A stretch of DNA of 59,832 nt, counting the filler. It is 5 parts of 5 records of this genome, joined end to end, with 100 filler letters (N's around TTAATTAATTAA, not from the genome) between each part and the next. Parts side by side here need not be neighbours in the genome. Positions count along the whole stretch, not along the records: positions 1 to 16,002 come from DRR723986_7368; 4 more parts are not named here. One strand, given 5' to 3'. This document shows, piece after piece, positions 1-59,832 of this stretch. The translations under genes and the position numbers were made by a program. The notes under the pieces are model-generated. The model made no database searches. It had not been told where the DNA came from and saw only the letters and a list, made by a program, of their open reading frames with translations. Position 1 is the first letter of the stretch, and each line of letters begins with the position of its first letter.

Positions 1-1
1 G

Positions 2-253
2 TCGGCGTCCTACATGGACTACGCCATGCCCCGCGCCGATGATCTGCCCAGCTTCGACGTGCTGCATCATTCGACCACCTGCACAACCAATCCCCTGGGT
101 ATGAAAGGCTGTGGGGAGGCCGGGGCTATCGGAACGCCCCCTGCTGTCATCAATGCGATAACCGATGCGATCGGGAACAACGATCTCAGCATGCCGGCCA
201 CCCCGGCCAAGGTCTGGTCCGCGCTAAACAGCGCCAAAGTCGCCGCTGAATAA
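2..253 (+). CDS. coxL: Xanthine dehydrogenase/CO dehydrogenase-like molybdopterin large subunit, C-terminal fragment (5' truncated by window)
   Basis: [10 protein letters not shown]...[24 protein letters not shown] is the typical CoxL/XdhB-family C-terminus; followed by the FAD subunit. Confidence 0.85.
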
Positions 254-264
254 GGGAGGTTACA

Positions 265-1062
265 ATGCATAGTACCAACTATCACGCTGCCACAACGGCA
301 GCAGAGGCCGCGAGCCTTCTGTCATCTGCCGAAGACGGGGCGCTGCTTGCTGGCGGTCAGACGCTGTTGCCCACGATGAAGGCACGACTTGCCGCGCCCT
401 CGGACCTCGTCGATATTTCGCGCGCGGAGGAGCTTCGCGGGATCTCAATAACCGACGGCGCAGCCATTATAGGAGCCATGACCACCCATGCAGAGGTGGC
501 AGGGCACGCAGCGTTGCGATCCGCCTTCCCCGCTCTTTGCGATCTGGCGGGCCGGATCGGTGACCCTGCGGTCCGTCATCGGGGCACCATCGGCGGCAGC
601 CTTGCCAATAACGACCCTGCGGCATGTTATCCGGCGGCGGTGCTTGGAACGGGGGCAATCATCTCGACCAACACGCGCGACATTGCGGCCGACGACTATT
701 TTCAGGGCCTGTTCGCTACGGCCCTTGATGCGGGCGAGGTCATCACCTCGGTCGCCTTCCCGATCCCGCGGTTCGCAGACTACCAGAAATTCGCACAGCC
801 TGCGTCGCGCTTCGCCCTGGTGGGCGTGTTCGTTGCGCAATTCGCGGAAGGCGTGCGCGTTGCCGTGACGGGGGCGTCCGAAGAGGGCGTATTCCGATGG
901 ACAGACGCCGAAACGTCATTGTCGTCTGATTTTACAGCAGATGCGATTGGCGGGCTGTCAGTCAGGTCGCAAGGGATGATCAGCGACCTGCATGGCGATG
1001 GAAGCTATCGCGCGAACCTGGTTCAGGTTCTGACAGCGCGTGCGGTTGCCGCCGCATCCTAA
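265..1062 (+). CDS. coxM: CoxM-like FAD-binding medium subunit
   Basis: LAGGQTLLP and VRHRGTIGGSLANNDPAA motifs; RBS GGGAGG. Confidence 0.88.
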   Translation: MHSTNYHAATTAAEAASLLSSAEDGALLAGGQTLLPTMKARLAAPSDLVDISRAEELRGISITDGAAIIGAMTTHAEVAGHAALRSAFPALCDLAGRIGDPAVRHRGTIGGSLANNDPAACYPAAVLGTGAIISTNTRDIAADDYFQGLFATALDAGEVITSVAFPIPRFADYQKFAQPASRFALVGVFVAQFAEGVRVAVTGASEEGVFRWTDAETSLSSDFTADAIGGLSVRSQGMISDLHGDGSYRANLVQVLTARAVAAAS

Positions 1063-1068
1063 CATATT

Positions 1069-1100
1069 GAAAGACCCGGAGCCTGCGCTCGGGGTCTTTC
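1069..1100 (+). terminator. Hairpin, probable terminator after coxM
   Basis: GAAAGACCC...GGGTCTTTC inverted repeat just after the stop. Confidence 0.55.
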
Positions 1101-1337
1101 CGCATGAATGCCGGTGATGAGTCAGGCCGATTTGGGCCTTTGAGAAATTCATCCGCATTCCGCCTCCACAAGCATCCAGAAGTCTCGAATGCGGCGAGCG
1201 GTCTGCCGGGCGCCGCTCAAATCCTTTGCCAGCATGGTAGAGGAAGAGCGGTTATGCGCAGTCGCAAAGCAACCTTTGCTTACGCTCGGCATCTAGCCCT
1301 GCGCACAGGTGGCGACGAGATTAATTCGAAACTCAAT

Positions 1338-1353
1338 TGGCACAAACGTTGCT
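1338..1353 (+). promoter_or_regulatory. Sigma-54 (-24/-12) promoter of the aco operon
   Basis: TGGCAC-AAACG-TTGCT, exact consensus and spacing, 28 bp before the acoX start. Confidence 0.88.
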
Positions 1354-1381
1354 TTCTCTCATTGAAAGGGAGGCATCACTC

Positions 1382-2425
1382 GTGACCAAAGTTGGCATCA
1401 TCGCAAATCCTGTCTCTGCCCGCGACATTCGCCGGATCGTCAGCCATGCAGGCAATCTTCCGATCAACGACCGGGCCAATATCGTGCTTCGGATGATGAC
1501 AGGGCTTATGGCGACGGGCGTTGAAGAAGTGGTAATCATGCCCGAGAATGGTGGGATCCGCACGCAGCTGATGCGCGTCATCGACCGCGAAAACCGCATG
1601 GGTCACGTTCGGTTTCCCCGTGTCAGCTATCTGGACATGCCGGTCACCTGCACCTCGGAGGATAGCGCGGAAGCCGCCCGCCAGATGCACGATCAGGGTG
1701 TCGGAGCGATCGTTGTTCTGGGCGGAGATGGGACCAATCGGGTGGTTGTGTCCAAATGCGGCAATACGCCGATTGTGGGCGTGTCCACCGGCACCAACAA
1801 CGCTTTTCCAGAGTTGCGCGAACCCACGATCACCGGACTGGCGGTCGGTCTGGCGGTAACGGGACAAGTGCCCTGCGAGCACGCCTTTGCCTACAACAAG
1901 CGGCTGGAAGTCCGCGTGAACGATCAGCGCGAGATCGCACTTGTCGATGTGGCCGTCGTTTCCGAGCGCTTCATCGGTGCCCGCGCCATCTGGAAGACGG
2001 CGAACTTCCGCGACCTGTTTGTCACCTTCGGCCGGCCTGACGGTATCGGCATGTCCTCCATCGTAGGACTTCTTGCACCGCTTGATCGGCAGGCTCCCGA
2101 GGGGCGAAGGGTACGACTTCTACCGCTTGAGACCGCAAACTTGCGTCTGACCGCCCCCATTGCGCCGGGCCTGATCGAAGAGGTCGGCATCGGGGCTGTC
2201 GAGAAGGTTGTTCCCAACGAGGTCTATCTGCCGAGCGTTTCCGCCGGGTCCTTTGCACTCGATGGGGAACGGGAACTGACCTTCAGCGAAATCGACGATG
2301 TCAGCATCCGGCTTCAGGCCGATGCGTTCCGCACCGTCAACGTGCCCGATTGCATGGCCTATGCGGCCAGGCACGGGCTTCTCACCCGCGCCGCGTCAGA
2401 GGCGCTGCGCACCGCTCAATCATAA
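1382..2425 (+). CDS. acoX: Acetoin catabolism protein X (ATP-NAD kinase-like)
   Basis: VGIIANPVSARDIRR, LGGDGT and STGTNN motifs; first gene before acoABC; GTG start after GGGAGG. Confidence 0.88.
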   Translation: MTKVGIIANPVSARDIRRIVSHAGNLPINDRANIVLRMMTGLMATGVEEVVIMPENGGIRTQLMRVIDRENRMGHVRFPRVSYLDMPVTCTSEDSAEAARQMHDQGVGAIVVLGGDGTNRVVVSKCGNTPIVGVSTGTNNAFPELREPTITGLAVGLAVTGQVPCEHAFAYNKRLEVRVNDQREIALVDVAVVSERFIGARAIWKTANFRDLFVTFGRPDGIGMSSIVGLLAPLDRQAPEGRRVRLLPLETANLRLTAPIAPGLIEEVGIGAVEKVVPNEVYLPSVSAGSFALDGERELTFSEIDDVSIRLQADAFRTVNVPDCMAYAARHGLLTRAASEALRTAQS

Positions 2426-2436
2426 GGGAGGACCTC

Positions 2437-3417
2437 ATGAGCAACCCGTTCCCACTGGAAAAAGACGGGCTTCTGGAAGCCTATCGCCGGATGAAGACGA
2501 TCCGGGAATTCGAAGAGCGTCTGCATGTCGATTTCGGCCGCGGCGATATCCCCGGTTTCGTGCATCTTTATGCGGGTGAAGAGGCCGCGGGCGTCGGCAT
2601 CATGATGCATTTGCAGGATCATGACCGCATCGCCTCGACCCACCGGGGCCACGGCCATTGCATCGCAAAGGGCGTGGATGTGAAAGGAATGATGGCCGAG
2701 ATCTACGGCAAGGCCACCGGTTCCTGCGCGGGCAAGGGCGGGTCGATGCATATCGCCGACCTGTCCAAAGGCATGATGGGCGCCAACGGCATCCTCGGTG
2801 CAGGCGCGCCGCTGGTCTGCGGGGCCGCGCTGGCGGCGCAGAAGCTGGGCCATGACGGTGTGGGCATCACCTTCTTCGGCGACGGTGCCTCTAACCAGGG
2901 GACGGTTCTGGAATCGATGAACCTGGCCGCGATCTGGAACCTGCCGGCGATCTTCGTGGTGGAAAACAACGGCTACGCGGAATCGACCTCCGTTGACTAC
3001 GCCGTTGCGTCTGACAGCTATGTCGACCGTGCGACCGGTTTCGGCATGCCGGGCATCACCGTGGACGGCACCGATTTCTTCGCCGTCTACGAAGCGGCGG
3101 GCGAGGTCGTGAAGCGTGCGCGCGAAGGCGGCGGGCCGACCCTTCTGGAATGCAAGATGATCCGCTTCTTCGGCCATTTCGAAGGCGATGCCCAGACCTA
3201 CCGTGCTCCAGGTGAGAACGAGGACAATCGCAAGAACCGCGACTGTCTCAAGATCTTCCGTGCCAAGGTGACCGAAGCGGGCGTCCTGACCGATGCTGAA
3301 CTCGACGCCGTCGACGCCCAGGTCATGACCCTGATCGAGGACGCGGTGACCGAGGCCAAGGCCGCCCCGCTGCCTACCCCCACCGAACTTACCACCGATG
3401 TGTACGTGTCCTACTGA
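2437..3417 (+). CDS. acoA: Acetoin dehydrogenase E1 alpha (TPP-dependent)
   Basis: GFVHLYAGEEA, STHRGHGH, TPP motif GDGA...NN, GHFEGD; ATG after GGGAGG. Confidence 0.93.
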   Translation: MSNPFPLEKDGLLEAYRRMKTIREFEERLHVDFGRGDIPGFVHLYAGEEAAGVGIMMHLQDHDRIASTHRGHGHCIAKGVDVKGMMAEIYGKATGSCAGKGGSMHIADLSKGMMGANGILGAGAPLVCGAALAAQKLGHDGVGITFFGDGASNQGTVLESMNLAAIWNLPAIFVVENNGYAESTSVDYAVASDSYVDRATGFGMPGITVDGTDFFAVYEAAGEVVKRAREGGGPTLLECKMIRFFGHFEGDAQTYRAPGENEDNRKNRDCLKIFRAKVTEAGVLTDAELDAVDAQVMTLIEDAVTEAKAAPLPTPTELTTDVYVSY

Positions 3418-3446
3418 CACGCGCTGACAAGGAAAGGAGATAGAAA

Positions 3447-4454
3447 ATGGCACGTACATTGAGCATGAAAGACGCGATCAACGAGGCTCTGGATCAGGAA
3501 ATGAGCCGGGATCCGACCGTGATCATGATGGGCGAAGACATCGTCGGCGGAGCCGGATCGCCTGGTGAAGAGGACGCTTGGGGCGGTGTGCTCGGGGTGT
3601 CCAAAGGCCTCTATGCCAAGCATCCCAAGCAGATGATCGACACGCCATTGTCGGAAAGCGCCTATGTCGGCGCGGCCATCGGGGCCGCGACCTGCGGGCT
3701 TCGCCCGGTGGCGGAACTGATGTTCATCGACTTCATGGGCGTCTGCCTCGATCAGATCTACAACCAGGCGGCCAAGTTCCGCTACATGTTTGGCGGCAAG
3801 GCCGAAACACCGGTCGTGATCCGGGCGATGTGCGGCGCGGGTTTCCGTGCAGCGGCCCAGCACAGCCAGATGCTGACGCCCATCTTCACCCATATCCCGG
3901 GCCTGAAGGTGGTCTGTCCCTCGAACGCCTATGACACCAAGGGCCTTCTGATCCAGGCGATCCGCGACAACGATCCGGTGATCTTCCTCGAGCACAAGAA
4001 CCTCTACGCATCTGAATGCGATGTGCCTGAAGAGCCTTATGCCATCCCGTTCGGAGAAGCGAACATCGCCCGCGAGGGCAGCGATGTGACCATCGTAACA
4101 TACGGCCTGATGGTGCCCAATTCGCTGGCCGCCGCCGAGACGCTCAAGAAGGAAGGTATCGATGTCGAGGTGATCGACCTGCGTACCCTCAGCCCTATCG
4201 ACATGGATACCGTGATTGAAAGCGTCGAGAATACCGGCAGGCTGGTCTGCGTCGACGAGGCAAACCCGCGCTGTTCCATCGCCACCGATATCTCGGCCAA
4301 CGTGGCGCAGGATGCATTTGGGGCGCTGAAAGCGCCAATCGAGATGGTGACCGCGCCGCATGCACCGGTTCCGTTCTCACCTGCACTCGAAGATCTCTAC
4401 ATCCCGTCGGCCGACCGGATCGCCGCCGCCGTGCGCAAGACCATGGGGGCTTGA
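3447..4454 (+). CDS. acoB: Acetoin dehydrogenase E1 beta
   Basis: DAWGGVLGV, DTPLSES, AAAQHSQ, PVPFSPALE motifs. Confidence 0.93.
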   Translation: MARTLSMKDAINEALDQEMSRDPTVIMMGEDIVGGAGSPGEEDAWGGVLGVSKGLYAKHPKQMIDTPLSESAYVGAAIGAATCGLRPVAELMFIDFMGVCLDQIYNQAAKFRYMFGGKAETPVVIRAMCGAGFRAAAQHSQMLTPIFTHIPGLKVVCPSNAYDTKGLLIQAIRDNDPVIFLEHKNLYASECDVPEEPYAIPFGEANIAREGSDVTIVTYGLMVPNSLAAAETLKKEGIDVEVIDLRTLSPIDMDTVIESVENTGRLVCVDEANPRCSIATDISANVAQDAFGALKAPIEMVTAPHAPVPFSPALEDLYIPSADRIAAAVRKTMGA

Positions 4455-4460
4455 GGACCG

Positions 4461-5564
4461 ATGAGCGATCAAATCGTACCAATCCTGATGCCGAAATGGG
4501 GCCTCTCGATGAAACAGGGCACGCTTGCGGCCTGGCATGTAGAGGAAGGAACCGAAATCAAACCCGGCGACGAGATCATGGATGTCGAAACCGATAAGAT
4601 CGCAAACGTCGTGGAGGCCGCCGACGGTGGCCTTCTGCGCAGATGCGTCGGGACAGCCGGAGAGGTATACCCGGTTCAGGCTCTTTTGGGTGTCCTGGCG
4701 CCGGCGTCGGTCTCGGATTCCGAGATCGACGCCTACATCGGCGCGTTCGAGATGCCTGAGGTCGAGGAGGACGAAGAGCAAGCCCCGACGCACGAGATCG
4801 CCGAGCTTGCGGTGGGTCGCATCCGCTATGCGTCGCGTGACGGGGACGGCACGCCCGTGATCTTGATCCATGGCTTTGGAGGGGACAGCGACAACTGGCT
4901 CTTCAACATCGACGCGATCGCGACCGTTGCTCCCGTGTACGCGCTGGATCTGCCGGGCCATGGCGGGTCGGTCAAGACCACCGACGATCCGGACCTCGGT
5001 ACGATGGTCAGCGCTGTGGTGCAATTCATGGACCATCTGTATATCGACAAGGCGCATCTGGTTGGCCATTCCATGGGCGGCCTCGTTTCCGGACAGACGG
5101 CCCTAGATCACGGGGGGCGTGTGGCCTCGCTGACCCTGATCTGTTCTGCCGGTCTGGGGGAAGAGATCAATTCGGACTACATCGACGGCTTCGTGTCTGC
5201 AAGCAGCCGCAAAGACCTGAAACCCACTCTGAAGCATCTGTTCGCGGATCAAAGCCTGGTGAGCCGTGGAATGGTGGACGATCTGCTGAAATACAAGCGG
5301 TTGGACGGAGTGCAGGCGTTTCTCGGGCTCCTCAAGGACAACCTGTTTGCAGATGGCAGGCAGGCCGTGAACATCGCCTCTGGCCTCAGTGACTTGGATA
5401 TCCCCATTCAGGTTATCTGGGGCGAAGACGATGCAGTTATCCCGCAATCCCACGCCAATGTCATCACTGGTGCGACGACAACCGTCATCTCTGGTGCCGG
5501 TCACATGGTGCAGATGGAAAACGCGTCTCGGGTCAATGAGCTGATTCAGCAACTCCAGCAATAG
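4461..5564 (+). CDS. acoC: AcoC: lipoyl domain fused to alpha/beta-hydrolase-fold acetyltransferase
   Basis: MPKWGLSM...ETDKI lipoyl lysine; HGFGG, GHSMGG nucleophile elbow, GAGHM. Confidence 0.9.
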   Translation: MSDQIVPILMPKWGLSMKQGTLAAWHVEEGTEIKPGDEIMDVETDKIANVVEAADGGLLRRCVGTAGEVYPVQALLGVLAPASVSDSEIDAYIGAFEMPEVEEDEEQAPTHEIAELAVGRIRYASRDGDGTPVILIHGFGGDSDNWLFNIDAIATVAPVYALDLPGHGGSVKTTDDPDLGTMVSAVVQFMDHLYIDKAHLVGHSMGGLVSGQTALDHGGRVASLTLICSAGLGEEINSDYIDGFVSASSRKDLKPTLKHLFADQSLVSRGMVDDLLKYKRLDGVQAFLGLLKDNLFADGRQAVNIASGLSDLDIPIQVIWGEDDAVIPQSHANVITGATTTVISGAGHMVQMENASRVNELIQQLQQ

Positions 5565-5631
5565 CTCTGACCCGTGCCCAGCCCGCCCGGTCTTCTCCCC
5601 GCCGGGCGGGTCAACCCCTTGGAAAGATCAC

Positions 5632-5964
5632 ATGACGACACATACGGAAAAGCTGGCAGCGGCCAACAAGAGACTGATGGGCCTGTTCAAGGCAGATCAG
5701 AAAACAATGCTGGCCTTCAAAGGGCTCAGCGATACGGCGGTGCGGGAAGGCAATATCTCCTCTGCCATGAAGGAAATCATCGCGGTTGCCATCGCTGCAG
5801 CCCGAGGCTGCGAGGATTGCATCCTCTATCACGTTAACGAAGCGAAAACCCATGGCGCCGACCGGGACACGCTGGTCGAGGTGCTTGCCGTGACCATCGA
5901 AATGTCGGGCGGTCCCGGAACGGTCTACGCAGCAAAAGCACTCGACGCCTTTGATAACCTTTGA
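5632..5964 (+). CDS. Carboxymuconolactone decarboxylase/AhpD-like protein with CxxC
   Basis: KEIIAVAIAAARGCEDCILYH matches the AhpD core E...CxxC...H. Confidence 0.85.
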   Translation: MTTHTEKLAAANKRLMGLFKADQKTMLAFKGLSDTAVREGNISSAMKEIIAVAIAAARGCEDCILYHVNEAKTHGADRDTLVEVLAVTIEMSGGPGTVYAAKALDAFDNL

Positions 5965-5992
5965 AGACATCCAACAATTCAGAGAGGTTCCG

Positions 5993-6472
5993 ATGGAAAC
6001 TGGATATAGGATCCCATCTACGCCCGTGCAGCAACTTGTCGACGGTGAAATCCGACAAGTGGATCTGGCTTCGTTTTCGGCCGGGAAAACTATCGTGCTG
6101 GTCGCCGTGCCGGGGGCCTTTACCCCGACATGTTCCGATGATCATGTGCCTGGCTATATCAAGGGTGTGAAAGCTTTCCGGGATGCCGGCGTCGACGAGA
6201 TTGTCGTTCTGGCCACCAGCGATTTCTTCGTCGTAAAAGCCTGGGCCGACCAGTTGAACCCGCCGCAGCATCTGCACTTCATGGCCGATGGTAGCCAGAT
6301 CTTCACCAAGGAGGCCGATCAGATGCTGGACCTGACAGAGCTTGGTCTAGGGCTTCGGACGCAACGCTATGCTGCCGTCATTCGAGATGGCTTTGTGATA
6401 AGCTGTGCGATTGAGCCCGATGCCACCGCGGTGTCCGTTTCGGGGGCGGAGGCCATTTTGGCCAGCCTGTGA
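5993..6472 (+). CDS. Peroxiredoxin, Prx5 subfamily
   Basis: VPGAFTPTCS peroxidatic motif, ADG, LGLRTQRYA; ATG after GAGAGG. Confidence 0.88.
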   Translation: METGYRIPSTPVQQLVDGEIRQVDLASFSAGKTIVLVAVPGAFTPTCSDDHVPGYIKGVKAFRDAGVDEIVVLATSDFFVVKAWADQLNPPQHLHFMADGSQIFTKEADQMLDLTELGLGLRTQRYAAVIRDGFVISCAIEPDATAVSVSGAEAILASL

Positions 6473-6643
6473 CACTTGAGATACCAACTAGATACATGAA
6501 GTCGCGAGCAAGGTTTCGCGGCTTCTTGGCTTTCAGAACGATCAAAATGATTAGGATTCATAAGTGAAAATGGTTAAAAACATGACAATCTGAGAGAGAG
6601 CTGAAGCCCTCGGGATGTTCATCGCTTTGGGAGGAGCGGAGAA

Positions 6644-8374
6644 ATGGATCAAACGCGCGCGTTCGAACAACACGTTCGGGAAATCGTCAACGCATCGGAA
6701 GGCAAACAAACGTCGCGCGATGCCGTTGTCATTGAATCCTGGCTGCGCTGCCTGAACGAGCACAAACTTGACCCGGAGCACAAGGGGGAGGCGCGCATTC
6801 TTCCTGAGAACACGCTGCGCCATCATCAGCAAGAAGCCGAGGACCTGCTGTCAATTGCCCGGTTTGGAATGGAAGACCTCTACCGAAGGGTCAATTCCAT
6901 GGGATATGTCCTGCTTCTGACCGATGCAAAGGGAGTGACGGTTGATTTCATCGGAGATGAAAAAGTTGACCGGGAACTGAAGCGGGCTGGGCTGTATATT
7001 GGTTCAGAATGGTCAGAGGAAAACGCAGGCACCTGCGGGGTTGGGGCGTGTCTTACGTCGGGTGAAGCCCTGACAATCCACCAAGCTGATCACTTCGACA
7101 TGGCCCACACGCCACTCAGTTGCACGGCGGCACCTATTTACCATTCTGATGGCACTCTGATCGGCGTACTTGACGTATCCCTGTTGATGTCGCCAGCCGA
7201 AAAATATTCTCAGGCGCTGACGCTGGAAGTGGTCAAGTCTTGTGTGCGCCGTATCGAGTTGGCAAACTTGATGAATTCGCGCAAGTCCGATTGGATTCTC
7301 AGGTTGAACCGGACGTCGGAGTTCCTTGGCGTTGACCCGAATTGCGCGGTATCGGTCGGTGCAGACGGGACGATTTCCGGTTTGACACACGGGGCGCACC
7401 AGCTATTTGCGGACACGCTTGGGCAACACTGGAAGAGCGCACAAAGGTTTGTCGGCAAGCCGTTCGAAGATGTGTTTGATTTCGATTTCAACGACATTCC
7501 GTCCCTTCTGGGGGCAGATTCGCCCGGTGAACATGCGCTCGAGATGGCGGACGGACAGATCATGTTTGCCGATGTGCGCGCGCCGGTGCGGCCCGAGCCG
7601 AGGGCGTCGCGCCCGCTTCTGCCGGAAGCTCTTGCGCGTATTCATGGCGGTGATCGACGTATGCAAGAGTTGGCCGGGAAGGCCGCCCGCATCGTGGATA
7701 AGCAGATCAGCATCATTCTCCAAGGCGAGACCGGCGTTGGCAAGGAATTCGTTGCCAAAGCTTTGCATGAAGCACGCAAGAAAAAGGGGCCGTTTGTTGC
7801 GATCAACTGCGCTGCGCTGCCCGAGGCGCTGATCGAAAGTGAACTGTTCGGCTATGCGCCCAATTCCTTTACCGGGGCGAACACCAAAGGGAAGAAGGGT
7901 CTGATCGAGCAAGCCAATGGCGGCACGCTGTTCCTGGACGAAATAGGGGACATGCCGCTTGCTCTCCAGGCGCGACTGTTGCGGGTTCTGTCGGAAAAGG
8001 AGGTGATGGCCGTCGGTGCGAGCAAACCTGTTCCGGTTGACATCCGCGTCGTCTCAGCCTCTCACCGGAATCTTAAGGCTCTTGTTGATGCGGGACAGTT
8101 CCGACAGGACCTTTACTATCGCCTGAACGGCGTCGTTTTGCAGATTCCCGCGTTACGCGATCGTGAAGACAAGGCATGGATCATCCGGCAGATCGGCGGC
8201 GTGGTGTCGCCTGACGGGCCATTGAGGTTTGCGAAGGAAGCCGAGGAAGCGCTGGCGGCTTACCATTGGCCCGGCAACGTCCGTGAAATGATCAACGTCT
8301 TCGAGCTTTGCGTCGCGTTGTGCGATGGCGGAATGGTCGAAGTAACTGATTTGCCTGAATATATAAGCTCATAA
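6644..8374 (+). CDS. acoR: AcoR-type sigma-54 enhancer-binding protein (GAF + AAA+), no C-terminal HTH
   Basis: N-terminal GAF (SWLRC, WSEENAGT, CTAAPI); GETGVGKE, ESELFG, NSFTGA, FLDEIGDM, WPGNVRE; ends at DLPEYISS. Confidence 0.88.
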   Translation: MDQTRAFEQHVREIVNASEGKQTSRDAVVIESWLRCLNEHKLDPEHKGEARILPENTLRHHQQEAEDLLSIARFGMEDLYRRVNSMGYVLLLTDAKGVTVDFIGDEKVDRELKRAGLYIGSEWSEENAGTCGVGACLTSGEALTIHQADHFDMAHTPLSCTAAPIYHSDGTLIGVLDVSLLMSPAEKYSQALTLEVVKSCVRRIELANLMNSRKSDWILRLNRTSEFLGVDPNCAVSVGADGTISGLTHGAHQLFADTLGQHWKSAQRFVGKPFEDVFDFDFNDIPSLLGADSPGEHALEMADGQIMFADVRAPVRPEPRASRPLLPEALARIHGGDRRMQELAGKAARIVDKQISIILQGETGVGKEFVAKALHEARKKKGPFVAINCAALPEALIESELFGYAPNSFTGANTKGKKGLIEQANGGTLFLDEIGDMPLALQARLLRVLSEKEVMAVGASKPVPVDIRVVSASHRNLKALVDAGQFRQDLYYRLNGVVLQIPALRDREDKAWIIRQIGGVVSPDGPLRFAKEAEEALAAYHWPGNVREMINVFELCVALCDGGMVEVTDLPEYISS

Positions 8375-8418
8375 GGAAGCGGGGCGAAAGCAATAATATT
8401 GCGCCAGCCCCGAGTCAT

Positions 8419-8434
8419 TGGCACATTCGTTGCT
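8419..8434 (+). promoter_or_regulatory. Sigma-54 promoter of the ABC transporter operon
   Basis: TGGCAC-ATTCG-TTGCT, 14/16 identical to the aco promoter. Confidence 0.85.
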
Positions 8435-8482
8435 TATCCTCCTTTGACTGCAATCGTGAAAGTCAAAAAAGGGAGGAAGACT

Positions 8483-10114
8483 ATGTCGTTCAGAACACCC
8501 AAACTGCTGCAGCCCTCGCGCCGCCAGTTCCTGAAGAGCTCTTCAGCGACGATGGCAGCAGCCGGGAGCATGGGGATGTTGGGAAATTTCCTGGCCGCAC
8601 CCGCCAGTGCGCAGCAATTCGCCGCCGGAATGACTGGCGGCCCAACCGGCTTTGATGGGGCCGAACGGTTCCAATACAATGGCTCCATGTCCGAAGGGCG
8701 TGCGATCGAGGGCATCCGGGCGCTGCGTGCAGCGGGGCGTGTTCCCGAGCGCCTGACCATGCTTCTGACGGACGGAGCCATCGGCCAGATCACCCGTCCT
8801 TTCCCGGATGGGGCGCCGTCCGTCAAGGAAGTCTGGGAACGCGAAACCGGCATCGAGATCGACATCGTGGGCTTCCCGGCGGAAGACATCTTCACCAAAG
8901 TCATGCAGGACGTGACAACCCAGGCCGGATCTTACGACATCTACACCGGTCCGTGGAACTCCACCGGAGATCTCGTGTCTTCCGGCGGTGCGCTCAACTG
9001 TTCCGACTTCGTGGCGCAGTACCAGCCCGACTGGGGCGATCCGGAGCGCGGCACGCCGACACCCGAGATGGAGCGGCTGCTCTACACCTATGCCGGTGAC
9101 TACTACTCGGTCTCGCTCGACGGTGACTTCCAGACCTGGTTCTACCTGCGCGGCATCTATGAAATGCCCGAGGTTCAGGACGCCTTCCTTACGGAAACCG
9201 GGCACGAACTGGCTGTCCCAAACACTTGGGAAGAGGTGGACAGGATTTCCGAATTCTTCACCGGCAAGGATTTCGGCCATGGCACCATGTACGGCAACGG
9301 CAACCTGATGAGCCCGTTCTGGGGTCTGGCGACTTTCTATGCGCGTTTTGCCTCGATGGACTTCCCGAACTTCCACTTCTTCGACGAAAACGCCAATCCG
9401 CAGTTGAACACCGAACTGGGCATTCAATGTGCGGAGGAGCATATCCGCTCCTTCGAATGGACCCCGCCGGATGCGCTGACCTACACTTGGGCCGAAGCCT
9501 ATGCCCAGATGTGGAACCTGCGTGTTCCGCACACTGCAATCTACACCAACCTCGTGAAGTTCGGCGACGGGTACAACGCTGACGGCACGCCACGCTCTGC
9601 GGCAACTGGCATGATCGACAGCCACCTGCCGGTTGGCCGCCGCTTTGGCGACCAGATCAACCGGCGGTCGGTGCTCTACTACCACATCACCGCCTGGGTT
9701 TCGTCGCAGACACAATACCCCGAAGCGGCTTACCTGTTTCTGCAGTGGCTGTCGTCTACCCGCACCTATACATGGATGGCGGGCAACCCGGGCGGCTATT
9801 TCGACCCGATGCAGCAGGCGAACTTCCGCGAACCACTGGTCGCATCGACCTACCAGCAATACTCCATGGAAACGATCCCGGCGACCATCGCGCGCTCGGT
9901 GCCGTCGATCAACTTTGCCGGGCAGACCGCACTCGACAACGCGCTGGACGATGAACTTCAGGCCGCAATCACAGGTCAGAAGACCCCGAGGGAGGCAATG
10001 GACGCCGCCCAGAGCCAATGGGAGCGGATTATCCGTCGCCAGCGCCGCAACGGGATCGAAGAGGCCATCCTTGCAAGCCGTGAAACCTGGCCGACCATCG
10101 TCGACGAAGCGTAA
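8483..10114 (+). CDS. CUT1-family ABC substrate-binding protein with Tat signal
   Basis: SRRQFLK twin-arginine motif, ASA cleavage site, family-1 SBP features (ETGIEI, P.TWEE, AYLFLQWL); RBS GGGAGG. Confidence 0.85.
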   Translation: MSFRTPKLLQPSRRQFLKSSSATMAAAGSMGMLGNFLAAPASAQQFAAGMTGGPTGFDGAERFQYNGSMSEGRAIEGIRALRAAGRVPERLTMLLTDGAIGQITRPFPDGAPSVKEVWERETGIEIDIVGFPAEDIFTKVMQDVTTQAGSYDIYTGPWNSTGDLVSSGGALNCSDFVAQYQPDWGDPERGTPTPEMERLLYTYAGDYYSVSLDGDFQTWFYLRGIYEMPEVQDAFLTETGHELAVPNTWEEVDRISEFFTGKDFGHGTMYGNGNLMSPFWGLATFYARFASMDFPNFHFFDENANPQLNTELGIQCAEEHIRSFEWTPPDALTYTWAEAYAQMWNLRVPHTAIYTNLVKFGDGYNADGTPRSAATGMIDSHLPVGRRFGDQINRRSVLYYHITAWVSSQTQYPEAAYLFLQWLSSTRTYTWMAGNPGGYFDPMQQANFREPLVASTYQQYSMETIPATIARSVPSINFAGQTALDNALDDELQAAITGQKTPREAMDAAQSQWERIIRRQRRNGIEEAILASRETWPTIVDEA

Positions 10115-10183
10115 CGCGACGCCCTCTCCAGACAAGAGGCTGGCCCGGGATGTGCCGGGCCAGTCTGACACGGCACGCAATCA

Positions 10184-11056
10184 GTGGGGTACTATCTCGT
10201 GAAAACGTCTCCCAGCGCGATGGCGCTCAAATACTTTTTCGTTCTTCTCGCATGCGCGGTCGTGCTCTATCCGCTTTTGTGGATGATCACGATGGCGTTC
10301 AAACCTCACCCGGAATGGACAACTGTCGCAGGCCTGACCTGGTTCCCCGAGAACCCGACGCTCCAGAATTTCGAGTTCATCTTCTTTGGCCGGGCCGAGG
10401 GATTGGTGGTCTCGCTTGATCGCACGATCGTCGGGCCGCTAATCGCAAGCCTAGTAACGTCGATCATGGGAACCCTTGTCGCCGTCGTCTGCGGAACACT
10501 GTCATCTTATGCGGTAGTGCGATTTGGGCTTGCGCAATCGCTGCCCCTATCGGTCTTGCAACTGCGCCTTTTCCCGCCGCTTGCCGTGATGATACCGGTC
10601 ATGGTGATGTGGTCGTTCCTTGGCGCCGTTGATACATGGTGGGGCCTGAGCCTGATCTACGGGATCGTAACGCTACCTTTCGCGTTCTGGCTGATGAAGA
10701 CCTTTTTTGAAGAGATCCCGGTTGAAATCGAGGACGCTGCACGCGTGGCGGGCTGTTCCTACTGGCGTGTGTTCTACCGGATCACCTTGCCCATCGTAAA
10801 GCCGGGGCTGGCTACCTGTGCGCTCTTCGTCTTCATCCTGAACTGGTCCGACTATCTGCTGGCGCTTCTTCTTACCCAGAGAGACTGGGTGACTCTGCCT
10901 GTGTACATGGCAACGCTGACCTCTGCCATGGGCGGGCAGATGTACGGAATGAAAGCTGCCCTCGGCGTTATCGCTGCCATTCCGCCCGTCATCTTCGGCC
11001 TGATGATTCAAAAGCACTTGGTGCGCGGCCTGACATTCGGAGCACTCAAGCAATGA
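10184..11056 (+). CDS. ABC permease (MalG-like)
   Basis: Multiple TM segments; FFEEIPVEIEDAARVAG EAA loop. Confidence 0.88.
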   Translation: MGYYLVKTSPSAMALKYFFVLLACAVVLYPLLWMITMAFKPHPEWTTVAGLTWFPENPTLQNFEFIFFGRAEGLVVSLDRTIVGPLIASLVTSIMGTLVAVVCGTLSSYAVVRFGLAQSLPLSVLQLRLFPPLAVMIPVMVMWSFLGAVDTWWGLSLIYGIVTLPFAFWLMKTFFEEIPVEIEDAARVAGCSYWRVFYRITLPIVKPGLATCALFVFILNWSDYLLALLLTQRDWVTLPVYMATLTSAMGGQMYGMKAALGVIAAIPPVIFGLMIQKHLVRGLTFGALKQ

Positions 11057-11985
11057 CCGACCAATCATCAACCGACATCACCTCACGCAAGACACGGTCA
11101 GGATACTGGAACAGTGTCGCACGCGATGGACAGAAGATGGGCTTCTGGTTCGTTCTGCCGACGCTTTTGCTGCTCGTGTTCATCGTCGTTTTCCCCCTGC
11201 TAATGCAGCTTTACCTCTCGTTCACCTGGTGGACGCCCTTGGAGGGTATTCCCTGGTACCAGGCGTGGGAGGTGTTCAACTGGGGCGAAAACTATTGGTA
11301 CATGGTGACCGATCCCCGGTTCTGGGGAGCGCTGTGGCGCACGGTTCTGATCATGATCGTTGCCGTCCCCGCGCAGTTCTTCCTAGGCATGGCTCTGGCT
11401 TATCTGTTCATCGACCAGTTTCCCGGTCGCAAGCTGTTCTACTCGATCATGCTGATGCCGATGATGATTGTGCCAGCCGTGGTCGGTCTGATGTTTTTCC
11501 TGCTCTTTCAGGGAACCGGGCCGATCAACGACCATCTTGGCCTGCCTGCGGAGTTTTCGTGGCTGACGGATGTGAACCGAGCTATGATCTCTGTCATCAT
11601 CGCCGATATCTGGCAATGGACGCCGCTGATGTTCCTGATCCTCTTGGCGGGCATGTTGGGTGTGCCATCTGATCAGCTTCTTGCAGCGCGGTTGCTTGGC
11701 GGGTCGAACTGGCAGAATTTCTTCAAGATCATCCTGCCGCGCATGAAGACGGTAATCGTTATCGCACTGGTTTTGCGGGCGGTTGAATGCTTCAAGATTT
11801 TCGATCTGGTGTTCATCATGACCAATGGCGGGCCGGGCGTTCAGACGGAAACAATTTCCGTCTTCCTCTACAACCAGACCTTCGGCGAACTGGAATGGGC
11901 CTATGTCGCGACCATGGGGCTTTCAATCCTCATCGCGCTTAGCGTCGTTGCGGCGAAAGGCCTGTCCTTGATGGCGAAGAAATAG
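11053..11985 (+). CDS. ABC permease (MalF-like)
   Basis: TM segments; ADIWQWTP, FKIFD, TNGGPG; degenerate EAA loop. Confidence 0.88.
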   Translation: MTDQSSTDITSRKTRSGYWNSVARDGQKMGFWFVLPTLLLLVFIVVFPLLMQLYLSFTWWTPLEGIPWYQAWEVFNWGENYWYMVTDPRFWGALWRTVLIMIVAVPAQFFLGMALAYLFIDQFPGRKLFYSIMLMPMMIVPAVVGLMFFLLFQGTGPINDHLGLPAEFSWLTDVNRAMISVIIADIWQWTPLMFLILLAGMLGVPSDQLLAARLLGGSNWQNFFKIILPRMKTVIVIALVLRAVECFKIFDLVFIMTNGGPGVQTETISVFLYNQTFGELEWAYVATMGLSILIALSVVAAKGLSLMAKK

Positions 11986-11994
11986 GGGGCCAAG

Positions 11995-13098
11995 ATGTCA
12001 TCCATTCAAATCCAGAACGTAACGAAACGCTTTGGCGATTTCACTGCTGTAGACAATATCTCGATCGACATCGAGGAAGGCGAGTTCGTCGCCCTCCTCG
12101 GTCCATCGGGCTGCGGCAAGACAACAACAATGAACATGATCGCGGGGCTGGAAGACGTCAGCGAAGGCGCCATCCGATTTGACGATCAGGACTTCAGCCA
12201 GGTCCGGATTCAGGATCGCAACATCGGCTTTGTGTTTCAGAACTATGCGATTTTCACCCATCTAAGTGTCTACAAGAACCTGTCCTACGGTCTGGAGGTC
12301 AAGAAGGTCGGCAAGACCGAGATTGACCGCCGGGTTCAGGCAATGGCCGACCGAATGAGCATCTCGCATCGGCTGTACCAACCGGCTTCCAGCCTCTCGG
12401 TTAACGAGATGCAGAAGCTTGCCATCGGCCGTTCGGCTATCGTCGAGCCTCGGATCTTCCTGCTGGACGAACCGCTGTCCAATCTAGACGCAGGCTTTCG
12501 GGCCTACATGCGGGCCGAGTTGAAGGTGCTGCAGCACGAATTCGGCCAAACCATGATCTACGTCACCCATGACCAGATCGAGGCGATGAGCCTGGCGGAC
12601 AAGATCGCCATCATCGATCAGGGCAAGCTGATGCAGTATGGCACGCCGCTGGAAATCTACAACAATCCGCAAAATCGGTTTGTCGCAAACTTTGTTGGAA
12701 GCCCGCGCATGAACCTTGTGGATGGTGAGTTGAGAGAGGAACGTGGGGAACTGCACCTGATGCTGCACGGAGGTGCGGAAATCCCTCTGGTGGGTAAGGT
12801 GCGCGCGGACTTCACTAGCGACGCCATGGTGCATAGTGGCTCCTTTGGGATCCGTCCTCAGGACATCTACTTCGGCGACAAGCGCGGCTCGGATGACATT
12901 GCGATGCACGGCAAGGTCGAGGTTTTGGAACGGGTCGGCCCCAAGCGGCTGGCCTATCTGCAGGTTCAGGAAACCATGTTCCTGGCCTTTGACGATCAAG
13001 CGCAGCTGACGGTAGGCGACGAAGTGCCATTTTACCTGCCTTCAAATGCAAGCATGGCCTTCGACTTCGAAACCGGTCGTCGGCTGGGAGGCAACTGA
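11995..13098 (+). CDS. ABC ATPase (MalK-like), degenerate signature
   Basis: GPSGCGKT, LLDEPLSNLD, YVTHDQ; LSVNE in place of LSGGQ. Confidence 0.9.
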   Translation: MSSIQIQNVTKRFGDFTAVDNISIDIEEGEFVALLGPSGCGKTTTMNMIAGLEDVSEGAIRFDDQDFSQVRIQDRNIGFVFQNYAIFTHLSVYKNLSYGLEVKKVGKTEIDRRVQAMADRMSISHRLYQPASSLSVNEMQKLAIGRSAIVEPRIFLLDEPLSNLDAGFRAYMRAELKVLQHEFGQTMIYVTHDQIEAMSLADKIAIIDQGKLMQYGTPLEIYNNPQNRFVANFVGSPRMNLVDGELREERGELHLMLHGGAEIPLVGKVRADFTSDAMVHSGSFGIRPQDIYFGDKRGSDDIAMHGKVEVLERVGPKRLAYLQVQETMFLAFDDQAQLTVGDEVPFYLPSNASMAFDFETGRRLGGN

Positions 13099-13101
13099 AT
13101 C

Positions 13102-14163
13102 ATGTCGGCGATTGAAATCACAAACGCGGTGAAGATCTATCCGGAATTCACGCTCGGCCCCATCAACATGACGGTGGAGCAGGGAGAATTCTTCGGCATC
13201 TTCGGCCCCCCCTCGACGGGCAAGACGTCGATCCTCAAACTTATTCTTGGCCTGCTGCAACCCGATGAGGGCCGTGTCGTTCTGTCTGGCCGTGACGGTG
13301 CGGATATGGACGTGGCTGAGCGTGACATCTCGATGGTGTTCCAGAACCTCGCTCTGTTCCCGCACATGACGGGGCGCGAGAACATCATCTTCCCGCTCAA
13401 GGAACGTGGCGCATCAGAGCGCGAGATTTCGGAGCGGCTGGATTTCGTTTCCGAGGTTCTGCATGTCAGCCATATCCTGCACAAGAACCCCGCGCAGATG
13501 TCCGGGGGCGAACGCCAGCGGATCGCCCTCGGCCGGGCCTTTGCGGCGGATAGCCGGGCCATGCTTCTGGACGAACCGATTGCCGCACTCGATGCACGCC
13601 TGCGTGAAGAGATGCGGGTGGAACTGAAACGGCTGCAGCGCGAAAACAACCAGACATTTGTCTATGTCAGCCATGACGAGGAAGAGGTTATGGCTGTCTC
13701 GGATCGGGTGGCCGTTATCGTCGATGGCAAGATCGCGCAGATTGGCACGCCGGACGAGGTATATAGCAGGCCTAATTCGCTTGCCGTCGCCAAGGTCATC
13801 GGCTCGCCGCCTATGAATCTCTTCCAAGGGTATTTCGATGAGCATGGCGCGCGCTTCAAGGCCGATATCCTGCCGGAAAGCGTTGCAATCGTCGGCTCGC
13901 CGAGAAAGGGCGGCGAAGGTACGCTCGGTATCAGGCCAGAAGACATCTGGCTTGGTGGGAGCGACGGAAACCCGAGTTTCGAGGTGATGGTTTCATCTGT
14001 CGAACCGCTCGGCAGCTATACCATCATTAACGCGTTGCTGGGCGCGCAGATCCTGAAGATCCGCGCGCCGGGTCAGTTGATCCTGAAAGAAGGCAGCTCT
14101 CAGCGCGTCAGCCTAGATTCGCGGCATCTCCACCTGTTCGATGAAACGGGCCAGAGGATCTAG
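13102..14163 (+). CDS. ABC ATPase (MalK-like), second subunit
   Basis: [27 protein letters not shown]. Confidence 0.9.
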
Positions 14164-14264
14164 CAATCGCTACAGGGTTCTGGGGTCGGATACCCATCTT
14201 CGAGACGGGTGCCGTTTGGCAGGTCGAAAAAAGCATATCGGGAAATTGGGAAGGCATCGAAAAA

Positions 14265-15218
14265 GTGTCCAGTAAAGACCTACGCATTCGCCATCCGGAG
14301 AAGGCAAAGGCTACCGTCGGGGTGAGCCTTCCCAAACCACCCTGGCTTCGGGTCAGGGCGCCTGATGGTGAGTTGTTCCATAAAACGAATGCAGAAATCA
14401 AAGACCAGCGCCTCGTAACCGTCTGCGAAGAAGCCGCGTGCCCGAATATCGGCGAATGCTGGTCAAAGTCTCATGCGACCTTCATGATCATGGGCGAGAT
14501 TTGCACGCGCGGCTGTGCGTTCTGCAATGTAGCCACGGGGCGGCCGGATGCTCTGGATGTATTCGAACCCGCGCGTGTGGCCGATGCTGTCGCCAAACTG
14601 GGATTGCACCATGTTGTCATAACGTCTGTAGACCGTGATGATCTGGAGGACGGCGGTGCCCAGCATTTCGCCCGGACCTTGCTGGCAATCCGCCGCAAGT
14701 CACCTCAGACCACCACCGAAGTTCTGACACCGGACTTTCGAATGTCGAGTGCGGGCGCCCTTGGAACAGTTTTGTCGGCGCGTCCTGATGTGTTCAACCA
14801 CAACATCGAAACGGTCCCGAGACTTTATCAGAAGGTTCGCCCCGGCGCGCGGTACTTCGGGTCACTCTACCTCTTGAAACGCGCCAAGGAGATGAGCCCT
14901 GACGTGGCCACAAAATCCGGGCTGATGGTTGGCATGGGTGAAAGCACCGAAGAAATTCTTCAGGTGCTCGACGACCTGCGCGCGGCGGATGTGGATTTCG
15001 TCACTATCGGACAATATTTGCAGCCGACTCTGCGACACTATCCGGTCAATCGCTATGTTCCGCCAGAAGAGTTCGAAAGGTTAGAAAAACAGGCACGCTC
15101 CAAGGGGTTCGCTATGGTTTCAGCCAGTCCGTTGACGCGATCCAGCTATCATGCGGAGGAAGATTTCGCACAACTCAAACGCGTGCGAAGTCAACAAACG
15201 ACCGACAGCGCCGTTTAG
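14265..15218 (+). CDS. lipA: Lipoyl synthase
   Basis: [20 protein letters not shown] radical-SAM motif, RSSYHA. Confidence 0.95.
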
Positions 15219-15311
15219 GAATCCATATGTCCAGCGTTCTTCCGGCCATTATTGCAGACTGCATCTTTGGGGGCCAATGTCTCGCGCTACACGGGGCGGA
15301 ACCACGCAAAT

Positions 15312-16002
15312 GGTCTTGTCAGATTAACTTGGCTTGAGCCGAGCCGGGGGCTTTCGTAGCCTTTCCGGATGACCAAGCGCTCCCCCTTCAAGTGCTTCAA
15401 ATCCAGCTCCGAAATCATCCGCCTGGTGGTCATGCTGTACGTCCGATTTTCGCTCTCGCTGCGCAATGTCGAGGATCTCCTTCACGAACGTGGTGTAGAT
15501 GTAAGCCACGAGACAGTCCGCTATTGGTGGCACAAGTTCGGGCCGGTGTTCGCATCCGAGATCCGAAAACGCCGGATCGAAGGCATGAAGTCCAGTCGCT
15601 GGCGGTGGTACCTCAACGAGATCTTCGTAAAGATCAACGGCGAGCGGCACTACCTGTGGCGGGCCGTGGATCACGAAGGCGCGGTACTCGAGAATTTCGT
15701 GACGAAGACCCGAGATAAAAGGGCAGCGGTGAAATTTCTTAGGAAAGCAATGCGCGAGCACGGTCCCCCCGAGGTAATCGTCACGGACCATCTGCACTCG
15801 TACGGCGCTGCTCTTAAAGAGATCGGTGCTGCCGAAAGGCAGGAGATCGATCGCTGGTTGCACAATCGAGCGGAGAATTCACACTTGCCGTTTCGACGAC
15901 GAGAGAGGGCGATGCAACGTTTTCGCCGAATGCGAAGTTTGAAGGAATGCGCCGCTGCCCACGTCTCCGTTTTTGTCCGTCGTCACATAAAATGGGACAT
16001 CA
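15312..16002 (+). mobile_element. IS6-family element remnant (transposase from 15369, degenerate, reaches contig end)
   Basis: SLRNVEDLLHERG, YLWRAVD, NRAENSH; putative left IR GGTCTTGTCAGATTAA; first DDE Asp reads Asn (WYLNE). Confidence 0.85.
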
Positions 16003-16102
16003 NNNNNNNNNNNNNNNNNNNNNNNNNNNNNNNNNNNNNNNNNNNNTTAATTAATTAANNNNNNNNNNNNNNNNNNNNNNNNNNNNNNNNNNNNNNNNNN
16101 NN
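16003..16102. other. Artificial contig linker
   Basis: N-run with central TTAATTAATTAA six-frame stop. Confidence 0.99.
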
Positions 16103-16191
16103 TTGCTGCAATAAATGCTATCAAAGGAGCGGTATCAAAACGCGACAGGTCCACACAGTTTTGCATTCCATCCATGAGGCAAGCTTTCGGG

Positions 16192-17340
16192 TCAACTTAC
16201 CAAAATCCTTGCCAGATATTGCTGGAAGTACCAAACTGTACGCTCCTTTGGTGAAAGCCGACCTGGCGCTGCTGCCAAGGCCCCAGCGTTTTTGACGATA
16301 CTGCCAATGATCGGTTTATCCTCATCATTGATCGCGTCAAATCCGGCCTTCAATTCCGCCGCATAGGCTGCGCGCTCAGTTGGGTCTTCGGGAACGGCAC
16401 CGGGATAGTAATCTACCCCCCAGAGCACTTTGACCTGATTGGTGCCGTACGGTTGCAACGAGAGCCAGAAGGTGCGCTCTGCCACCACAGACATCACATG
16501 GCAGGGGAAAACCGCCGACAGAACCGCAGTATTACGCTCCTCTTCTGTCAGCAGGGGGTTGTCTACCTGCATGTCAGAGGCGCGTTCATAAGACTTCCCC
16601 GGGATCCGCCCCTGTTTGTATAGGCTGTGACCGTCACTGCCATGCATCGCATTAGCCAGCTTGGTCGGCATGGCTGGTTCAATGGTTTTGGCGTGCGCCA
16701 CAAACAGGTGATACCCCTCGGTAAAGTTCTGCACTAGGATCTTCCAGTTGGTGTCCCAGATTTCTTCTGCCCGGAACAGGGTACGGTACTTGTCCAGTTG
16801 GTAATTTTCTAGATGTTCCGACAGCAACGTGAGGCGCGGAGCCAGCGGTTTTGCCTCGGGATCCAGTGAAACATAGACCCAGCCCTGCCAGACCTCGATC
16901 TGGAATTGCGGCAGGCAGACTTCTTTTTTGTCGAAGTTATCGCGCATATGGGCGGCGCCAATCAACTGGCCGTCAAGGTTATAGGTCCAGGCGTGATAGG
17001 GGCAGGTGATGCGGCCTTTGATGTTGCCTGATCCTTCCAGCAGGTTTGCCATCCGGTGGCGACAGATATTGGACATGGCCCGCAGATTGTCGTCGCGGTC
17101 GCGCAAAACCACCACCGGATCACGCCCGATGGTCATGGTGCGGTAATCCCCCTGATTTTCGAACTCATCAATCCGGCCCACACAGAACCATTCGCGATTG
17201 AAAATCTCGTCCAGTTCCAATTCCAGAAACTCTGGCGAGGTATAAACCTGTGGCGGCGTTGCTTCTGCGAGGTCATCAGGCAGCTCAGCGTTGCGCTGCA
17301 GCGCCTGCAACAACTCCTCAAGTGGCATATGCGGTTTCAT
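16192..17340 (-). CDS. Rieske non-heme iron oxygenase alpha subunit (GbcA/Stc2/choline monooxygenase-like)
   Basis: CRHR...CPYH Rieske motif; NWK...EGYHLFVAH and DED iron ligands. Confidence 0.88.
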   Translation of the reverse strand: MKPHMPLEELLQALQRNAELPDDLAEATPPQVYTSPEFLELELDEIFNREWFCVGRIDEFENQGDYRTMTIGRDPVVVLRDRDDNLRAMSNICRHRMANLLEGSGNIKGRITCPYHAWTYNLDGQLIGAAHMRDNFDKKEVCLPQFQIEVWQGWVYVSLDPEAKPLAPRLTLLSEHLENYQLDKYRTLFRAEEIWDTNWKILVQNFTEGYHLFVAHAKTIEPAMPTKLANAMHGSDGHSLYKQGRIPGKSYERASDMQVDNPLLTEEERNTAVLSAVFPCHVMSVVAERTFWLSLQPYGTNQVKVLWGVDYYPGAVPEDPTERAAYAAELKAGFDAINDEDKPIIGSIVKNAGALAAAPGRLSPKERTVWYFQQYLARILVS

Positions 17341-17376
17341 TCTTTTCCTCCCAGTCGAATGGCTTGCTTGGGGTGG

Positions 17377-17952
17377 CTAGGTTTCGGCCAGCCCATATTG
17401 TTGCGCGCTGTCTGAAAGCAGCTCCCACAGGGACCGGGCCGAGCTGCGTGGTATCAGAAGGTTGAAATGGTCCTCATCGCGCCAAAGCGTGACGCCCACG
17501 TGATGAAACGCCGTGCTGGCCACAGCCCCAACAGAAAACGCCGAAGAGTGCAGGTTCAGCGGCAGAAAATGATTGAGCAGCGTTTCAGCCCGCGCGCCGC
17601 CAACCCGCAGCCAGCAACGGGCATCCTGCATATCCAGAACCGCGCCCAGATCAGGTGCCAAATTTGGTGTAACATGGGCCGCTCCCGGTGGGCTGAGCAT
17701 CCACCATTTCAAAGGCTCAACCCGCAACAGAACAGTTTCTGCGCCAAATCTGCTCTGCCCTGGAATGGGCGCTGTTGCGCACCCCGCCGCAGATGCAGCT
17801 GCTGCGCCGGTTTGTGCCAGCGTTGCGCCCCAGGCGGCAAACTGCACCAGACCAAAGCCCGAGATCTCGGACAAGGTAACACCCGCAGGACCCGCCACAC
17901 CAAAATGGCCCGTTTTGCGTATGCCGTACAGGGGGGACATTGAATTAGCCAT
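17377..17952 (-). CDS. soxG: Sarcosine oxidase-like gamma subunit
   Basis: Overlaps soxA stop; SoxG-like size and RSSARSLW motif. Confidence 0.75.
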   Translation of the reverse strand: MANSMSPLYGIRKTGHFGVAGPAGVTLSEISGFGLVQFAAWGATLAQTGAAAASAAGCATAPIPGQSRFGAETVLLRVEPLKWWMLSPPGAAHVTPNLAPDLGAVLDMQDARCWLRVGGARAETLLNHFLPLNLHSSAFSVGAVASTAFHHVGVTLWRDEDHFNLLIPRSSARSLWELLSDSAQQYGLAET

Positions 17953-20917
17953 GCATCCGTTCTCCCTTGGGATCAAACATGTGAGGGGAGACGATTTCGA
18001 CCGTCACATCACTCTGTCGCACCGGATCAGTCGCCGTCACCGGTTTACCCTGCCAGGCGTTATGCCCGCCAGAGATATAGCCAAGGCCAATCCAATGCCC
18101 TAATGCCGGAGAATGGGTGACAGCAGTGACCCAGCCCTCGCCAAAACCTGCGATGTTCTCGGGCTTGCACAGCAAGGCCCCACCGTTGAAGCTCTGTCTG
18201 CGATCTTTGGGGAAAATCCCGACCAATTGCGGCCGGTCTGCGTGCTCTAGCTCTGGACGTTTGCGTAGGGCATTCCCGATGAAGGGTTTCTTGGTCGAGG
18301 CCATCTTGCCCAGCCCTGCATCGTCAATCGTCACGCGCCCGTCCAGTTCGGCCCCTGTGACATGGCCTTTTTCGATCCTGAGTGCCCCCAAAGCTTCGAG
18401 TCCGTACAGGCAGCCACCCAAAGGTTCTGATGCGGCCCACAACAGATCCATCATCGCCTCACCGTTATCGGCAGGCACATAGACCTCATAAGCCAACTCA
18501 CCGGAAAAACTGATGCGCGCGATGAGACATTTGATCCCCCCTTTCAGGCTGGTCTCTATGACCCCCATAAAGGGCAGGTTTTCTGCCGAGATTGCGTCCG
18601 GATCTTCCAGACAAGTCGCGATTGCTGTGCGGGTTTTTGGCCCTGCCACAGACACCCCAGCCCATTGATCCGAAACCGAGGTGACGTGAACCTTCAACTC
18701 GGGCCACCGCAGCTGCAACAACTCTTCCAGCCAGACCATGACCTTTCCCGCCCCGGTGGTGGTGGTTGTCAGCAGGAAATCATTTTCGGACAGGCGCCAA
18801 GTGGTACCGTCATCCATCACCATGCCATCATCCCGTAGCATGATACCGTAGCGCGCCTTGCCCACTGCCAGTTTGGCAAAGGCATTGGTGTAAATCCGAT
18901 TGAGGAACTCCGAGGCATCCGGCCCCTGTACAGATATTTTGCCCAGCGAACTAACGTCGCAGATGCCAAGGGTTTCCCGCACCGTGGTGGCTTCGCGAAT
19001 GTAGGCTTCGGTGATGCTCTCGCCCTTGCGGGCAAAATACCAAGGCCGGTGCCACAGGCCGGCATCGGTCATGGTGGCTCCATGGCGCAGGTTCCAGTCA
19101 TGGAGTGGAGTGCGCCGCAGTACTTTGAAATGGCTGCCGGTGTTTCGCCCAGCCAACGCGCCAATTGCCACGGGTGTATAAGGCGGGCGAAAACGGGTGG
19201 TGCCGACAGCGGGAATGTCTTTACCCAAAGCTTCGGCCATCAAAGCCAAGCCAATGATATTTCCCATCTTGCCCTGATCGGTCGCCATGCCCAACGTGGT
19301 ATAACGCTTTAAATGCTCAACCGAGACAAAGCCTTCTTGGTGTGCCAAGCGTATGTCGCCGGAGGTAACATCATGCTGAAGGTCCACAAAGCTCTTGGTC
19401 TTTTTACCAGCCAAACGTACTTCATAGAGCGGTTTGATGGGGGTGTCCCAGCCAACCGGGGCAGTCTCTTCGACCTGTTTCCCCATAGCCAAATTCGCCG
19501 CCACCACACCCGAGGCTACGCTATCCGCGGTGTTCCAATGTCCGGCTGCGGCACCGGCCACAGTCACATTCTCAGAACAGGGAGCGGGTAGGAAACAGGC
19601 CAAGGCCTGGTTCCAAATCGGTTTTGCCCCTCGATGAGACAGCAGGTTCACCACCGGTGACCATCCCGCCGAGATCAGCAAGAGGTCACAAGTCAGAGTT
19701 TCTGCCATTGTCCAAGTGTCGCCCTGCGGGTGTGCCAGTTGTACGCCAGTCACAGCTTTTCCACCCAGAGCTTTCAGTGGGGCACAGCCTGTCTTCAGCA
19801 ATACGTCCTTCGACTTCATTTGCTCCAAAAGGTCCGCTGAAACCTCAGTACGCAGGTCAACCAAGGTGACTTTTGCCCCGGCCTGTGCCAGCTCGGCAGC
19901 GGTCACATAGGCGGAATCATTGTTGGTGCTCAGAACAATATTCTGACCCGGCAACACCCCATATCGGTTCAGATAGGTTCGAGCAGCGGCGGCAGTCATC
20001 ACACCGGGGCGGTCATTGTTTTCAAAGGCAGCTGTGCGTTCCAGGGCGCCGGTCGCAAGAATGGTTGCCGCTGCCCGTACGGTCCAGAACCGCTGGCGGG
20101 GGGCATAGTCCGGCTTTACCGCCAAATGATCTGTCACCCGCTCCAACAGGCCTGCAGTGCCATAGTCATAGAGGCCAAAGGCGGTGGTGCGCGTCATAAG
20201 CCGCACCCCAGCCTCTGTTAGGGCAGCGATTAGCTCAGCGCGTTTTGCTTCAGAAACCGGGTCTGCGCGGTTCAGTAGATCCCCGCCCAGTTCATAGTCC
20301 TGTTCAACAAGGATCACGTCTTTGCCCTGCCGGGCGGCTTCCAGCGCCGCACTTAAGCCAGCCGGACCCGAGCCGACAACCAGCACATCACAAAAGCCAT
20401 GCATATGATCATAGCAATCGGGGTCAGCCTGGCGCGAGGCTTCGCCCATACCGGCTGCTCTTCGGATCAGTTTTTCATACTGCATCCAGATGCCGGTTCC
20501 GCGCCCCCACTCAAAAGGCGGCAAGCCCATGAAAGTTTTGTAATAAAAACCCGCAGAGAAAAATCGACCAAACAACCCCAGAGCGGCACCAGCGTCACAG
20601 CGCACATTGGGCCAGGCATTCTGACCAGAGGCCTTTAGCCCATCATACAGCTCAACCATGGTGGCTTTGGCGTTGGGTTCTGCACGGTCGCCTGCGCCAA
20701 TGGTTACAATGGCTCCGGATTCCTCGACGCCCGCAGACATGATGCCGCGTGGTCGGTGGTATTTGAAACTACGGCCCAAAACCGTCTCGCCGCTGGCCAT
20801 CAGGGCGGACGCCAGAGTGTCACCAGCAAAGCCCTGACAGGACTTTCCATCCCAGGTGAACCGCAATGGGCGGCTTCGGTCGATGCGCCCGCCGTGGGGC
20901 AAACGTGTTGCAGTCAT
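17945..20917 (-). CDS. soxA: Sarcosine oxidase-like alpha subunit
   Basis: GDTLASAL, RSFKYHRPRG, EHLKRYTTLGMATDQGK, GcvT-like C-terminal half. Confidence 0.93.
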   Translation of the reverse strand: MTATRLPHGGRIDRSRPLRFTWDGKSCQGFAGDTLASALMASGETVLGRSFKYHRPRGIMSAGVEESGAIVTIGAGDRAEPNAKATMVELYDGLKASGQNAWPNVRCDAGAALGLFGRFFSAGFYYKTFMGLPPFEWGRGTGIWMQYEKLIRRAAGMGEASRQADPDCYDHMHGFCDVLVVGSGPAGLSAALEAARQGKDVILVEQDYELGGDLLNRADPVSEAKRAELIAALTEAGVRLMTRTTAFGLYDYGTAGLLERVTDHLAVKPDYAPRQRFWTVRAAATILATGALERTAAFENNDRPGVMTAAAARTYLNRYGVLPGQNIVLSTNNDSAYVTAAELAQAGAKVTLVDLRTEVSADLLEQMKSKDVLLKTGCAPLKALGGKAVTGVQLAHPQGDTWTMAETLTCDLLLISAGWSPVVNLLSHRGAKPIWNQALACFLPAPCSENVTVAGAAAGHWNTADSVASGVVAANLAMGKQVEETAPVGWDTPIKPLYEVRLAGKKTKSFVDLQHDVTSGDIRLAHQEGFVSVEHLKRYTTLGMATDQGKMGNIIGLALMAEALGKDIPAVGTTRFRPPYTPVAIGALAGRNTGSHFKVLRRTPLHDWNLRHGATMTDAGLWHRPWYFARKGESITEAYIREATTVRETLGICDVSSLGKISVQGPDASEFLNRIYTNAFAKLAVGKARYGIMLRDDGMVMDDGTTWRLSENDFLLTTTTTGAGKVMVWLEELLQLRWPELKVHVTSVSDQWAGVSVAGPKTRTAIATCLEDPDAISAENLPFMGVIETSLKGGIKCLIARISFSGELAYEVYVPADNGEAMMDLLWAASEPLGGCLYGLEALGALRIEKGHVTGAELDGRVTIDDAGLGKMASTKKPFIGNALRKRPELEHADRPQLVGIFPKDRRQSFNGGALLCKPENIAGFGEGWVTAVTHSPALGHWIGLGYISGGHNAWQGKPVTATDPVRQSDVTVEIVSPHMFDPKGERMHG

Positions 20918-21198
20918 GGTGTTACCTCTAGCGCGCTGGCCATGTCTGGATGGGCGGGGCGCACCGAGTGGATCTCATGGGTCATCGTATCGCGCTCTAC
21001 TAGGATCCACATGCGGCACCCATTTACATGCTGCCAGGTCTCGATCTGCACACCACAGATGTTTTCACGCTGAAACACAGCGTCGTGCCAGTCCTGCATC
21101 GGGGCATCAAGACTTGGGTATTTGATCGAACCATCGCCGCCATAGGCGAATTCGCTGTGATCCCGGGTGCCGCAAAACGGACAGGGTATTCTGATCAT
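20914..21198 (-). CDS. soxD: Sarcosine oxidase-like delta subunit
   Basis: CPFCG.R..SEF, WQH..GC..W Zn motif. Confidence 0.92.
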   Translation of the reverse strand: MIRIPCPFCGTRDHSEFAYGGDGSIKYPSLDAPMQDWHDAVFQRENICGVQIETWQHVNGCRMWILVERDTMTHEIHSVRPAHPDMASALEVTP

Positions 21199-21209
21199 TT
21201 CATATGTCC

Positions 21210-22481
21210 TTATCCGTGCAACTTGGGATCGGGGCCCGCACCGCGCTCATCCAGCTGGATGCCGCGTTCAAACCGTTTCAGATCGTGGTTGGCGATCACC
21301 TTGTGGGGGCGGTCATTGGCGATGAGATCGGCGAAATAAGTGCCCGAAGCCGGGGTGGCTTTGAATCCGCCATAATTCCAACCGGCGTTCAGATAGAGGT
21401 TGTCGACAGGGGTTTTGGAGATGAAGTGCGAGCCGTCCATCGACATGTCCACCACTCCGGACCAATGACGCAAAAGTCGCACGCGCCCCAGACAGGGCAG
21501 GACTGACATCGCCGCTTCGGCCACGTCTTGAACGATGGGCAGGTTGCCTTTCTGGGCGTAGGATTTGTACCAATCCAGATCGCCCCCAAAGACCATGCCG
21601 CCCTTGTCGGATTGCGAAATGTAGAAATGCGCGCCGCCCATACCAAAGACCACGACCTGATCCAGCAGTGGTTTAAGAGGCTCCGACACAAAAGCCTGCA
21701 GTTTATGGGACTCGATGGGCAGATGGGTCATCCCCGACATGCTCCACAGACGCGAAGTATTGCCAGCCACGGCCAGACCGACCTTATCAGTGGCAATCCT
21801 GCCGCGAGAGGTCTCGATCGCGGTCACTTTACTGCCGTCGCGCGTAATTCCGGTGACTTCGCAGTTCTGGATGATATCAACACCCAACTGATCCGCCGCC
21901 CGCGCATAGCCCCAGATCACTGCGTCATGGCGCGCGGTTCCAGCGCGTTTATGCACGGCCGCCCCCATGATCGGGAACCGGGCGGTTGCATCATAATTCA
22001 GATGCGGAACCGCCTCTTTCAGCTGATCCAGACTCCAGATTTCGGCATCAGCATTGCCGGTCAGCCGCATGGTGTTGTAATTGCGCGATGTCGCATCCAC
22101 CGCACCGGGGCTGTGCAGCAGGGTGATATGCGAGCGCTGACTGAACATGACGTTATAGTTCAGCTCGTGGCTCAGGTTTTCCCAGAGCTTGAGCGAATCC
22201 TCATAAAACTCGCGGTTGCCCGGCTGGGTATAGTTAGAGCGCACAATGGTCGTGTTGCGCCCTGCATTTCCGCCGCCGATCCACCCTTTTTCCAACACCG
22301 CGACATTGCGAATGCCGTGGGTCTTGGCCAGGTAATAAGCGGTGGCGAGCCCATGCAGCCCGCCGCCAACGATCACCACATCATAATGCGGTTTTGGTTC
22401 GGGATCTCGCCACTGACGAGTCCAGCCCTTTTGGCCGGATATCCCCTGCCAAAAGACATTCCATGCGGAAAATCTAGTCAT
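21210..22481 (-). CDS. soxB: Sarcosine oxidase-like beta subunit
   Basis: GGGLHGLATAYYLA, GRNTTIVRSNY, GTARHDAV, GGFKATP. Confidence 0.92.
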   Translation of the reverse strand: MTRFSAWNVFWQGISGQKGWTRQWRDPEPKPHYDVVIVGGGLHGLATAYYLAKTHGIRNVAVLEKGWIGGGNAGRNTTIVRSNYTQPGNREFYEDSLKLWENLSHELNYNVMFSQRSHITLLHSPGAVDATSRNYNTMRLTGNADAEIWSLDQLKEAVPHLNYDATARFPIMGAAVHKRAGTARHDAVIWGYARAADQLGVDIIQNCEVTGITRDGSKVTAIETSRGRIATDKVGLAVAGNTSRLWSMSGMTHLPIESHKLQAFVSEPLKPLLDQVVVFGMGGAHFYISQSDKGGMVFGGDLDWYKSYAQKGNLPIVQDVAEAAMSVLPCLGRVRLLRHWSGVVDMSMDGSHFISKTPVDNLYLNAGWNYGGFKATPASGTYFADLIANDRPHKVIANHDLKRFERGIQLDERGAGPDPKLHG

Positions 22482-22504
22482 TTTTGTTCTGTCTTTCGAA
22501 AGCT

Positions 22505-23299
22505 CTAGAGCGTGTTTTTCAGCACTTTGCCGGGATGCTTGAAGATCTGGCCAAAGCCTTCCAGCTCATCCATGATTCCAGCGCGTCGCAAGCAGGACCA
22601 CATCTGGGCCTGGTTCGACGTGATCACCGGCTTACCGGTAATCTGCTCGATCTCGTCCACCACTTCGAGCGAGCGCACGCCACCACAGCTGAGAAAAATC
22701 ACATCCGCCTTGGGCTGGTCGATTTCCAGTGCGAACTTCTTCCAATAGGCCGGCGTGACCAGCCCCATATCCCAGCCCTGCGCAATGTTGAGGCCCTGAA
22801 TATCCAGCACATCAAAGCCGCGCTTGACCAGAAACTCGGCCTCGGCGGTGTTGATCTCATCTAGGTACGGCGTGCCAACGACCAGCTTTTTTGCACCCAG
22901 TTCATGCAGCGCGTCCAACACGCCCTGAACCAGACACATAGGTTTTGCCCAGGGTGCGCCTTTGTGGATCTCTTTGAAAATCCGCTCTTCGCCGATGACA
23001 ATTGACCCGCTGGTGCAGCTATAGCTGACCACATCCGGCTTTGCTTCGGGTTGAATGCGCGACGCGGCATCAGCCATATGCTCGATATGGCGTGAGAGGG
23101 TTTCGTTGGTGGTATAGTCATCCGTTTTCAGACGGGTGATATGAACGCCGACACCTTCGGGGGCCATGTCTTTGAAATCCGCCTCGGCGGTTGGGTCCGT
23201 CGACATCAGGATAAAGCCCAGTTTGGCGCGATGATGGCGGCCTTCGCTCAGCTCGGGTGTGCGGGGCGTGGACTGAATGGTTTGACCTGGTTGGAACAT
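22505..23299 (-). CDS. Asp/Glu racemase / maleate isomerase family (EutA-like)
   Basis: SCTSGS and LSCGG two-Cys sites, TPY, KPVITSNQA. Confidence 0.82.
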   Translation of the reverse strand: MFQPGQTIQSTPRTPELSEGRHHRAKLGFILMSTDPTAEADFKDMAPEGVGVHITRLKTDDYTTNETLSRHIEHMADAASRIQPEAKPDVVSYSCTSGSIVIGEERIFKEIHKGAPWAKPMCLVQGVLDALHELGAKKLVVGTPYLDEINTAEAEFLVKRGFDVLDIQGLNIAQGWDMGLVTPAYWKKFALEIDQPKADVIFLSCGGVRSLEVVDEIEQITGKPVITSNQAQMWSCLRRAGIMDELEGFGQIFKHPGKVLKNTL

Positions 23300-24441
23300 C
23301 AGAGAATGACCTCTTCTACAGATTTTGGATGCTGCGTCAGTGGCTCCCAGCCGTCCTCGGTAATGATAAAGCTATCGCCCACCTGAGCGCGGAACGTTTC
23401 AACAGAAACCGAACCATCGACAGCCAGCACCATGCCGGGTTGGATGATCGTGGTATCCCCAGTGACCAATTGCGGCGCTTCGAGAAAGCTGAAGCCTGTG
23501 GCGCGACCACAGCGGAAGGGGTATTCATAGCCCGCGCCCTGAATAACTTCGGCATATTCAGCATGAATGCTTTCGGCGGTCACACCGGGACGCAGCGCAT
23601 CTAGCGCTGCCTTCTGGCTGGCCACGGCAACCTCATAGACTTTCACCTGCTCTGGGTCGGGCTCGCCAATCCAGAAGGTGCGGTCAAAACCGAGCTTAAA
23701 GCGGTGAAAGTTGGTCATGCCGCAAAAACAAAGGAACACGGGTTCGCCCTGACGCATGATCCGGGTCGAGGCCCGGTGGTGGGTTTTGACGATGTCTTTG
23801 CCCGAGGCCATGATCTGCAGGAAATGCGTGTTCGGCGACATATCCGCATCGTCATAATGCGCCGCCAACAGCTCGGCTGCTTTGCGGGTACCGGCCTGCG
23901 AGGTAGCAATCGCCACCTCGAATTCGGGCACACCATCGCCAATTGCTGCACGACCGGCGTTCATCATCGCGGTGGCCACCTGTCCCGCGTGACGCGCCAG
24001 CTGCAATTCCTGGGCGGATTTGATCATGCGCATCGCATTCAGGATGGGCGTCACAGTGGTGAGCCTGTCGCCATCCACCAGATCATTCACATAGGCGCGC
24101 ACTGGGGGTGGCATATGACCCGGCTCAATCGCTACTTTGGTCGCTGATTTGACGGCCGCCGGCAGTTCTTCGCGCCATTCATTGCCCATCCCGTCATTCC
24201 AGGCGGCAATTCGACCGACGCGCGCCGCCGCCTCGGCAGAGTTGAGATCAATGGTCGGCGTGATCAGCAGCGCCTCACCGTCCTTGGGTACAACCAGTAT
24301 GGTGGGGCGGCCAAATTCCATATGCAGATAGTCGTAATAGCCGGTCAGATAATAGACATTGTCATCATCCGTGATCAGCGCCACATCAATATTTGCATTG
24401 GCCAGCTTTGTTTGCAGGCGGCTCAGACGATCGGTGAACAT
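23299..24441 (-). CDS. M24-fold hydrolase, creatinase/ectoine hydrolase-like
   Basis: Creatinase_N-like N-terminus (NVYYLTG, FGRP), RMIKSAQEL, DRTF, IQPGMVL. Confidence 0.8.
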   Translation of the reverse strand: MFTDRLSRLQTKLANANIDVALITDDDNVYYLTGYYDYLHMEFGRPTILVVPKDGEALLITPTIDLNSAEAAARVGRIAAWNDGMGNEWREELPAAVKSATKVAIEPGHMPPPVRAYVNDLVDGDRLTTVTPILNAMRMIKSAQELQLARHAGQVATAMMNAGRAAIGDGVPEFEVAIATSQAGTRKAAELLAAHYDDADMSPNTHFLQIMASGKDIVKTHHRASTRIMRQGEPVFLCFCGMTNFHRFKLGFDRTFWIGEPDPEQVKVYEVAVASQKAALDALRPGVTAESIHAEYAEVIQGAGYEYPFRCGRATGFSFLEAPQLVTGDTTIIQPGMVLAVDGSVSVETFRAQVGDSFIITEDGWEPLTQHPKSVEEVIL

Positions 24442-24523
24442 AGCGGGCTTCCCTGTGCGAAATGGCCCGGAATTTTGGGGCCCTATTGTGCATATCCGTA
24501 GAGCTTATTGTTGGAAGGGTCGT

Positions 24524-24570
24524 TTTCAAAATGACTTTTCATATCGAGATGTGATAACTGCTAGTTATGA
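24524..24570. promoter_or_regulatory. LysR operator/promoter module, copy 1
   Basis: ATAAC-N5-GTTAT palindrome (24554-24568) overlapping the lysR ATG; 36/47 identical to 28834-28880. Confidence 0.75.
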
Positions 24571-25442
24571 AACACTATCGTAGTACGCTCCCTCCGCTGG
24601 ATTATTTGTTGTTTTTTGAAACGGTGGCGCGTCACAAGAACTTTACGCGTGCGGCCGAAGAGCTGAACGTTAGCCAGGCGGCTGTCAGCAAGCGCATCAA
24701 GTTTCTGGAAAGTTGGTTGGGGATAGAGCTGATCACCCGGCATGGTCGTACGGTCAACCTGACCAAGGCCGGGCATAAGCTTGCAGCCAACGCTTCGGAG
24801 GCACTGGAGTATCTGGCGCTTGGTATTGGCCAATTGCGGCAGGGCAGCCATGAAAAGCTGTCGCTTGCGTCAAACATTGCGGTTTCTCAGTTCTGGCTCA
24901 CGCCGCAAGTGAACGAATATCTGCTGAGCCAGGACGCTGTTCCTGTAAGTATTACTGCATCAAACAAAGAAGCTGACGTTCTCAATCAAGATCATGATGC
25001 CATCATTTACTATGGAACAGACATTCCTTCAGGTTGGGAAGGTGAGGTTTTGTTCGAAGAGGTCTGGCAACCCTTAGCAGCCCCCAGTCTGCTGGCGCAA
25101 AACCCGGACCTTGCAAACAGCACCCTGTTGGATTTTGACAAGCTTGCGCTGAAATGGATCAATTGGCCGGATTTTATCGACCTATCCGGGTCTTCGAAAT
25201 TTGCCACGGCACCTCGGGTAAATTTGGGCTCTTACGGCAGCTCTCTGGATGCAGCGATCCGGGGCAAGGGCATCGCCCTCGGTTGTGTCAATGTTCTGAA
25301 GTATGAAATCGAGGCAGGACGCTTGGCACCACTAGAAAGCACAACCCTGAAGACGGGACGCACCTATTTTGTCATCTGGCAGAGCGGAACCCTACCCCAA
25401 CGCACCCGCGATCTTTTGCGGGACGTCGGGATAGAAGTCTAA
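24567..25442 (+). CDS. LysR-family regulator (GcvA-like)
   Basis: LPPL...NFTRAAEELNVSQAAVSKRIK.LE HTH. Confidence 0.92.
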   Translation: MKHYRSTLPPLDYLLFFETVARHKNFTRAAEELNVSQAAVSKRIKFLESWLGIELITRHGRTVNLTKAGHKLAANASEALEYLALGIGQLRQGSHEKLSLASNIAVSQFWLTPQVNEYLLSQDAVPVSITASNKEADVLNQDHDAIIYYGTDIPSGWEGEVLFEEVWQPLAAPSLLAQNPDLANSTLLDFDKLALKWINWPDFIDLSGSSKFATAPRVNLGSYGSSLDAAIRGKGIALGCVNVLKYEIEAGRLAPLESTTLKTGRTYFVIWQSGTLPQRTRDLLRDVGIEV

Positions 25443-25455
25443 CACTACCGCAGGA

Positions 25456-26271
25456 TCAGACAGCTTCGCGCACAGCGCTGAGAAACTGCTGGGTACGTTC
25501 GCGCTGTGGATTACCAAACAGCTCGGACGGATGCCCTTGCTCCTCGATTTTGCCATCATAAAAGAAACAGACCCGGTCCGAAATGTCGCGAGCAAAGCCC
25601 ATTTGATGGGTCACCATCAGCATGGTGAGATTGTGTTCCGATACCAGGCCACGAATAACATTGGTCACCTCCCCAATCACTTCCGGGTCCAGCGCCGAGG
25701 TCACCTCGTCAAACAGCATCACCTTTGGTCGCATTGCAAGCGCACGCGCAATGGCGACGCGTTGCTGCTGACCGCCCGACAAACGGGAGGGGTGCTGGTC
25801 TTTCTTGGCAATCATGCCCACCAGTTCCAACAGTTCTTCTGAGCGATCCCGTGCTTCGGCCTTGGACAGGCCGAGCACCTGCACCGGACCTTCCATGCAG
25901 TTTTCCAGAGCGGTCATATGTGGAAACAGGTTAAAGTGCTGAAAACACATCCCAATATCTGCACGTCGGCTGCGCAGATGACGTTCATTGGCCAGAACCA
26001 ACTGGCCACCTTTGGGCATATGCGTCAGCGGTTTGCCATCCACATAAATCACGCCGGAGTTGATCTGCTCCAGTGTCATCAACATACGCAGCACGGTTGT
26101 CTTGCCCGACCCTGACGGCCCGATGATCGACACCATTTCACCGGCATTGATATCAAGGTCGAGATCGTCAAGAACGGTCAGCGCCCCATAAGATTTGCGG
26201 ACTTTGCGAAAACTCACCATCGGCGTGTTTTCACCGCTTAGTTCAATTGGAAAACCTGACATATCCAGCAT
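25456..26271 (-). CDS. ehuA: Ectoine/hydroxyectoine-type ABC ATPase
   Basis: GPSGSGKTTVLRMLMTLE, LSGGQQQR, LFDEVTSALDPE. Confidence 0.8.
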   Translation of the reverse strand: MLDMSGFPIELSGENTPMVSFRKVRKSYGALTVLDDLDLDINAGEMVSIIGPSGSGKTTVLRMLMTLEQINSGVIYVDGKPLTHMPKGGQLVLANERHLRSRRADIGMCFQHFNLFPHMTALENCMEGPVQVLGLSKAEARDRSEELLELVGMIAKKDQHPSRLSGGQQQRVAIARALAMRPKVMLFDEVTSALDPEVIGEVTNVIRGLVSEHNLTMLMVTHQMGFARDISDRVCFFYDGKIEEQGHPSELFGNPQRERTQQFLSAVREAV

Positions 26272-26939
26272 TATTTCAGCCCCAGTTTGCGACGCACTCG
26301 CCCTTCGATCAGACGGATAAGACCCGCAGCCGGAAGAGAGATTGCAAGGAAGATGATGCCCACCATCGTGAAGGGCTCAAGAAAACGGTAATGTTCTGAC
26401 CCGATGGCATTGGCCGTGTGAATGAGTTCGGCAACCCCGATAACCGAGAGCATTGGGGTATCCTTGAAGATACCGACAAGGTAGTTGCCCATGCCTGATA
26501 GGGCCGACGGAATGGCCTGTGGGATGATGACACGGCGGTATTTCTGCACCGTGGTCATGTTGAGCGCGATGGCCGCCTCCCACTGTCCCTTTGGGACACT
26601 ATCAATGCCGCCACGATAAACCTCGGAGAGATAGCAGGAGTAATGCAAACCAATCGCAATCATCCCCGACATCCAGGGGCTGAGGCGAATGCCAAACTGC
26701 GGCCCGACATAGAAGATAAAAAAGATCTGCAGCAGCAACGGGGTTGAACGCACAAACTCGACGAATTCACGCACAACAAAGGTCACCCCACGATAGGGGG
26801 TCCGCTGTGCAATCGCGAGAACCAACCCCAGCACCAAAGCAATTGCATAGCCTGCGCCAGCGGCGAGCAGCGTGTTACCCGTTGCGGTGATCAGGCGTGG
26901 CAAGATTTCCCACGCAAAGTCCCATTTCCAATCGAACAT
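26271..26939 (-). CDS. ehuD: Ectoine-type ABC permease
   Basis: MFDWKWDFAWEILP, RSTPLL.Q, SEVYRGG, FKDTP. Confidence 0.78.
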   Translation of the reverse strand: MFDWKWDFAWEILPRLITATGNTLLAAGAGYAIALVLGLVLAIAQRTPYRGVTFVVREFVEFVRSTPLLLQIFFIFYVGPQFGIRLSPWMSGMIAIGLHYSCYLSEVYRGGIDSVPKGQWEAAIALNMTTVQKYRRVIIPQAIPSALSGMGNYLVGIFKDTPMLSVIGVAELIHTANAIGSEHYRFLEPFTMVGIIFLAISLPAAGLIRLIEGRVRRKLGLK

Positions 26940-26942
26940 GGA

Positions 26943-27608
26943 TCATGCTCTCCCCATTTTGCGGGCCATATAGGCCTCAAGCCAGCGCATGAAGGGCGTC
27001 ACCATAAAGCGGGCCAGAACATAGTAGATGATGAGGGCTGCGCCAAATGCCTGAGCAGACAGGAAGGTAGAGCCATTGATCTGTTTGGTCTCAAACATCA
27101 GATCCGCCACCGAAATCAGTGAGACCAGCGCAGTCCCCTTCAGCAGCTCAATCATCAAGTTACCCCAGGGAGGCAACATATTGACCAGAGCCTGTGGCAG
27201 GATAACCCGACGCATGCGTTGTGCCGGTGACATGTTGATTGCAAGCGCCGCTTCCCACTGCCCTTTGGGGACTGACAGAATGCCGCCCCGGACCAACTCG
27301 GCACCGTAAGCGCCGATATTCATGCCAACGGCGACATAGCCAGCAGTGAACTTGTCGATCGTCACACCAAAAAGCGGAAGGACAAAGAAGATCCAGTAAA
27401 GCTGCACCAAAAGCGAGGTGCCGCGAAAGATCTCGATATAGGTGACTGCAGAACCGCGAACCAGCTTGTTCGAGGAAAGCTTCATCAACCCCATCATAAG
27501 GGCGATGGAGACCCCCAGTATGGCCGCCAAAAAGAATTGTGCAACGGTCGTGCCAGTGCCCGCCAGGAGGCGTGGCCAGTACTGAATAACGAAGTCAAAG
27601 ATATTCAT
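26943..27608 (-). CDS. ehuC: Ectoine-type ABC permease
   Basis: YIEIFRGTSLLVQLYW, GAYGAELVRG. Confidence 0.78.
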   Translation of the reverse strand: MNIFDFVIQYWPRLLAGTGTTVAQFFLAAILGVSIALMMGLMKLSSNKLVRGSAVTYIEIFRGTSLLVQLYWIFFVLPLFGVTIDKFTAGYVAVGMNIGAYGAELVRGGILSVPKGQWEAALAINMSPAQRMRRVILPQALVNMLPPWGNLMIELLKGTALVSLISVADLMFETKQINGSTFLSAQAFGAALIIYYVLARFMVTPFMRWLEAYMARKMGRA

Positions 27609-27678
27609 GGATCCGCTCTGTCATCTAGATAAACGTGGATAAAGCAGCAGGCCGCAAGCGGCCCGCTGCGGGAATGGC

Positions 27679-28527
27679 TTAGCGGTTTTGACACACCCAT
27701 TCTGCCGATTTTTCACCGGGCAGATGAGATGAGGTGAATCCATATTCCGACACTGCATTCAGCATTTCATCGGATCCCACATAGCCGGCCAGGGCCGCGT
27801 TAAACTTGGCCATGAACTCGGAATCCGCGTCGCGAAAGCCGATGCCAACCCAGTTCTTGGTCCAATCTGGCAGGGCAGCAGGGTCGGTCACCTCAAAAGC
27901 GCCTTCCGATTGTTCCGCAAGATACAGCGCTTCGAAATAGGTCAAAGCTGCAGCGTCCGCGCGCCCGGCCTTCATCGCGGCCAGTGTTTCGGTTGGGCCA
28001 GGCACCTGCATCATCTGTGCGTCGGACAGGCCTTCTTTGCGCGATGCTTCGACTGTGTTTGCACCGGAATACATGATCAGCATAGAGCCGTCATTGGCCA
28101 GAACATCTTTGTAGTTGTTGATGTTTTTCGGGTTTCCAGCGGGAACCAGGAAAGCGTCGCCCATGGAACCGATTGGCTCAGAGAACGCAATGTTCTGACA
28201 GCGGCTGTTCAAGATATAGAGACCGCCGGTGATCATGTCATAACGGTTCGCCTTGAGGCCAGGAATCAAGCCACCCCATTCGGTGACCGTGGTTTCCACT
28301 TTGGTGTGGCCCATCTCTGCCAGAATGCCGAGAGCAATCTCATTCACGAACCCTTTGGCGTCCCCGTTCTCATCGGGAAAACCCCAAATAGGAATGTTTG
28401 AGAAACCAATGCGAATTGGCTCTCCTGCAGCGATACGATCATCGATTGGACCGGCAATGGCAGCAACGGTGCTAAGAACAGTTGCGGCAACGGCGGTGCC
28501 GAGGGTTTTAAGTAGTTTGCAAGTCAT
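27679..28527 (-). CDS. ehuB: Ectoine-type ABC substrate-binding protein (family 3)
   Basis: Signal peptide; EWGGLIPGLKANRYD, RC..IAFSEP, GNPK, GRADA; C-terminal Cys. Confidence 0.72.
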   Translation of the reverse strand: MTCKLLKTLGTAVAATVLSTVAAIAGPIDDRIAAGEPIRIGFSNIPIWGFPDENGDAKGFVNEIALGILAEMGHTKVETTVTEWGGLIPGLKANRYDMITGGLYILNSRCQNIAFSEPIGSMGDAFLVPAGNPKNINNYKDVLANDGSMLIMYSGANTVEASRKEGLSDAQMMQVPGPTETLAAMKAGRADAAALTYFEALYLAEQSEGAFEVTDPAALPDWTKNWVGIGFRDADSEFMAKFNAALAGYVGSDEMLNAVSEYGFTSSHLPGEKSAEWVCQNR

Positions 28528-28833
28528 AGGTTCCTCCCAGAATTAAACTTGTCGTTGATGTTGAGACGGTCCCCGGCGGTGTTGACGGTCCATCTCGCGT
28601 TACCACGCCCCGGTGTCGATCCTGATGTTGAGAGCAAATACCCAGGTCTGACGCGCGGATTGTGAATTCCTTATTGTTATGAAGAGTTTCCGATCTCTTC
28701 ACTGTCATATCTCTGTCCGAGATCCATAGGTCCTAGTAAGTTTTTAGCCTACCTTCGTTCAAGGCTCTTTGTTTCATGCGCAAATGGACTCTCTTCGCCG
28801 AAGTTCAAACCAGACTATTGCTACAGATTTGTA

Positions 28834-28880
28834 TTTCAAAATGACCTTTCATACCTCGCAGTAATAACCCTGAGTTATGA
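28834..28880. promoter_or_regulatory. LysR operator/promoter module, copy 2 (upstream of ehuB)
   Basis: ATAAC-CCTGA-GTTAT at 28864-28878 with the same flanking block as copy 1. Confidence 0.75.
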
Positions 28881-28915
28881 TAGGTCATTTCCCATGCTCT
28901 TCGATGTCCTTTTCG

Positions 28916-29794
28916 CTAGACCCCAGTCAGCATTCGCTTGCTTTGCGGGTCATAAAACGGCGCAAGACTGACATCGGCCTTGATGCTCTTGCCCTCCACC
29001 AGAACTGTGAACACTCCCTTTTCAACCGAAGCTTTGTCTGTTTTCCCCTCAGGAAGGTCCAGCAGGCACAGGCCAACAGCAGCCCCAAGGGTCTGACCCC
29101 ATGCCCCGGCAGTAACGTAACCAGCAATCTTTCCATCACGCAGAACCGGCTCGTTGTGATGCAAAAGCGGCTCTGGATTCTGCAGTTTCACGGAACATAG
29201 AAACGGTCCCTTGTTTTCAGATTTGCGCGCTAGATAGGCATCGCGCCCAATGAATGGGATTGGCTTCTTAGTCTTGCAAACGAACTCCATTCCCAGCTGG
29301 TGGGGGGATTCGGTATAAGCCATTTCGTGTCCCCAGTGCACAAATCCCTTTTCCAGTCGCAGCGCATTCAGGGCCTCGCCGCCGATCAGGCGGATACCGT
29401 CGCTTTCACCCGCCTGCATCAGCACCTCAAAAACGTGCTCGGCAAAGTCCGGCGTCACAAAGATTTCCCAGCCCATTTCACCCGAATAAGACAGGCGCTG
29501 TGCGAACACGGGCGCATGACCGATATAAAAATGCTGGAGACTGTTGAACGGAAACGCCTCGTTCGAGGCATCAACGCCGCTTACTTTGTGCAGCAGGTCC
29601 CGGCTTTCGGGGCCCATGATCCCCAGCACGCCATAGGATGCGGTTGCGTCGCGCAGTCGGACGTCTTCGTCCGGCTGGATGAGATCCCGCAGATGGAGAT
29701 AATCGCGCCGGGTGTGCGAGATCGAACTCATCATCATAAAGCTGTCGTCGCCGTGGCGCGCCACAGTCACATCGCTTTCGATGCCGCCGCGTTC
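28916..29794 (-). CDS. GcvT-family (dimethylglycine/sarcosine dehydrogenase-like) C-terminal fragment, 5' truncated
   Basis: ERGGIESDVTV, RLSYSGEMGWE, LRLEKG, FYDP; frame open to contig end. Confidence 0.85.
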   Translation of the reverse strand, partial: ERGGIESDVTVARHGDDSFMMMSSISHTRRDYLHLRDLIQPDEDVRLRDATASYGVLGIMGPESRDLLHKVSGVDASNEAFPFNSLQHFYIGHAPVFAQRLSYSGEMGWEIFVTPDFAEHVFEVLMQAGESDGIRLIGGEALNALRLEKGFVHWGHEMAYTESPHQLGMEFVCKTKKPIPFIGRDAYLARKSENKGPFLCSVKLQNPEPLLHHNEPVLRDGKIAGYVTAGAWGQTLGAAVGLCLLDLPEGKTDKASVEKGVFTVLVEGKSIKADVSLAPFYDPQSKRMLTGV

Positions 29795-29795
29795 G

Positions 29796-29895
29796 NNNNN
29801 NNNNNNNNNNNNNNNNNNNNNNNNNNNNNNNNNNNNNNNTTAATTAATTAANNNNNNNNNNNNNNNNNNNNNNNNNNNNNNNNNNNNNNNNNNNN
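29796..29895. other. Artificial contig linker
   Basis: N-run with TTAATTAATTAA. Confidence 0.99.
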
Positions 29896-29925
29896 GTGCC
29901 GGTTCGAGTCCGGCCTTGGGTACCA
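29896..29925 (+). tRNA. 3' end of a tRNA (probably Leu): T-arm, acceptor strand and CCA
   Basis: GTGCCGG-TTCGAGT-CCGGC-CTTGGGT-ACCA resembles tRNA-Leu(CAA) 3' ends; anticodon not visible. Confidence 0.75.
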
Positions 29926-30073
29926 CACATCCGCAAAAAAACTGATCCAGAGGATCCTTGACCGGCCGAAAACCGGCCAGAATTTTCTGGTTCGGGTCGC
30001 GGTCTGTTTGGGTCATGCCGATCAGAGCAGACATCGCGCCCTCTTTTGCCAATGGCTGCCCTGCGATTTTGAC

Positions 30074-31114
30074 CTATTCGGCCATCTGCTGATCAACTTC
30101 GCGTTCTTGGTTGATCATCGCCTGGAGTTGCCTTCTGAACCGCAGTTGGCCACCGTCGATTGGCAAATCGATATGCGGTGATGTTTTGTTGGCCATACCT
30201 TTTTGCACCTCGTTCAAGACAGCCCGGTCTTCCTCAAAGGCATGCTGGACATCATCGCTCATCATCTGGCTAAGCGCCTCATCCTCGGGTCTGATATTGC
30301 GCAATTGGAACCAATAGTAACGGGTCTGTCCTTCGGTTGTGGGCGTCATGAAGTTGTAGCTGTCCATGATAAACGTGTTCTCATGCAGCGGGCCATCAGG
30401 GCCGCCCGTTCCCGCCGGCGTGAACACGGCCCTGATCAAAGCATGAGATGGATAGCGCACTTCATAATGTTGAAGCCTGTCACAATTGCCCTCGAATTCA
30501 ACGACCTTTTTGTAGAATGGCGCAGGTTCGTGATCCATCATCCAGCGATGTACGATTACCCCGTCGTCGGTCTTTTTGATCCTGAGCGGGGTGTCCTTTG
30601 TCGCATCGGCGGCAAAACTACTTTGGTGCACCCAGGCAACGTGGGTCGGGTCCAGCAGATTGTCACACATCAACAGGTAATTGCAGTCAAGCTCCATCGC
30701 TGCGCCACGGTTGATGCCCCATTCGGGATTATCGTAATTCTCAATTTCAAAGATGTCGGACACATCTGCAAGCGCGGGATTGCCCATCCAGATCCACACG
30801 AGCCCGTATTTTTCATGCAGCGGATAGGCGTGCACTTTGGCGTTTGACGGAATACCGCTGGCACCGGGTGCCCATACGCATTGGCCTACACAATTGAAGG
30901 TCAGTCCGTGGTAGCCGCATTCAACCGTATCACCCTTGATCCGGCCTTTGGATAGCGGAAGCTTGCGGTGCGGACATGCATCTTCGAGCGCGACCAAATC
31001 GCCGGATTCTGAGCGGAATACGCAGATTTTCTCACCCAGAACCATGATTTGCTGCAACTCACGGGTGATTTCATGATCCCACGCAGCCACGTACCAAGCA
31101 TTTTTCAAGAACAT
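30074..31114 (-). CDS. VanA-like Rieske oxygenase (O-demethylase family)
   Basis: MFLKNAWYVAAW, CPHRKLPLS...CGYH, DNLLDPTHVAWVH, FEED. Confidence 0.88.
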   Translation of the reverse strand: MFLKNAWYVAAWDHEITRELQQIMVLGEKICVFRSESGDLVALEDACPHRKLPLSKGRIKGDTVECGYHGLTFNCVGQCVWAPGASGIPSNAKVHAYPLHEKYGLVWIWMGNPALADVSDIFEIENYDNPEWGINRGAAMELDCNYLLMCDNLLDPTHVAWVHQSSFAADATKDTPLRIKKTDDGVIVHRWMMDHEPAPFYKKVVEFEGNCDRLQHYEVRYPSHALIRAVFTPAGTGGPDGPLHENTFIMDSYNFMTPTTEGQTRYYWFQLRNIRPEDEALSQMMSDDVQHAFEEDRAVLNEVQKGMANKTSPHIDLPIDGGQLRFRRQLQAMINQEREVDQQMAE

Positions 31115-31552
31115 GTTCAGAAAGACCCGCTGTGTAATGTCGTTTGTCGAAGCTGACACTAGCTGCAACACATCGCGAATGTAAGTACGGGGTTTTAAGG
31201 AAAGTGGGGGGGCTCAGCCGACATTTGGCAGTTTTGATCGGGGGTCCGCGTGGTCTTTACACCCATTCAGGACGATGAGGTGGTGGTGATAGGATGGAAA
31301 TCGACCTTTGTCGTTGATAGGGATGCGCATTCAATCCTGAACTATTACCAGGAATAGATCAGCGTGGTGCCTTCCAGGCGCGCCAGCATTGCTTCGTCGA
31401 AACGGCGTTTGCGGCTGGCCTGAGCTTCTGGACGTGACAAAGACTGGCCGCTGATTGCAGCGGAGGCAGCACTGGGGTAGCTACCGGCAAACGGGAGCTG
31501 CCCTGTCTTGGCAGATCACAACCCCCTTCGCCCCAATGGACCATACCCGCCC

Positions 31553-31981
31553 ATGATCGCCTATACCGGCCTGTTCCTGTCTGCCCTGATTGCCGCGACG
31601 ATCCTGCCGATGCAGTCCGAGGCGGTGTTGGTTGGGCTGTTGCTTGCTGGCGGGCATCCGGCATTGGCTCTTCTGATCATAGCGACCGTTGGGAATGTGC
31701 TGGGGTCGGTGATCAACTGGTATCTGGGGCGGTACTTGTTGAGGTTCCAAGATCGCCCTTGGTTCCCAAGCTCAAAGGCCCGGCTGGCCCGCGCACAAGG
31801 GTGGTACAGGCGGTATGGGCGTTGGTCGCTCTTGGGCAGTTGGCTGCCGATTGTCGGGGATCCACTGACCGTTGCGGCGGGGCTGATGCGGGAACCGCTT
31901 GGGCCGTTTCTTGTTTTTGTGACCATTGCAAAAGGCACGCGGTATCTGGTTCTGGCGGCGCTCACTTTGGCGTGGATCTAA
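31553..31981 (+). CDS. YqaA-family (DedA/VTT) membrane protein
   Basis: AATILPMQSE, GNVLGS..N, SWLPIVGDPLT..AG. Confidence 0.85.
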   Translation: MIAYTGLFLSALIAATILPMQSEAVLVGLLLAGGHPALALLIIATVGNVLGSVINWYLGRYLLRFQDRPWFPSSKARLARAQGWYRRYGRWSLLGSWLPIVGDPLTVAAGLMREPLGPFLVFVTIAKGTRYLVLAALTLAWI

Positions 31982-32203
31982 CAGGTGCCGAACCTGGCAT
32001 CCGCTCTAGCCGTGGATTGCAACCTACAGCACAAGGCGCCGGCCGGTTATTCCCGCCCTTCGTCAGAGGGGCACCCGTCAACCCCCCTAAACGCAGGGGT
32101 CACCATGCGAAAAACATAGAATTTCGCGCAAAATCCCCGTTTTCAGAACACAAATTCCGGTGTTTAGTATCGCCATATTTTGATTCAACGAGTGGGCTGT
32201 TCC

Positions 32204-34156
32204 ATGGACATAGATTACGCCGCGTTTCAGGACGCATTTAACCAATCCTTTGACTCATTTGGCACCATCGGGGCCTATGGCGCCTTTGCACCGCCGGGGT
32301 CCGTGGATGACATTCTGGGAATGACTGTTGGTCAATACCTAGATCTGCTGGACGTGGCCGAAAACGCCTTGCGGTCGATCAGCCCTTTCATTTTCCAGCA
32401 ATTGCTGAACAATCCCAACGTGCAACTGCCACCGGAGGCGCGCGTCTTTATCGAGGCTTGGGCGCAGGGTGACTTTTCCGGCATCACCGGGCCGATGGAT
32501 CAGGTCCGCGCCGCGATGGCCAGTTTCCCCCGCGAGATGTCGCTGCGGGACGCGATTGACAATCTTGACCCCTCAGGCGGGACCACTGACGAGATTGAAC
32601 AATTGTTCAACGCCGCCCAAGCCCGCACAGCAGAACTGCTTTGGGGCCAGCAAGACGGCATCTTCAATTCGCCGATCTTTGACATTGATCCCGACACCGG
32701 CATTTGGTCGGTCTTTGGCGATCCGGCCAACGGCTATGGCGGCAGCACGCTGGGCGAGTTTTATTCGCTTTTGGGTGAGGCCGCAGGCAATGCAATCATG
32801 GCCTTTATCGGGTCGAACGACAGTGTGATTGGTGAATTGCTGGGGCAGGGCGCGACCAACGCAACCTTCAACGCAGCCACTGGCGCAGCGGAAACCGCGG
32901 CGGCGCAGGCATTTGAGGCGCTGCAAGGCATCGGGACGTTGCTGACCGAACAATCGGCGGGTGACGCGCAACAGGTGCAGGATCAAGCCGCTGGGCAAGT
33001 TCAGGCCTTGATCAATGCGCTGACCAATGCGCTGCCGGGGATTTCTGCCTCGCTCAACACGCTGGTGCTGGGCTCGCGTAATTCCGATCCAAGCTTTGTG
33101 GTCAGTCTGGATGGCAACGTCGAGGGGTCGGAACATGGCGATTGGTTCTACCTGTCCAAGAATGCCGATAGCTTTGATGGTGGGGAGGGCACGGATGTTC
33201 TGTTCGGTCTTGAGGGCAACGACACCCTAACTGGCGGCGCGGATGAGGATGTCTTGTTTGGCGGGGCGGATGACGACCACCTGACCGGCGGCGCAGCCAA
33301 TGACGGGATCAATGGCGGTGACGGTGAAGACACCGCTGGTTTCTCCGGCGCGATGGGCCGTTATACTTTGCAACTGTCCGCAGACGGCGGGATTGTCATC
33401 GAGGACCGGCAAACAGACGGTGATGGCACCGATACGCTGACCGGCATCGAAACGCTATCGTTCTCAAGCGGTTGGTCCATCTTTGATCAGGGCGATTTTG
33501 ATCTGTCGGTTGTGCAGGGCATCACTGGGCTGGATCAGGCTCAGATCGACACTTTTATTGAGCTCTACATCGCCTATTTCAACCGCGCACCGGACGCGCT
33601 TGGCCTGTACTTCTGGGGCTCGGCATTTGCCAATGGTACGTCTTTGGACGAAATGGCGGCGTTGTTCCTGGATCAGGACGAAACCCGCGCCACCTATCCC
33701 ACAGACGCAACCAATCTGGATTTCGCAACACAGGTCTATTCCAACGTGCTGGGCCGAACGCCGGATCAGGCGGGGCTGGATTTCTGGGTCGGGCAGCTGG
33801 ATCTGGGCAACGTGACCCGCGGCACCTTTATTCTGCGGGTGCTGGAAGGCGCAAAAAGCGATCCACCGGGCGATGCCACGCAAGAATTCATCGACCTGCA
33901 ACGAGGGGATCAGGCGTTCTTGGAGGATAAAACCGAGATCGGCACCTATTTCTCGGTGATCAAAGGCATGTCTGATACCGCAGATGCCAGCGCCGCGATG
34001 GCCTTGTATTTGCGGGATGATCTTGCGTCCAAACAGGCCGCGGTGGACCGGGTTGATGTCGATTTTGCCGAAGCCGCGGCAGCGGACAGTGGCGAGATGC
34101 TGTTGCAATTGGTCGGTGTCGCCGAGAACCCGTTTGACGGTGACACCGGCTTGTAA
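32204..34156 (+). CDS. Secreted protein with RTX Ca-binding repeats and C-terminal DUF4214
   Basis: GG.G.D.L nonapeptides; LYIAYFNRAPD..GL.FW and VYSNVLGRTPD.AGLDFW. Confidence 0.8.
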   Translation: MDIDYAAFQDAFNQSFDSFGTIGAYGAFAPPGSVDDILGMTVGQYLDLLDVAENALRSISPFIFQQLLNNPNVQLPPEARVFIEAWAQGDFSGITGPMDQVRAAMASFPREMSLRDAIDNLDPSGGTTDEIEQLFNAAQARTAELLWGQQDGIFNSPIFDIDPDTGIWSVFGDPANGYGGSTLGEFYSLLGEAAGNAIMAFIGSNDSVIGELLGQGATNATFNAATGAAETAAAQAFEALQGIGTLLTEQSAGDAQQVQDQAAGQVQALINALTNALPGISASLNTLVLGSRNSDPSFVVSLDGNVEGSEHGDWFYLSKNADSFDGGEGTDVLFGLEGNDTLTGGADEDVLFGGADDDHLTGGAANDGINGGDGEDTAGFSGAMGRYTLQLSADGGIVIEDRQTDGDGTDTLTGIETLSFSSGWSIFDQGDFDLSVVQGITGLDQAQIDTFIELYIAYFNRAPDALGLYFWGSAFANGTSLDEMAALFLDQDETRATYPTDATNLDFATQVYSNVLGRTPDQAGLDFWVGQLDLGNVTRGTFILRVLEGAKSDPPGDATQEFIDLQRGDQAFLEDKTEIGTYFSVIKGMSDTADASAAMALYLRDDLASKQAAVDRVDVDFAEAAAADSGEMLLQLVGVAENPFDGDTGL

Positions 34157-34183
34157 ACCGAAGGGTCAAGACAGACAGTCAGG

Positions 34184-34217
34184 CGCCCCCGTCATTCATT
34201 TTGTCGGGGCGTTTTTT
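34184..34217 (+). terminator. Rho-independent terminator
   Basis: CGCCCC...GGGGCG followed by TTTTTT. Confidence 0.6.
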
Positions 34218-34529
34218 GGTTCCCCCATTGGCAGGCAGTCCTGCCCGCATGAACGGACCAGATTTGCCGCAGGCAACCACAGTGCCATCCAAGACCGAGG
34301 TCTGCGACAACTACGCCGGCATTGGCGTTCTGGCAAACGGACGCCGCTTAAATCAAATGCGCCGTATTATTCCCATCTTGCTGAGGCCGCTCTCCACCCT
34401 CTGTTGAGACTTCTTGGGCAGGGTCCGAGGGCTGCAAAATGTCTCGGGTCCATTGGGCCTGCGTCCAACTTTGTCGGCCATCGACGGTGCAAAATGTGCC
34501 GGATGCATCATTGCTTAGGAGAATCCGCT

Positions 34530-37500
34530 ATGATTAAGATCATTGATTTCAACGCATTGACCGCCGGCGTTGCTGTTGAAGACGCCTATGCGGCGCATGG
34601 GATCAACATCTCGGCCAAGGGCGGCGCCGGGCAGGCGCGGGTGATTGATACCTCTGATGCCAAGGGGCAGGACGCCGATCTGGCCTCTGACAAGCTTGGC
34701 GGTGCGTTGATCATCGCCGCGCCAGATGATCCCGATGAATATGCCGGCAGCGATGCCGCTGGCAGCCTGTTTTTCGATTTTGATGGTCCGGTGCGGATCA
34801 AATCCCTGACATTCAAAGACATCGAAGCCGTGCCCGGCGGCGCGACCCGGCTTATCTTTTATGATGACAGCGGTGAGGTGATGGAAAACCATTGGGTTGA
34901 CCCAACCGAAGATGGCGGTGAACGCCGAGTTGAGCTGTCGGTGCCGGGCACCGCACGGGTTGAAGTGGTCCTGCCCAAAGGGGGTGCTGTGGACAATCTG
35001 GTGTTTGAGGACAAGAACCCATCTTCCAAAAACCACGACCCCATCGCCAAAGATGACAACGCAGAACTGGACGAAGACAACAGCATCGTCCTGCAGGTTT
35101 TGGCCAACGACACGGACCCCGACGGCGATCCCCTGATCCTGAGCGCGGCAAGCAGCGAACAGGGCGAGGTGGTCATCAACGAAGACGGGACAGTGACATT
35201 TACCCCGGATGCCGACTTCGCCGGGGATGCTGAGATAAATTACACCATCGAAGATGGACACGGCGGCCAAGGCGATGCCGTTGTTGCGCTGACGGTACAT
35301 CCGGTCAACGATGCTCCCGTGGCGGAGGACGACACCGCCTCCACACCCTACGGCGCGCCGGTTGTGATTGATCTTCTGGGCAATGACACAGATGTTGATA
35401 ACGCCCCGGAGACGCTGGCGATTGCGGAGCTGATCAGCGACACAGGCAGTGTCGAGGACAATGGCGACGGCACAGTCACCTTCACCCCCGATGACGGGTT
35501 CAGCGGCGATGCAATCATCACCTATGCTGTGGTGGATCCCAGCGGCGCCAAGGACACGGGCGAGGCGGTGGTTACTGTCGGTCAGGGCAATGCTGATCCG
35601 GTTGCCGGGGCTGACAGCATCGAAACCCAGGAAGACACCGCAGTGATGATCGACGTGCTGTCCAATGACAGCGACCCGGACGGCGATCCTCTGACCTTGA
35701 TCGAAGCAGACAGCCCCGATGGCGGTGTGTCCCTGCAAGACGGGCAGATCCTCTTCACTCCGGCAGTGGATTTTCACGGCGATACCACGGTCAGCTACCG
35801 CATTTCTGACGGCAAGGGCGGCACGGCTGAAAGCACTGTGAACGTGTCGGTTCTGCCGATGAATGACGCGCCTCTGGCCGAAGAGGACAGCGCCGAAACC
35901 GACTATGAAACTCCGATCATCGGGCATCAGGTTCTTGACAACGATACAGACCCGGACGCGGAAGATGTGCTGTCTCTCGTCGCCGCACAAAGTGAGGATG
36001 GCCAGGTCGAGATCAATCCCGACAACACAGTGAATTTCACCCCCAATCCCGGTTTCAGCGGCGTGGCGACTGTGCTGTACACGGTCAGTGACCGCCCCGC
36101 TGATGACCCTGAAGGCGCGTCCGATCAGGGGATCTTCACAATCACGGTGGCCTCTCCGACCGGCAGTGATGGTTTTGTTGATGGCGGCGAAGAAGCTGAA
36201 CTCATTGATGAAAACTATCTCGGTGATCCTGACGGCGATTTGATTGACGGCGCAGATGCGGTTTTGCATGGCAGCGGGCCGGAAGACGATTTCATCCGCG
36301 CCGGTGCTGGCAATGACACCATTTTGGCCGGTGCGGGCGATGATGTGATCGAAGGGGGCGCGGGGGACGATCTGATCACCGACACCGCAGGCCGCGAAAC
36401 TGTGACCGGCGGCGAAGGCAATGACGTGATCGACACAGGCCGCGCTGGCACGCCCGCCCCTGATTTGGGCTACCCCGCGGCCGAGACAGACGATCTGAGC
36501 TTTGCCCCGGACGATGACCCAGAAGATGACCGCGATGCCGTGGATGGCGGGGCAGGTGATGATCTGATCCGCACAGGCGATGACCGCGACACCATCACCG
36601 GCGGCGCAGGGGCCGACACAATCGACGGCGGCATCGACGACGATGTGATCAATGGCGACAGCGAAGCGGACCTGATCATTGGCGGCGAAGGCAGCGACAA
36701 CATCTTTGGCGGCACCGGCGATGATACGATCTATGCCGGTCTCGATCCGGCGCTTGGGCTGGATCTGCTGAACATCCCCGACGATCCCGAAGAGGACGCG
36801 CTTTCGACCCCGGATCGAAGCCCGTTCAATGGCCGCGATACGGTCAGCGGCGGCGACGGCAATGACGTGATCTATGGCGCTGATGATGATGATCTGCTGC
36901 TGGGCGGGGCGGGCGATGACCTGCTGGATGGGGAAATTGACGACGACCATCTGAGCGGCGGAACGGGCGCGGATACATTGCTGGGCGGCCAAGGCGAGGA
37001 TAGCCTTTTTGGCAATGAAGACAGCGATATACTGGAGGGGGGTGCGGGCAATGACCTGCTTGATGGCGGCGGCGCGGATGACATGTTGTCGGGCGGTGAG
37101 GGGGATGATCTGTTGCTTGGCGCGATGGGCGATGACATCCTCAGCGGCGGCGCGGGCAGTGACACGATGTCGGGCGGCGAGGGTATGGATCTCTTCACCG
37201 GTGTGACCATCGGCGATGTCATCGACGGCGGCAGTGGGCCTGTCGATTTTGACACGCTAGACCTGCGCGGATCGGTCGTTGAGGGCGGGCGGTTCGAGAT
37301 CAATTACCTCACCGACGACCAACAATCGGGCGAGGTGCAATATTTCGATGCGGAGGGCGCCGCCACGGGAACCCTGCGCTTTGACGAGATCGAAGCCGTT
37401 GTGCCCTGTTTCACCCCCGGCACATTGATCGCAACGCCGAAAGGCCAGCGCCGGGTCGAGACCTTGCAAGTGGGCGACCATGTGATCACCCGCGACAACG

Positions 37501-37988
37501 GATTGCAGCCCATCCGCTGGGCCGGGCAACGGCAATTGTCGGGTGCAGAATTGGCACGCAACGGGCATCTTTGGCCCGTGCTGATCCGGCAGGGTGCGTT
37601 GGGCAAAGGCATGCCAGAGCAGGATTTGCTGGTCTCGCCCAATCACCGCCTGTTGATTGTCAGCGATCAAAGCGCGCTTTACTTCGAAGAGCGTGAAGTG
37701 TTGGTCGCGGCAAAACATCTGACCTCACGGCCCGGCATCGACGTGGTGCAGGCCAGTGATCTGACCTACGTGCATCTGATGTTTGACCAGCACGAGGTGA
37801 TCCTGTCCGGCGGCGCCTGGAGCGAGAGTTTTCAACCGGGTGACAATTCTCTTGCCGGCGTCGCGCAGGATCAACGCAATGAGATCTTTGAACTTTTCCC
37901 CGAACTGGCCACCCAAGAAGGCGTCACGGCATATGGGGCGGCGCGTCGGTCGTTGCGCAAACATGAGGCGCATCTCTTGTCACCATAA
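34530..37988 (+). CDS. Large adhesin-like protein: 4 cadherin/Ig-like repeats, RTX repeats, C-terminal Hint (BIL) domain
   Basis: N..P.A..D...L.ND.D.D repeats x4; many GG.G.D repeats; PCFTPGTLIATP...VSPNHR...WSESF; RBS AGGAG before ATG 34530. Confidence 0.88.
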   Translation: MIKIIDFNALTAGVAVEDAYAAHGINISAKGGAGQARVIDTSDAKGQDADLASDKLGGALIIAAPDDPDEYAGSDAAGSLFFDFDGPVRIKSLTFKDIEAVPGGATRLIFYDDSGEVMENHWVDPTEDGGERRVELSVPGTARVEVVLPKGGAVDNLVFEDKNPSSKNHDPIAKDDNAELDEDNSIVLQVLANDTDPDGDPLILSAASSEQGEVVINEDGTVTFTPDADFAGDAEINYTIEDGHGGQGDAVVALTVHPVNDAPVAEDDTASTPYGAPVVIDLLGNDTDVDNAPETLAIAELISDTGSVEDNGDGTVTFTPDDGFSGDAIITYAVVDPSGAKDTGEAVVTVGQGNADPVAGADSIETQEDTAVMIDVLSNDSDPDGDPLTLIEADSPDGGVSLQDGQILFTPAVDFHGDTTVSYRISDGKGGTAESTVNVSVLPMNDAPLAEEDSAETDYETPIIGHQVLDNDTDPDAEDVLSLVAAQSEDGQVEINPDNTVNFTPNPGFSGVATVLYTVSDRPADDPEGASDQGIFTITVASPTGSDGFVDGGEEAELIDENYLGDPDGDLIDGADAVLHGSGPEDDFIRAGAGNDTILAGAGDDVIEGGAGDDLITDTAGRETVTGGEGNDVIDTGRAGTPAPDLGYPAAETDDLSFAPDDDPEDDRDAVDGGAGDDLIRTGDDRDTITGGAGADTIDGGIDDDVINGDSEADLIIGGEGSDNIFGGTGDDTIYAGLDPALGLDLLNIPDDPEEDALSTPDRSPFNGRDTVSGGDGNDVIYGADDDDLLLGGAGDDLLDGEIDDDHLSGGTGADTLLGGQGEDSLFGNEDSDILEGGAGNDLLDGGGADDMLSGGEGDDLLLGAMGDDILSGGAGSDTMSGGEGMDLFTGVTIGDVIDGGSGPVDFDTLDLRGSVVEGGRFEINYLTDDQQSGEVQYFDAEGAATGTLRFDEIEAVVPCFTPGTLIATPKGQRRVETLQVGDHVITRDNGLQPIRWAGQRQLSGAELARNGHLWPVLIRQGALGKGMPEQDLLVSPNHRLLIVSDQSALYFEEREVLVAAKHLTSRPGIDVVQASDLTYVHLMFDQHEVILSGGAWSESFQPGDNSLAGVAQDQRNEIFELFPELATQEGVTAYGAARRSLRKHEAHLLSP

Positions 37989-38011
37989 CCGGCCGCAACG
38001 GGTGTCGCGGC

Positions 38012-38623
38012 TCAGTCACGCGCTTTGCGCCAGGCGGCCCAGTCTTCGGGGGTGTCCAAATCCCCGCGGGCGCGGTTGCCTGGCAGTGGGATCAGGGCCA
38101 CATGCCCTTGGGCGCGTGCCACAACTTCGCGCCCGCCGCTGTCCCCCTTGAGGGCGGCAAAGGCATCAAACAGGGTATTGCGAAAGATGATCGGATGACC
38201 GGGCGCGCCCTGCGCCGTTGCGCCGCGCCACACCTGCGTGTCGCTTCGCAGATCCACGGCGCGGGCCAATTTGCACAGGTCAGAAACCTGCAAATCCGGC
38301 AAATCGCCGAGCAGAACCATGGCACAAGAGGCGTCTTTGGGCAGGGCGGCGACGCTGCGGCGCAGGCTGGCGTTCATTCCGGTATCGGCATCCGGCACCG
38401 GCAAACAGGTCACAACCAGACCATCTAGCGCCTCATACCTTGGGTGCGGGCGCGGCGGGAGCGCGACAATCACGCTGCCAGATGTGGCAATCCGTGCTTT
38501 CTGAGCCTGTGCCCTGATCAGCGGCACGCCGTCCACCTCTTCCAGCAGCTTGTCACGGCCTCGCATGCGGCGGGATTGCCCCGCCGCAAGCAGAATTATG
38601 GGAAAGGTAAACCTGTCGATCAT
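38012..38623 (-). CDS. MocA-like nucleotidyltransferase
   Basis: LLAAGQSRRM.G.DKLL, LGDLP, GHP..F, GD.G.R, DLDTPED. Confidence 0.85.
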   Translation of the reverse strand: MIDRFTFPIILLAAGQSRRMRGRDKLLEEVDGVPLIRAQAQKARIATSGSVIVALPPRPHPRYEALDGLVVTCLPVPDADTGMNASLRRSVAALPKDASCAMVLLGDLPDLQVSDLCKLARAVDLRSDTQVWRGATAQGAPGHPIIFRNTLFDAFAALKGDSGGREVVARAQGHVALIPLPGNRARGDLDTPEDWAAWRKARD

Positions 38624-38654
38624 CGGGGCAGCTTACGCCCGGACCAACAGATTG

Positions 38655-40020
38655 TCAGCCGCGCATCCGCGCCCCTTCGGGATCAAACAGCGGTGTTGTG
38701 ATCAACTTGGCCGGACGCATCTTGCCCAGAATCTCGATCTCGACCTGCAAGCCTTCCTCCGCGCGTTCTGTTGGCAAAAAGCCCATGGCGATGGATTTCT
38801 GCGCATGGTGCGAATAGCCGCCCGAGGTGCAGAACCCAACCACAGCGCCGTCCAGCCAGATCGGCTCATAGCCATGCACATCCGCATCATCCGCATCGAC
38901 CTCAAAGGCCATCAACTTGCGGGCAGGGGGCGTGGCCCGTTCTGCTTCGGCGGCTGCGCGGCCAATGAAATCGGTGTTCTTTTTGAAGCTGATAAAGCGG
39001 TCCAGCCCGGTTTCGGCAGCAGTGTAATCGGGCGAGAACTCCGACAACCACGAGCCAAAGAACTTGTCCAGACGCAGGGACATCATCGCACGCATACCAA
39101 AGGGCACCATGCCGTGATCCTGACCCGCGCCCCAAAGCGCGTTCCACAACGCACGTTGGTCCATCGGATCACAGTAGATCTCAAAGCCCAGATCACCTGT
39201 GTAGCTGACCCGCTGCACGATACAGGCGACTTGACCAATGGTCATTTCCCACACATCGAGGAACTTCATGGTCGAGACATCAGTGCGCGTGCAGGCCTGC
39301 AGCACATCGCGGGCCTTGGGGCCAGCAATCTGGAAGCCGTTGCGGCGATCAGAGATCTTTTCGACCTCAACGCCATCCTCAAGATGGCTCAGGAACCAGC
39401 GATGGTGATAGGCCTGCGAGCCATAGGAGGCCGTAAGTTGGAACAGGTCTTCTGCCAGACAGGAAATGGTGAAATCACCAAACAACCTGCCCTTTTCGGA
39501 CAGCATTGGCGTCAGGGACAAACGGCCCTTCTGCGGAACGCGGCCCGCCATGATCCGGTCCAGCCATGCACGCGCCTTTGGCCCTTTGATCAGGAACTTA
39601 CCAAAGTTCTGCACCTCGTTGATGCCAACTGCGTTGCGCACGCCAGCCACTTCACGGGCGGTTGCGTCAAAGGCGTCCGAGCGGCGGAAGCTGGGGGTTT
39701 CATAGGTTGGCTCGTCGCCTTGGGCGAAGTAGTTTGGCACTTCAAGGCCAAACTGTTGGCCCCAGACCGCGCCCATTTCCGTAAAGATGTCATACATCGG
39801 CGTAGTGCGATGCGGACGCGCGGCGGGCAGCTCTTCGTTTGGATAGGCAACAGAGAAGCGTTTTTGATAGTTTTCAATGACCTTGGGTAGCGTGTAGCCG
39901 GGCGTGATCCAATCGCCAAAACGGGCCACGTCCATCGCCATCACGTCGCGCTCCGGCTCGCCTTCGATCATCCATTGCGCCAGCATCAGACCAACGCCGC
40001 CGCCTTGGCTGAACCCGGCC
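38655..40020 (-). CDS. GcvT-family FAD oxidoreductase (dimethylglycine dehydrogenase-like), 5' truncated
   Basis: AGFSQGGGVG at contig end, PNEELPAARP, RVSYTGDLGFE, SLRLDK, FDPEG.RMR. Confidence 0.87.
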
Positions 40021-40120
40021 NNNNNNNNNNNNNNNNNNNNNNNNNNNNNNNNNNNNNNNNNNNNTTAATTAATTAANNNNNNNNNNNNNNNNNNNNNNNN
40101 NNNNNNNNNNNNNNNNNNNN
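40021..40120. other. Artificial contig linker
   Basis: N-run with TTAATTAATTAA. Confidence 0.99.
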
Positions 40121-40214
40121 AGCGCACGTCGAGCGGTTCGGACAGGCAGGCGCGCGCCACCTCTCCGGCGCGGCGCGCGGCGTCGATCAGCAGAGAGAGG
40201 TCACTCTCCGGCAA
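40121..40214 (-). CDS. N-terminal fragment of a probable inositol monophosphatase/CysQ-family protein
   Basis: TTG start overlapping the pmbA stop: MPESDLSLLIDAARRAGEVA...; inferred from N-terminal similarity and typical synteny. Confidence 0.55.
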
Positions 40215-41547
40215 GCGTCAGCCCCTCGACCAGAAGCGAGGGCACGACGCGCGTCAGCCATGGCCGGGCATCGTTGGCCGGCACGATGGAACCCAGCATC
40301 TGCCGCAGGTTGCCGGCAATGGTCACACCCGAGACCGGGTAGGCGGGCGCGCCGTTCTCGATCCAGAACCCCGCCGCCCCGCGCGAGTAATCGCCGGTGT
40401 TGGGGTTGATGGTGGAGCCGATCATGGAGGTCACGAGCAGGCCGGTGCCCATCTGCGCCATCAGGTCCTCGCGGCTGGCCCCGCCCTGCGTCAGCGACAG
40501 GTTCCACGTCGAGGGAGAGACCCCGCCCGCCACCGACCGCACCGCATTGGCGCTGCTGTCCAGTCCCAGCTTGCGGGCATTGGCAAGGTCCAGCGTCCAG
40601 CCCTTCAGAATCCCGCTTTCGATCAGGGCACGGGCGCGCGTCGCCAGCCCCTCGGCATCGAAGCGGCGCGAGGCGCTGCTGCGCGGCTTCCACGGGTCCT
40701 CGGTCAGGTCGATGCCCTCGGGCAGGACCCGGTCGCCCATCGCGTCGCGCAACCAAGAGGCGCCGCGCGCGATCTGCGCGCCGTTGATCGCCGCGACGAG
40801 GTGGCCGATCAGCGAGGACGAGATGCGCTCGTCGAAGAGCACCGGATAGGCGCCGGTCTTCGGCTTGCGGGGGCTCAGGCGCTCCACCGCGCGGGTCGCG
40901 GCGATGGCGCCGATCTCTTCGGGGCTGCGCAGGTCGGACTGGAACACGCGGGAATCGCCGTCGTAATCGCGTTCCATCCCCGTGCCCTCGCCCGCGATGG
41001 CAAGGCAGGAGATATACCGCGAGGTGCGGCGATACTGCCCGGCAAAGCCGTTGCTGGCGGCAAGGGCGACCTCTTGCGCGCTGTACCCGGCGGTGGCGGA
41101 TTGCACCTGCGCGACCTTGCCGTTTTCCAGCGCGGCGGCCTCTGCGCGGCGGGCATCGTCCTGCAGCGCCGCCGGGTCCGGTTCCGGCGCGGGGTCGTGC
41201 AACTCAAGGCCCTCGGCGTCGCGGGCTTCGGTCAGCTGCGCGGGATCGGCGAGGCCCAGATAGGGGTCCTCGGGCGCCTCGCGCGCCATGGCGACCGCGC
41301 GTTCCGCCATGGCGGCCAGCGTTTCGGGCCGGGCGTCGGAAGACGAGACCACGGCAGAGCGCTGCCCCAGAAGGACGCGCAGGCCGATGTCGGTGCCTTC
41401 GGCGCGCTCTGCCTGCTCCAGCGCGCCGCCGCGCACGTCGATGGACAGGGCGCTGCCCGAGAGCGCGATGGCGTCGGCGGCATCGGCCCCGGCGCGGCGC
41501 GCGGCGTCGATCAGCTGTTCGGCAAGCGAAAGGGGCGTCTGCGGCAT
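40201..41547 (-). CDS. pmbA: TldD/PmbA family protein
   Basis: SNGF, FDAEG, NPNTGDYSRGAAGFWIENG, TIAGNL. Confidence 0.88.
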   Translation of the reverse strand: MPQTPLSLAEQLIDAARRAGADAADAIALSGSALSIDVRGGALEQAERAEGTDIGLRVLLGQRSAVVSSSDARPETLAAMAERAVAMAREAPEDPYLGLADPAQLTEARDAEGLELHDPAPEPDPAALQDDARRAEAAALENGKVAQVQSATAGYSAQEVALAASNGFAGQYRRTSRYISCLAIAGEGTGMERDYDGDSRVFQSDLRSPEEIGAIAATRAVERLSPRKPKTGAYPVLFDERISSSLIGHLVAAINGAQIARGASWLRDAMGDRVLPEGIDLTEDPWKPRSSASRRFDAEGLATRARALIESGILKGWTLDLANARKLGLDSSANAVRSVAGGVSPSTWNLSLTQGGASREDLMAQMGTGLLVTSMIGSTINPNTGDYSRGAAGFWIENGAPAYPVSGVTIAGNLRQMLGSIVPANDARPWLTRVVPSLLVEGLTLAGE

Positions 41548-41668
41548 GGGATCCTCTGCGTTCCGGAGCCCTTCCGAGGTAGGCCGGACGCGCCCGGGAC
41601 GCAAGGGCGGCGCCGGGCCCCACATGTCTTTCGACGAGCCGGGCCCGGTCCCGGCGCCAGACGGTGCC

Positions 41669-42427
41669 TCAGCCCGAGGGGGCGGTGACGCCGACGATCG
41701 GCCCCATGCGGCGCCCGAGGTCGGACCGGTTCATCTGCGGTGCATGCAGCCGCGAGACGTTGCCGTCGAGGAACAGCGCGTTCGGCAGCTTGAGGTCATC
41801 CCGGAACAGCCGGGCGAAATCATGGAAGGTCACGGTGTTGCGCGAGATCGCGAAGACCACGCGCCTGCCGTCCGGCGAGGTGCCGACGCCGTTGCGGACA
41901 TAGCGCGAGGTGCTGTCGGGCAGGAAGCGCGGGTGCAACTCGTTGTCGATCACCAGCATCGGGCCGGATTGCGTCGCATGGCGGCAGCGCGGGCGGCGGG
42001 CGAGGAAATCGCGCGTCTCGATCACGTCGGCACGCGCATCGCGGATGCACAGGATGCCGTTCGGCAAGAGGCCGAAGTTGCCCGGGCCGGGGTCGGGCAC
42101 GACGCGCATCGCCTCCTGCCCGTCTTCGACATAATAGCCCACCGGCGCGCGATCCTCGTGGTACATCCCCGCGTTCATGCCGAAGGTCAGGCTTTGCCCC
42201 TCGGCGTTCAGGGCGGTTTCGAGCCGTTTGAACTGGCCCCAGGGCTCGCCCTCGGGGTCGTCGAGGAACAGGCGCAGCGTCTCGCGCGCGGGGTCGACCT
42301 CGCAGACCGTATAGCGGTTGTCCTCGAACGAGATGTTCCGGCAGTCCACGGCCGCGACCCCCTGCGGCAGAAGGGCCATGGCCAGCGCCGCAATCAGGGC
42401 GCCCGGTCGGATCGCTGCGGCAGGCAT
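41669..42427 (-). CDS. Phosphodiester glycosidase (NAGPA/YigE-like) exported protein
   Basis: MNAGMYH, GNFGLLPNG, QSGPMLV, RNGVG, LFLDG. Confidence 0.8.
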   Translation of the reverse strand: MPAAAIRPGALIAALAMALLPQGVAAVDCRNISFEDNRYTVCEVDPARETLRLFLDDPEGEPWGQFKRLETALNAEGQSLTFGMNAGMYHEDRAPVGYYVEDGQEAMRVVPDPGPGNFGLLPNGILCIRDARADVIETRDFLARRPRCRHATQSGPMLVIDNELHPRFLPDSTSRYVRNGVGTSPDGRRVVFAISRNTVTFHDFARLFRDDLKLPNALFLDGNVSRLHAPQMNRSDLGRRMGPIVGVTAPSG

Positions 42428-42431
42428 CCGG

Positions 42432-42827
42432 TCAGCTCTCCACGTCCCGGCGCACGGTTTCGTCGGACATCAGACGACGGGTGTCCTCGAGCCGGTCGAA
42501 GGTGTCGTCCAGCCGGAACCGCAGCTCGGGCGCGTGTTTCAGGTCGAGCCCCTTCGCCAGAAGACGCCGCAACTCACCGCGGTTGCGGTGCAGCAGGTCG
42601 AACATCTCCTGCTGGTTCTCGCCGCCCAGCGGCACCACGTAGGCGGTGGCGATTCGCAGGTCCGGAGAGACGCGCACCTCGCCCACGGTGATGGGAATGC
42701 GATTGAGGTCCGGATCGTGCACATCGCCGCGCGAGAGCACTTCGGAAAGACGGCGGCGGATGACCTCGCCGACGCGGAGTTGCCGTTGGCTGGGGCCGGA
42801 GCCCTCGGAGGATCTGTTGCGTGCCAT
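42432..42827 (-). CDS. rbfA: Ribosome-binding factor A
   Basis: QRQLRVGE, EVRVSPDL..AT, PELRFRLD. Confidence 0.93.
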   Translation of the reverse strand: MARNRSSEGSGPSQRQLRVGEVIRRRLSEVLSRGDVHDPDLNRIPITVGEVRVSPDLRIATAYVVPLGGENQQEMFDLLHRNRGELRRLLAKGLDLKHAPELRFRLDDTFDRLEDTRRLMSDETVRRDVES

Positions 42828-42935
42828 GGCCCAGACTTAAGCCGGTCGCAGGGTTTTGCCAAGCAGCCTCCGCCGCGATAAGGAGACGCGAAGGCGCGGC
42901 GCAGGGGTGCCGCCGGGGAAATCGGAGAAAGACGC

Positions 42936-43748
42936 ATGGTCGACAGCGTTGGCGTGGTGGTGACGGGAGTCTCGGGCCGTATGGGGCAGATGCTGGTGCG
43001 CGAGATAAACGCGCACGATCGGCTGCATCTTGCCGGTGCGCTGGAGCGCGCGGGCCATGACTGGATCGGTCGCGATCTGGGCGAGGCCATGGGCGGGGCG
43101 GCATCGGGCGTCGTGGTTTCGGACGACGCGCTCGAAGCCTTTGCCCGGGCGCAGGCGGTGATCGACTTCACCGCCCCCGCGGCGACGGTGGGATTCGCCG
43201 AACTGGCCGCGCAGGCGCGGGCGGTGCATGTGATCGGCACGACCGGATTGGCGCCGGAGGATCTGGAACGGATCGCGGCGGCGGCGCGGCACGCGGTGGT
43301 GGTTCGGGCCGGGAACATGAGCCTTGGCGTGAACCTGCTGACCAAGGTGACGCAGCAGGTGGCGAAGGCGCTGGATGCGGAATGGGACATCGAGATCGTC
43401 GAGGCGCATCACAACCGCAAGGTCGATGCGCCCTCGGGCACGGCGCTGATGCTGGGCGAGGCCGCAGCCGCCGGGCGGGGCGTGTCGCTGGACGCGGTCT
43501 CGGACCGGGGCCGCGACGGCATCACCGGCGCGCGCGAGGCCGGTAGCATCGGGTTCCACGCGATCCGGGGCGGCGATATCGTGGGCGAGCACGAGGTGAT
43601 CTTTGCCGCCGCAGGAGAGCGGATCGTGCTGAAGCACATCGCGAGCGACCGCGCGCTGTTCGCCCGGGGCGCGCTGAAGGCCGCGCTGTGGGGGCAGGAC
43701 AAGGCGCCCGGGGAATACGACATGCTGGACGTGCTCGGCCTCGACTGA
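42936..43748 (+). CDS. dapB: 4-hydroxy-tetrahydrodipicolinate reductase
   Basis: [28 protein letters not shown]. Confidence 0.95.
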
Positions 43749-44015
43749 GCGCGGGCCACCGGGCGGGACTGTTGCCTGCGGCAAGGCGCCCGCCCGCCGG
43801 CCCGGCCTGTCGCCTGACCGCGGGGTGGGGGCCTGAGGCGGGCGGGCCGTCCGCTACAGGCTCATCAAGCCAAAGCATCTGCGCCGTCATCATTCGCGCC
43901 ATGCCTGACAGACCGCTTCGACCCGCGCAGGCGGTGGCGGCTCTGCTGCACTCGCTAGGCAAGAGGCCGGTCGGCCCCTCGGAGGCATGGGCGTCCCGCT
44001 GGCTTGGCCCGCGGA

Positions 44016-44204
44016 TCAGAAGTCGATGGCGATGCCCTTCTTCTCCCAATCGCCATAGCGGGCGGGATCGGGACCGTCGCGACCGCCAAGCTCGGTCGGG
44101 GCCGGGTGGGCGCGGGCCTCTGCCTCGGCCTTGGCACGGCGCTCTTGGGCTTCGGCCAGGGCGCGCAGGGCGGCGGGGGGCAGATCGCGGGGCGTGTCGG
44201 ACAT
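44016..44204 (-). CDS. DUF1674 (SDHAF4-like) small protein
   Basis: ELGGRDGPDPARYGDWEKKGIAIDF C-terminal motif. Confidence 0.85.
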   Translation of the reverse strand: MSDTPRDLPPAALRALAEAQERRAKAEAEARAHPAPTELGGRDGPDPARYGDWEKKGIAIDF

Positions 44205-44282
44205 CGGGCTTTCCTCGGCTGGTGCCTCTTGATATACGCGCCGATTGTTGCGGGGCAAGGTGTCCCGCCCCCCGGAGATGCC

Positions 44283-45560
44283 ATGCCGACCAGTCCCAGC
44301 CCCGCCCGTCTTGCCGCCGTCGACCTGCTGGATCAGGTGCTTGCGCAGGGGCGTCCGCTGTCGGAAGTGGCCCGGCTCGACGCTCTGGCGCCCGCCGACC
44401 GCGCCGCCGCGCAACGGCTGGCGCTGGAGGTGCTGCGCGGGCTGGAACGCGCCGACAAGCTGTTGAAGCCGCATCTGCGCAAGGCGCCCGCCGTCCGGGT
44501 GATGAACATCCTGCGTCTCGGCACAGTGGAGCTTTGTACCGGCGGCGCCGCGCATGGCGTGGTCAGCGACTGCGTCGAGATCGCCGCCAAGGGCAAGCGC
44601 ACGCAGGGTGCGAAGGGCTTGGTCAACGCCGTCCTGCGCAAGGTGGCGGAGACCGGGCCGGAGGGCTGGGCGCGTCTGCGCGTGCCGCGTCTGCCGAAGT
44701 GGCTGCGCGGGCCGCTGGTGGCCGCATGGGGCCCCGAGGCCGTGGCCGCGATGGAGCGGGCGCATTTCGCCGGTGCGCCTCTGGACCTGTCGATGAAGAC
44801 GGGCGTGCCGGAGGGGCTGGGGGGCGAGGCCCTGCCCACCGGCTCGGTCCGCCTGCAGGACGCGGGGCAGGTGACGGCCCTGCCGGGGTTCGAGGCCGGC
44901 GACTGGTGGGTGCAGGATGCCGCCGCCGCCCTGCCGGTCAAGCTTCTGGGCGACGTGAAGGGCCTCAGGGTCCTCGACATGTGCGCGGCGCCGGGGGGCA
45001 AGACGCTGCAACTGGCGGCCGCGGGCGCCGAGGTCACGGCGCTCGACCTCTCGGAGGCGCGCCTGCAACGGGTGCGCGAGAACCTCGCCCGCACCGGGCT
45101 GGAGGCGCGGCTGATCGCCGGTGACGCGCTGGAGCATGACGAGACCTACGACGTCGTGCTGCTGGACGCGCCCTGTTCGGCCACCGGCACGATCCGGCGC
45201 CACCCGGACCTGCCGCATGTCCACAAGGGAGAGCGCATCAGCGAGTTGATCGGCCTGCAGGAGGCCCTGCTGGACCACGCGCTGCGGCTGGTGAAACCGG
45301 GCGGGCGGCTGGTCTACGCGACCTGCTCGCTGATCCCCGACGAGGGCGAATGCCATGTGGACGAGGCCCTTCAGCGCCATCCCGGCCTGACTGTGCTGCG
45401 CCCCGACGCGCCGTGGATCGAAGAGGCGTGGCGTTCCAGCGAGGGCGGGCTGCGGCTCCGGCCCGATTTCTGGGCGGAGCGCGGCGGCATGGACGGGTTT
45501 TACATGGCCGTCCTGCAGCGCGGCGAAAGCGTTGATGACTTGGACGGCCCGGCGGGGTAG
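44283..45560 (+). CDS. rsmB: RsmB/NOP-family RNA m5C methyltransferase
   Basis: NusB-like N-terminus, VQD, DMCAAPGGKT, DAPCSATG, YATCS. Confidence 0.88.
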   Translation: MPTSPSPARLAAVDLLDQVLAQGRPLSEVARLDALAPADRAAAQRLALEVLRGLERADKLLKPHLRKAPAVRVMNILRLGTVELCTGGAAHGVVSDCVEIAAKGKRTQGAKGLVNAVLRKVAETGPEGWARLRVPRLPKWLRGPLVAAWGPEAVAAMERAHFAGAPLDLSMKTGVPEGLGGEALPTGSVRLQDAGQVTALPGFEAGDWWVQDAAAALPVKLLGDVKGLRVLDMCAAPGGKTLQLAAAGAEVTALDLSEARLQRVRENLARTGLEARLIAGDALEHDETYDVVLLDAPCSATGTIRRHPDLPHVHKGERISELIGLQEALLDHALRLVKPGGRLVYATCSLIPDEGECHVDEALQRHPGLTVLRPDAPWIEEAWRSSEGGLRLRPDFWAERGGMDGFYMAVLQRGESVDDLDGPAG

Positions 45561-45610
45561 GATCGGCGCAACAGCCCCCGAAGGGGCGGCAAGAGGCAGT
45601 GCAGAGACCC

Positions 45611-46683
45611 ATGGCGACGCGTCGGAACTGGCGAACCGCGCAGGCGCGGGCATTGGACCGTGTCCATGCCCGTCTGGCGGCGCGTGCCCGGCCCGCGCGC
45701 GGCTTCGTCTCGCAGCCCGAACCCCGCACCATCGGTTTCTTCGCCAAGGGCCGCCAGCTGATGGCGGGCAACCTGATGTTCGCGGGCCATCTGGTCGAGG
45801 CGAAGGGCGTCCTGCCTTGGGATGTCGACGCCCCGGACGAGGGCTTCGTCGAGGAGTTGCAGGGCTTTGCATGGCTCGACGATCTGGCCGCGGTGGGGGA
45901 CATCCGGGCCCGCAAGCTGGCGCAGGAGTGGGTCTGGGGCTGGATCGACCGCTACGGCAACGGCGTGGGAATCGGCTGGAGCCCCGGGCTGACCGGGCGC
46001 CGGGTGATCCGCTGGATCCATCACGCGCTGTTCCTGTTGCGCGGCCGCCCTGCGGAAGAGGCCGAGGCCTTCTATCGCGCGCTGGCCGCGCAGGCGCGGT
46101 TCCTGTCGAAACGCGGGCAGGCGGCGGAGCCCGGCCTGCCGCGCTTCGAGGCGATGACGGGACTGCTTTATGCGGGCCTCTCGCTGGAGGGGATGGAGGA
46201 CCACGTCGCCCCGGCCTTGGCGGTGCTGAGCGCCGAGTGTCGTCGGCAGGTGGACGCGCAGGGCGGCATTCCGACCCGCAACCCCGAGGAGTTGCTCGAG
46301 GTCTTCACCCTGCTCACATGGGTGCAATCGGCGCTGCAAGAGGCGCACCGCGAGACCGACGCCGCGATCACCGAAGCCATCGCCCGCATCGCGCCCACGC
46401 TGCGCACCCTGCGCCACGCGGACGGCGGTCTGGCGCGGTTCCATGGCGGCGGGCGCGGGCTGGAAGGCCGGCTGGACCAGTCGCTGGCGGCCTCGGGCAG
46501 CAAGAAGCGGCAGGCGGACGGGCTCGCCATGGGCTTCGCGCGGCTGTCGGCGGGCCGGACCAGCGTGATCGTGGACGCCGCCCCGCCGCCGCAGGGTGCG
46601 GCCTCGGCGCAGGCCCATGCCTCGACGCTGGCCTTCGAACTGACCTCCGGGCGCAGGCCGGTGGTGGTCAATTGCGGTTCGGG
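45611..46683 (+). CDS. Heparinase II/III-family protein, 3' truncated
   Basis: F.WLDDL, DG.LARFHGG, HASTLAFEL...VVNCG; typical position after rsmB. Confidence 0.78.
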
Positions 46684-46783
46684 NNNNNNNNNNNNNNNNN
46701 NNNNNNNNNNNNNNNNNNNNNNNNNNNTTAATTAATTAANNNNNNNNNNNNNNNNNNNNNNNNNNNNNNNNNNNNNNNNNNNN
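46684..46783. other. Artificial contig linker
   Basis: N-run with TTAATTAATTAA. Confidence 0.99.
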
Positions 46784-47257
46784 TTCAACCAGGAAATGAG
46801 CAACTTTTTCCCGCGCGGACCGGCGTCCCAGGTTAACCAGCCGCTCAATCAGGATGGCCTGATCTCGTGATCCGATCGTGAAAAAAATGTTGCAAAGCAA
46901 CAAAGATTCCGCGAAGACTTCTGTCAGACGAGACCGGGGAAAGGCACACAGCACTCCGTCCGTGAGCATTCTCAAGCCGGATACACGACTCCGGAACGCA
47001 TAGTCCCTCAAACCGATCACATTACCCGGCACGTAGACATCCAGTACCTGACGGGTGCCGTCCTCCAAGTCTCTGAAGGAGTAAGCCCATCCCTGCTTCA
47101 GCGAGTAGAAATCTCCGGGTGTATCCCCCTGGCACCACACATAGCTGTTCTTGCCGTAGTCTTTGGGATTTTTCTCGAGGGATGCCAGCAGCTCTGCCTC
47201 AGAACGGGAGATAGGGGCGTAGCTCTCGAAGTGTTCGATGATGCAACCGCTTTCCAT
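46784..47257 (-). CDS. Crp/Fnr-family regulator, 3' truncated
   Basis: cNMP-fold (QGD, G.RQ.L..Y.PG..IG), ERLVNLGRRSAREKVAHFL. Confidence 0.85.
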
Positions 47258-47399
47258 GTGATTACCTTTTCTTACCGCCAGCCAGTGAACAACCTATTGA
47301 TAGCAAAGGAAGGCGGGACGGGCAAGGTAGGTCAGTGGAAGGGCCGAATGCGCGAGTCGCGGACCAGGCCTTTCAATGTGTTCGAATAATGGTCCTGGT

Positions 47400-47413
47400 T
47401 TAACCTATGTTAA
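47400..47413. promoter_or_regulatory. Candidate Crp/Fnr-type box TTAAC-N4-GTTAA
   Basis: TTAAC-CTAT-GTTAA; the same palindrome recurs at 52463-52476. Confidence 0.5.
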
Positions 47414-47431
47414 CGACGGTTACAGAACACG

Positions 47432-48172
47432 TTGTTACGTTGGCGGCACACTTCGAGTGAATTTAAGGAAAAGATAATCAGATTCCCATTCAAAGATCAG
47501 AGCGCATCGGGTGCGCTGGTGCAGCGGTCATGCTCTGCCTCACTAATCACGATTGCCGGAGTAGCAGCGTTGATTGCCCTGGAGTGGACGCTGTTTTCGA
47601 ACTTCGAAATACGATTTATTAATTATTGGCTCCCATATCATGCTCCCCTGACGAGTCTTCTGGCGCTGGCATTGATGTTTCTGGCTCTGAGGAGTTGGGT
47701 CAGGTTGGTGCTTGGTGGGGAACGCATTTCGACCATTCTGGAAGAGAACCCGGCACCGCGTTCGCCGTCCAGACCGGAGCCCCTGGCACGTCGACTGGGG
47801 TTTTCACTGCCTGTCCGAGTACTTGTGGTGGATGACGATGCGGGAGTACGGATGGTGATGTGCAAGAAGCTCTCCAACCTGGGCGTTCAGGTGACCGGAG
47901 TCAGTGATGGTGTGGAGGCACTCCTGGCCGTTGCGGATGATCGCTGGGACCTGGTCTTGATGGACGGCGAAATGCCTTTTATGGATGGAATCGAAGCCAT
48001 CAGAGCCATTCGCCATCAGAATCTCCTCCCGGTATACACACCAATAGTGACCATCTCTGCGAACCGCAGCCAGGACTATCGTCAGGCCTGTGTCGATGCC
48101 GGAACAACGGCCTGTCGGGCCAAGCCTCGCGATACCCGGGATCTGGAAGCACTTATGGATGAGTTCTTGTGA
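47432..48172 (+). CDS. Membrane-anchored receiver-domain protein (start uncertain)
   Basis: Two hydrophobic helices, then VLVVDDD...LVLMDGEMP...KP REC domain. Confidence 0.7.
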   Translation: MLRWRHTSSEFKEKIIRFPFKDQSASGALVQRSCSASLITIAGVAALIALEWTLFSNFEIRFINYWLPYHAPLTSLLALALMFLALRSWVRLVLGGERISTILEENPAPRSPSRPEPLARRLGFSLPVRVLVVDDDAGVRMVMCKKLSNLGVQVTGVSDGVEALLAVADDRWDLVLMDGEMPFMDGIEAIRAIRHQNLLPVYTPIVTISANRSQDYRQACVDAGTTACRAKPRDTRDLEALMDEFL

Positions 48173-48360
48173 AGCTTTTGAGTGGCAAGGGATTTGCGGG
48201 GATGCCAGTGAGTGGTGTATATCCGGTGAGGGCGGGTTCAAAGTTACAACTGACTGAAAAGGTCTGAGCAATCCGGTGGCGTATATGCGGCGATCGTTCA
48301 GCCTGCTCTTTCACTCTGATTCACCGATAGGTACTGGTTTTGTTGCTGAGAGAGAGTAGC

Positions 48361-49194
48361 GTGCACAAGTGGCTTGTGGTCGGCCTTATAGTGGCCATTC
48401 TCACCGTGGTGTTGGCGGATCAGTTGACTCGGAAGCCGGCCGTGCCAGCGCTTGCGCTCTCCGAGCGGCAACTGGAATGGGTTGGTCAGCAGATATTTCG
48501 TAATGAGTGTGCCGGGCGCTATGACTGCCTGGTGCACTGGAATCAGGGAGAGGCCTTTCCATCGCTGGGCATCGGGCATTTTATCTGGTACCCCGAGGGC
48601 GTGAACGAGCGTTTTGTGGAGAGTTTCCCTGATCTGATTCGCTTCATGAAAGCCCGCGCAGTGGCGATGCCTGACTGGTTAACGGAAGATCCGGTACCGG
48701 ATGCCCCATGGCCGGACCAGAACGCGTTTATTGAAGCCGCAGGCAGTCAACGACTGGCGGAACTGCGTGCCTTTCTGGACCGAACCAAAGCCGTTCAGGT
48801 GGCCTTCATTTTCAAGCGAGCAGAGCAATCTCTGCACCGGGTTATAGAAGCCGTGCCGGATGATCAGCGGGACACGGTGACAGCACACATTACTGAACTT
48901 TCAAAGAGACCTGGCGGCGTCTATGCCCTGATGGATTATGTGAATTTCAAAGGTGAGGGTTTATCGTCACAAGAGGTCTACAGGGGGCAAGGGTGGGGGC
49001 TGCGTCAGGTGCTGCTGGAAATGGAACCCGGCAAGGCCGATACGGCCTTGGAGCGCTTTCGCGAAGCGGCCGGCCGGGTGCTTACCCGGCGGGCCGAGAA
49101 CGCAGAGATGCCCATTGAGCGAGAGCGGTGGCTTCCAGGCTGGCTGAAACGCCTTGAAAGCTATCGGGAACCTACCGAAAGCGATGCGTTATAG
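48361..49194 (+). CDS. Hypothetical exported protein, possibly lysozyme-like
   Basis: N-terminal hydrophobic anchor; NE...WNQGEAFPSLGIGHFIW, DYVNFKGEG, GWGL.QVL. Confidence 0.7.
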   Translation: MHKWLVVGLIVAILTVVLADQLTRKPAVPALALSERQLEWVGQQIFRNECAGRYDCLVHWNQGEAFPSLGIGHFIWYPEGVNERFVESFPDLIRFMKARAVAMPDWLTEDPVPDAPWPDQNAFIEAAGSQRLAELRAFLDRTKAVQVAFIFKRAEQSLHRVIEAVPDDQRDTVTAHITELSKRPGGVYALMDYVNFKGEGLSSQEVYRGQGWGLRQVLLEMEPGKADTALERFREAAGRVLTRRAENAEMPIERERWLPGWLKRLESYREPTESDAL

Positions 49195-49307
49195 CCTTAC
49201 TTTTCAGTAACTTCTAGCGGTTTCCCTTTATAACCTATGTTGTAGTTGGGGCATGTTTCGATTGTTACGTTGAAACCTCATTTTCAGAGTAATGAGGTTT
49301 CATCACC

Positions 49308-50216
49308 ATGTTACAACGAGCTGACTTTTACCGAAGCAGAGAGGAAAACGCAGGAAACATGTTTCCCCGGAACGAGCCGATCGTTCACAGTGCGGGGTCG
49401 CAGCGCGAGCAAGGGCCACTGGCCCAGCAACAGCTGGCACAATTTGAGCGGGATGGGTTCTTGTGGCTCGAGAACTTCTTTACCCCGGAGATGGTGGAGG
49501 GCTTCTTCGACGAGCTGCGAGACATGGCTCAGGACAAGGCCTTCTGTGAGCGGGATGAAGTGATCATGGATGCAAACCGCGAGAAAATCCGGTCGGTGTT
49601 TGCAATGCATGAGACTTCCGAGGCGTTTCACCGTTTGACCCGTGATCCTGAATTGCTGGGTATCGCGCAGCAACTGCTGGGCGGAGACGTCTACATCCAC
49701 CAGTCCCGGATTAACAGCAAGGCGGGATTTTGCGGCAATGGTTTTGAATGGCACTCGGATTTTGAAACCTGGCACACGGAAGACGGGATGCCCGCCATGC
49801 GGGCCGTGAGCGCGTCGATCATGTTGACGGATAATAATGCTTTCAACGGCCCGTTGATGCTCATTCCCGGTTCGCACGAGTATTTTGTGCCCTGTGCCGG
49901 TGCCACGCCTGAGAACAACTGGACACAGTCACTGCAGAAGCAGACAGCAGGGGTGCCGTCCCGTGATGCTGTAGGTCAGCTGGCAAATCGGCATGGTATT
50001 GAGGCGCCCACCGGTCCGGCAGGGTCTCTGCTACTGTTTGAGTGCAATACCCTGCATGCCTCTAACCGGAACATGTCGCCCTGGCCTCGAGCCAATCTGT
50101 TTTTTGTTTACAACAGCGTGGACAACCGCCTTGTGGAGCCATTCTGCGGAAGTAAACGGCGTCCTGAGTATCTCGCGGCTCGTGCCAATACTCAGCCTCT
50201 CAAACCCTGGAACTGA
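49308..50216 (+). CDS. ectD: Ectoine hydroxylase
   Basis: Signature FEWHSDFETWHTEDGMP; YIHQSRIN, NGPLMLIPGSH. Confidence 0.93.
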   Translation: MLQRADFYRSREENAGNMFPRNEPIVHSAGSQREQGPLAQQQLAQFERDGFLWLENFFTPEMVEGFFDELRDMAQDKAFCERDEVIMDANREKIRSVFAMHETSEAFHRLTRDPELLGIAQQLLGGDVYIHQSRINSKAGFCGNGFEWHSDFETWHTEDGMPAMRAVSASIMLTDNNAFNGPLMLIPGSHEYFVPCAGATPENNWTQSLQKQTAGVPSRDAVGQLANRHGIEAPTGPAGSLLLFECNTLHASNRNMSPWPRANLFFVYNSVDNRLVEPFCGSKRRPEYLAARANTQPLKPWN

Positions 50217-50249
50217 TTGGCGGTCTGAGTGCCTGACCAGGCTCTACAT

Positions 50250-50284
50250 AAAAAATGCCCCCATCGGCTATCCGATGGGGGCAT
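50250..50284. terminator. Terminator between convergent ectD and katE
   Basis: 13-bp perfect stem ATGCCCCCATCGG/CCGATGGGGGCAT with a flanking A-tract. Confidence 0.85.
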
Positions 50285-50307
50285 CTCTGTTTCTACGGGA
50301 GGCGTTT

Positions 50308-52398
<2,091 letters not shown>

Positions 52399-52462
52399 AA
52401 CTTGGCTCCTATGCTTTGCTGGCAAGAGCCTCTCATTTAAGCAGAGTCTCCGCTGCTTGCCT

Positions 52463-52476
52463 TTAACATGTGTTAA
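52463..52476. promoter_or_regulatory. Candidate Crp/Fnr-type box between divergent katE and pfpI
   Basis: TTAAC-ATGT-GTTAA. Confidence 0.5.
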
Positions 52477-52582
52477 TGCCCGAGGGCTGGAATAACCACA
52501 CCATATGCGACTAGGGTTGGAATAGTGTATTTGCGTTCCCTTCGTTTTTTCTGCGCAAGATTATTAGAGGAGGTAGAGCCGT

Positions 52583-53119
52583 ATGACTGGTGCATTAAGC
52601 GGGAAAACGGTGGCCCTGCTTGCAACGGACGGCGTGGAGCAGGTAGAGCTGACAACGCCCTGGGACAAACTCAGGCAGGCCGGGGCTAAGGTGGAACTGG
52701 TTTCACTCGAATCCGGCTCGATACGAGGGTATCACCATCTGGACAAGGGGGATTTGTTCTCTGTCGATAAGACGGTGAATGAGGTGACAGCTGAGCAGTT
52801 CGATGCGCTGGTTTTACCTGGTGGCCTGGCCAATCCCGATGCTTTACGTTTAAACACCGAAGCCGTTGACTTGGTGAAACACTGTGTTCAGTCAGATATG
52901 CCGGTTGCGGCGATATGCCATGCCCCCTGGTTGCTGGTTGAGGCCGGGGTGGTCAAGGGTCGAACCATGACGTCGTTCCCAAGCCTCAGGACGGATATCA
53001 ACAACGGAGGTGGCCACTGGGTTGACCAAGCGGTCCATCAGGAGGCAGGCATCATTACCAGCCGCAAGCCGGATGACCTGGAGCAATTCTGTGACGCGCT
53101 GATCGCCGCCCTTGGATGA
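52583..53119 (+). CDS. PfpI/DJ-1 family protein
   Basis: GVEQVEL, LPGG..NPD.LR, AICHAP, TSRKPDDL. Confidence 0.9.
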   Translation: MTGALSGKTVALLATDGVEQVELTTPWDKLRQAGAKVELVSLESGSIRGYHHLDKGDLFSVDKTVNEVTAEQFDALVLPGGLANPDALRLNTEAVDLVKHCVQSDMPVAAICHAPWLLVEAGVVKGRTMTSFPSLRTDINNGGGHWVDQAVHQEAGIITSRKPDDLEQFCDALIAALG

Positions 53120-53149
53120 GCGGGTGCGTGAGAAGCGAGGAGGTGACCT

Positions 53150-53380
53150 ATGCCTTACGATCGTAAATCCGATTTGCCAGACGGAGTTCGAAACAATCTG
53201 CCGGCCCACGCCCAGGAAATATATCGCAAAGCGTTCAATTCGGCTTGGGAGGAGTACCGCCACCCTGAAGACCGCCGTGGCGACGCCGATCGTGAAGAAA
53301 CCGCCCATCGCGTCGCGTGGGCGGCGGTAAAACAGGAATACCACAAAGCCGACGGCGAGTGGGTGAAAGACCGTTCCTGA
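53150..53380 (+). CDS. chaB: ChaB-family protein
   Basis: MPY...DLP..V...LP.HAQEIY..AFNSAW...AHRVAWAAVK. Confidence 0.92.
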   Translation: MPYDRKSDLPDGVRNNLPAHAQEIYRKAFNSAWEEYRHPEDRRGDADREETAHRVAWAAVKQEYHKADGEWVKDRS

Positions 53381-53413
53381 CTACCGGCTGGGGGGCACCC
53401 TGCCATTCAGTCT

Positions 53414-54148
53414 CTAGAAATCGGCGAGTGGTTGGTGCTTCAGGGCAACGGGCTGGCCTGCGCTGGCCTCAAGCCACCAGACATTTTCGTGCCAGTCTCC
53501 CAGTACAACCCTGCGGGCGGGCTTGCCATTGGCTTCCAGCTCATGAATGGCGGGGCGATGGGTGTGGCCGTGAATCATCAGTTGAACGTTATGGGCTTCC
53601 AGTTCTTGCACCACTTCCTCGGGGGTCACATCCATGATGGTCTCAGCCTTGCCCTGATTCTTCGCCATGGAGATTTCCCGCAGTTGCCGTGCCATCAGCT
53701 GACGATCTTTGAGTGGGCGGGAGAGAAGCATCTTCACCGTTTGCGGGTTACGCATGTTGGCCCGGAACTTCTGATATTCCACATCGGCCGTGCAGAGGCT
53801 GTCACCGTGCATCAGTAGGGTGGGTGTGCCATACAGATCCACTACCGTCGGATCATCCAGCAGGATGGCGCCGGCGCGCGCGCAGAAATCTTCGCCAATG
53901 AGGAAGTCCCGGTTGCCGTGCATCAGGTAAATATCGGTGCCTGTGTCCCGCACCTCCCGCAAGGCCGCCGCTACCTGTTCCTGCAGCGGGGTTCGCTCGT
54001 CATCTCCAATCCAGGCTTCAAAAAAGTCGCCAAGAATGTATAGACGCTCAACGCCCAAGGCTTTGTCTCTGAGGAAGGTCAGAAACGCTCCCGTAATATC
54101 CGGGCGCGATTCTTCCAGGTGCAGATCCGAGATAAACAGCGTGGTCAC
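53414..54148 (-). CDS. lpxH: UDP-2,3-diacylglucosamine diphosphatase
   Basis: FISDLHL, LGDFFE.W.GDD, HGNRDF, HGHTHRP. Confidence 0.93.
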
Positions 54149-54645
54149 GCGTCCTCCAGAACCTCGGCTTTTTCAATCACTACGTCCTCAAACGGGACGT
54201 CCTGGTGGCCGGCGCGCATGGTGGTGCGAACGGCGCGGATCTTGTTGACGGTCTCCATGCCCTCGGCCACCTTGCCGAATACGCAGTAGCCCCAGCCCTC
54301 TGCGTTCTTGGCGGTGTGGTCCAGAAAACCGTTGTTCTCAACGTTGATGAAGAACTGGGCGGTGGCGGAGTGGGGGTCCATGGTGCGGGCCATGGCAATG
54401 GTGCCGACCATGTTGCTCAGGCCGTTGTCAGCCTCGTTCTGGATAGGTTCGCGGGTTTTGCGCGGCGTCATGCCAGGCTCAAAGCCGCCGCCCTGAATCA
54501 TGAAGTTGCTGATAACGCGGTGAAAAATCAGGCCATCGTAAAAACCGTCGCGAACGTACTGTTCGAAGTTTTTGGCGGTTTCCGGGGCTTTCTCGTAGTC
54601 CAGTTCCAGCTTGATATCACCGAAGTTTGTCTGCAGCAGAATCAT
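54145..54645 (-). CDS. ppiB: Peptidyl-prolyl cis-trans isomerase B
   Basis: [30 protein letters not shown]. Confidence 0.93.
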
Positions 54646-54806
54646 CAGGGTTTCCTGTGTTTGGGGATCGGAATGTTTAAAGTGGCTATTGTACTCAAGA
54701 GTTTCGTCCGGTGCATGAGTCCGGCATGGATTTGTGAGTATAATAGGCGGTTTAAACGGAGCATCCGGACAGCTCCCATGATTCATTCCCTGTTGACAGA
54801 GATTGT

Positions 54807-56486
54807 ATGAGCGCCGAGTCGAAGAAAGCCCACAACTTTATCCAGAGCCTGATTGAAGACGCTATCGCCAAAGGGGAGCACACCGGGAAGGTGGTCACCC
54901 GTTTCCCCCCGGAGCCCAATGGCTATCTGCACATTGGTCATGCCAAATCGATCTGTTTGAATTTCGGCATTGCCGAAACCTTTAACGGTGAGTGCAACCT
55001 GCGATTTGACGACACCAACCCGGAAAAGGAAAGCCAGGAGTATATCGACGCTATCAAGCAGGACGTGGAGTGGCTGGGCTATGAGTGGGCCGGCGAGGTG
55101 TGTTACGCGTCGGATTACTTTGATCAGCTCTACGCCTTTGCCGAAGAGCTCATTCAGAACGATAAAGCCTATGTCTGTGCCCTGAACGCTGAACAGATGG
55201 CCGAGTACCGGGGCTCCCTGAAAGAGCCCGGCAAGAACAGCCCATACCGGGATCGCCCGGTAGAGGAAAGCCTGCAGCTGTTCCGGGACATGCGCGACGG
55301 CAAGTTCCAGAACGGTGAGCTGGTGTTGCGGGCCAAGATTGATATGGCATCCCCGAATATCAACCTGCGGGACCCGATTCTGTACCGGATTCGCTACGCG
55401 GATCATCACCAGACCGGCAGCAAGTGGTGCATCTATCCGATGTATGACTTTACCCATCCGATCTCCGATGCTCTGGAAGGGATTACCCATTCCCTGTGTA
55501 CCCTGGAATTCGAGGATCACCGGCCGCTGTACGACTGGGTGCTGGACAATATCACCATCCCCTGTCATCCGCGCCAGATCGAATTTGCCCGGCTGAATCT
55601 GAACTACACCATTACCAGCAAGCGCAAACTGAAGCGGCTGGTGGATGAAAACGTGGTTAGTGGCTGGAACGACCCCCGAATGCCGACGATTTCCGGCATG
55701 CGCCGTCGTGGTTACACGCCCGAGTCGATTCGCAACTTTTGCGACATGATCGGCGTCAACAAGGCTGGCGGCACTGTGGATGTCGGCATGCTGGAGCACG
55801 CAATCCGGGAGGATCTGAATAACCGTGCGCCCCGCGCCATGTGCGTGATGCGTCCGCTCAAGGTCACCCTGACCAACTACCCGTCTGACCAGACGGAGAC
55901 CCTGACTCTGCCGGTGCATCCGCAGAATCCGGATATGGGCGAGCGGGAAGTGACCTGGAGTCAGACCCTGTTTATTGACCGGGAAGATTTCGAGGTAGAA
56001 CCGCCGCGCAAGTGGAAGCGGCTGGCCCCGGAACAGGCAGTGCGGCTGCGCGGTGGCTACGTGATGACCTGTAAAGAGGTTGTGCGTGACGGCAGCGGCG
56101 AGATTGTCGAGCTCAAGTGCGAATACGATCCGAATACCCTGGGCGTGAACCCGGAGGGCTACAAACCCAATGGCGTGATTCACTGGGTGTCGGCCAGCGA
56201 CAGCGTGGAGACGGATATCAATCTTTACGACCGCCTGTTCAACCACGAATCTCCGGACAGCGACAAGGAAGGCGATTTTCTGGATCATCTGAACCCGGAA
56301 TCTCTGGTCGTTCTCAAAGGTGCCCGCGTTGAGAAAAGTCTGGCTCAGCCCCGTACCGATCTGCCGTACCAGTTCGAGCGCGAGGGATACTTTTTCTGCG
56401 ACCAGGAACTGACTGAAAAGTCTGGCAAGCCGGTGTTCAATCGTACCGTCACGCTGCGGGATTCCTGGGGTAAGGGAGGCAAGTAA
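54807..56486 (+). CDS. glnS: Glutamine--tRNA ligase
   Basis: [25 protein letters not shown]. Confidence 0.96.
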
Positions 56487-57877
56487 TGCGTATCTACAAT
56501 ACGCTGACACAGCAAAAGGAAGCGTTCAAAACCCTGGAGCCTGGCAAGGTTCGTATGTACGTGTGCGGCATGACTGTCTACGACTATTGCCATCTGGGGC
56601 ATGCCCGGGTGCTGGTGGCGTTTGACGTAGTGACTCGGTATCTGCGGCATCGCGGATACGACGTACACTATGTGCGCAACATTACCGATATCGACGACAA
56701 AATCCTGCGCCGGGCTGATGAAAATGGTGAGGTGTATACGGACCTGACCGACCGGATGATCCGGGCCATGCACGAGGACGAGGCGAAGCTCGGCGTGCTG
56801 TCACCCAACGATGAGCCTCGGGCGACTGCCTTTATCGACGACATCATTGCCATGATCCAGAAGCTGATCGCCGGTGGCCACGCCTACGCTGCCGATAATG
56901 GCGACGTGTACTTTGCCGTGGAGTCTTTCCCGGATTACGGCAAGCTGAGCAAGAAAAAGCTGGAAGATCTGGTAGCCGGTGCTCGAGTGGATGTGCAGGA
57001 GGCCAAGCGCAGCCCTGCAGACTTTGCGCTCTGGAAGGCCGCCAAGCCAGGCGAGGTGAGCTGGCAGTCGCCGTGGGGCGAAGGTCGCCCCGGATGGCAT
57101 ATTGAGTGTTCCGCCATGTCTACCAAGTGCCTGGGTGATACCTTCGATATTCACGGTGGTGGTCCGGATCTGCTGTTCCCCCATCATGAAAACGAAATCG
57201 CCCAGTCGGAATGTGCCACCGGCCACACCTTTGTGCACACCTGGATGCATGCCGGCGCCATTCGAGTGAACAAGGAAAAGATGTCCAAGTCGCTGGGCAA
57301 CTTTTTTACCATTCGCGAGATTCTGGAAAAGTACCCGGCGGAAGTGGTTCGCTATTTCCTGGTGTCCAGCCACTACCGGAGCCAGGTGGACTATTCCGAG
57401 GATAACCTGGCGGAGGCCGGGCGAACCTTGACCAAGCTCTATCATGCCCTGCGGGGTATCGTGCCAGCGAAACAAGCGGATGTAGCGGAAACGGACCACG
57501 ACCGTCGTTTTGCCGAGGTAATGGATGATGATTTCAATACTGCTGGCGCCATTGCCGTGCTGCATGCAGTGGCGAATGACATCAATCATTACCGCCGGGA
57601 AGGTGATGAAGATGCCGCCAAGCGTAGCGCGGCCGTTCTGGTGCGGCTGGGTGCTGTGCTCGGTCTGCTGCAGCAGAACCCGGAAGCCTTCTTCCAGGCG
57701 GATACCGGCAGTGAGCTGACCGCCGAGGACATCGAGGCCATGATTCAGGCCCGTGCCGATGCCCGCAAAGCCAAAGACTTTGCGGAGGCTGATCGCATTC
57801 GCGATGATCTGCTGGAGAAGGGCATTATCCTGGATGACAGCCGCGAAGGAACCACCTGGCGCCGGAGCCAGGACTGA
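56486..57877 (+). CDS. cysS: Cysteine--tRNA ligase
   Basis: [27 protein letters not shown]. Confidence 0.96.
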
Positions 57878-58024
57878 GTTGATTCGCGCAATGTCGCATT
57901 GTACCGGTGGGAATGACCTTGTAGGGAATTTCACGTACAATGCGGCGCTCTAATCAGAACGTCCCCGCGCTTTCAGGCGCCATCAGGGGAGTCGGGAACT
58001 ACAAACCCATTGAGGCAAGCAACG

Positions 58025-59832
58025 ATGACAGAACGCGTTCAAGTTGGCGGCATCCAGATCGCCAAGAATCTGTACGATTTTGTAAATAACGAAGCGATTC
58101 CGGGCACCGGTATTGACGCTGACAAGTTCTGGGCCGAGTTCGACAAGATCGTGAACGAGCTCGCTCCGCGCAATCGCGAGCTGCTGCTCAAGCGTGACGA
58201 AATCCAGGAAAAAATGGACACCTGGAACCGCGAGCACAAGGGCCAGAAACTGGACATGGCTGAGTACAAGGCGTTTCTGAAAGACATCGGCTACCTGGTA
58301 GATGAGCCGGCGGATTTCAAAATCTCCACCTCCAATGTGGATCCGGAAATCGCCACCATGGCCGGCCCGCAGTTGGTTGTGCCGGTCATGAATGCCCGTT
58401 TCGCCCTGAACGCGGCTAACGCCCGCTGGGGTAGCCTGTACGATGCCCTGTACGGTACCGACGCTATTTCTGAGGAAGATGGTGCTGAGAAAGGTCGTGG
58501 CTACAACCCGGTTCGTGGCGCGAAGGTGATTGAGTGGGCCCGCAACCTGCTGGATGGCTCTGCACCACTGGCTTCCGGCAGCCATAAAGACGCCGCAAAA
58601 TACTACATCGATGGCGGCAAGCTGGCGGTTAAACTTCAGAACGGTGACGTGACCGGTCTGAAAGACGAGTCCGGTTTTGTGGGTTACACCGGCGCTGCCG
58701 ATGCCCCCACTGGCGTTTTGCTGGTGAAGAATGGCATGCATTTCGAAATCCAGATTGATGCCAGCCATCCGATCGGCAAGGATGACGGTGCCCACGTTAA
58801 AGACGTTCTGATGGAATCGGCCCTGACCACCATCATGGACTGCGAAGACTCAGTTGCCGCGGTAGATGCTGATGACAAGGTTGTCGCCTACAAGAACTGG
58901 CTTGGCCTGATGAAGGGCGATCTGGAAGAGTCCTTTGAGAAGGGCGGCCAGATGATGACTCGTCGCATGAATGGCGACCGCACCTACACTGGCGCCGATG
59001 GCAGCGAGCTGACCCTCAAGGGTCGCAGCCTGCTGTTCGTTCGTAACGTTGGTCACCTGATGACTAACCCGGCCATTCTGCTGAAGGATGGTAGCGAAAT
59101 CCCCGAGGGTCTGATGGACGGCTTGGTAACATCCCTGATCGCCATCCACGACCTGAAGGGCGACGGCAAATTCCAGAACAGCACCAAGGGTTCTGTGTAC
59201 ATTGTTAAGCCCAAGCAGCACGGCCCGGAAGAAGTGGCGTTCACCAATGAATTCTTCGGTCGTGTTGAAGACGCTCTTGGTCTGCCGCGCTTCACCCTGA
59301 AAGTGGGCATCATGGACGAAGAGCGTCGCACCACGGTGAACCTGAAGGCCTGCATCCACGCGGCCAAAGAGCGCACCGTGTTTATCAATACCGGCTTCCT
59401 GGATCGCACCGGTGATGAGATTCATACATCCATGGAGTTGGGTCCCTTCATCCGTAAGGGGCCGATGAAGCAGGCCGCCTGGATCAACGCCTACGAGCAG
59501 TGGAACGTGGACATCGGCCTGGAAGCCGGTCTGTCCGGCGTTGCCCAGATTGGTAAGGGTATGTGGGCCATGCCGGATCTGATGGCAGGCATGCTGGAGG
59601 CCAAGATCGGTCATCCGAAGGCTGGTGCCAACACCGCCTGGGTTCCGTCTCCGACAGCCGCTACCTTGCATGCCACTCACTACCACCAGGTGAACGTGTT
59701 TGATGTGCAGAAAGAGCTGGCTAACCGTCAGCGCGCGTCTCTGGACGACATCCTGACTGTGCCGGTGATGGATGATCCGTCTTCGTTGAGCGCCGAGGAC
59801 ATTCAGCAGGAACTGGACAACAACGCCCAGGG
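58025..59832 (+). CDS. glcB: Malate synthase G, 3' truncated (absent from the ORF track)
   Basis: Read directly: MTERVQVGG..., [66 protein letters not shown]. Confidence 0.95.

Follow-up and report, generated by a model that had tools for sequence, protein, structure and literature searches.

The window, a stretch of 59,832 nucleotides, is best explained as containing an AcoR/sigma-54-controlled acoXABC acetoin-cleaving operon with a two-gene accessory redox branch, which consists of an AhpD-like CMD gene and a peroxiredoxin (Prx) gene. Our best reading, to which we give about an even chance, is a side branch in which reducing power would pass from acetoin through AcoAB, lipoyl-AcoC, CMD and Prx to peroxide, as a probable variant of the mycobacterial lipoyl-AhpD-AhpC relay. 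That CMD adjoins a lipoic-acid enzyme in many bacteria suggests that lipoyl-arm electrons could be used for peroxide destruction. If true, this would be a peroxidase funded by a catabolic substrate and induced along with that substrate. We observed the following genes and signals, together with the motifs and the neighbourhood conservation set out after them:

1338 to 1352, plus strand: sigma-54 (-24/-12) promoter-like site TGGCACAAACGTTGC (TGGCAC-N5-TTGC), 30 nt upstream of the acoX start codon.
1382 to 2425, plus strand: acoX, NAD-kinase-like, role unknown (PF01513 at 6.4e-13); GTG start behind AAGGGAGG.
2437 to 3417, plus strand: acoA, TPP-dependent E1 alpha subunit (PF00676, E1_dh, at 7e-103); ATG at 2437 behind AAGGGAGGA.
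3447 to 4454, plus strand: acoB, E1 beta subunit (Transket_pyr and Transketolase_C; NF006667 346.5 bits, cut-off 321).
4461 to 5564, plus strand: acoC, hydrolase-type E2 (NF011457 463.9 bits, cut-off 307).
5581 to 5611, plus strand: conserved acoC/CMD intercistronic stem-loop, 11 G+C-rich pairs without a U-tract.
5632 to 5964, plus strand: single-domain AhpD-like CMD protein, 110 aa (PF02627 64.5 bits; TIGR00778 46 bits).
5993 to 6472, plus strand: Prx5-type peroxiredoxin, 159 aa (Redoxin 88 bits; PGAFTPTC; 1tp9 at 1.7e-29).
6498 to 6525, plus strand: terminator-like hairpin, 11 pairs followed by TTGGCTTTC (-22.1 kcal/mol, z = -2.05).
6644 to 8374, plus strand: acoR, GAF and sigma-54 AAA+ activator (PF00158 at 7e-64, GAF domain).
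8419 to 14163, plus strand: second sigma-54 site (8419 to 8433) and ABC transporter.
14265 to 15218, plus strand: lipA, lipoyl synthase (Radical_SAM and LIAS_N), the final gene before an IS6-family transposase.

The operon is marine bacterial, serves acetoin breakdown and carries two small thiol-redox genes at its 3' end. Its elements follow each other in the order sigma-54 promoter, acoX-acoA-acoB-acoC, 67 bp, CMD, 28 bp, Prx, hairpin and acoR. The preliminary description had given the same co-directional genes and the same two gaps, which we read off the sequence; no gap between acoX and Prx exceeds 67 bp. Four sigma-54 sites were counted in the window against 0.22 expected, a number reached in none of 100 shuffles. 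The hairpin directly 3' of the Prx stop codon is the strongest terminator-like one of the region and likely represents the 3' end of the acoX-to-Prx unit. By layout, we place CMD and Prx in the aco transcription unit, because the promoter lies 5' of acoX and the terminator-like site 3' of Prx, and because relatives show overlaps or short gaps. In these relatives the CMD gene overlaps the preceding gene or sits 8–40 bp from it; the overlap is 8 bp with the E2-like gene in Tritonibacter and 4 bp with the SDR gene that precedes CMD in P. denitrificans. The position of acoR is kept across related loci, as is the ABC transporter behind it, which comprises a TAT-signal solute-binding protein (8483–10114), two permeases and two MalK-like ATPases.

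AcoX is 99% identical to its counterpart in Nioella sediminis. AcoC has a lipoyl domain (residues 8–69; K46 lies in ETDKI) that a short acidic linker joins to an alpha/beta hydrolase domain (residues 132–355, containing GHSMGG); a profile search of this protein did not detect the E3-binding domain PF02817, which is present in group-2 E2-like proteins. The gene order and an AcoC above the NF011457 cut-off are shared with the acoXABC-type acetoin systems of Cupriavidus necator and Pseudomonas putida, which have a lipoyl plus alpha/beta-hydrolase AcoC and no operon-borne E3; the sigma-54 promoter, the AcoR activator and an E3 supplied from elsewhere are further likenesses. To our knowledge, classical acoXABC operons contain no CMD or peroxiredoxin gene. 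The window also differs from them in that acoR lies downstream and is followed by an AcoR-type promoter, the ABC transporter and lipA.

In the proposed side branch, AcoAB would cleave acetoin and reductively acetylate the lipoyl-lysine of AcoC. Once the acetyl group is off, most of the reoxidation of the dihydrolipoyl arm would fall to a housekeeping lipoamide dehydrogenase whose gene lies elsewhere, while some of the reducing power would go to the C60-x-x-C63 pair of CMD, where E48 and H67 would relay protons. CMD would hand this reducing power to the 1-Cys Prx5, whose C47 would reduce hydroperoxides; in the many relatives with CMD and without Prx, CMD may act alone or feed other acceptors. 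We infer each transfer of electrons, the way in which they flow and the kind of peroxide.

The relay of M. tuberculosis, a peroxidase/peroxynitrite reductase, consists of Lpd (or an E1, AceE or HoaS), lipoyl-DlaT, AhpD and AhpC. PMC8811941 describes LpdC, DlaT, AhpD and AhpC as an NADH-dependent peroxidase that can also run on HoaS or AceE without LpdC and NADH, and this E1-fuelled peroxidase therefore provides a precedent for the proposed chemistry. The proposed window relay could likewise run off an E1 substrate independently of E3 and NADH. It would share with the mycobacterial one a lipoylated E2 as donor, a CxxC adaptor of the CMD/AhpD superfamily and, as terminal peroxidase, a peroxiredoxin encoded beside the adaptor. 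In contrast to the mycobacterial parts, the window E2 is an AcoC of the hydrolase type from a catabolic operon and not a pyruvate dehydrogenase acyltransferase core, the adaptor has a single domain and 110 aa (TIGR00777, full AhpD: 23.5 bits, cut-off 191.95) and the peroxiredoxin is a 1-Cys Prx5 and not AhpC (TIGR03137: 22 bits, cut-off 272). The window system would, in addition, be contained entirely in one fuel-induced sigma-54/AcoR unit. A lipoylated reductant, as proposed here, is also found for the Ohr/OsmC lipoyl-dependent thiol peroxidases, which are reduced by lipoylated proteins and not by thioredoxin or glutathione according to the review PMC8945050, but their fold is unrelated to that of the window proteins. 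The annotated parts of the window cluster contain no Ohr/OsmC gene.

CMD retains the AhpD catalytic signature. Its motif, E48-x11-C60-E-D-C63-x3-H67, contains the Glu, CEDC and His already noted in the preliminary description, and E-x11-CxxC-x3-H is kept in all 81 CMD sequences compared. Against solved structures, CMD matched 5dik (2.7e-15), RclX (7y4r, 1.8e-12) and M. tuberculosis AhpD (1.2e-4). The last match aligns residues 35–97 with chain positions 105–167, an offset that places E48, C60, C63 and H67 on positions 118, 130, 133 and 137, the catalytic Glu, two Cys and His of AhpD. The predicted model (pLDDT 91.4) gave TM scores of 0.80 to the AhpD-like lpg0406 (5dik) and 0.71 to RclX (7y4r). 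These small hexameric AhpD-like proteins, from Legionella pneumophila and Pseudomonas aeruginosa, respectively, are the closest solved relatives of CMD (identity about 30–33%) and share with it a length of about 110 residues, six helices and CxxC. We considered that CMD might instead be non-redox, a carboxymuconolactone-decarboxylase-type decarboxylase or isomerase partnering a PcaD-like AcoC hydrolase as a relic or variant of pcaD-pcaC. The hydrolase half of AcoC does resemble 3-oxoadipate enol-lactonase (NF051488 at 1.7e-25, TIGR02427 at 2.6e-21), and NCBIfam has PcaD-PcaC fusion families. However, the PcaC match is weak (TIGR02425: 21 bits, cut-off 155.7, compared with 46 bits for the AhpD core domain), no sequence departs from the two Cys, the Glu and the His, and among solved structures the closest are AhpD-like proteins with CxxC; we hold a non-redox role to be scarcely probable.

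In Prx, the peroxidatic C47, within the PGAFTPTC seen earlier, is invariant in 16 of 16 sequences and R122 is conserved. A second Cys, C138, is present in only 3 of the 16; with no conserved resolving Cys, Prx would therefore need a thiol partner. In the solved bacterial and plant Prx5 relatives this reductant is glutaredoxin/glutathione or thioredoxin, and we found no AhpD-Prx5 pairing in print. It is thus conceivable, if unlikely, that CMD and Prx are a co-regulated peroxide-defence pair reduced by thioredoxin or glutaredoxin/glutathione, with the AcoC lipoyl arm not the donor, and placed in the operon only because the TPP-carbanion and dithiol chemistry of acetoin oxidation exposes the cell to more peroxide or peracid stress. 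Prx indeed falls in the Prx5 group, in which Grx or Trx serves the characterised members as reductant, and the module is accessory. Small AhpD-like proteins can, moreover, protect cells alone: according to PMC7950407, RclX is required for HOCl and HOSCN tolerance, and its gene stands alone as a stress gene controlled by a redox-sensing regulator. Unlike rclX, the window CMD gene belongs to a catabolic operon, where it follows a lipoyl-protein gene, and one clade adds its own peroxiredoxin. The defence-pair explanation leaves unexplained why CMD so often sits directly behind a lipoyl-carrying gene in operons for differing substrates, and why the annotated loci have no thioredoxin or glutaredoxin gene beside the CMD-Prx pair.

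Among 80 related loci, 68 had the CMD gene within 400 bp downstream of a lipoyl plus alpha/beta-hydrolase E2 gene; nine lacked this adjacency and three were cut by contig ends. The 80 loci are mutual relatives, and these counts are not independent events. The adjacency holds in two operon types, acetoin and sugar-type, between which the E1 subunits are just 41–46% identical and the E2 proteins 23–32%. A third arrangement was annotated in P. denitrificans PD1222 (acoXABC, SDR, CMD, butanediol dehydrogenase, acoR). Fused E2-CMD or Prx-CMD forms were not found in the CMD subfamily, which speaks weakly against the relay. Prx relatives of at least 55% identity (12 genome and 2 metagenome loci) all lie directly behind CMD in an aco operon, and the remaining Prx5 copies of five carrier genomes reach no more than 38% identity. 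The survey supports a specific tie of both module genes to the aco/E2 context across genera. Prx is present in 12 of the 17 closest genome loci; in the other five its slot is empty (L012, L017, L021), occupied by a rhodanese in L018 or by a ThiD-like kinase in L013, and Prx is absent from all more distant operons. CMD with AcoC is a deeper and wider signal than CMD with Prx, the pair that the preliminary description had taken as the real one. Both genes are under purifying selection (dN/dS 0.04–0.09 for CMD and 0.08–0.14 for Prx, with dS near saturation).

The occurrence of CMD behind an E2-like gene regardless of Prx would also fit a role in which CMD keeps the AcoC arm functional rather than defending the cell, with Prx as one possible outlet. 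CMD might close the dithiolane once LipA has made a reduced arm, or might quickly reoxidise the dithiol and so prevent thio-adducts with the E1-released aldehyde; E1/E2 chemistry that releases an aldehyde and not CO2 is, as we infer, all that the two operon types have in common. The undetected E3-binding domain of AcoC and the linkage of lipA, which lies 7.8 kb downstream beyond acoR and the ABC transporter, agree with this. However, lipA, correctly placed in the cluster beforehand, recurs in just 2 of the 11 related loci long enough to show it, group-2 E2-like proteins combine an E3-binding domain with CMD, and oxidised CMD would still require an acceptor, so that arm care merges into the side-branch reading; as a separate explanation we find it quite improbable.

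A tblastn search (E <= 1e-3) with the lipoamide dehydrogenase of the nearest genome gave no match in the window or in any of the 80 related loci (up to 20 kb). This agrees with the earlier statement that the contig has no E3, but the window is a patchwork of joined parts and the statement therefore says little about the cell. It could be argued that, in cells without a dedicated E3, AcoC is reoxidised mainly through CMD and Prx and independently of NAD, given that no E3 lies within about 10 kb at any of the 80 loci and that the window AcoC has no detectable E3-binding domain. However, all five carrier genomes checked encode two Lpd genes each above the family cut-off elsewhere, which makes E3 replacement very unlikely; the nearest genome has one or two. 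Of 49 AcoC-type loci in a sample across the Nioella family, 6 carry CMD and 43 do not, the latter including 6 of 9 sugar-type operons and the close aco relative L092, which argues that CMD is dispensable for the enzyme cycle. Most CMD-bearing operons, in turn, lack Prx, and one peroxide per acetoin would be an implausible growth-supporting flux. Layout, motifs and context partly support the acetoin-fuelled lipoyl peroxidase first suggested for this operon, but the Lpd genes and the many operons without CMD or Prx speak against its being needed to recycle the lipoyl arm.

The stem-loop between acoC and CMD was not found in L017 and L021. Its energy by itself is not unusual (z = -1.37), and among 14 sequences two-sided changes preserve pairing at 7 of its 11 pairs. 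This conserved G+C-rich hairpin could reduce read-through into CMD and Prx.

The acetoin dehydrogenase genes acoXABC are followed on the same strand by a gene for a 110-residue AhpD-like protein of the carboxymuconolactone decarboxylase family (CMD) and by a gene for a 159-residue Prx5-type peroxiredoxin (Prx). The gene content and the two gaps reported in the preliminary description were confirmed in the sequence. The region is laid out as follows.

1338-1352, plus strand: sigma-54-type site TGGCAC-N5-TTGC, from a pattern match
1382-2425, plus strand: acoX
2437-3417, plus strand: acoA, E1 alpha (PF00676 at 7e-103)
3447-4454, plus strand: acoB, E1 beta (PF02779 and PF02780)
4461-5564, plus strand: acoC (NF011457)
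5581-5611, plus strand: G+C-rich stem-loop without a U-tract, in the acoC-CMD gap
5632-5964, plus strand: CMD gene, 110 aa (PF02627), after a 67-bp gap from acoC
5993-6472, plus strand: Prx gene, 159 aa, Redoxin family (PF08534), after a 28-bp gap from CMD
6498-6525, plus strand: terminator-like hairpin of 11 pairs, the strongest of the region
6644-8374, plus strand: acoR, with GAF and Sigma54_activat domains
8419-8433, plus strand: second sigma-54 site, preceding the ABC transporter
Between the 8419-8433 site and lipA, plus strand: ABC transporter (TAT-signal binding protein, two permeases, two ATPases)
14265-15218, plus strand: lipA, after the transporter
15369-16058: IS6/IS240-family DDE transposase, directly after lipA

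The TPP-dependent E1 alpha and beta genes (acoA, acoB) adjoin each other, as acoXABC-type systems require, and the operon has both a sigma-54 promoter and an AcoR-type activator. The window holds four matches to the sigma-54 pattern against 0.22 expected, a number that was reached in no shuffle. The block made up of the transporter, whose solute-binding protein has 540 residues and a twin-arginine signal, and lipA (8419-15218) probably belongs to the AcoR regulon. The earlier claim that lipA lies in the same cluster holds for the window, where it follows the transporter, but of the 11 related loci long enough to include this position just 2 have lipA.

A scan for promoter patterns found no convincing promoter between acoC and Prx. 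A promoter belonging to CMD and Prx themselves was considered and rejected: the single sigma-70-like match (5951-5978) is weak (9/12), and the region holds 2 matches against 2.4 expected. The folding energy of the stem-loop at 5581-5611 is by itself ordinary (z = -1.37), and 7 of its 11 pairs are preserved by two-sided (compensatory) changes among 14 related sequences; the structure is missing in L017 and L021, two related loci in which the acoC-CMD gap is short. It may be an intercistronic RNA element that sets different levels of acoXABC and CMD-Prx, with mRNA stability, attenuation and processing as candidate roles, and it could act as a partial terminator. The acoC-CMD gap is spanned by short contigs of two sequencing runs labelled 'RNA?', possibly DNA, and one contig from these runs crosses the terminator-like site; as the runs may be DNA, these contigs carry no weight as evidence on transcripts.

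CMD scored 64.5 bits against PF02627 (cut-off 23) and 46 bits against the AhpD core domain TIGR00778 (cut-off 27.8), and fell far short of the full-length AhpD family of about 177 residues (TIGR00777, 23.5 bits against a cut-off of 191.95); its 110 residues cover just the C-terminal core of AhpD. The motif noted earlier is present as E48-x11-C60EDC63-x3-H67. The pattern E-x11-CxxC-x3-H was kept in all 81 CMD sequences inspected (the window's and the best 80 of 109 relatives), and E48, C60, C63 and H67 were invariant in 39 of 39 aligned sequences. The closest solved relatives are small CxxC proteins, Legionella lpg0406 (5dik, E 2.7e-15) and Pseudomonas aeruginosa RclX (7y4r, E 1.8e-12). Mycobacterium tuberculosis AhpD was matched at E 1.2e-4 (query 35-97, chain 105-167), an offset that places E48, C60, C63 and H67 at chain positions 118, 130, 133 and 137, which we take to be the catalytic residues of that enzyme. 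The AlphaFold model of CMD, built from 39 sequences, has six helices, a pLDDT of 91.4 and a TM score of 0.80 to 5dik. Mutants in rclX are described as sensitive to HOCl and HOSCN (PMC7950407). Against orthologues, CMD and Prx gave dN/dS ratios of 0.04-0.14, with dS near saturation. No fused form of this CMD was found at E <= 1e-5 among the longer proteins searched, which is weak evidence.

The peroxiredoxin carries the PGAFTPTC motif that had been read from it, scored 88 bits against PF08534 (Redoxin) and falls in the Prx5 group, with 1tp9, 3uma and 5k2i as best solved relatives (E 1e-28 to 1e-29). It scored only 22 bits against the AhpC family TIGR03137, whose cut-off is 272. As expected of a Prx5 protein, the Redoxin domain has both PxxxTxxC and a conserved arginine: among 16 aligned sequences, R122 and the peroxidatic cysteine C47 were invariant and T44 was kept in at least 90%. 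A resolving cysteine for a 2-Cys mechanism is absent, the sole other cysteine, C138, being kept in just 3 of the 16 sequences; the clade is thus 1-Cys by sequence, and Prx is predicted to need an outside thiol to finish its catalytic cycle.

AcoC exceeded the cut-off of the acetoin-E2 equivalog NF011457 (463.9 bits against 307). It consists of an N-terminal lipoyl domain with ETDKI (K46), a short acidic linker and an alpha/beta hydrolase with GHSMGG, and we take the two motifs to be those of the lipoyl lysine and of the hydrolase. A domain search detected no E3-binding domain in the window's AcoC. In a class-wide sample, 5 of 400 genomes exceeded the AcoC cut-off.

A scan with the CMD protein, one genome per species, returned 109 relatives, and the best 80 loci were analyzed. 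In 68 of these 80 the CMD gene lies at most 400 bp downstream of a gene for a lipoyl plus alpha/beta-hydrolase protein; in nine it does not, and three were cut by contig ends. Among the same best 80, the loci fall into two operon types. Group 1 comprises 17 loci with a CMD 75-93% identical to the window's, from Nioella, Albidovulum, Ruegeria, Maritimibacter, Thalassovita, Actibacterium, Pseudoprimorskyibacter, Planktotalea and several MAGs, and shares the layout of the window: acoXABC, CMD, sometimes Prx, acoR and the transporter. In group 2, whose hosts include Cypionkella, Brucella/Ochrobactrum, Sinorhizobium, Azospirillum, Paracoccus and Nitratireductor, CMD is 45-57% identical to the window's and the order is sugar ABC transporter, E1 alpha, E1 beta, E2-like protein, CMD, FGGY kinase and two short-chain dehydrogenases. 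In group 2 the E2-like protein combines the alpha/beta hydrolase with an E3-binding domain and either one or two lipoyl domains. Between the two groups the E1 subunits are just 41-46% identical and the E2 proteins 23-32%. Its gene content suggests that the group-2 operon serves to cleave a C-C bond of a sugar or polyol in a lipoate-dependent way; we found no published description of it. The group-2 operon is spread across the alphaproteobacteria (loci L023-L085, for example L025 at 2909-13367, and L146), and in Tritonibacter mobilis its CMD gene overlaps the E2-like gene by 8 bp.

A third arrangement is annotated on plasmid 1 of Paracoccus denitrificans PD1222, where a divergent rpoN is followed by acoX, acoA, acoB, acoC, an SDR gene, CMD, 2,3-butanediol dehydrogenase and acoR; this CMD is 65.7% identical to the window's, and its gene overlaps the SDR gene by 4 bp. 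The butanediol dehydrogenase gene in this operon lends indirect support to acetoin as the presumed substrate of the system. The exceptions to the usual placement of CMD were the following loci.

L058: transketolase between the E2-like gene and CMD
L054: CMD after an FGGY kinase and a HAD hydrolase, beside an IS110 transposase
L042 and L053: as L054, judged from ORF layout and tblastn
L052 and L065: E1 genes about 7.5 kb off
L070: unrelated neighbourhood
L049 and L061: short, or without an upstream E2 gene

Relatives of the window's Prx at 55% identity or above occurred solely directly after a group-1 CMD, in 12 of the 17 genome loci and in two of the five loci returned by a metagenome scan with the Prx query, so that the window and 14 related loci alike have acoC, CMD and Prx side by side. 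The remaining three loci of the metagenome scan had a peroxiredoxin 36-43% identical and, by tblastn, no aco, CMD or other query genes; other Prx5-like genes in five carrier genomes were at most 38% identical to the window's Prx. Among the five group-1 loci without Prx, the slot is empty in L012, L017 and L021, holds a single-domain rhodanese in L018 (10445-10828, PF00581 at 7.5e-18) and holds a ThiD-like kinase, judged from N-terminal sequence only, in L013 (10599-11420). We reject chance as the cause of the adjacency, given the counts for CMD (68/80) and Prx (12/17). In the Nioella copies (L006 and L007, 10362-10838) the Prx motif reads VGAFTPPC, which lacks the first proline of PxxxTxxC; these proteins are just 70% identical to the window's Prx, and the flanking aco genes are 86-99% identical.

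The reverse survey covered 401 genomes of the family of Nioella sediminis, in which NF011457 at E <= 1e-60 gave 50 matches in 43 genomes. All 50 AcoC-type loci were inspected; one broke off where acoC ends, which left 49 informative. CMD lay directly downstream in six of the 49 (L090, L091, L094, L121, L130 and L138), and the CMD-based survey had already included two of these six genomes. Among the group-2-type operons met in the reverse survey, CMD was present in three of nine, and in six of nine the E2-like gene led straight to the kinase. From these two fractions we conclude that CMD is accessory: it is present in some loci and absent from others, but where present it keeps its place next to the lipoyl protein. 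The co-occurrence of acoC, CMD and Prx, for which the preliminary description proposed a survey, holds for the position of CMD after a lipoyl/hydrolase E2 gene, and not as a constant trio, since Prx is missing from some group-1 loci and CMD from most AcoC-type loci. The neighbourhood ties CMD to a lipoyl-carrying protein rather than to a particular substrate, and ties Prx to CMD.

The preliminary description had noted the absence of an E3 gene (lipoamide dehydrogenase, Lpd) from the contig and proposed a relay that would also recycle the lipoyl arm. A tblastn search (E <= 1e-3) with the lipoamide dehydrogenase of G001, the nearest genome compared, indeed returned no E3 match, whether in the window or among 80 related loci, each 20 kb long at most. 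Each of the five full-operon carrier genomes that were checked, however, has two genes that exceed the TIGR01350 cut-off; these lie on other contigs or no less than 90 kb off. G001 also has one lipoamide dehydrogenase. Because carriers have Lpd elsewhere and the window is a patchwork, the absence of E3 from the window means little for the cell. That the CMD-Prx path replaces E3 is very improbable, given these Lpd genes and the accessory occurrence of CMD in the reverse survey.

In mycobacteria, LpdC, DlaT, AhpD and AhpC are described as an NADH-dependent peroxidase that HoaS or AceE can fuel without LpdC and NADH (PMC8811941). On the strength of this precedent and of the neighbourhood links of CMD to the lipoyl protein and of Prx to CMD, we favor a side branch, a reading that we hold with about even confidence and in which we infer every transfer step from sequence and analogy. 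Acetoin would reduce the AcoC arm via AcoAB, CMD would draw electrons from the dihydrolipoyl arm, and Prx would use the electrons derived from CMD on hydroperoxides, while the bulk of the arm would be recycled by the housekeeping Lpd. The peroxide may, in our view, be environmental or may arise at the enzyme itself as a side product of its carbanion and dithiol chemistry. Here the genes for the putative adaptor and the peroxiredoxin adjoin each other next to that of a lipoyl E2, the candidate donor. Each of the three proteins falls in a different subfamily from its mycobacterial counterpart: the adaptor and the peroxidase score below the AhpD and AhpC cut-offs, respectively, and the E2 is a hydrolase-type protein. 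By analogy, the system of the window would work like the mycobacterial relay yet outside those families.

More tentatively, the 110-residue AhpD-like subfamily may be a distinct, unrecognized fourth component of hydrolase-type (AcoC-like) lipoyl systems in Alphaproteobacteria, a dedicated oxidoreductase that would drain the lipoyl arm without E3 or NAD, to which one marine clade would have recruited its own 1-Cys Prx5. If this is true, acetoin oxidation in the marine clade would directly power removal of peroxides or peracids, and lipoyl-dependent antioxidant relays, rather than being peculiar to mycobacteria, would accompany catabolic C-C-cleaving E1/E2 systems in general. Peroxidases fed by a lipoyl arm have been described for mycobacteria (AhpD/AhpC) and for Ohr/OsmC, and the principle would extend to a catabolic, substrate-induced system in which each of the three positions is taken by another protein family. 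It would also assign a function to the conserved 'carboxymuconolactone decarboxylase family protein' of aco and sugar-type operons, an annotation that this CMD carries in tractable organisms (Paracoccus denitrificans, Phaeobacter inhibens, Tritonibacter mobilis, Sinorhizobium and Azospirillum), and would offer a simple four-protein system for studying how electrons leave a lipoyl arm without E3. In a search that lay mostly outside subscription journals, we found no published aco-AhpD, aco-peroxiredoxin or AhpD-Prx5 link, one passing mention apart: a passage in PMC9676059 notes a CMD gene beside aco genes on the Sphingobium plasmid pSM1, without a functional reading there. DNA nearly identical to the window is present in metagenome runs from marine algae, a plastic surface and seawater, habitats in which we consider exposure to peroxide plausible.

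The window is of mixed composition. Its part from 46784 to 59832 is 100% identical to G001, in which positions 1 to about 46.7 kb are absent save for short matches at 64-84% identity. No aco genes were found in G001, and none of the 263 genomes of its family matched AcoC at E <= 1e-50. The first 15.3 kb are Nioella-like; the proteins of the aco part are 86-99% identical to those of Nioella sediminis, save Prx at 70%, and the IS6/IS240-family transposase marks the right edge of this block. Between 40 and 46.7 kb, the DNA has a G+C content of 68-72%, carries the alphaproteobacterial housekeeping genes tldD/pmbA, dapB and DUF1674, and is just 65-70% identical to Nioella housekeeping DNA. This pattern points to one of two things: a large mosaic island that carries an IS6 element, or a chimeric contig.

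Two minor observations were made alongside. On the minus strand at 16192-22481, genes for a Rieske oxygenase alpha subunit, sarcosine-oxidase-like alpha and gamma subunits and a DAO-family oxidase make up what looks, from these assignments, like a methylated-amine demethylation cluster beside the IS element. Among the related loci, L019 and L020, from MAGs labelled Cellvibrionaceae and Planktotalea, have the same coordinates and identities for every locus gene, which is likely to reflect one organism binned twice or a binning error.
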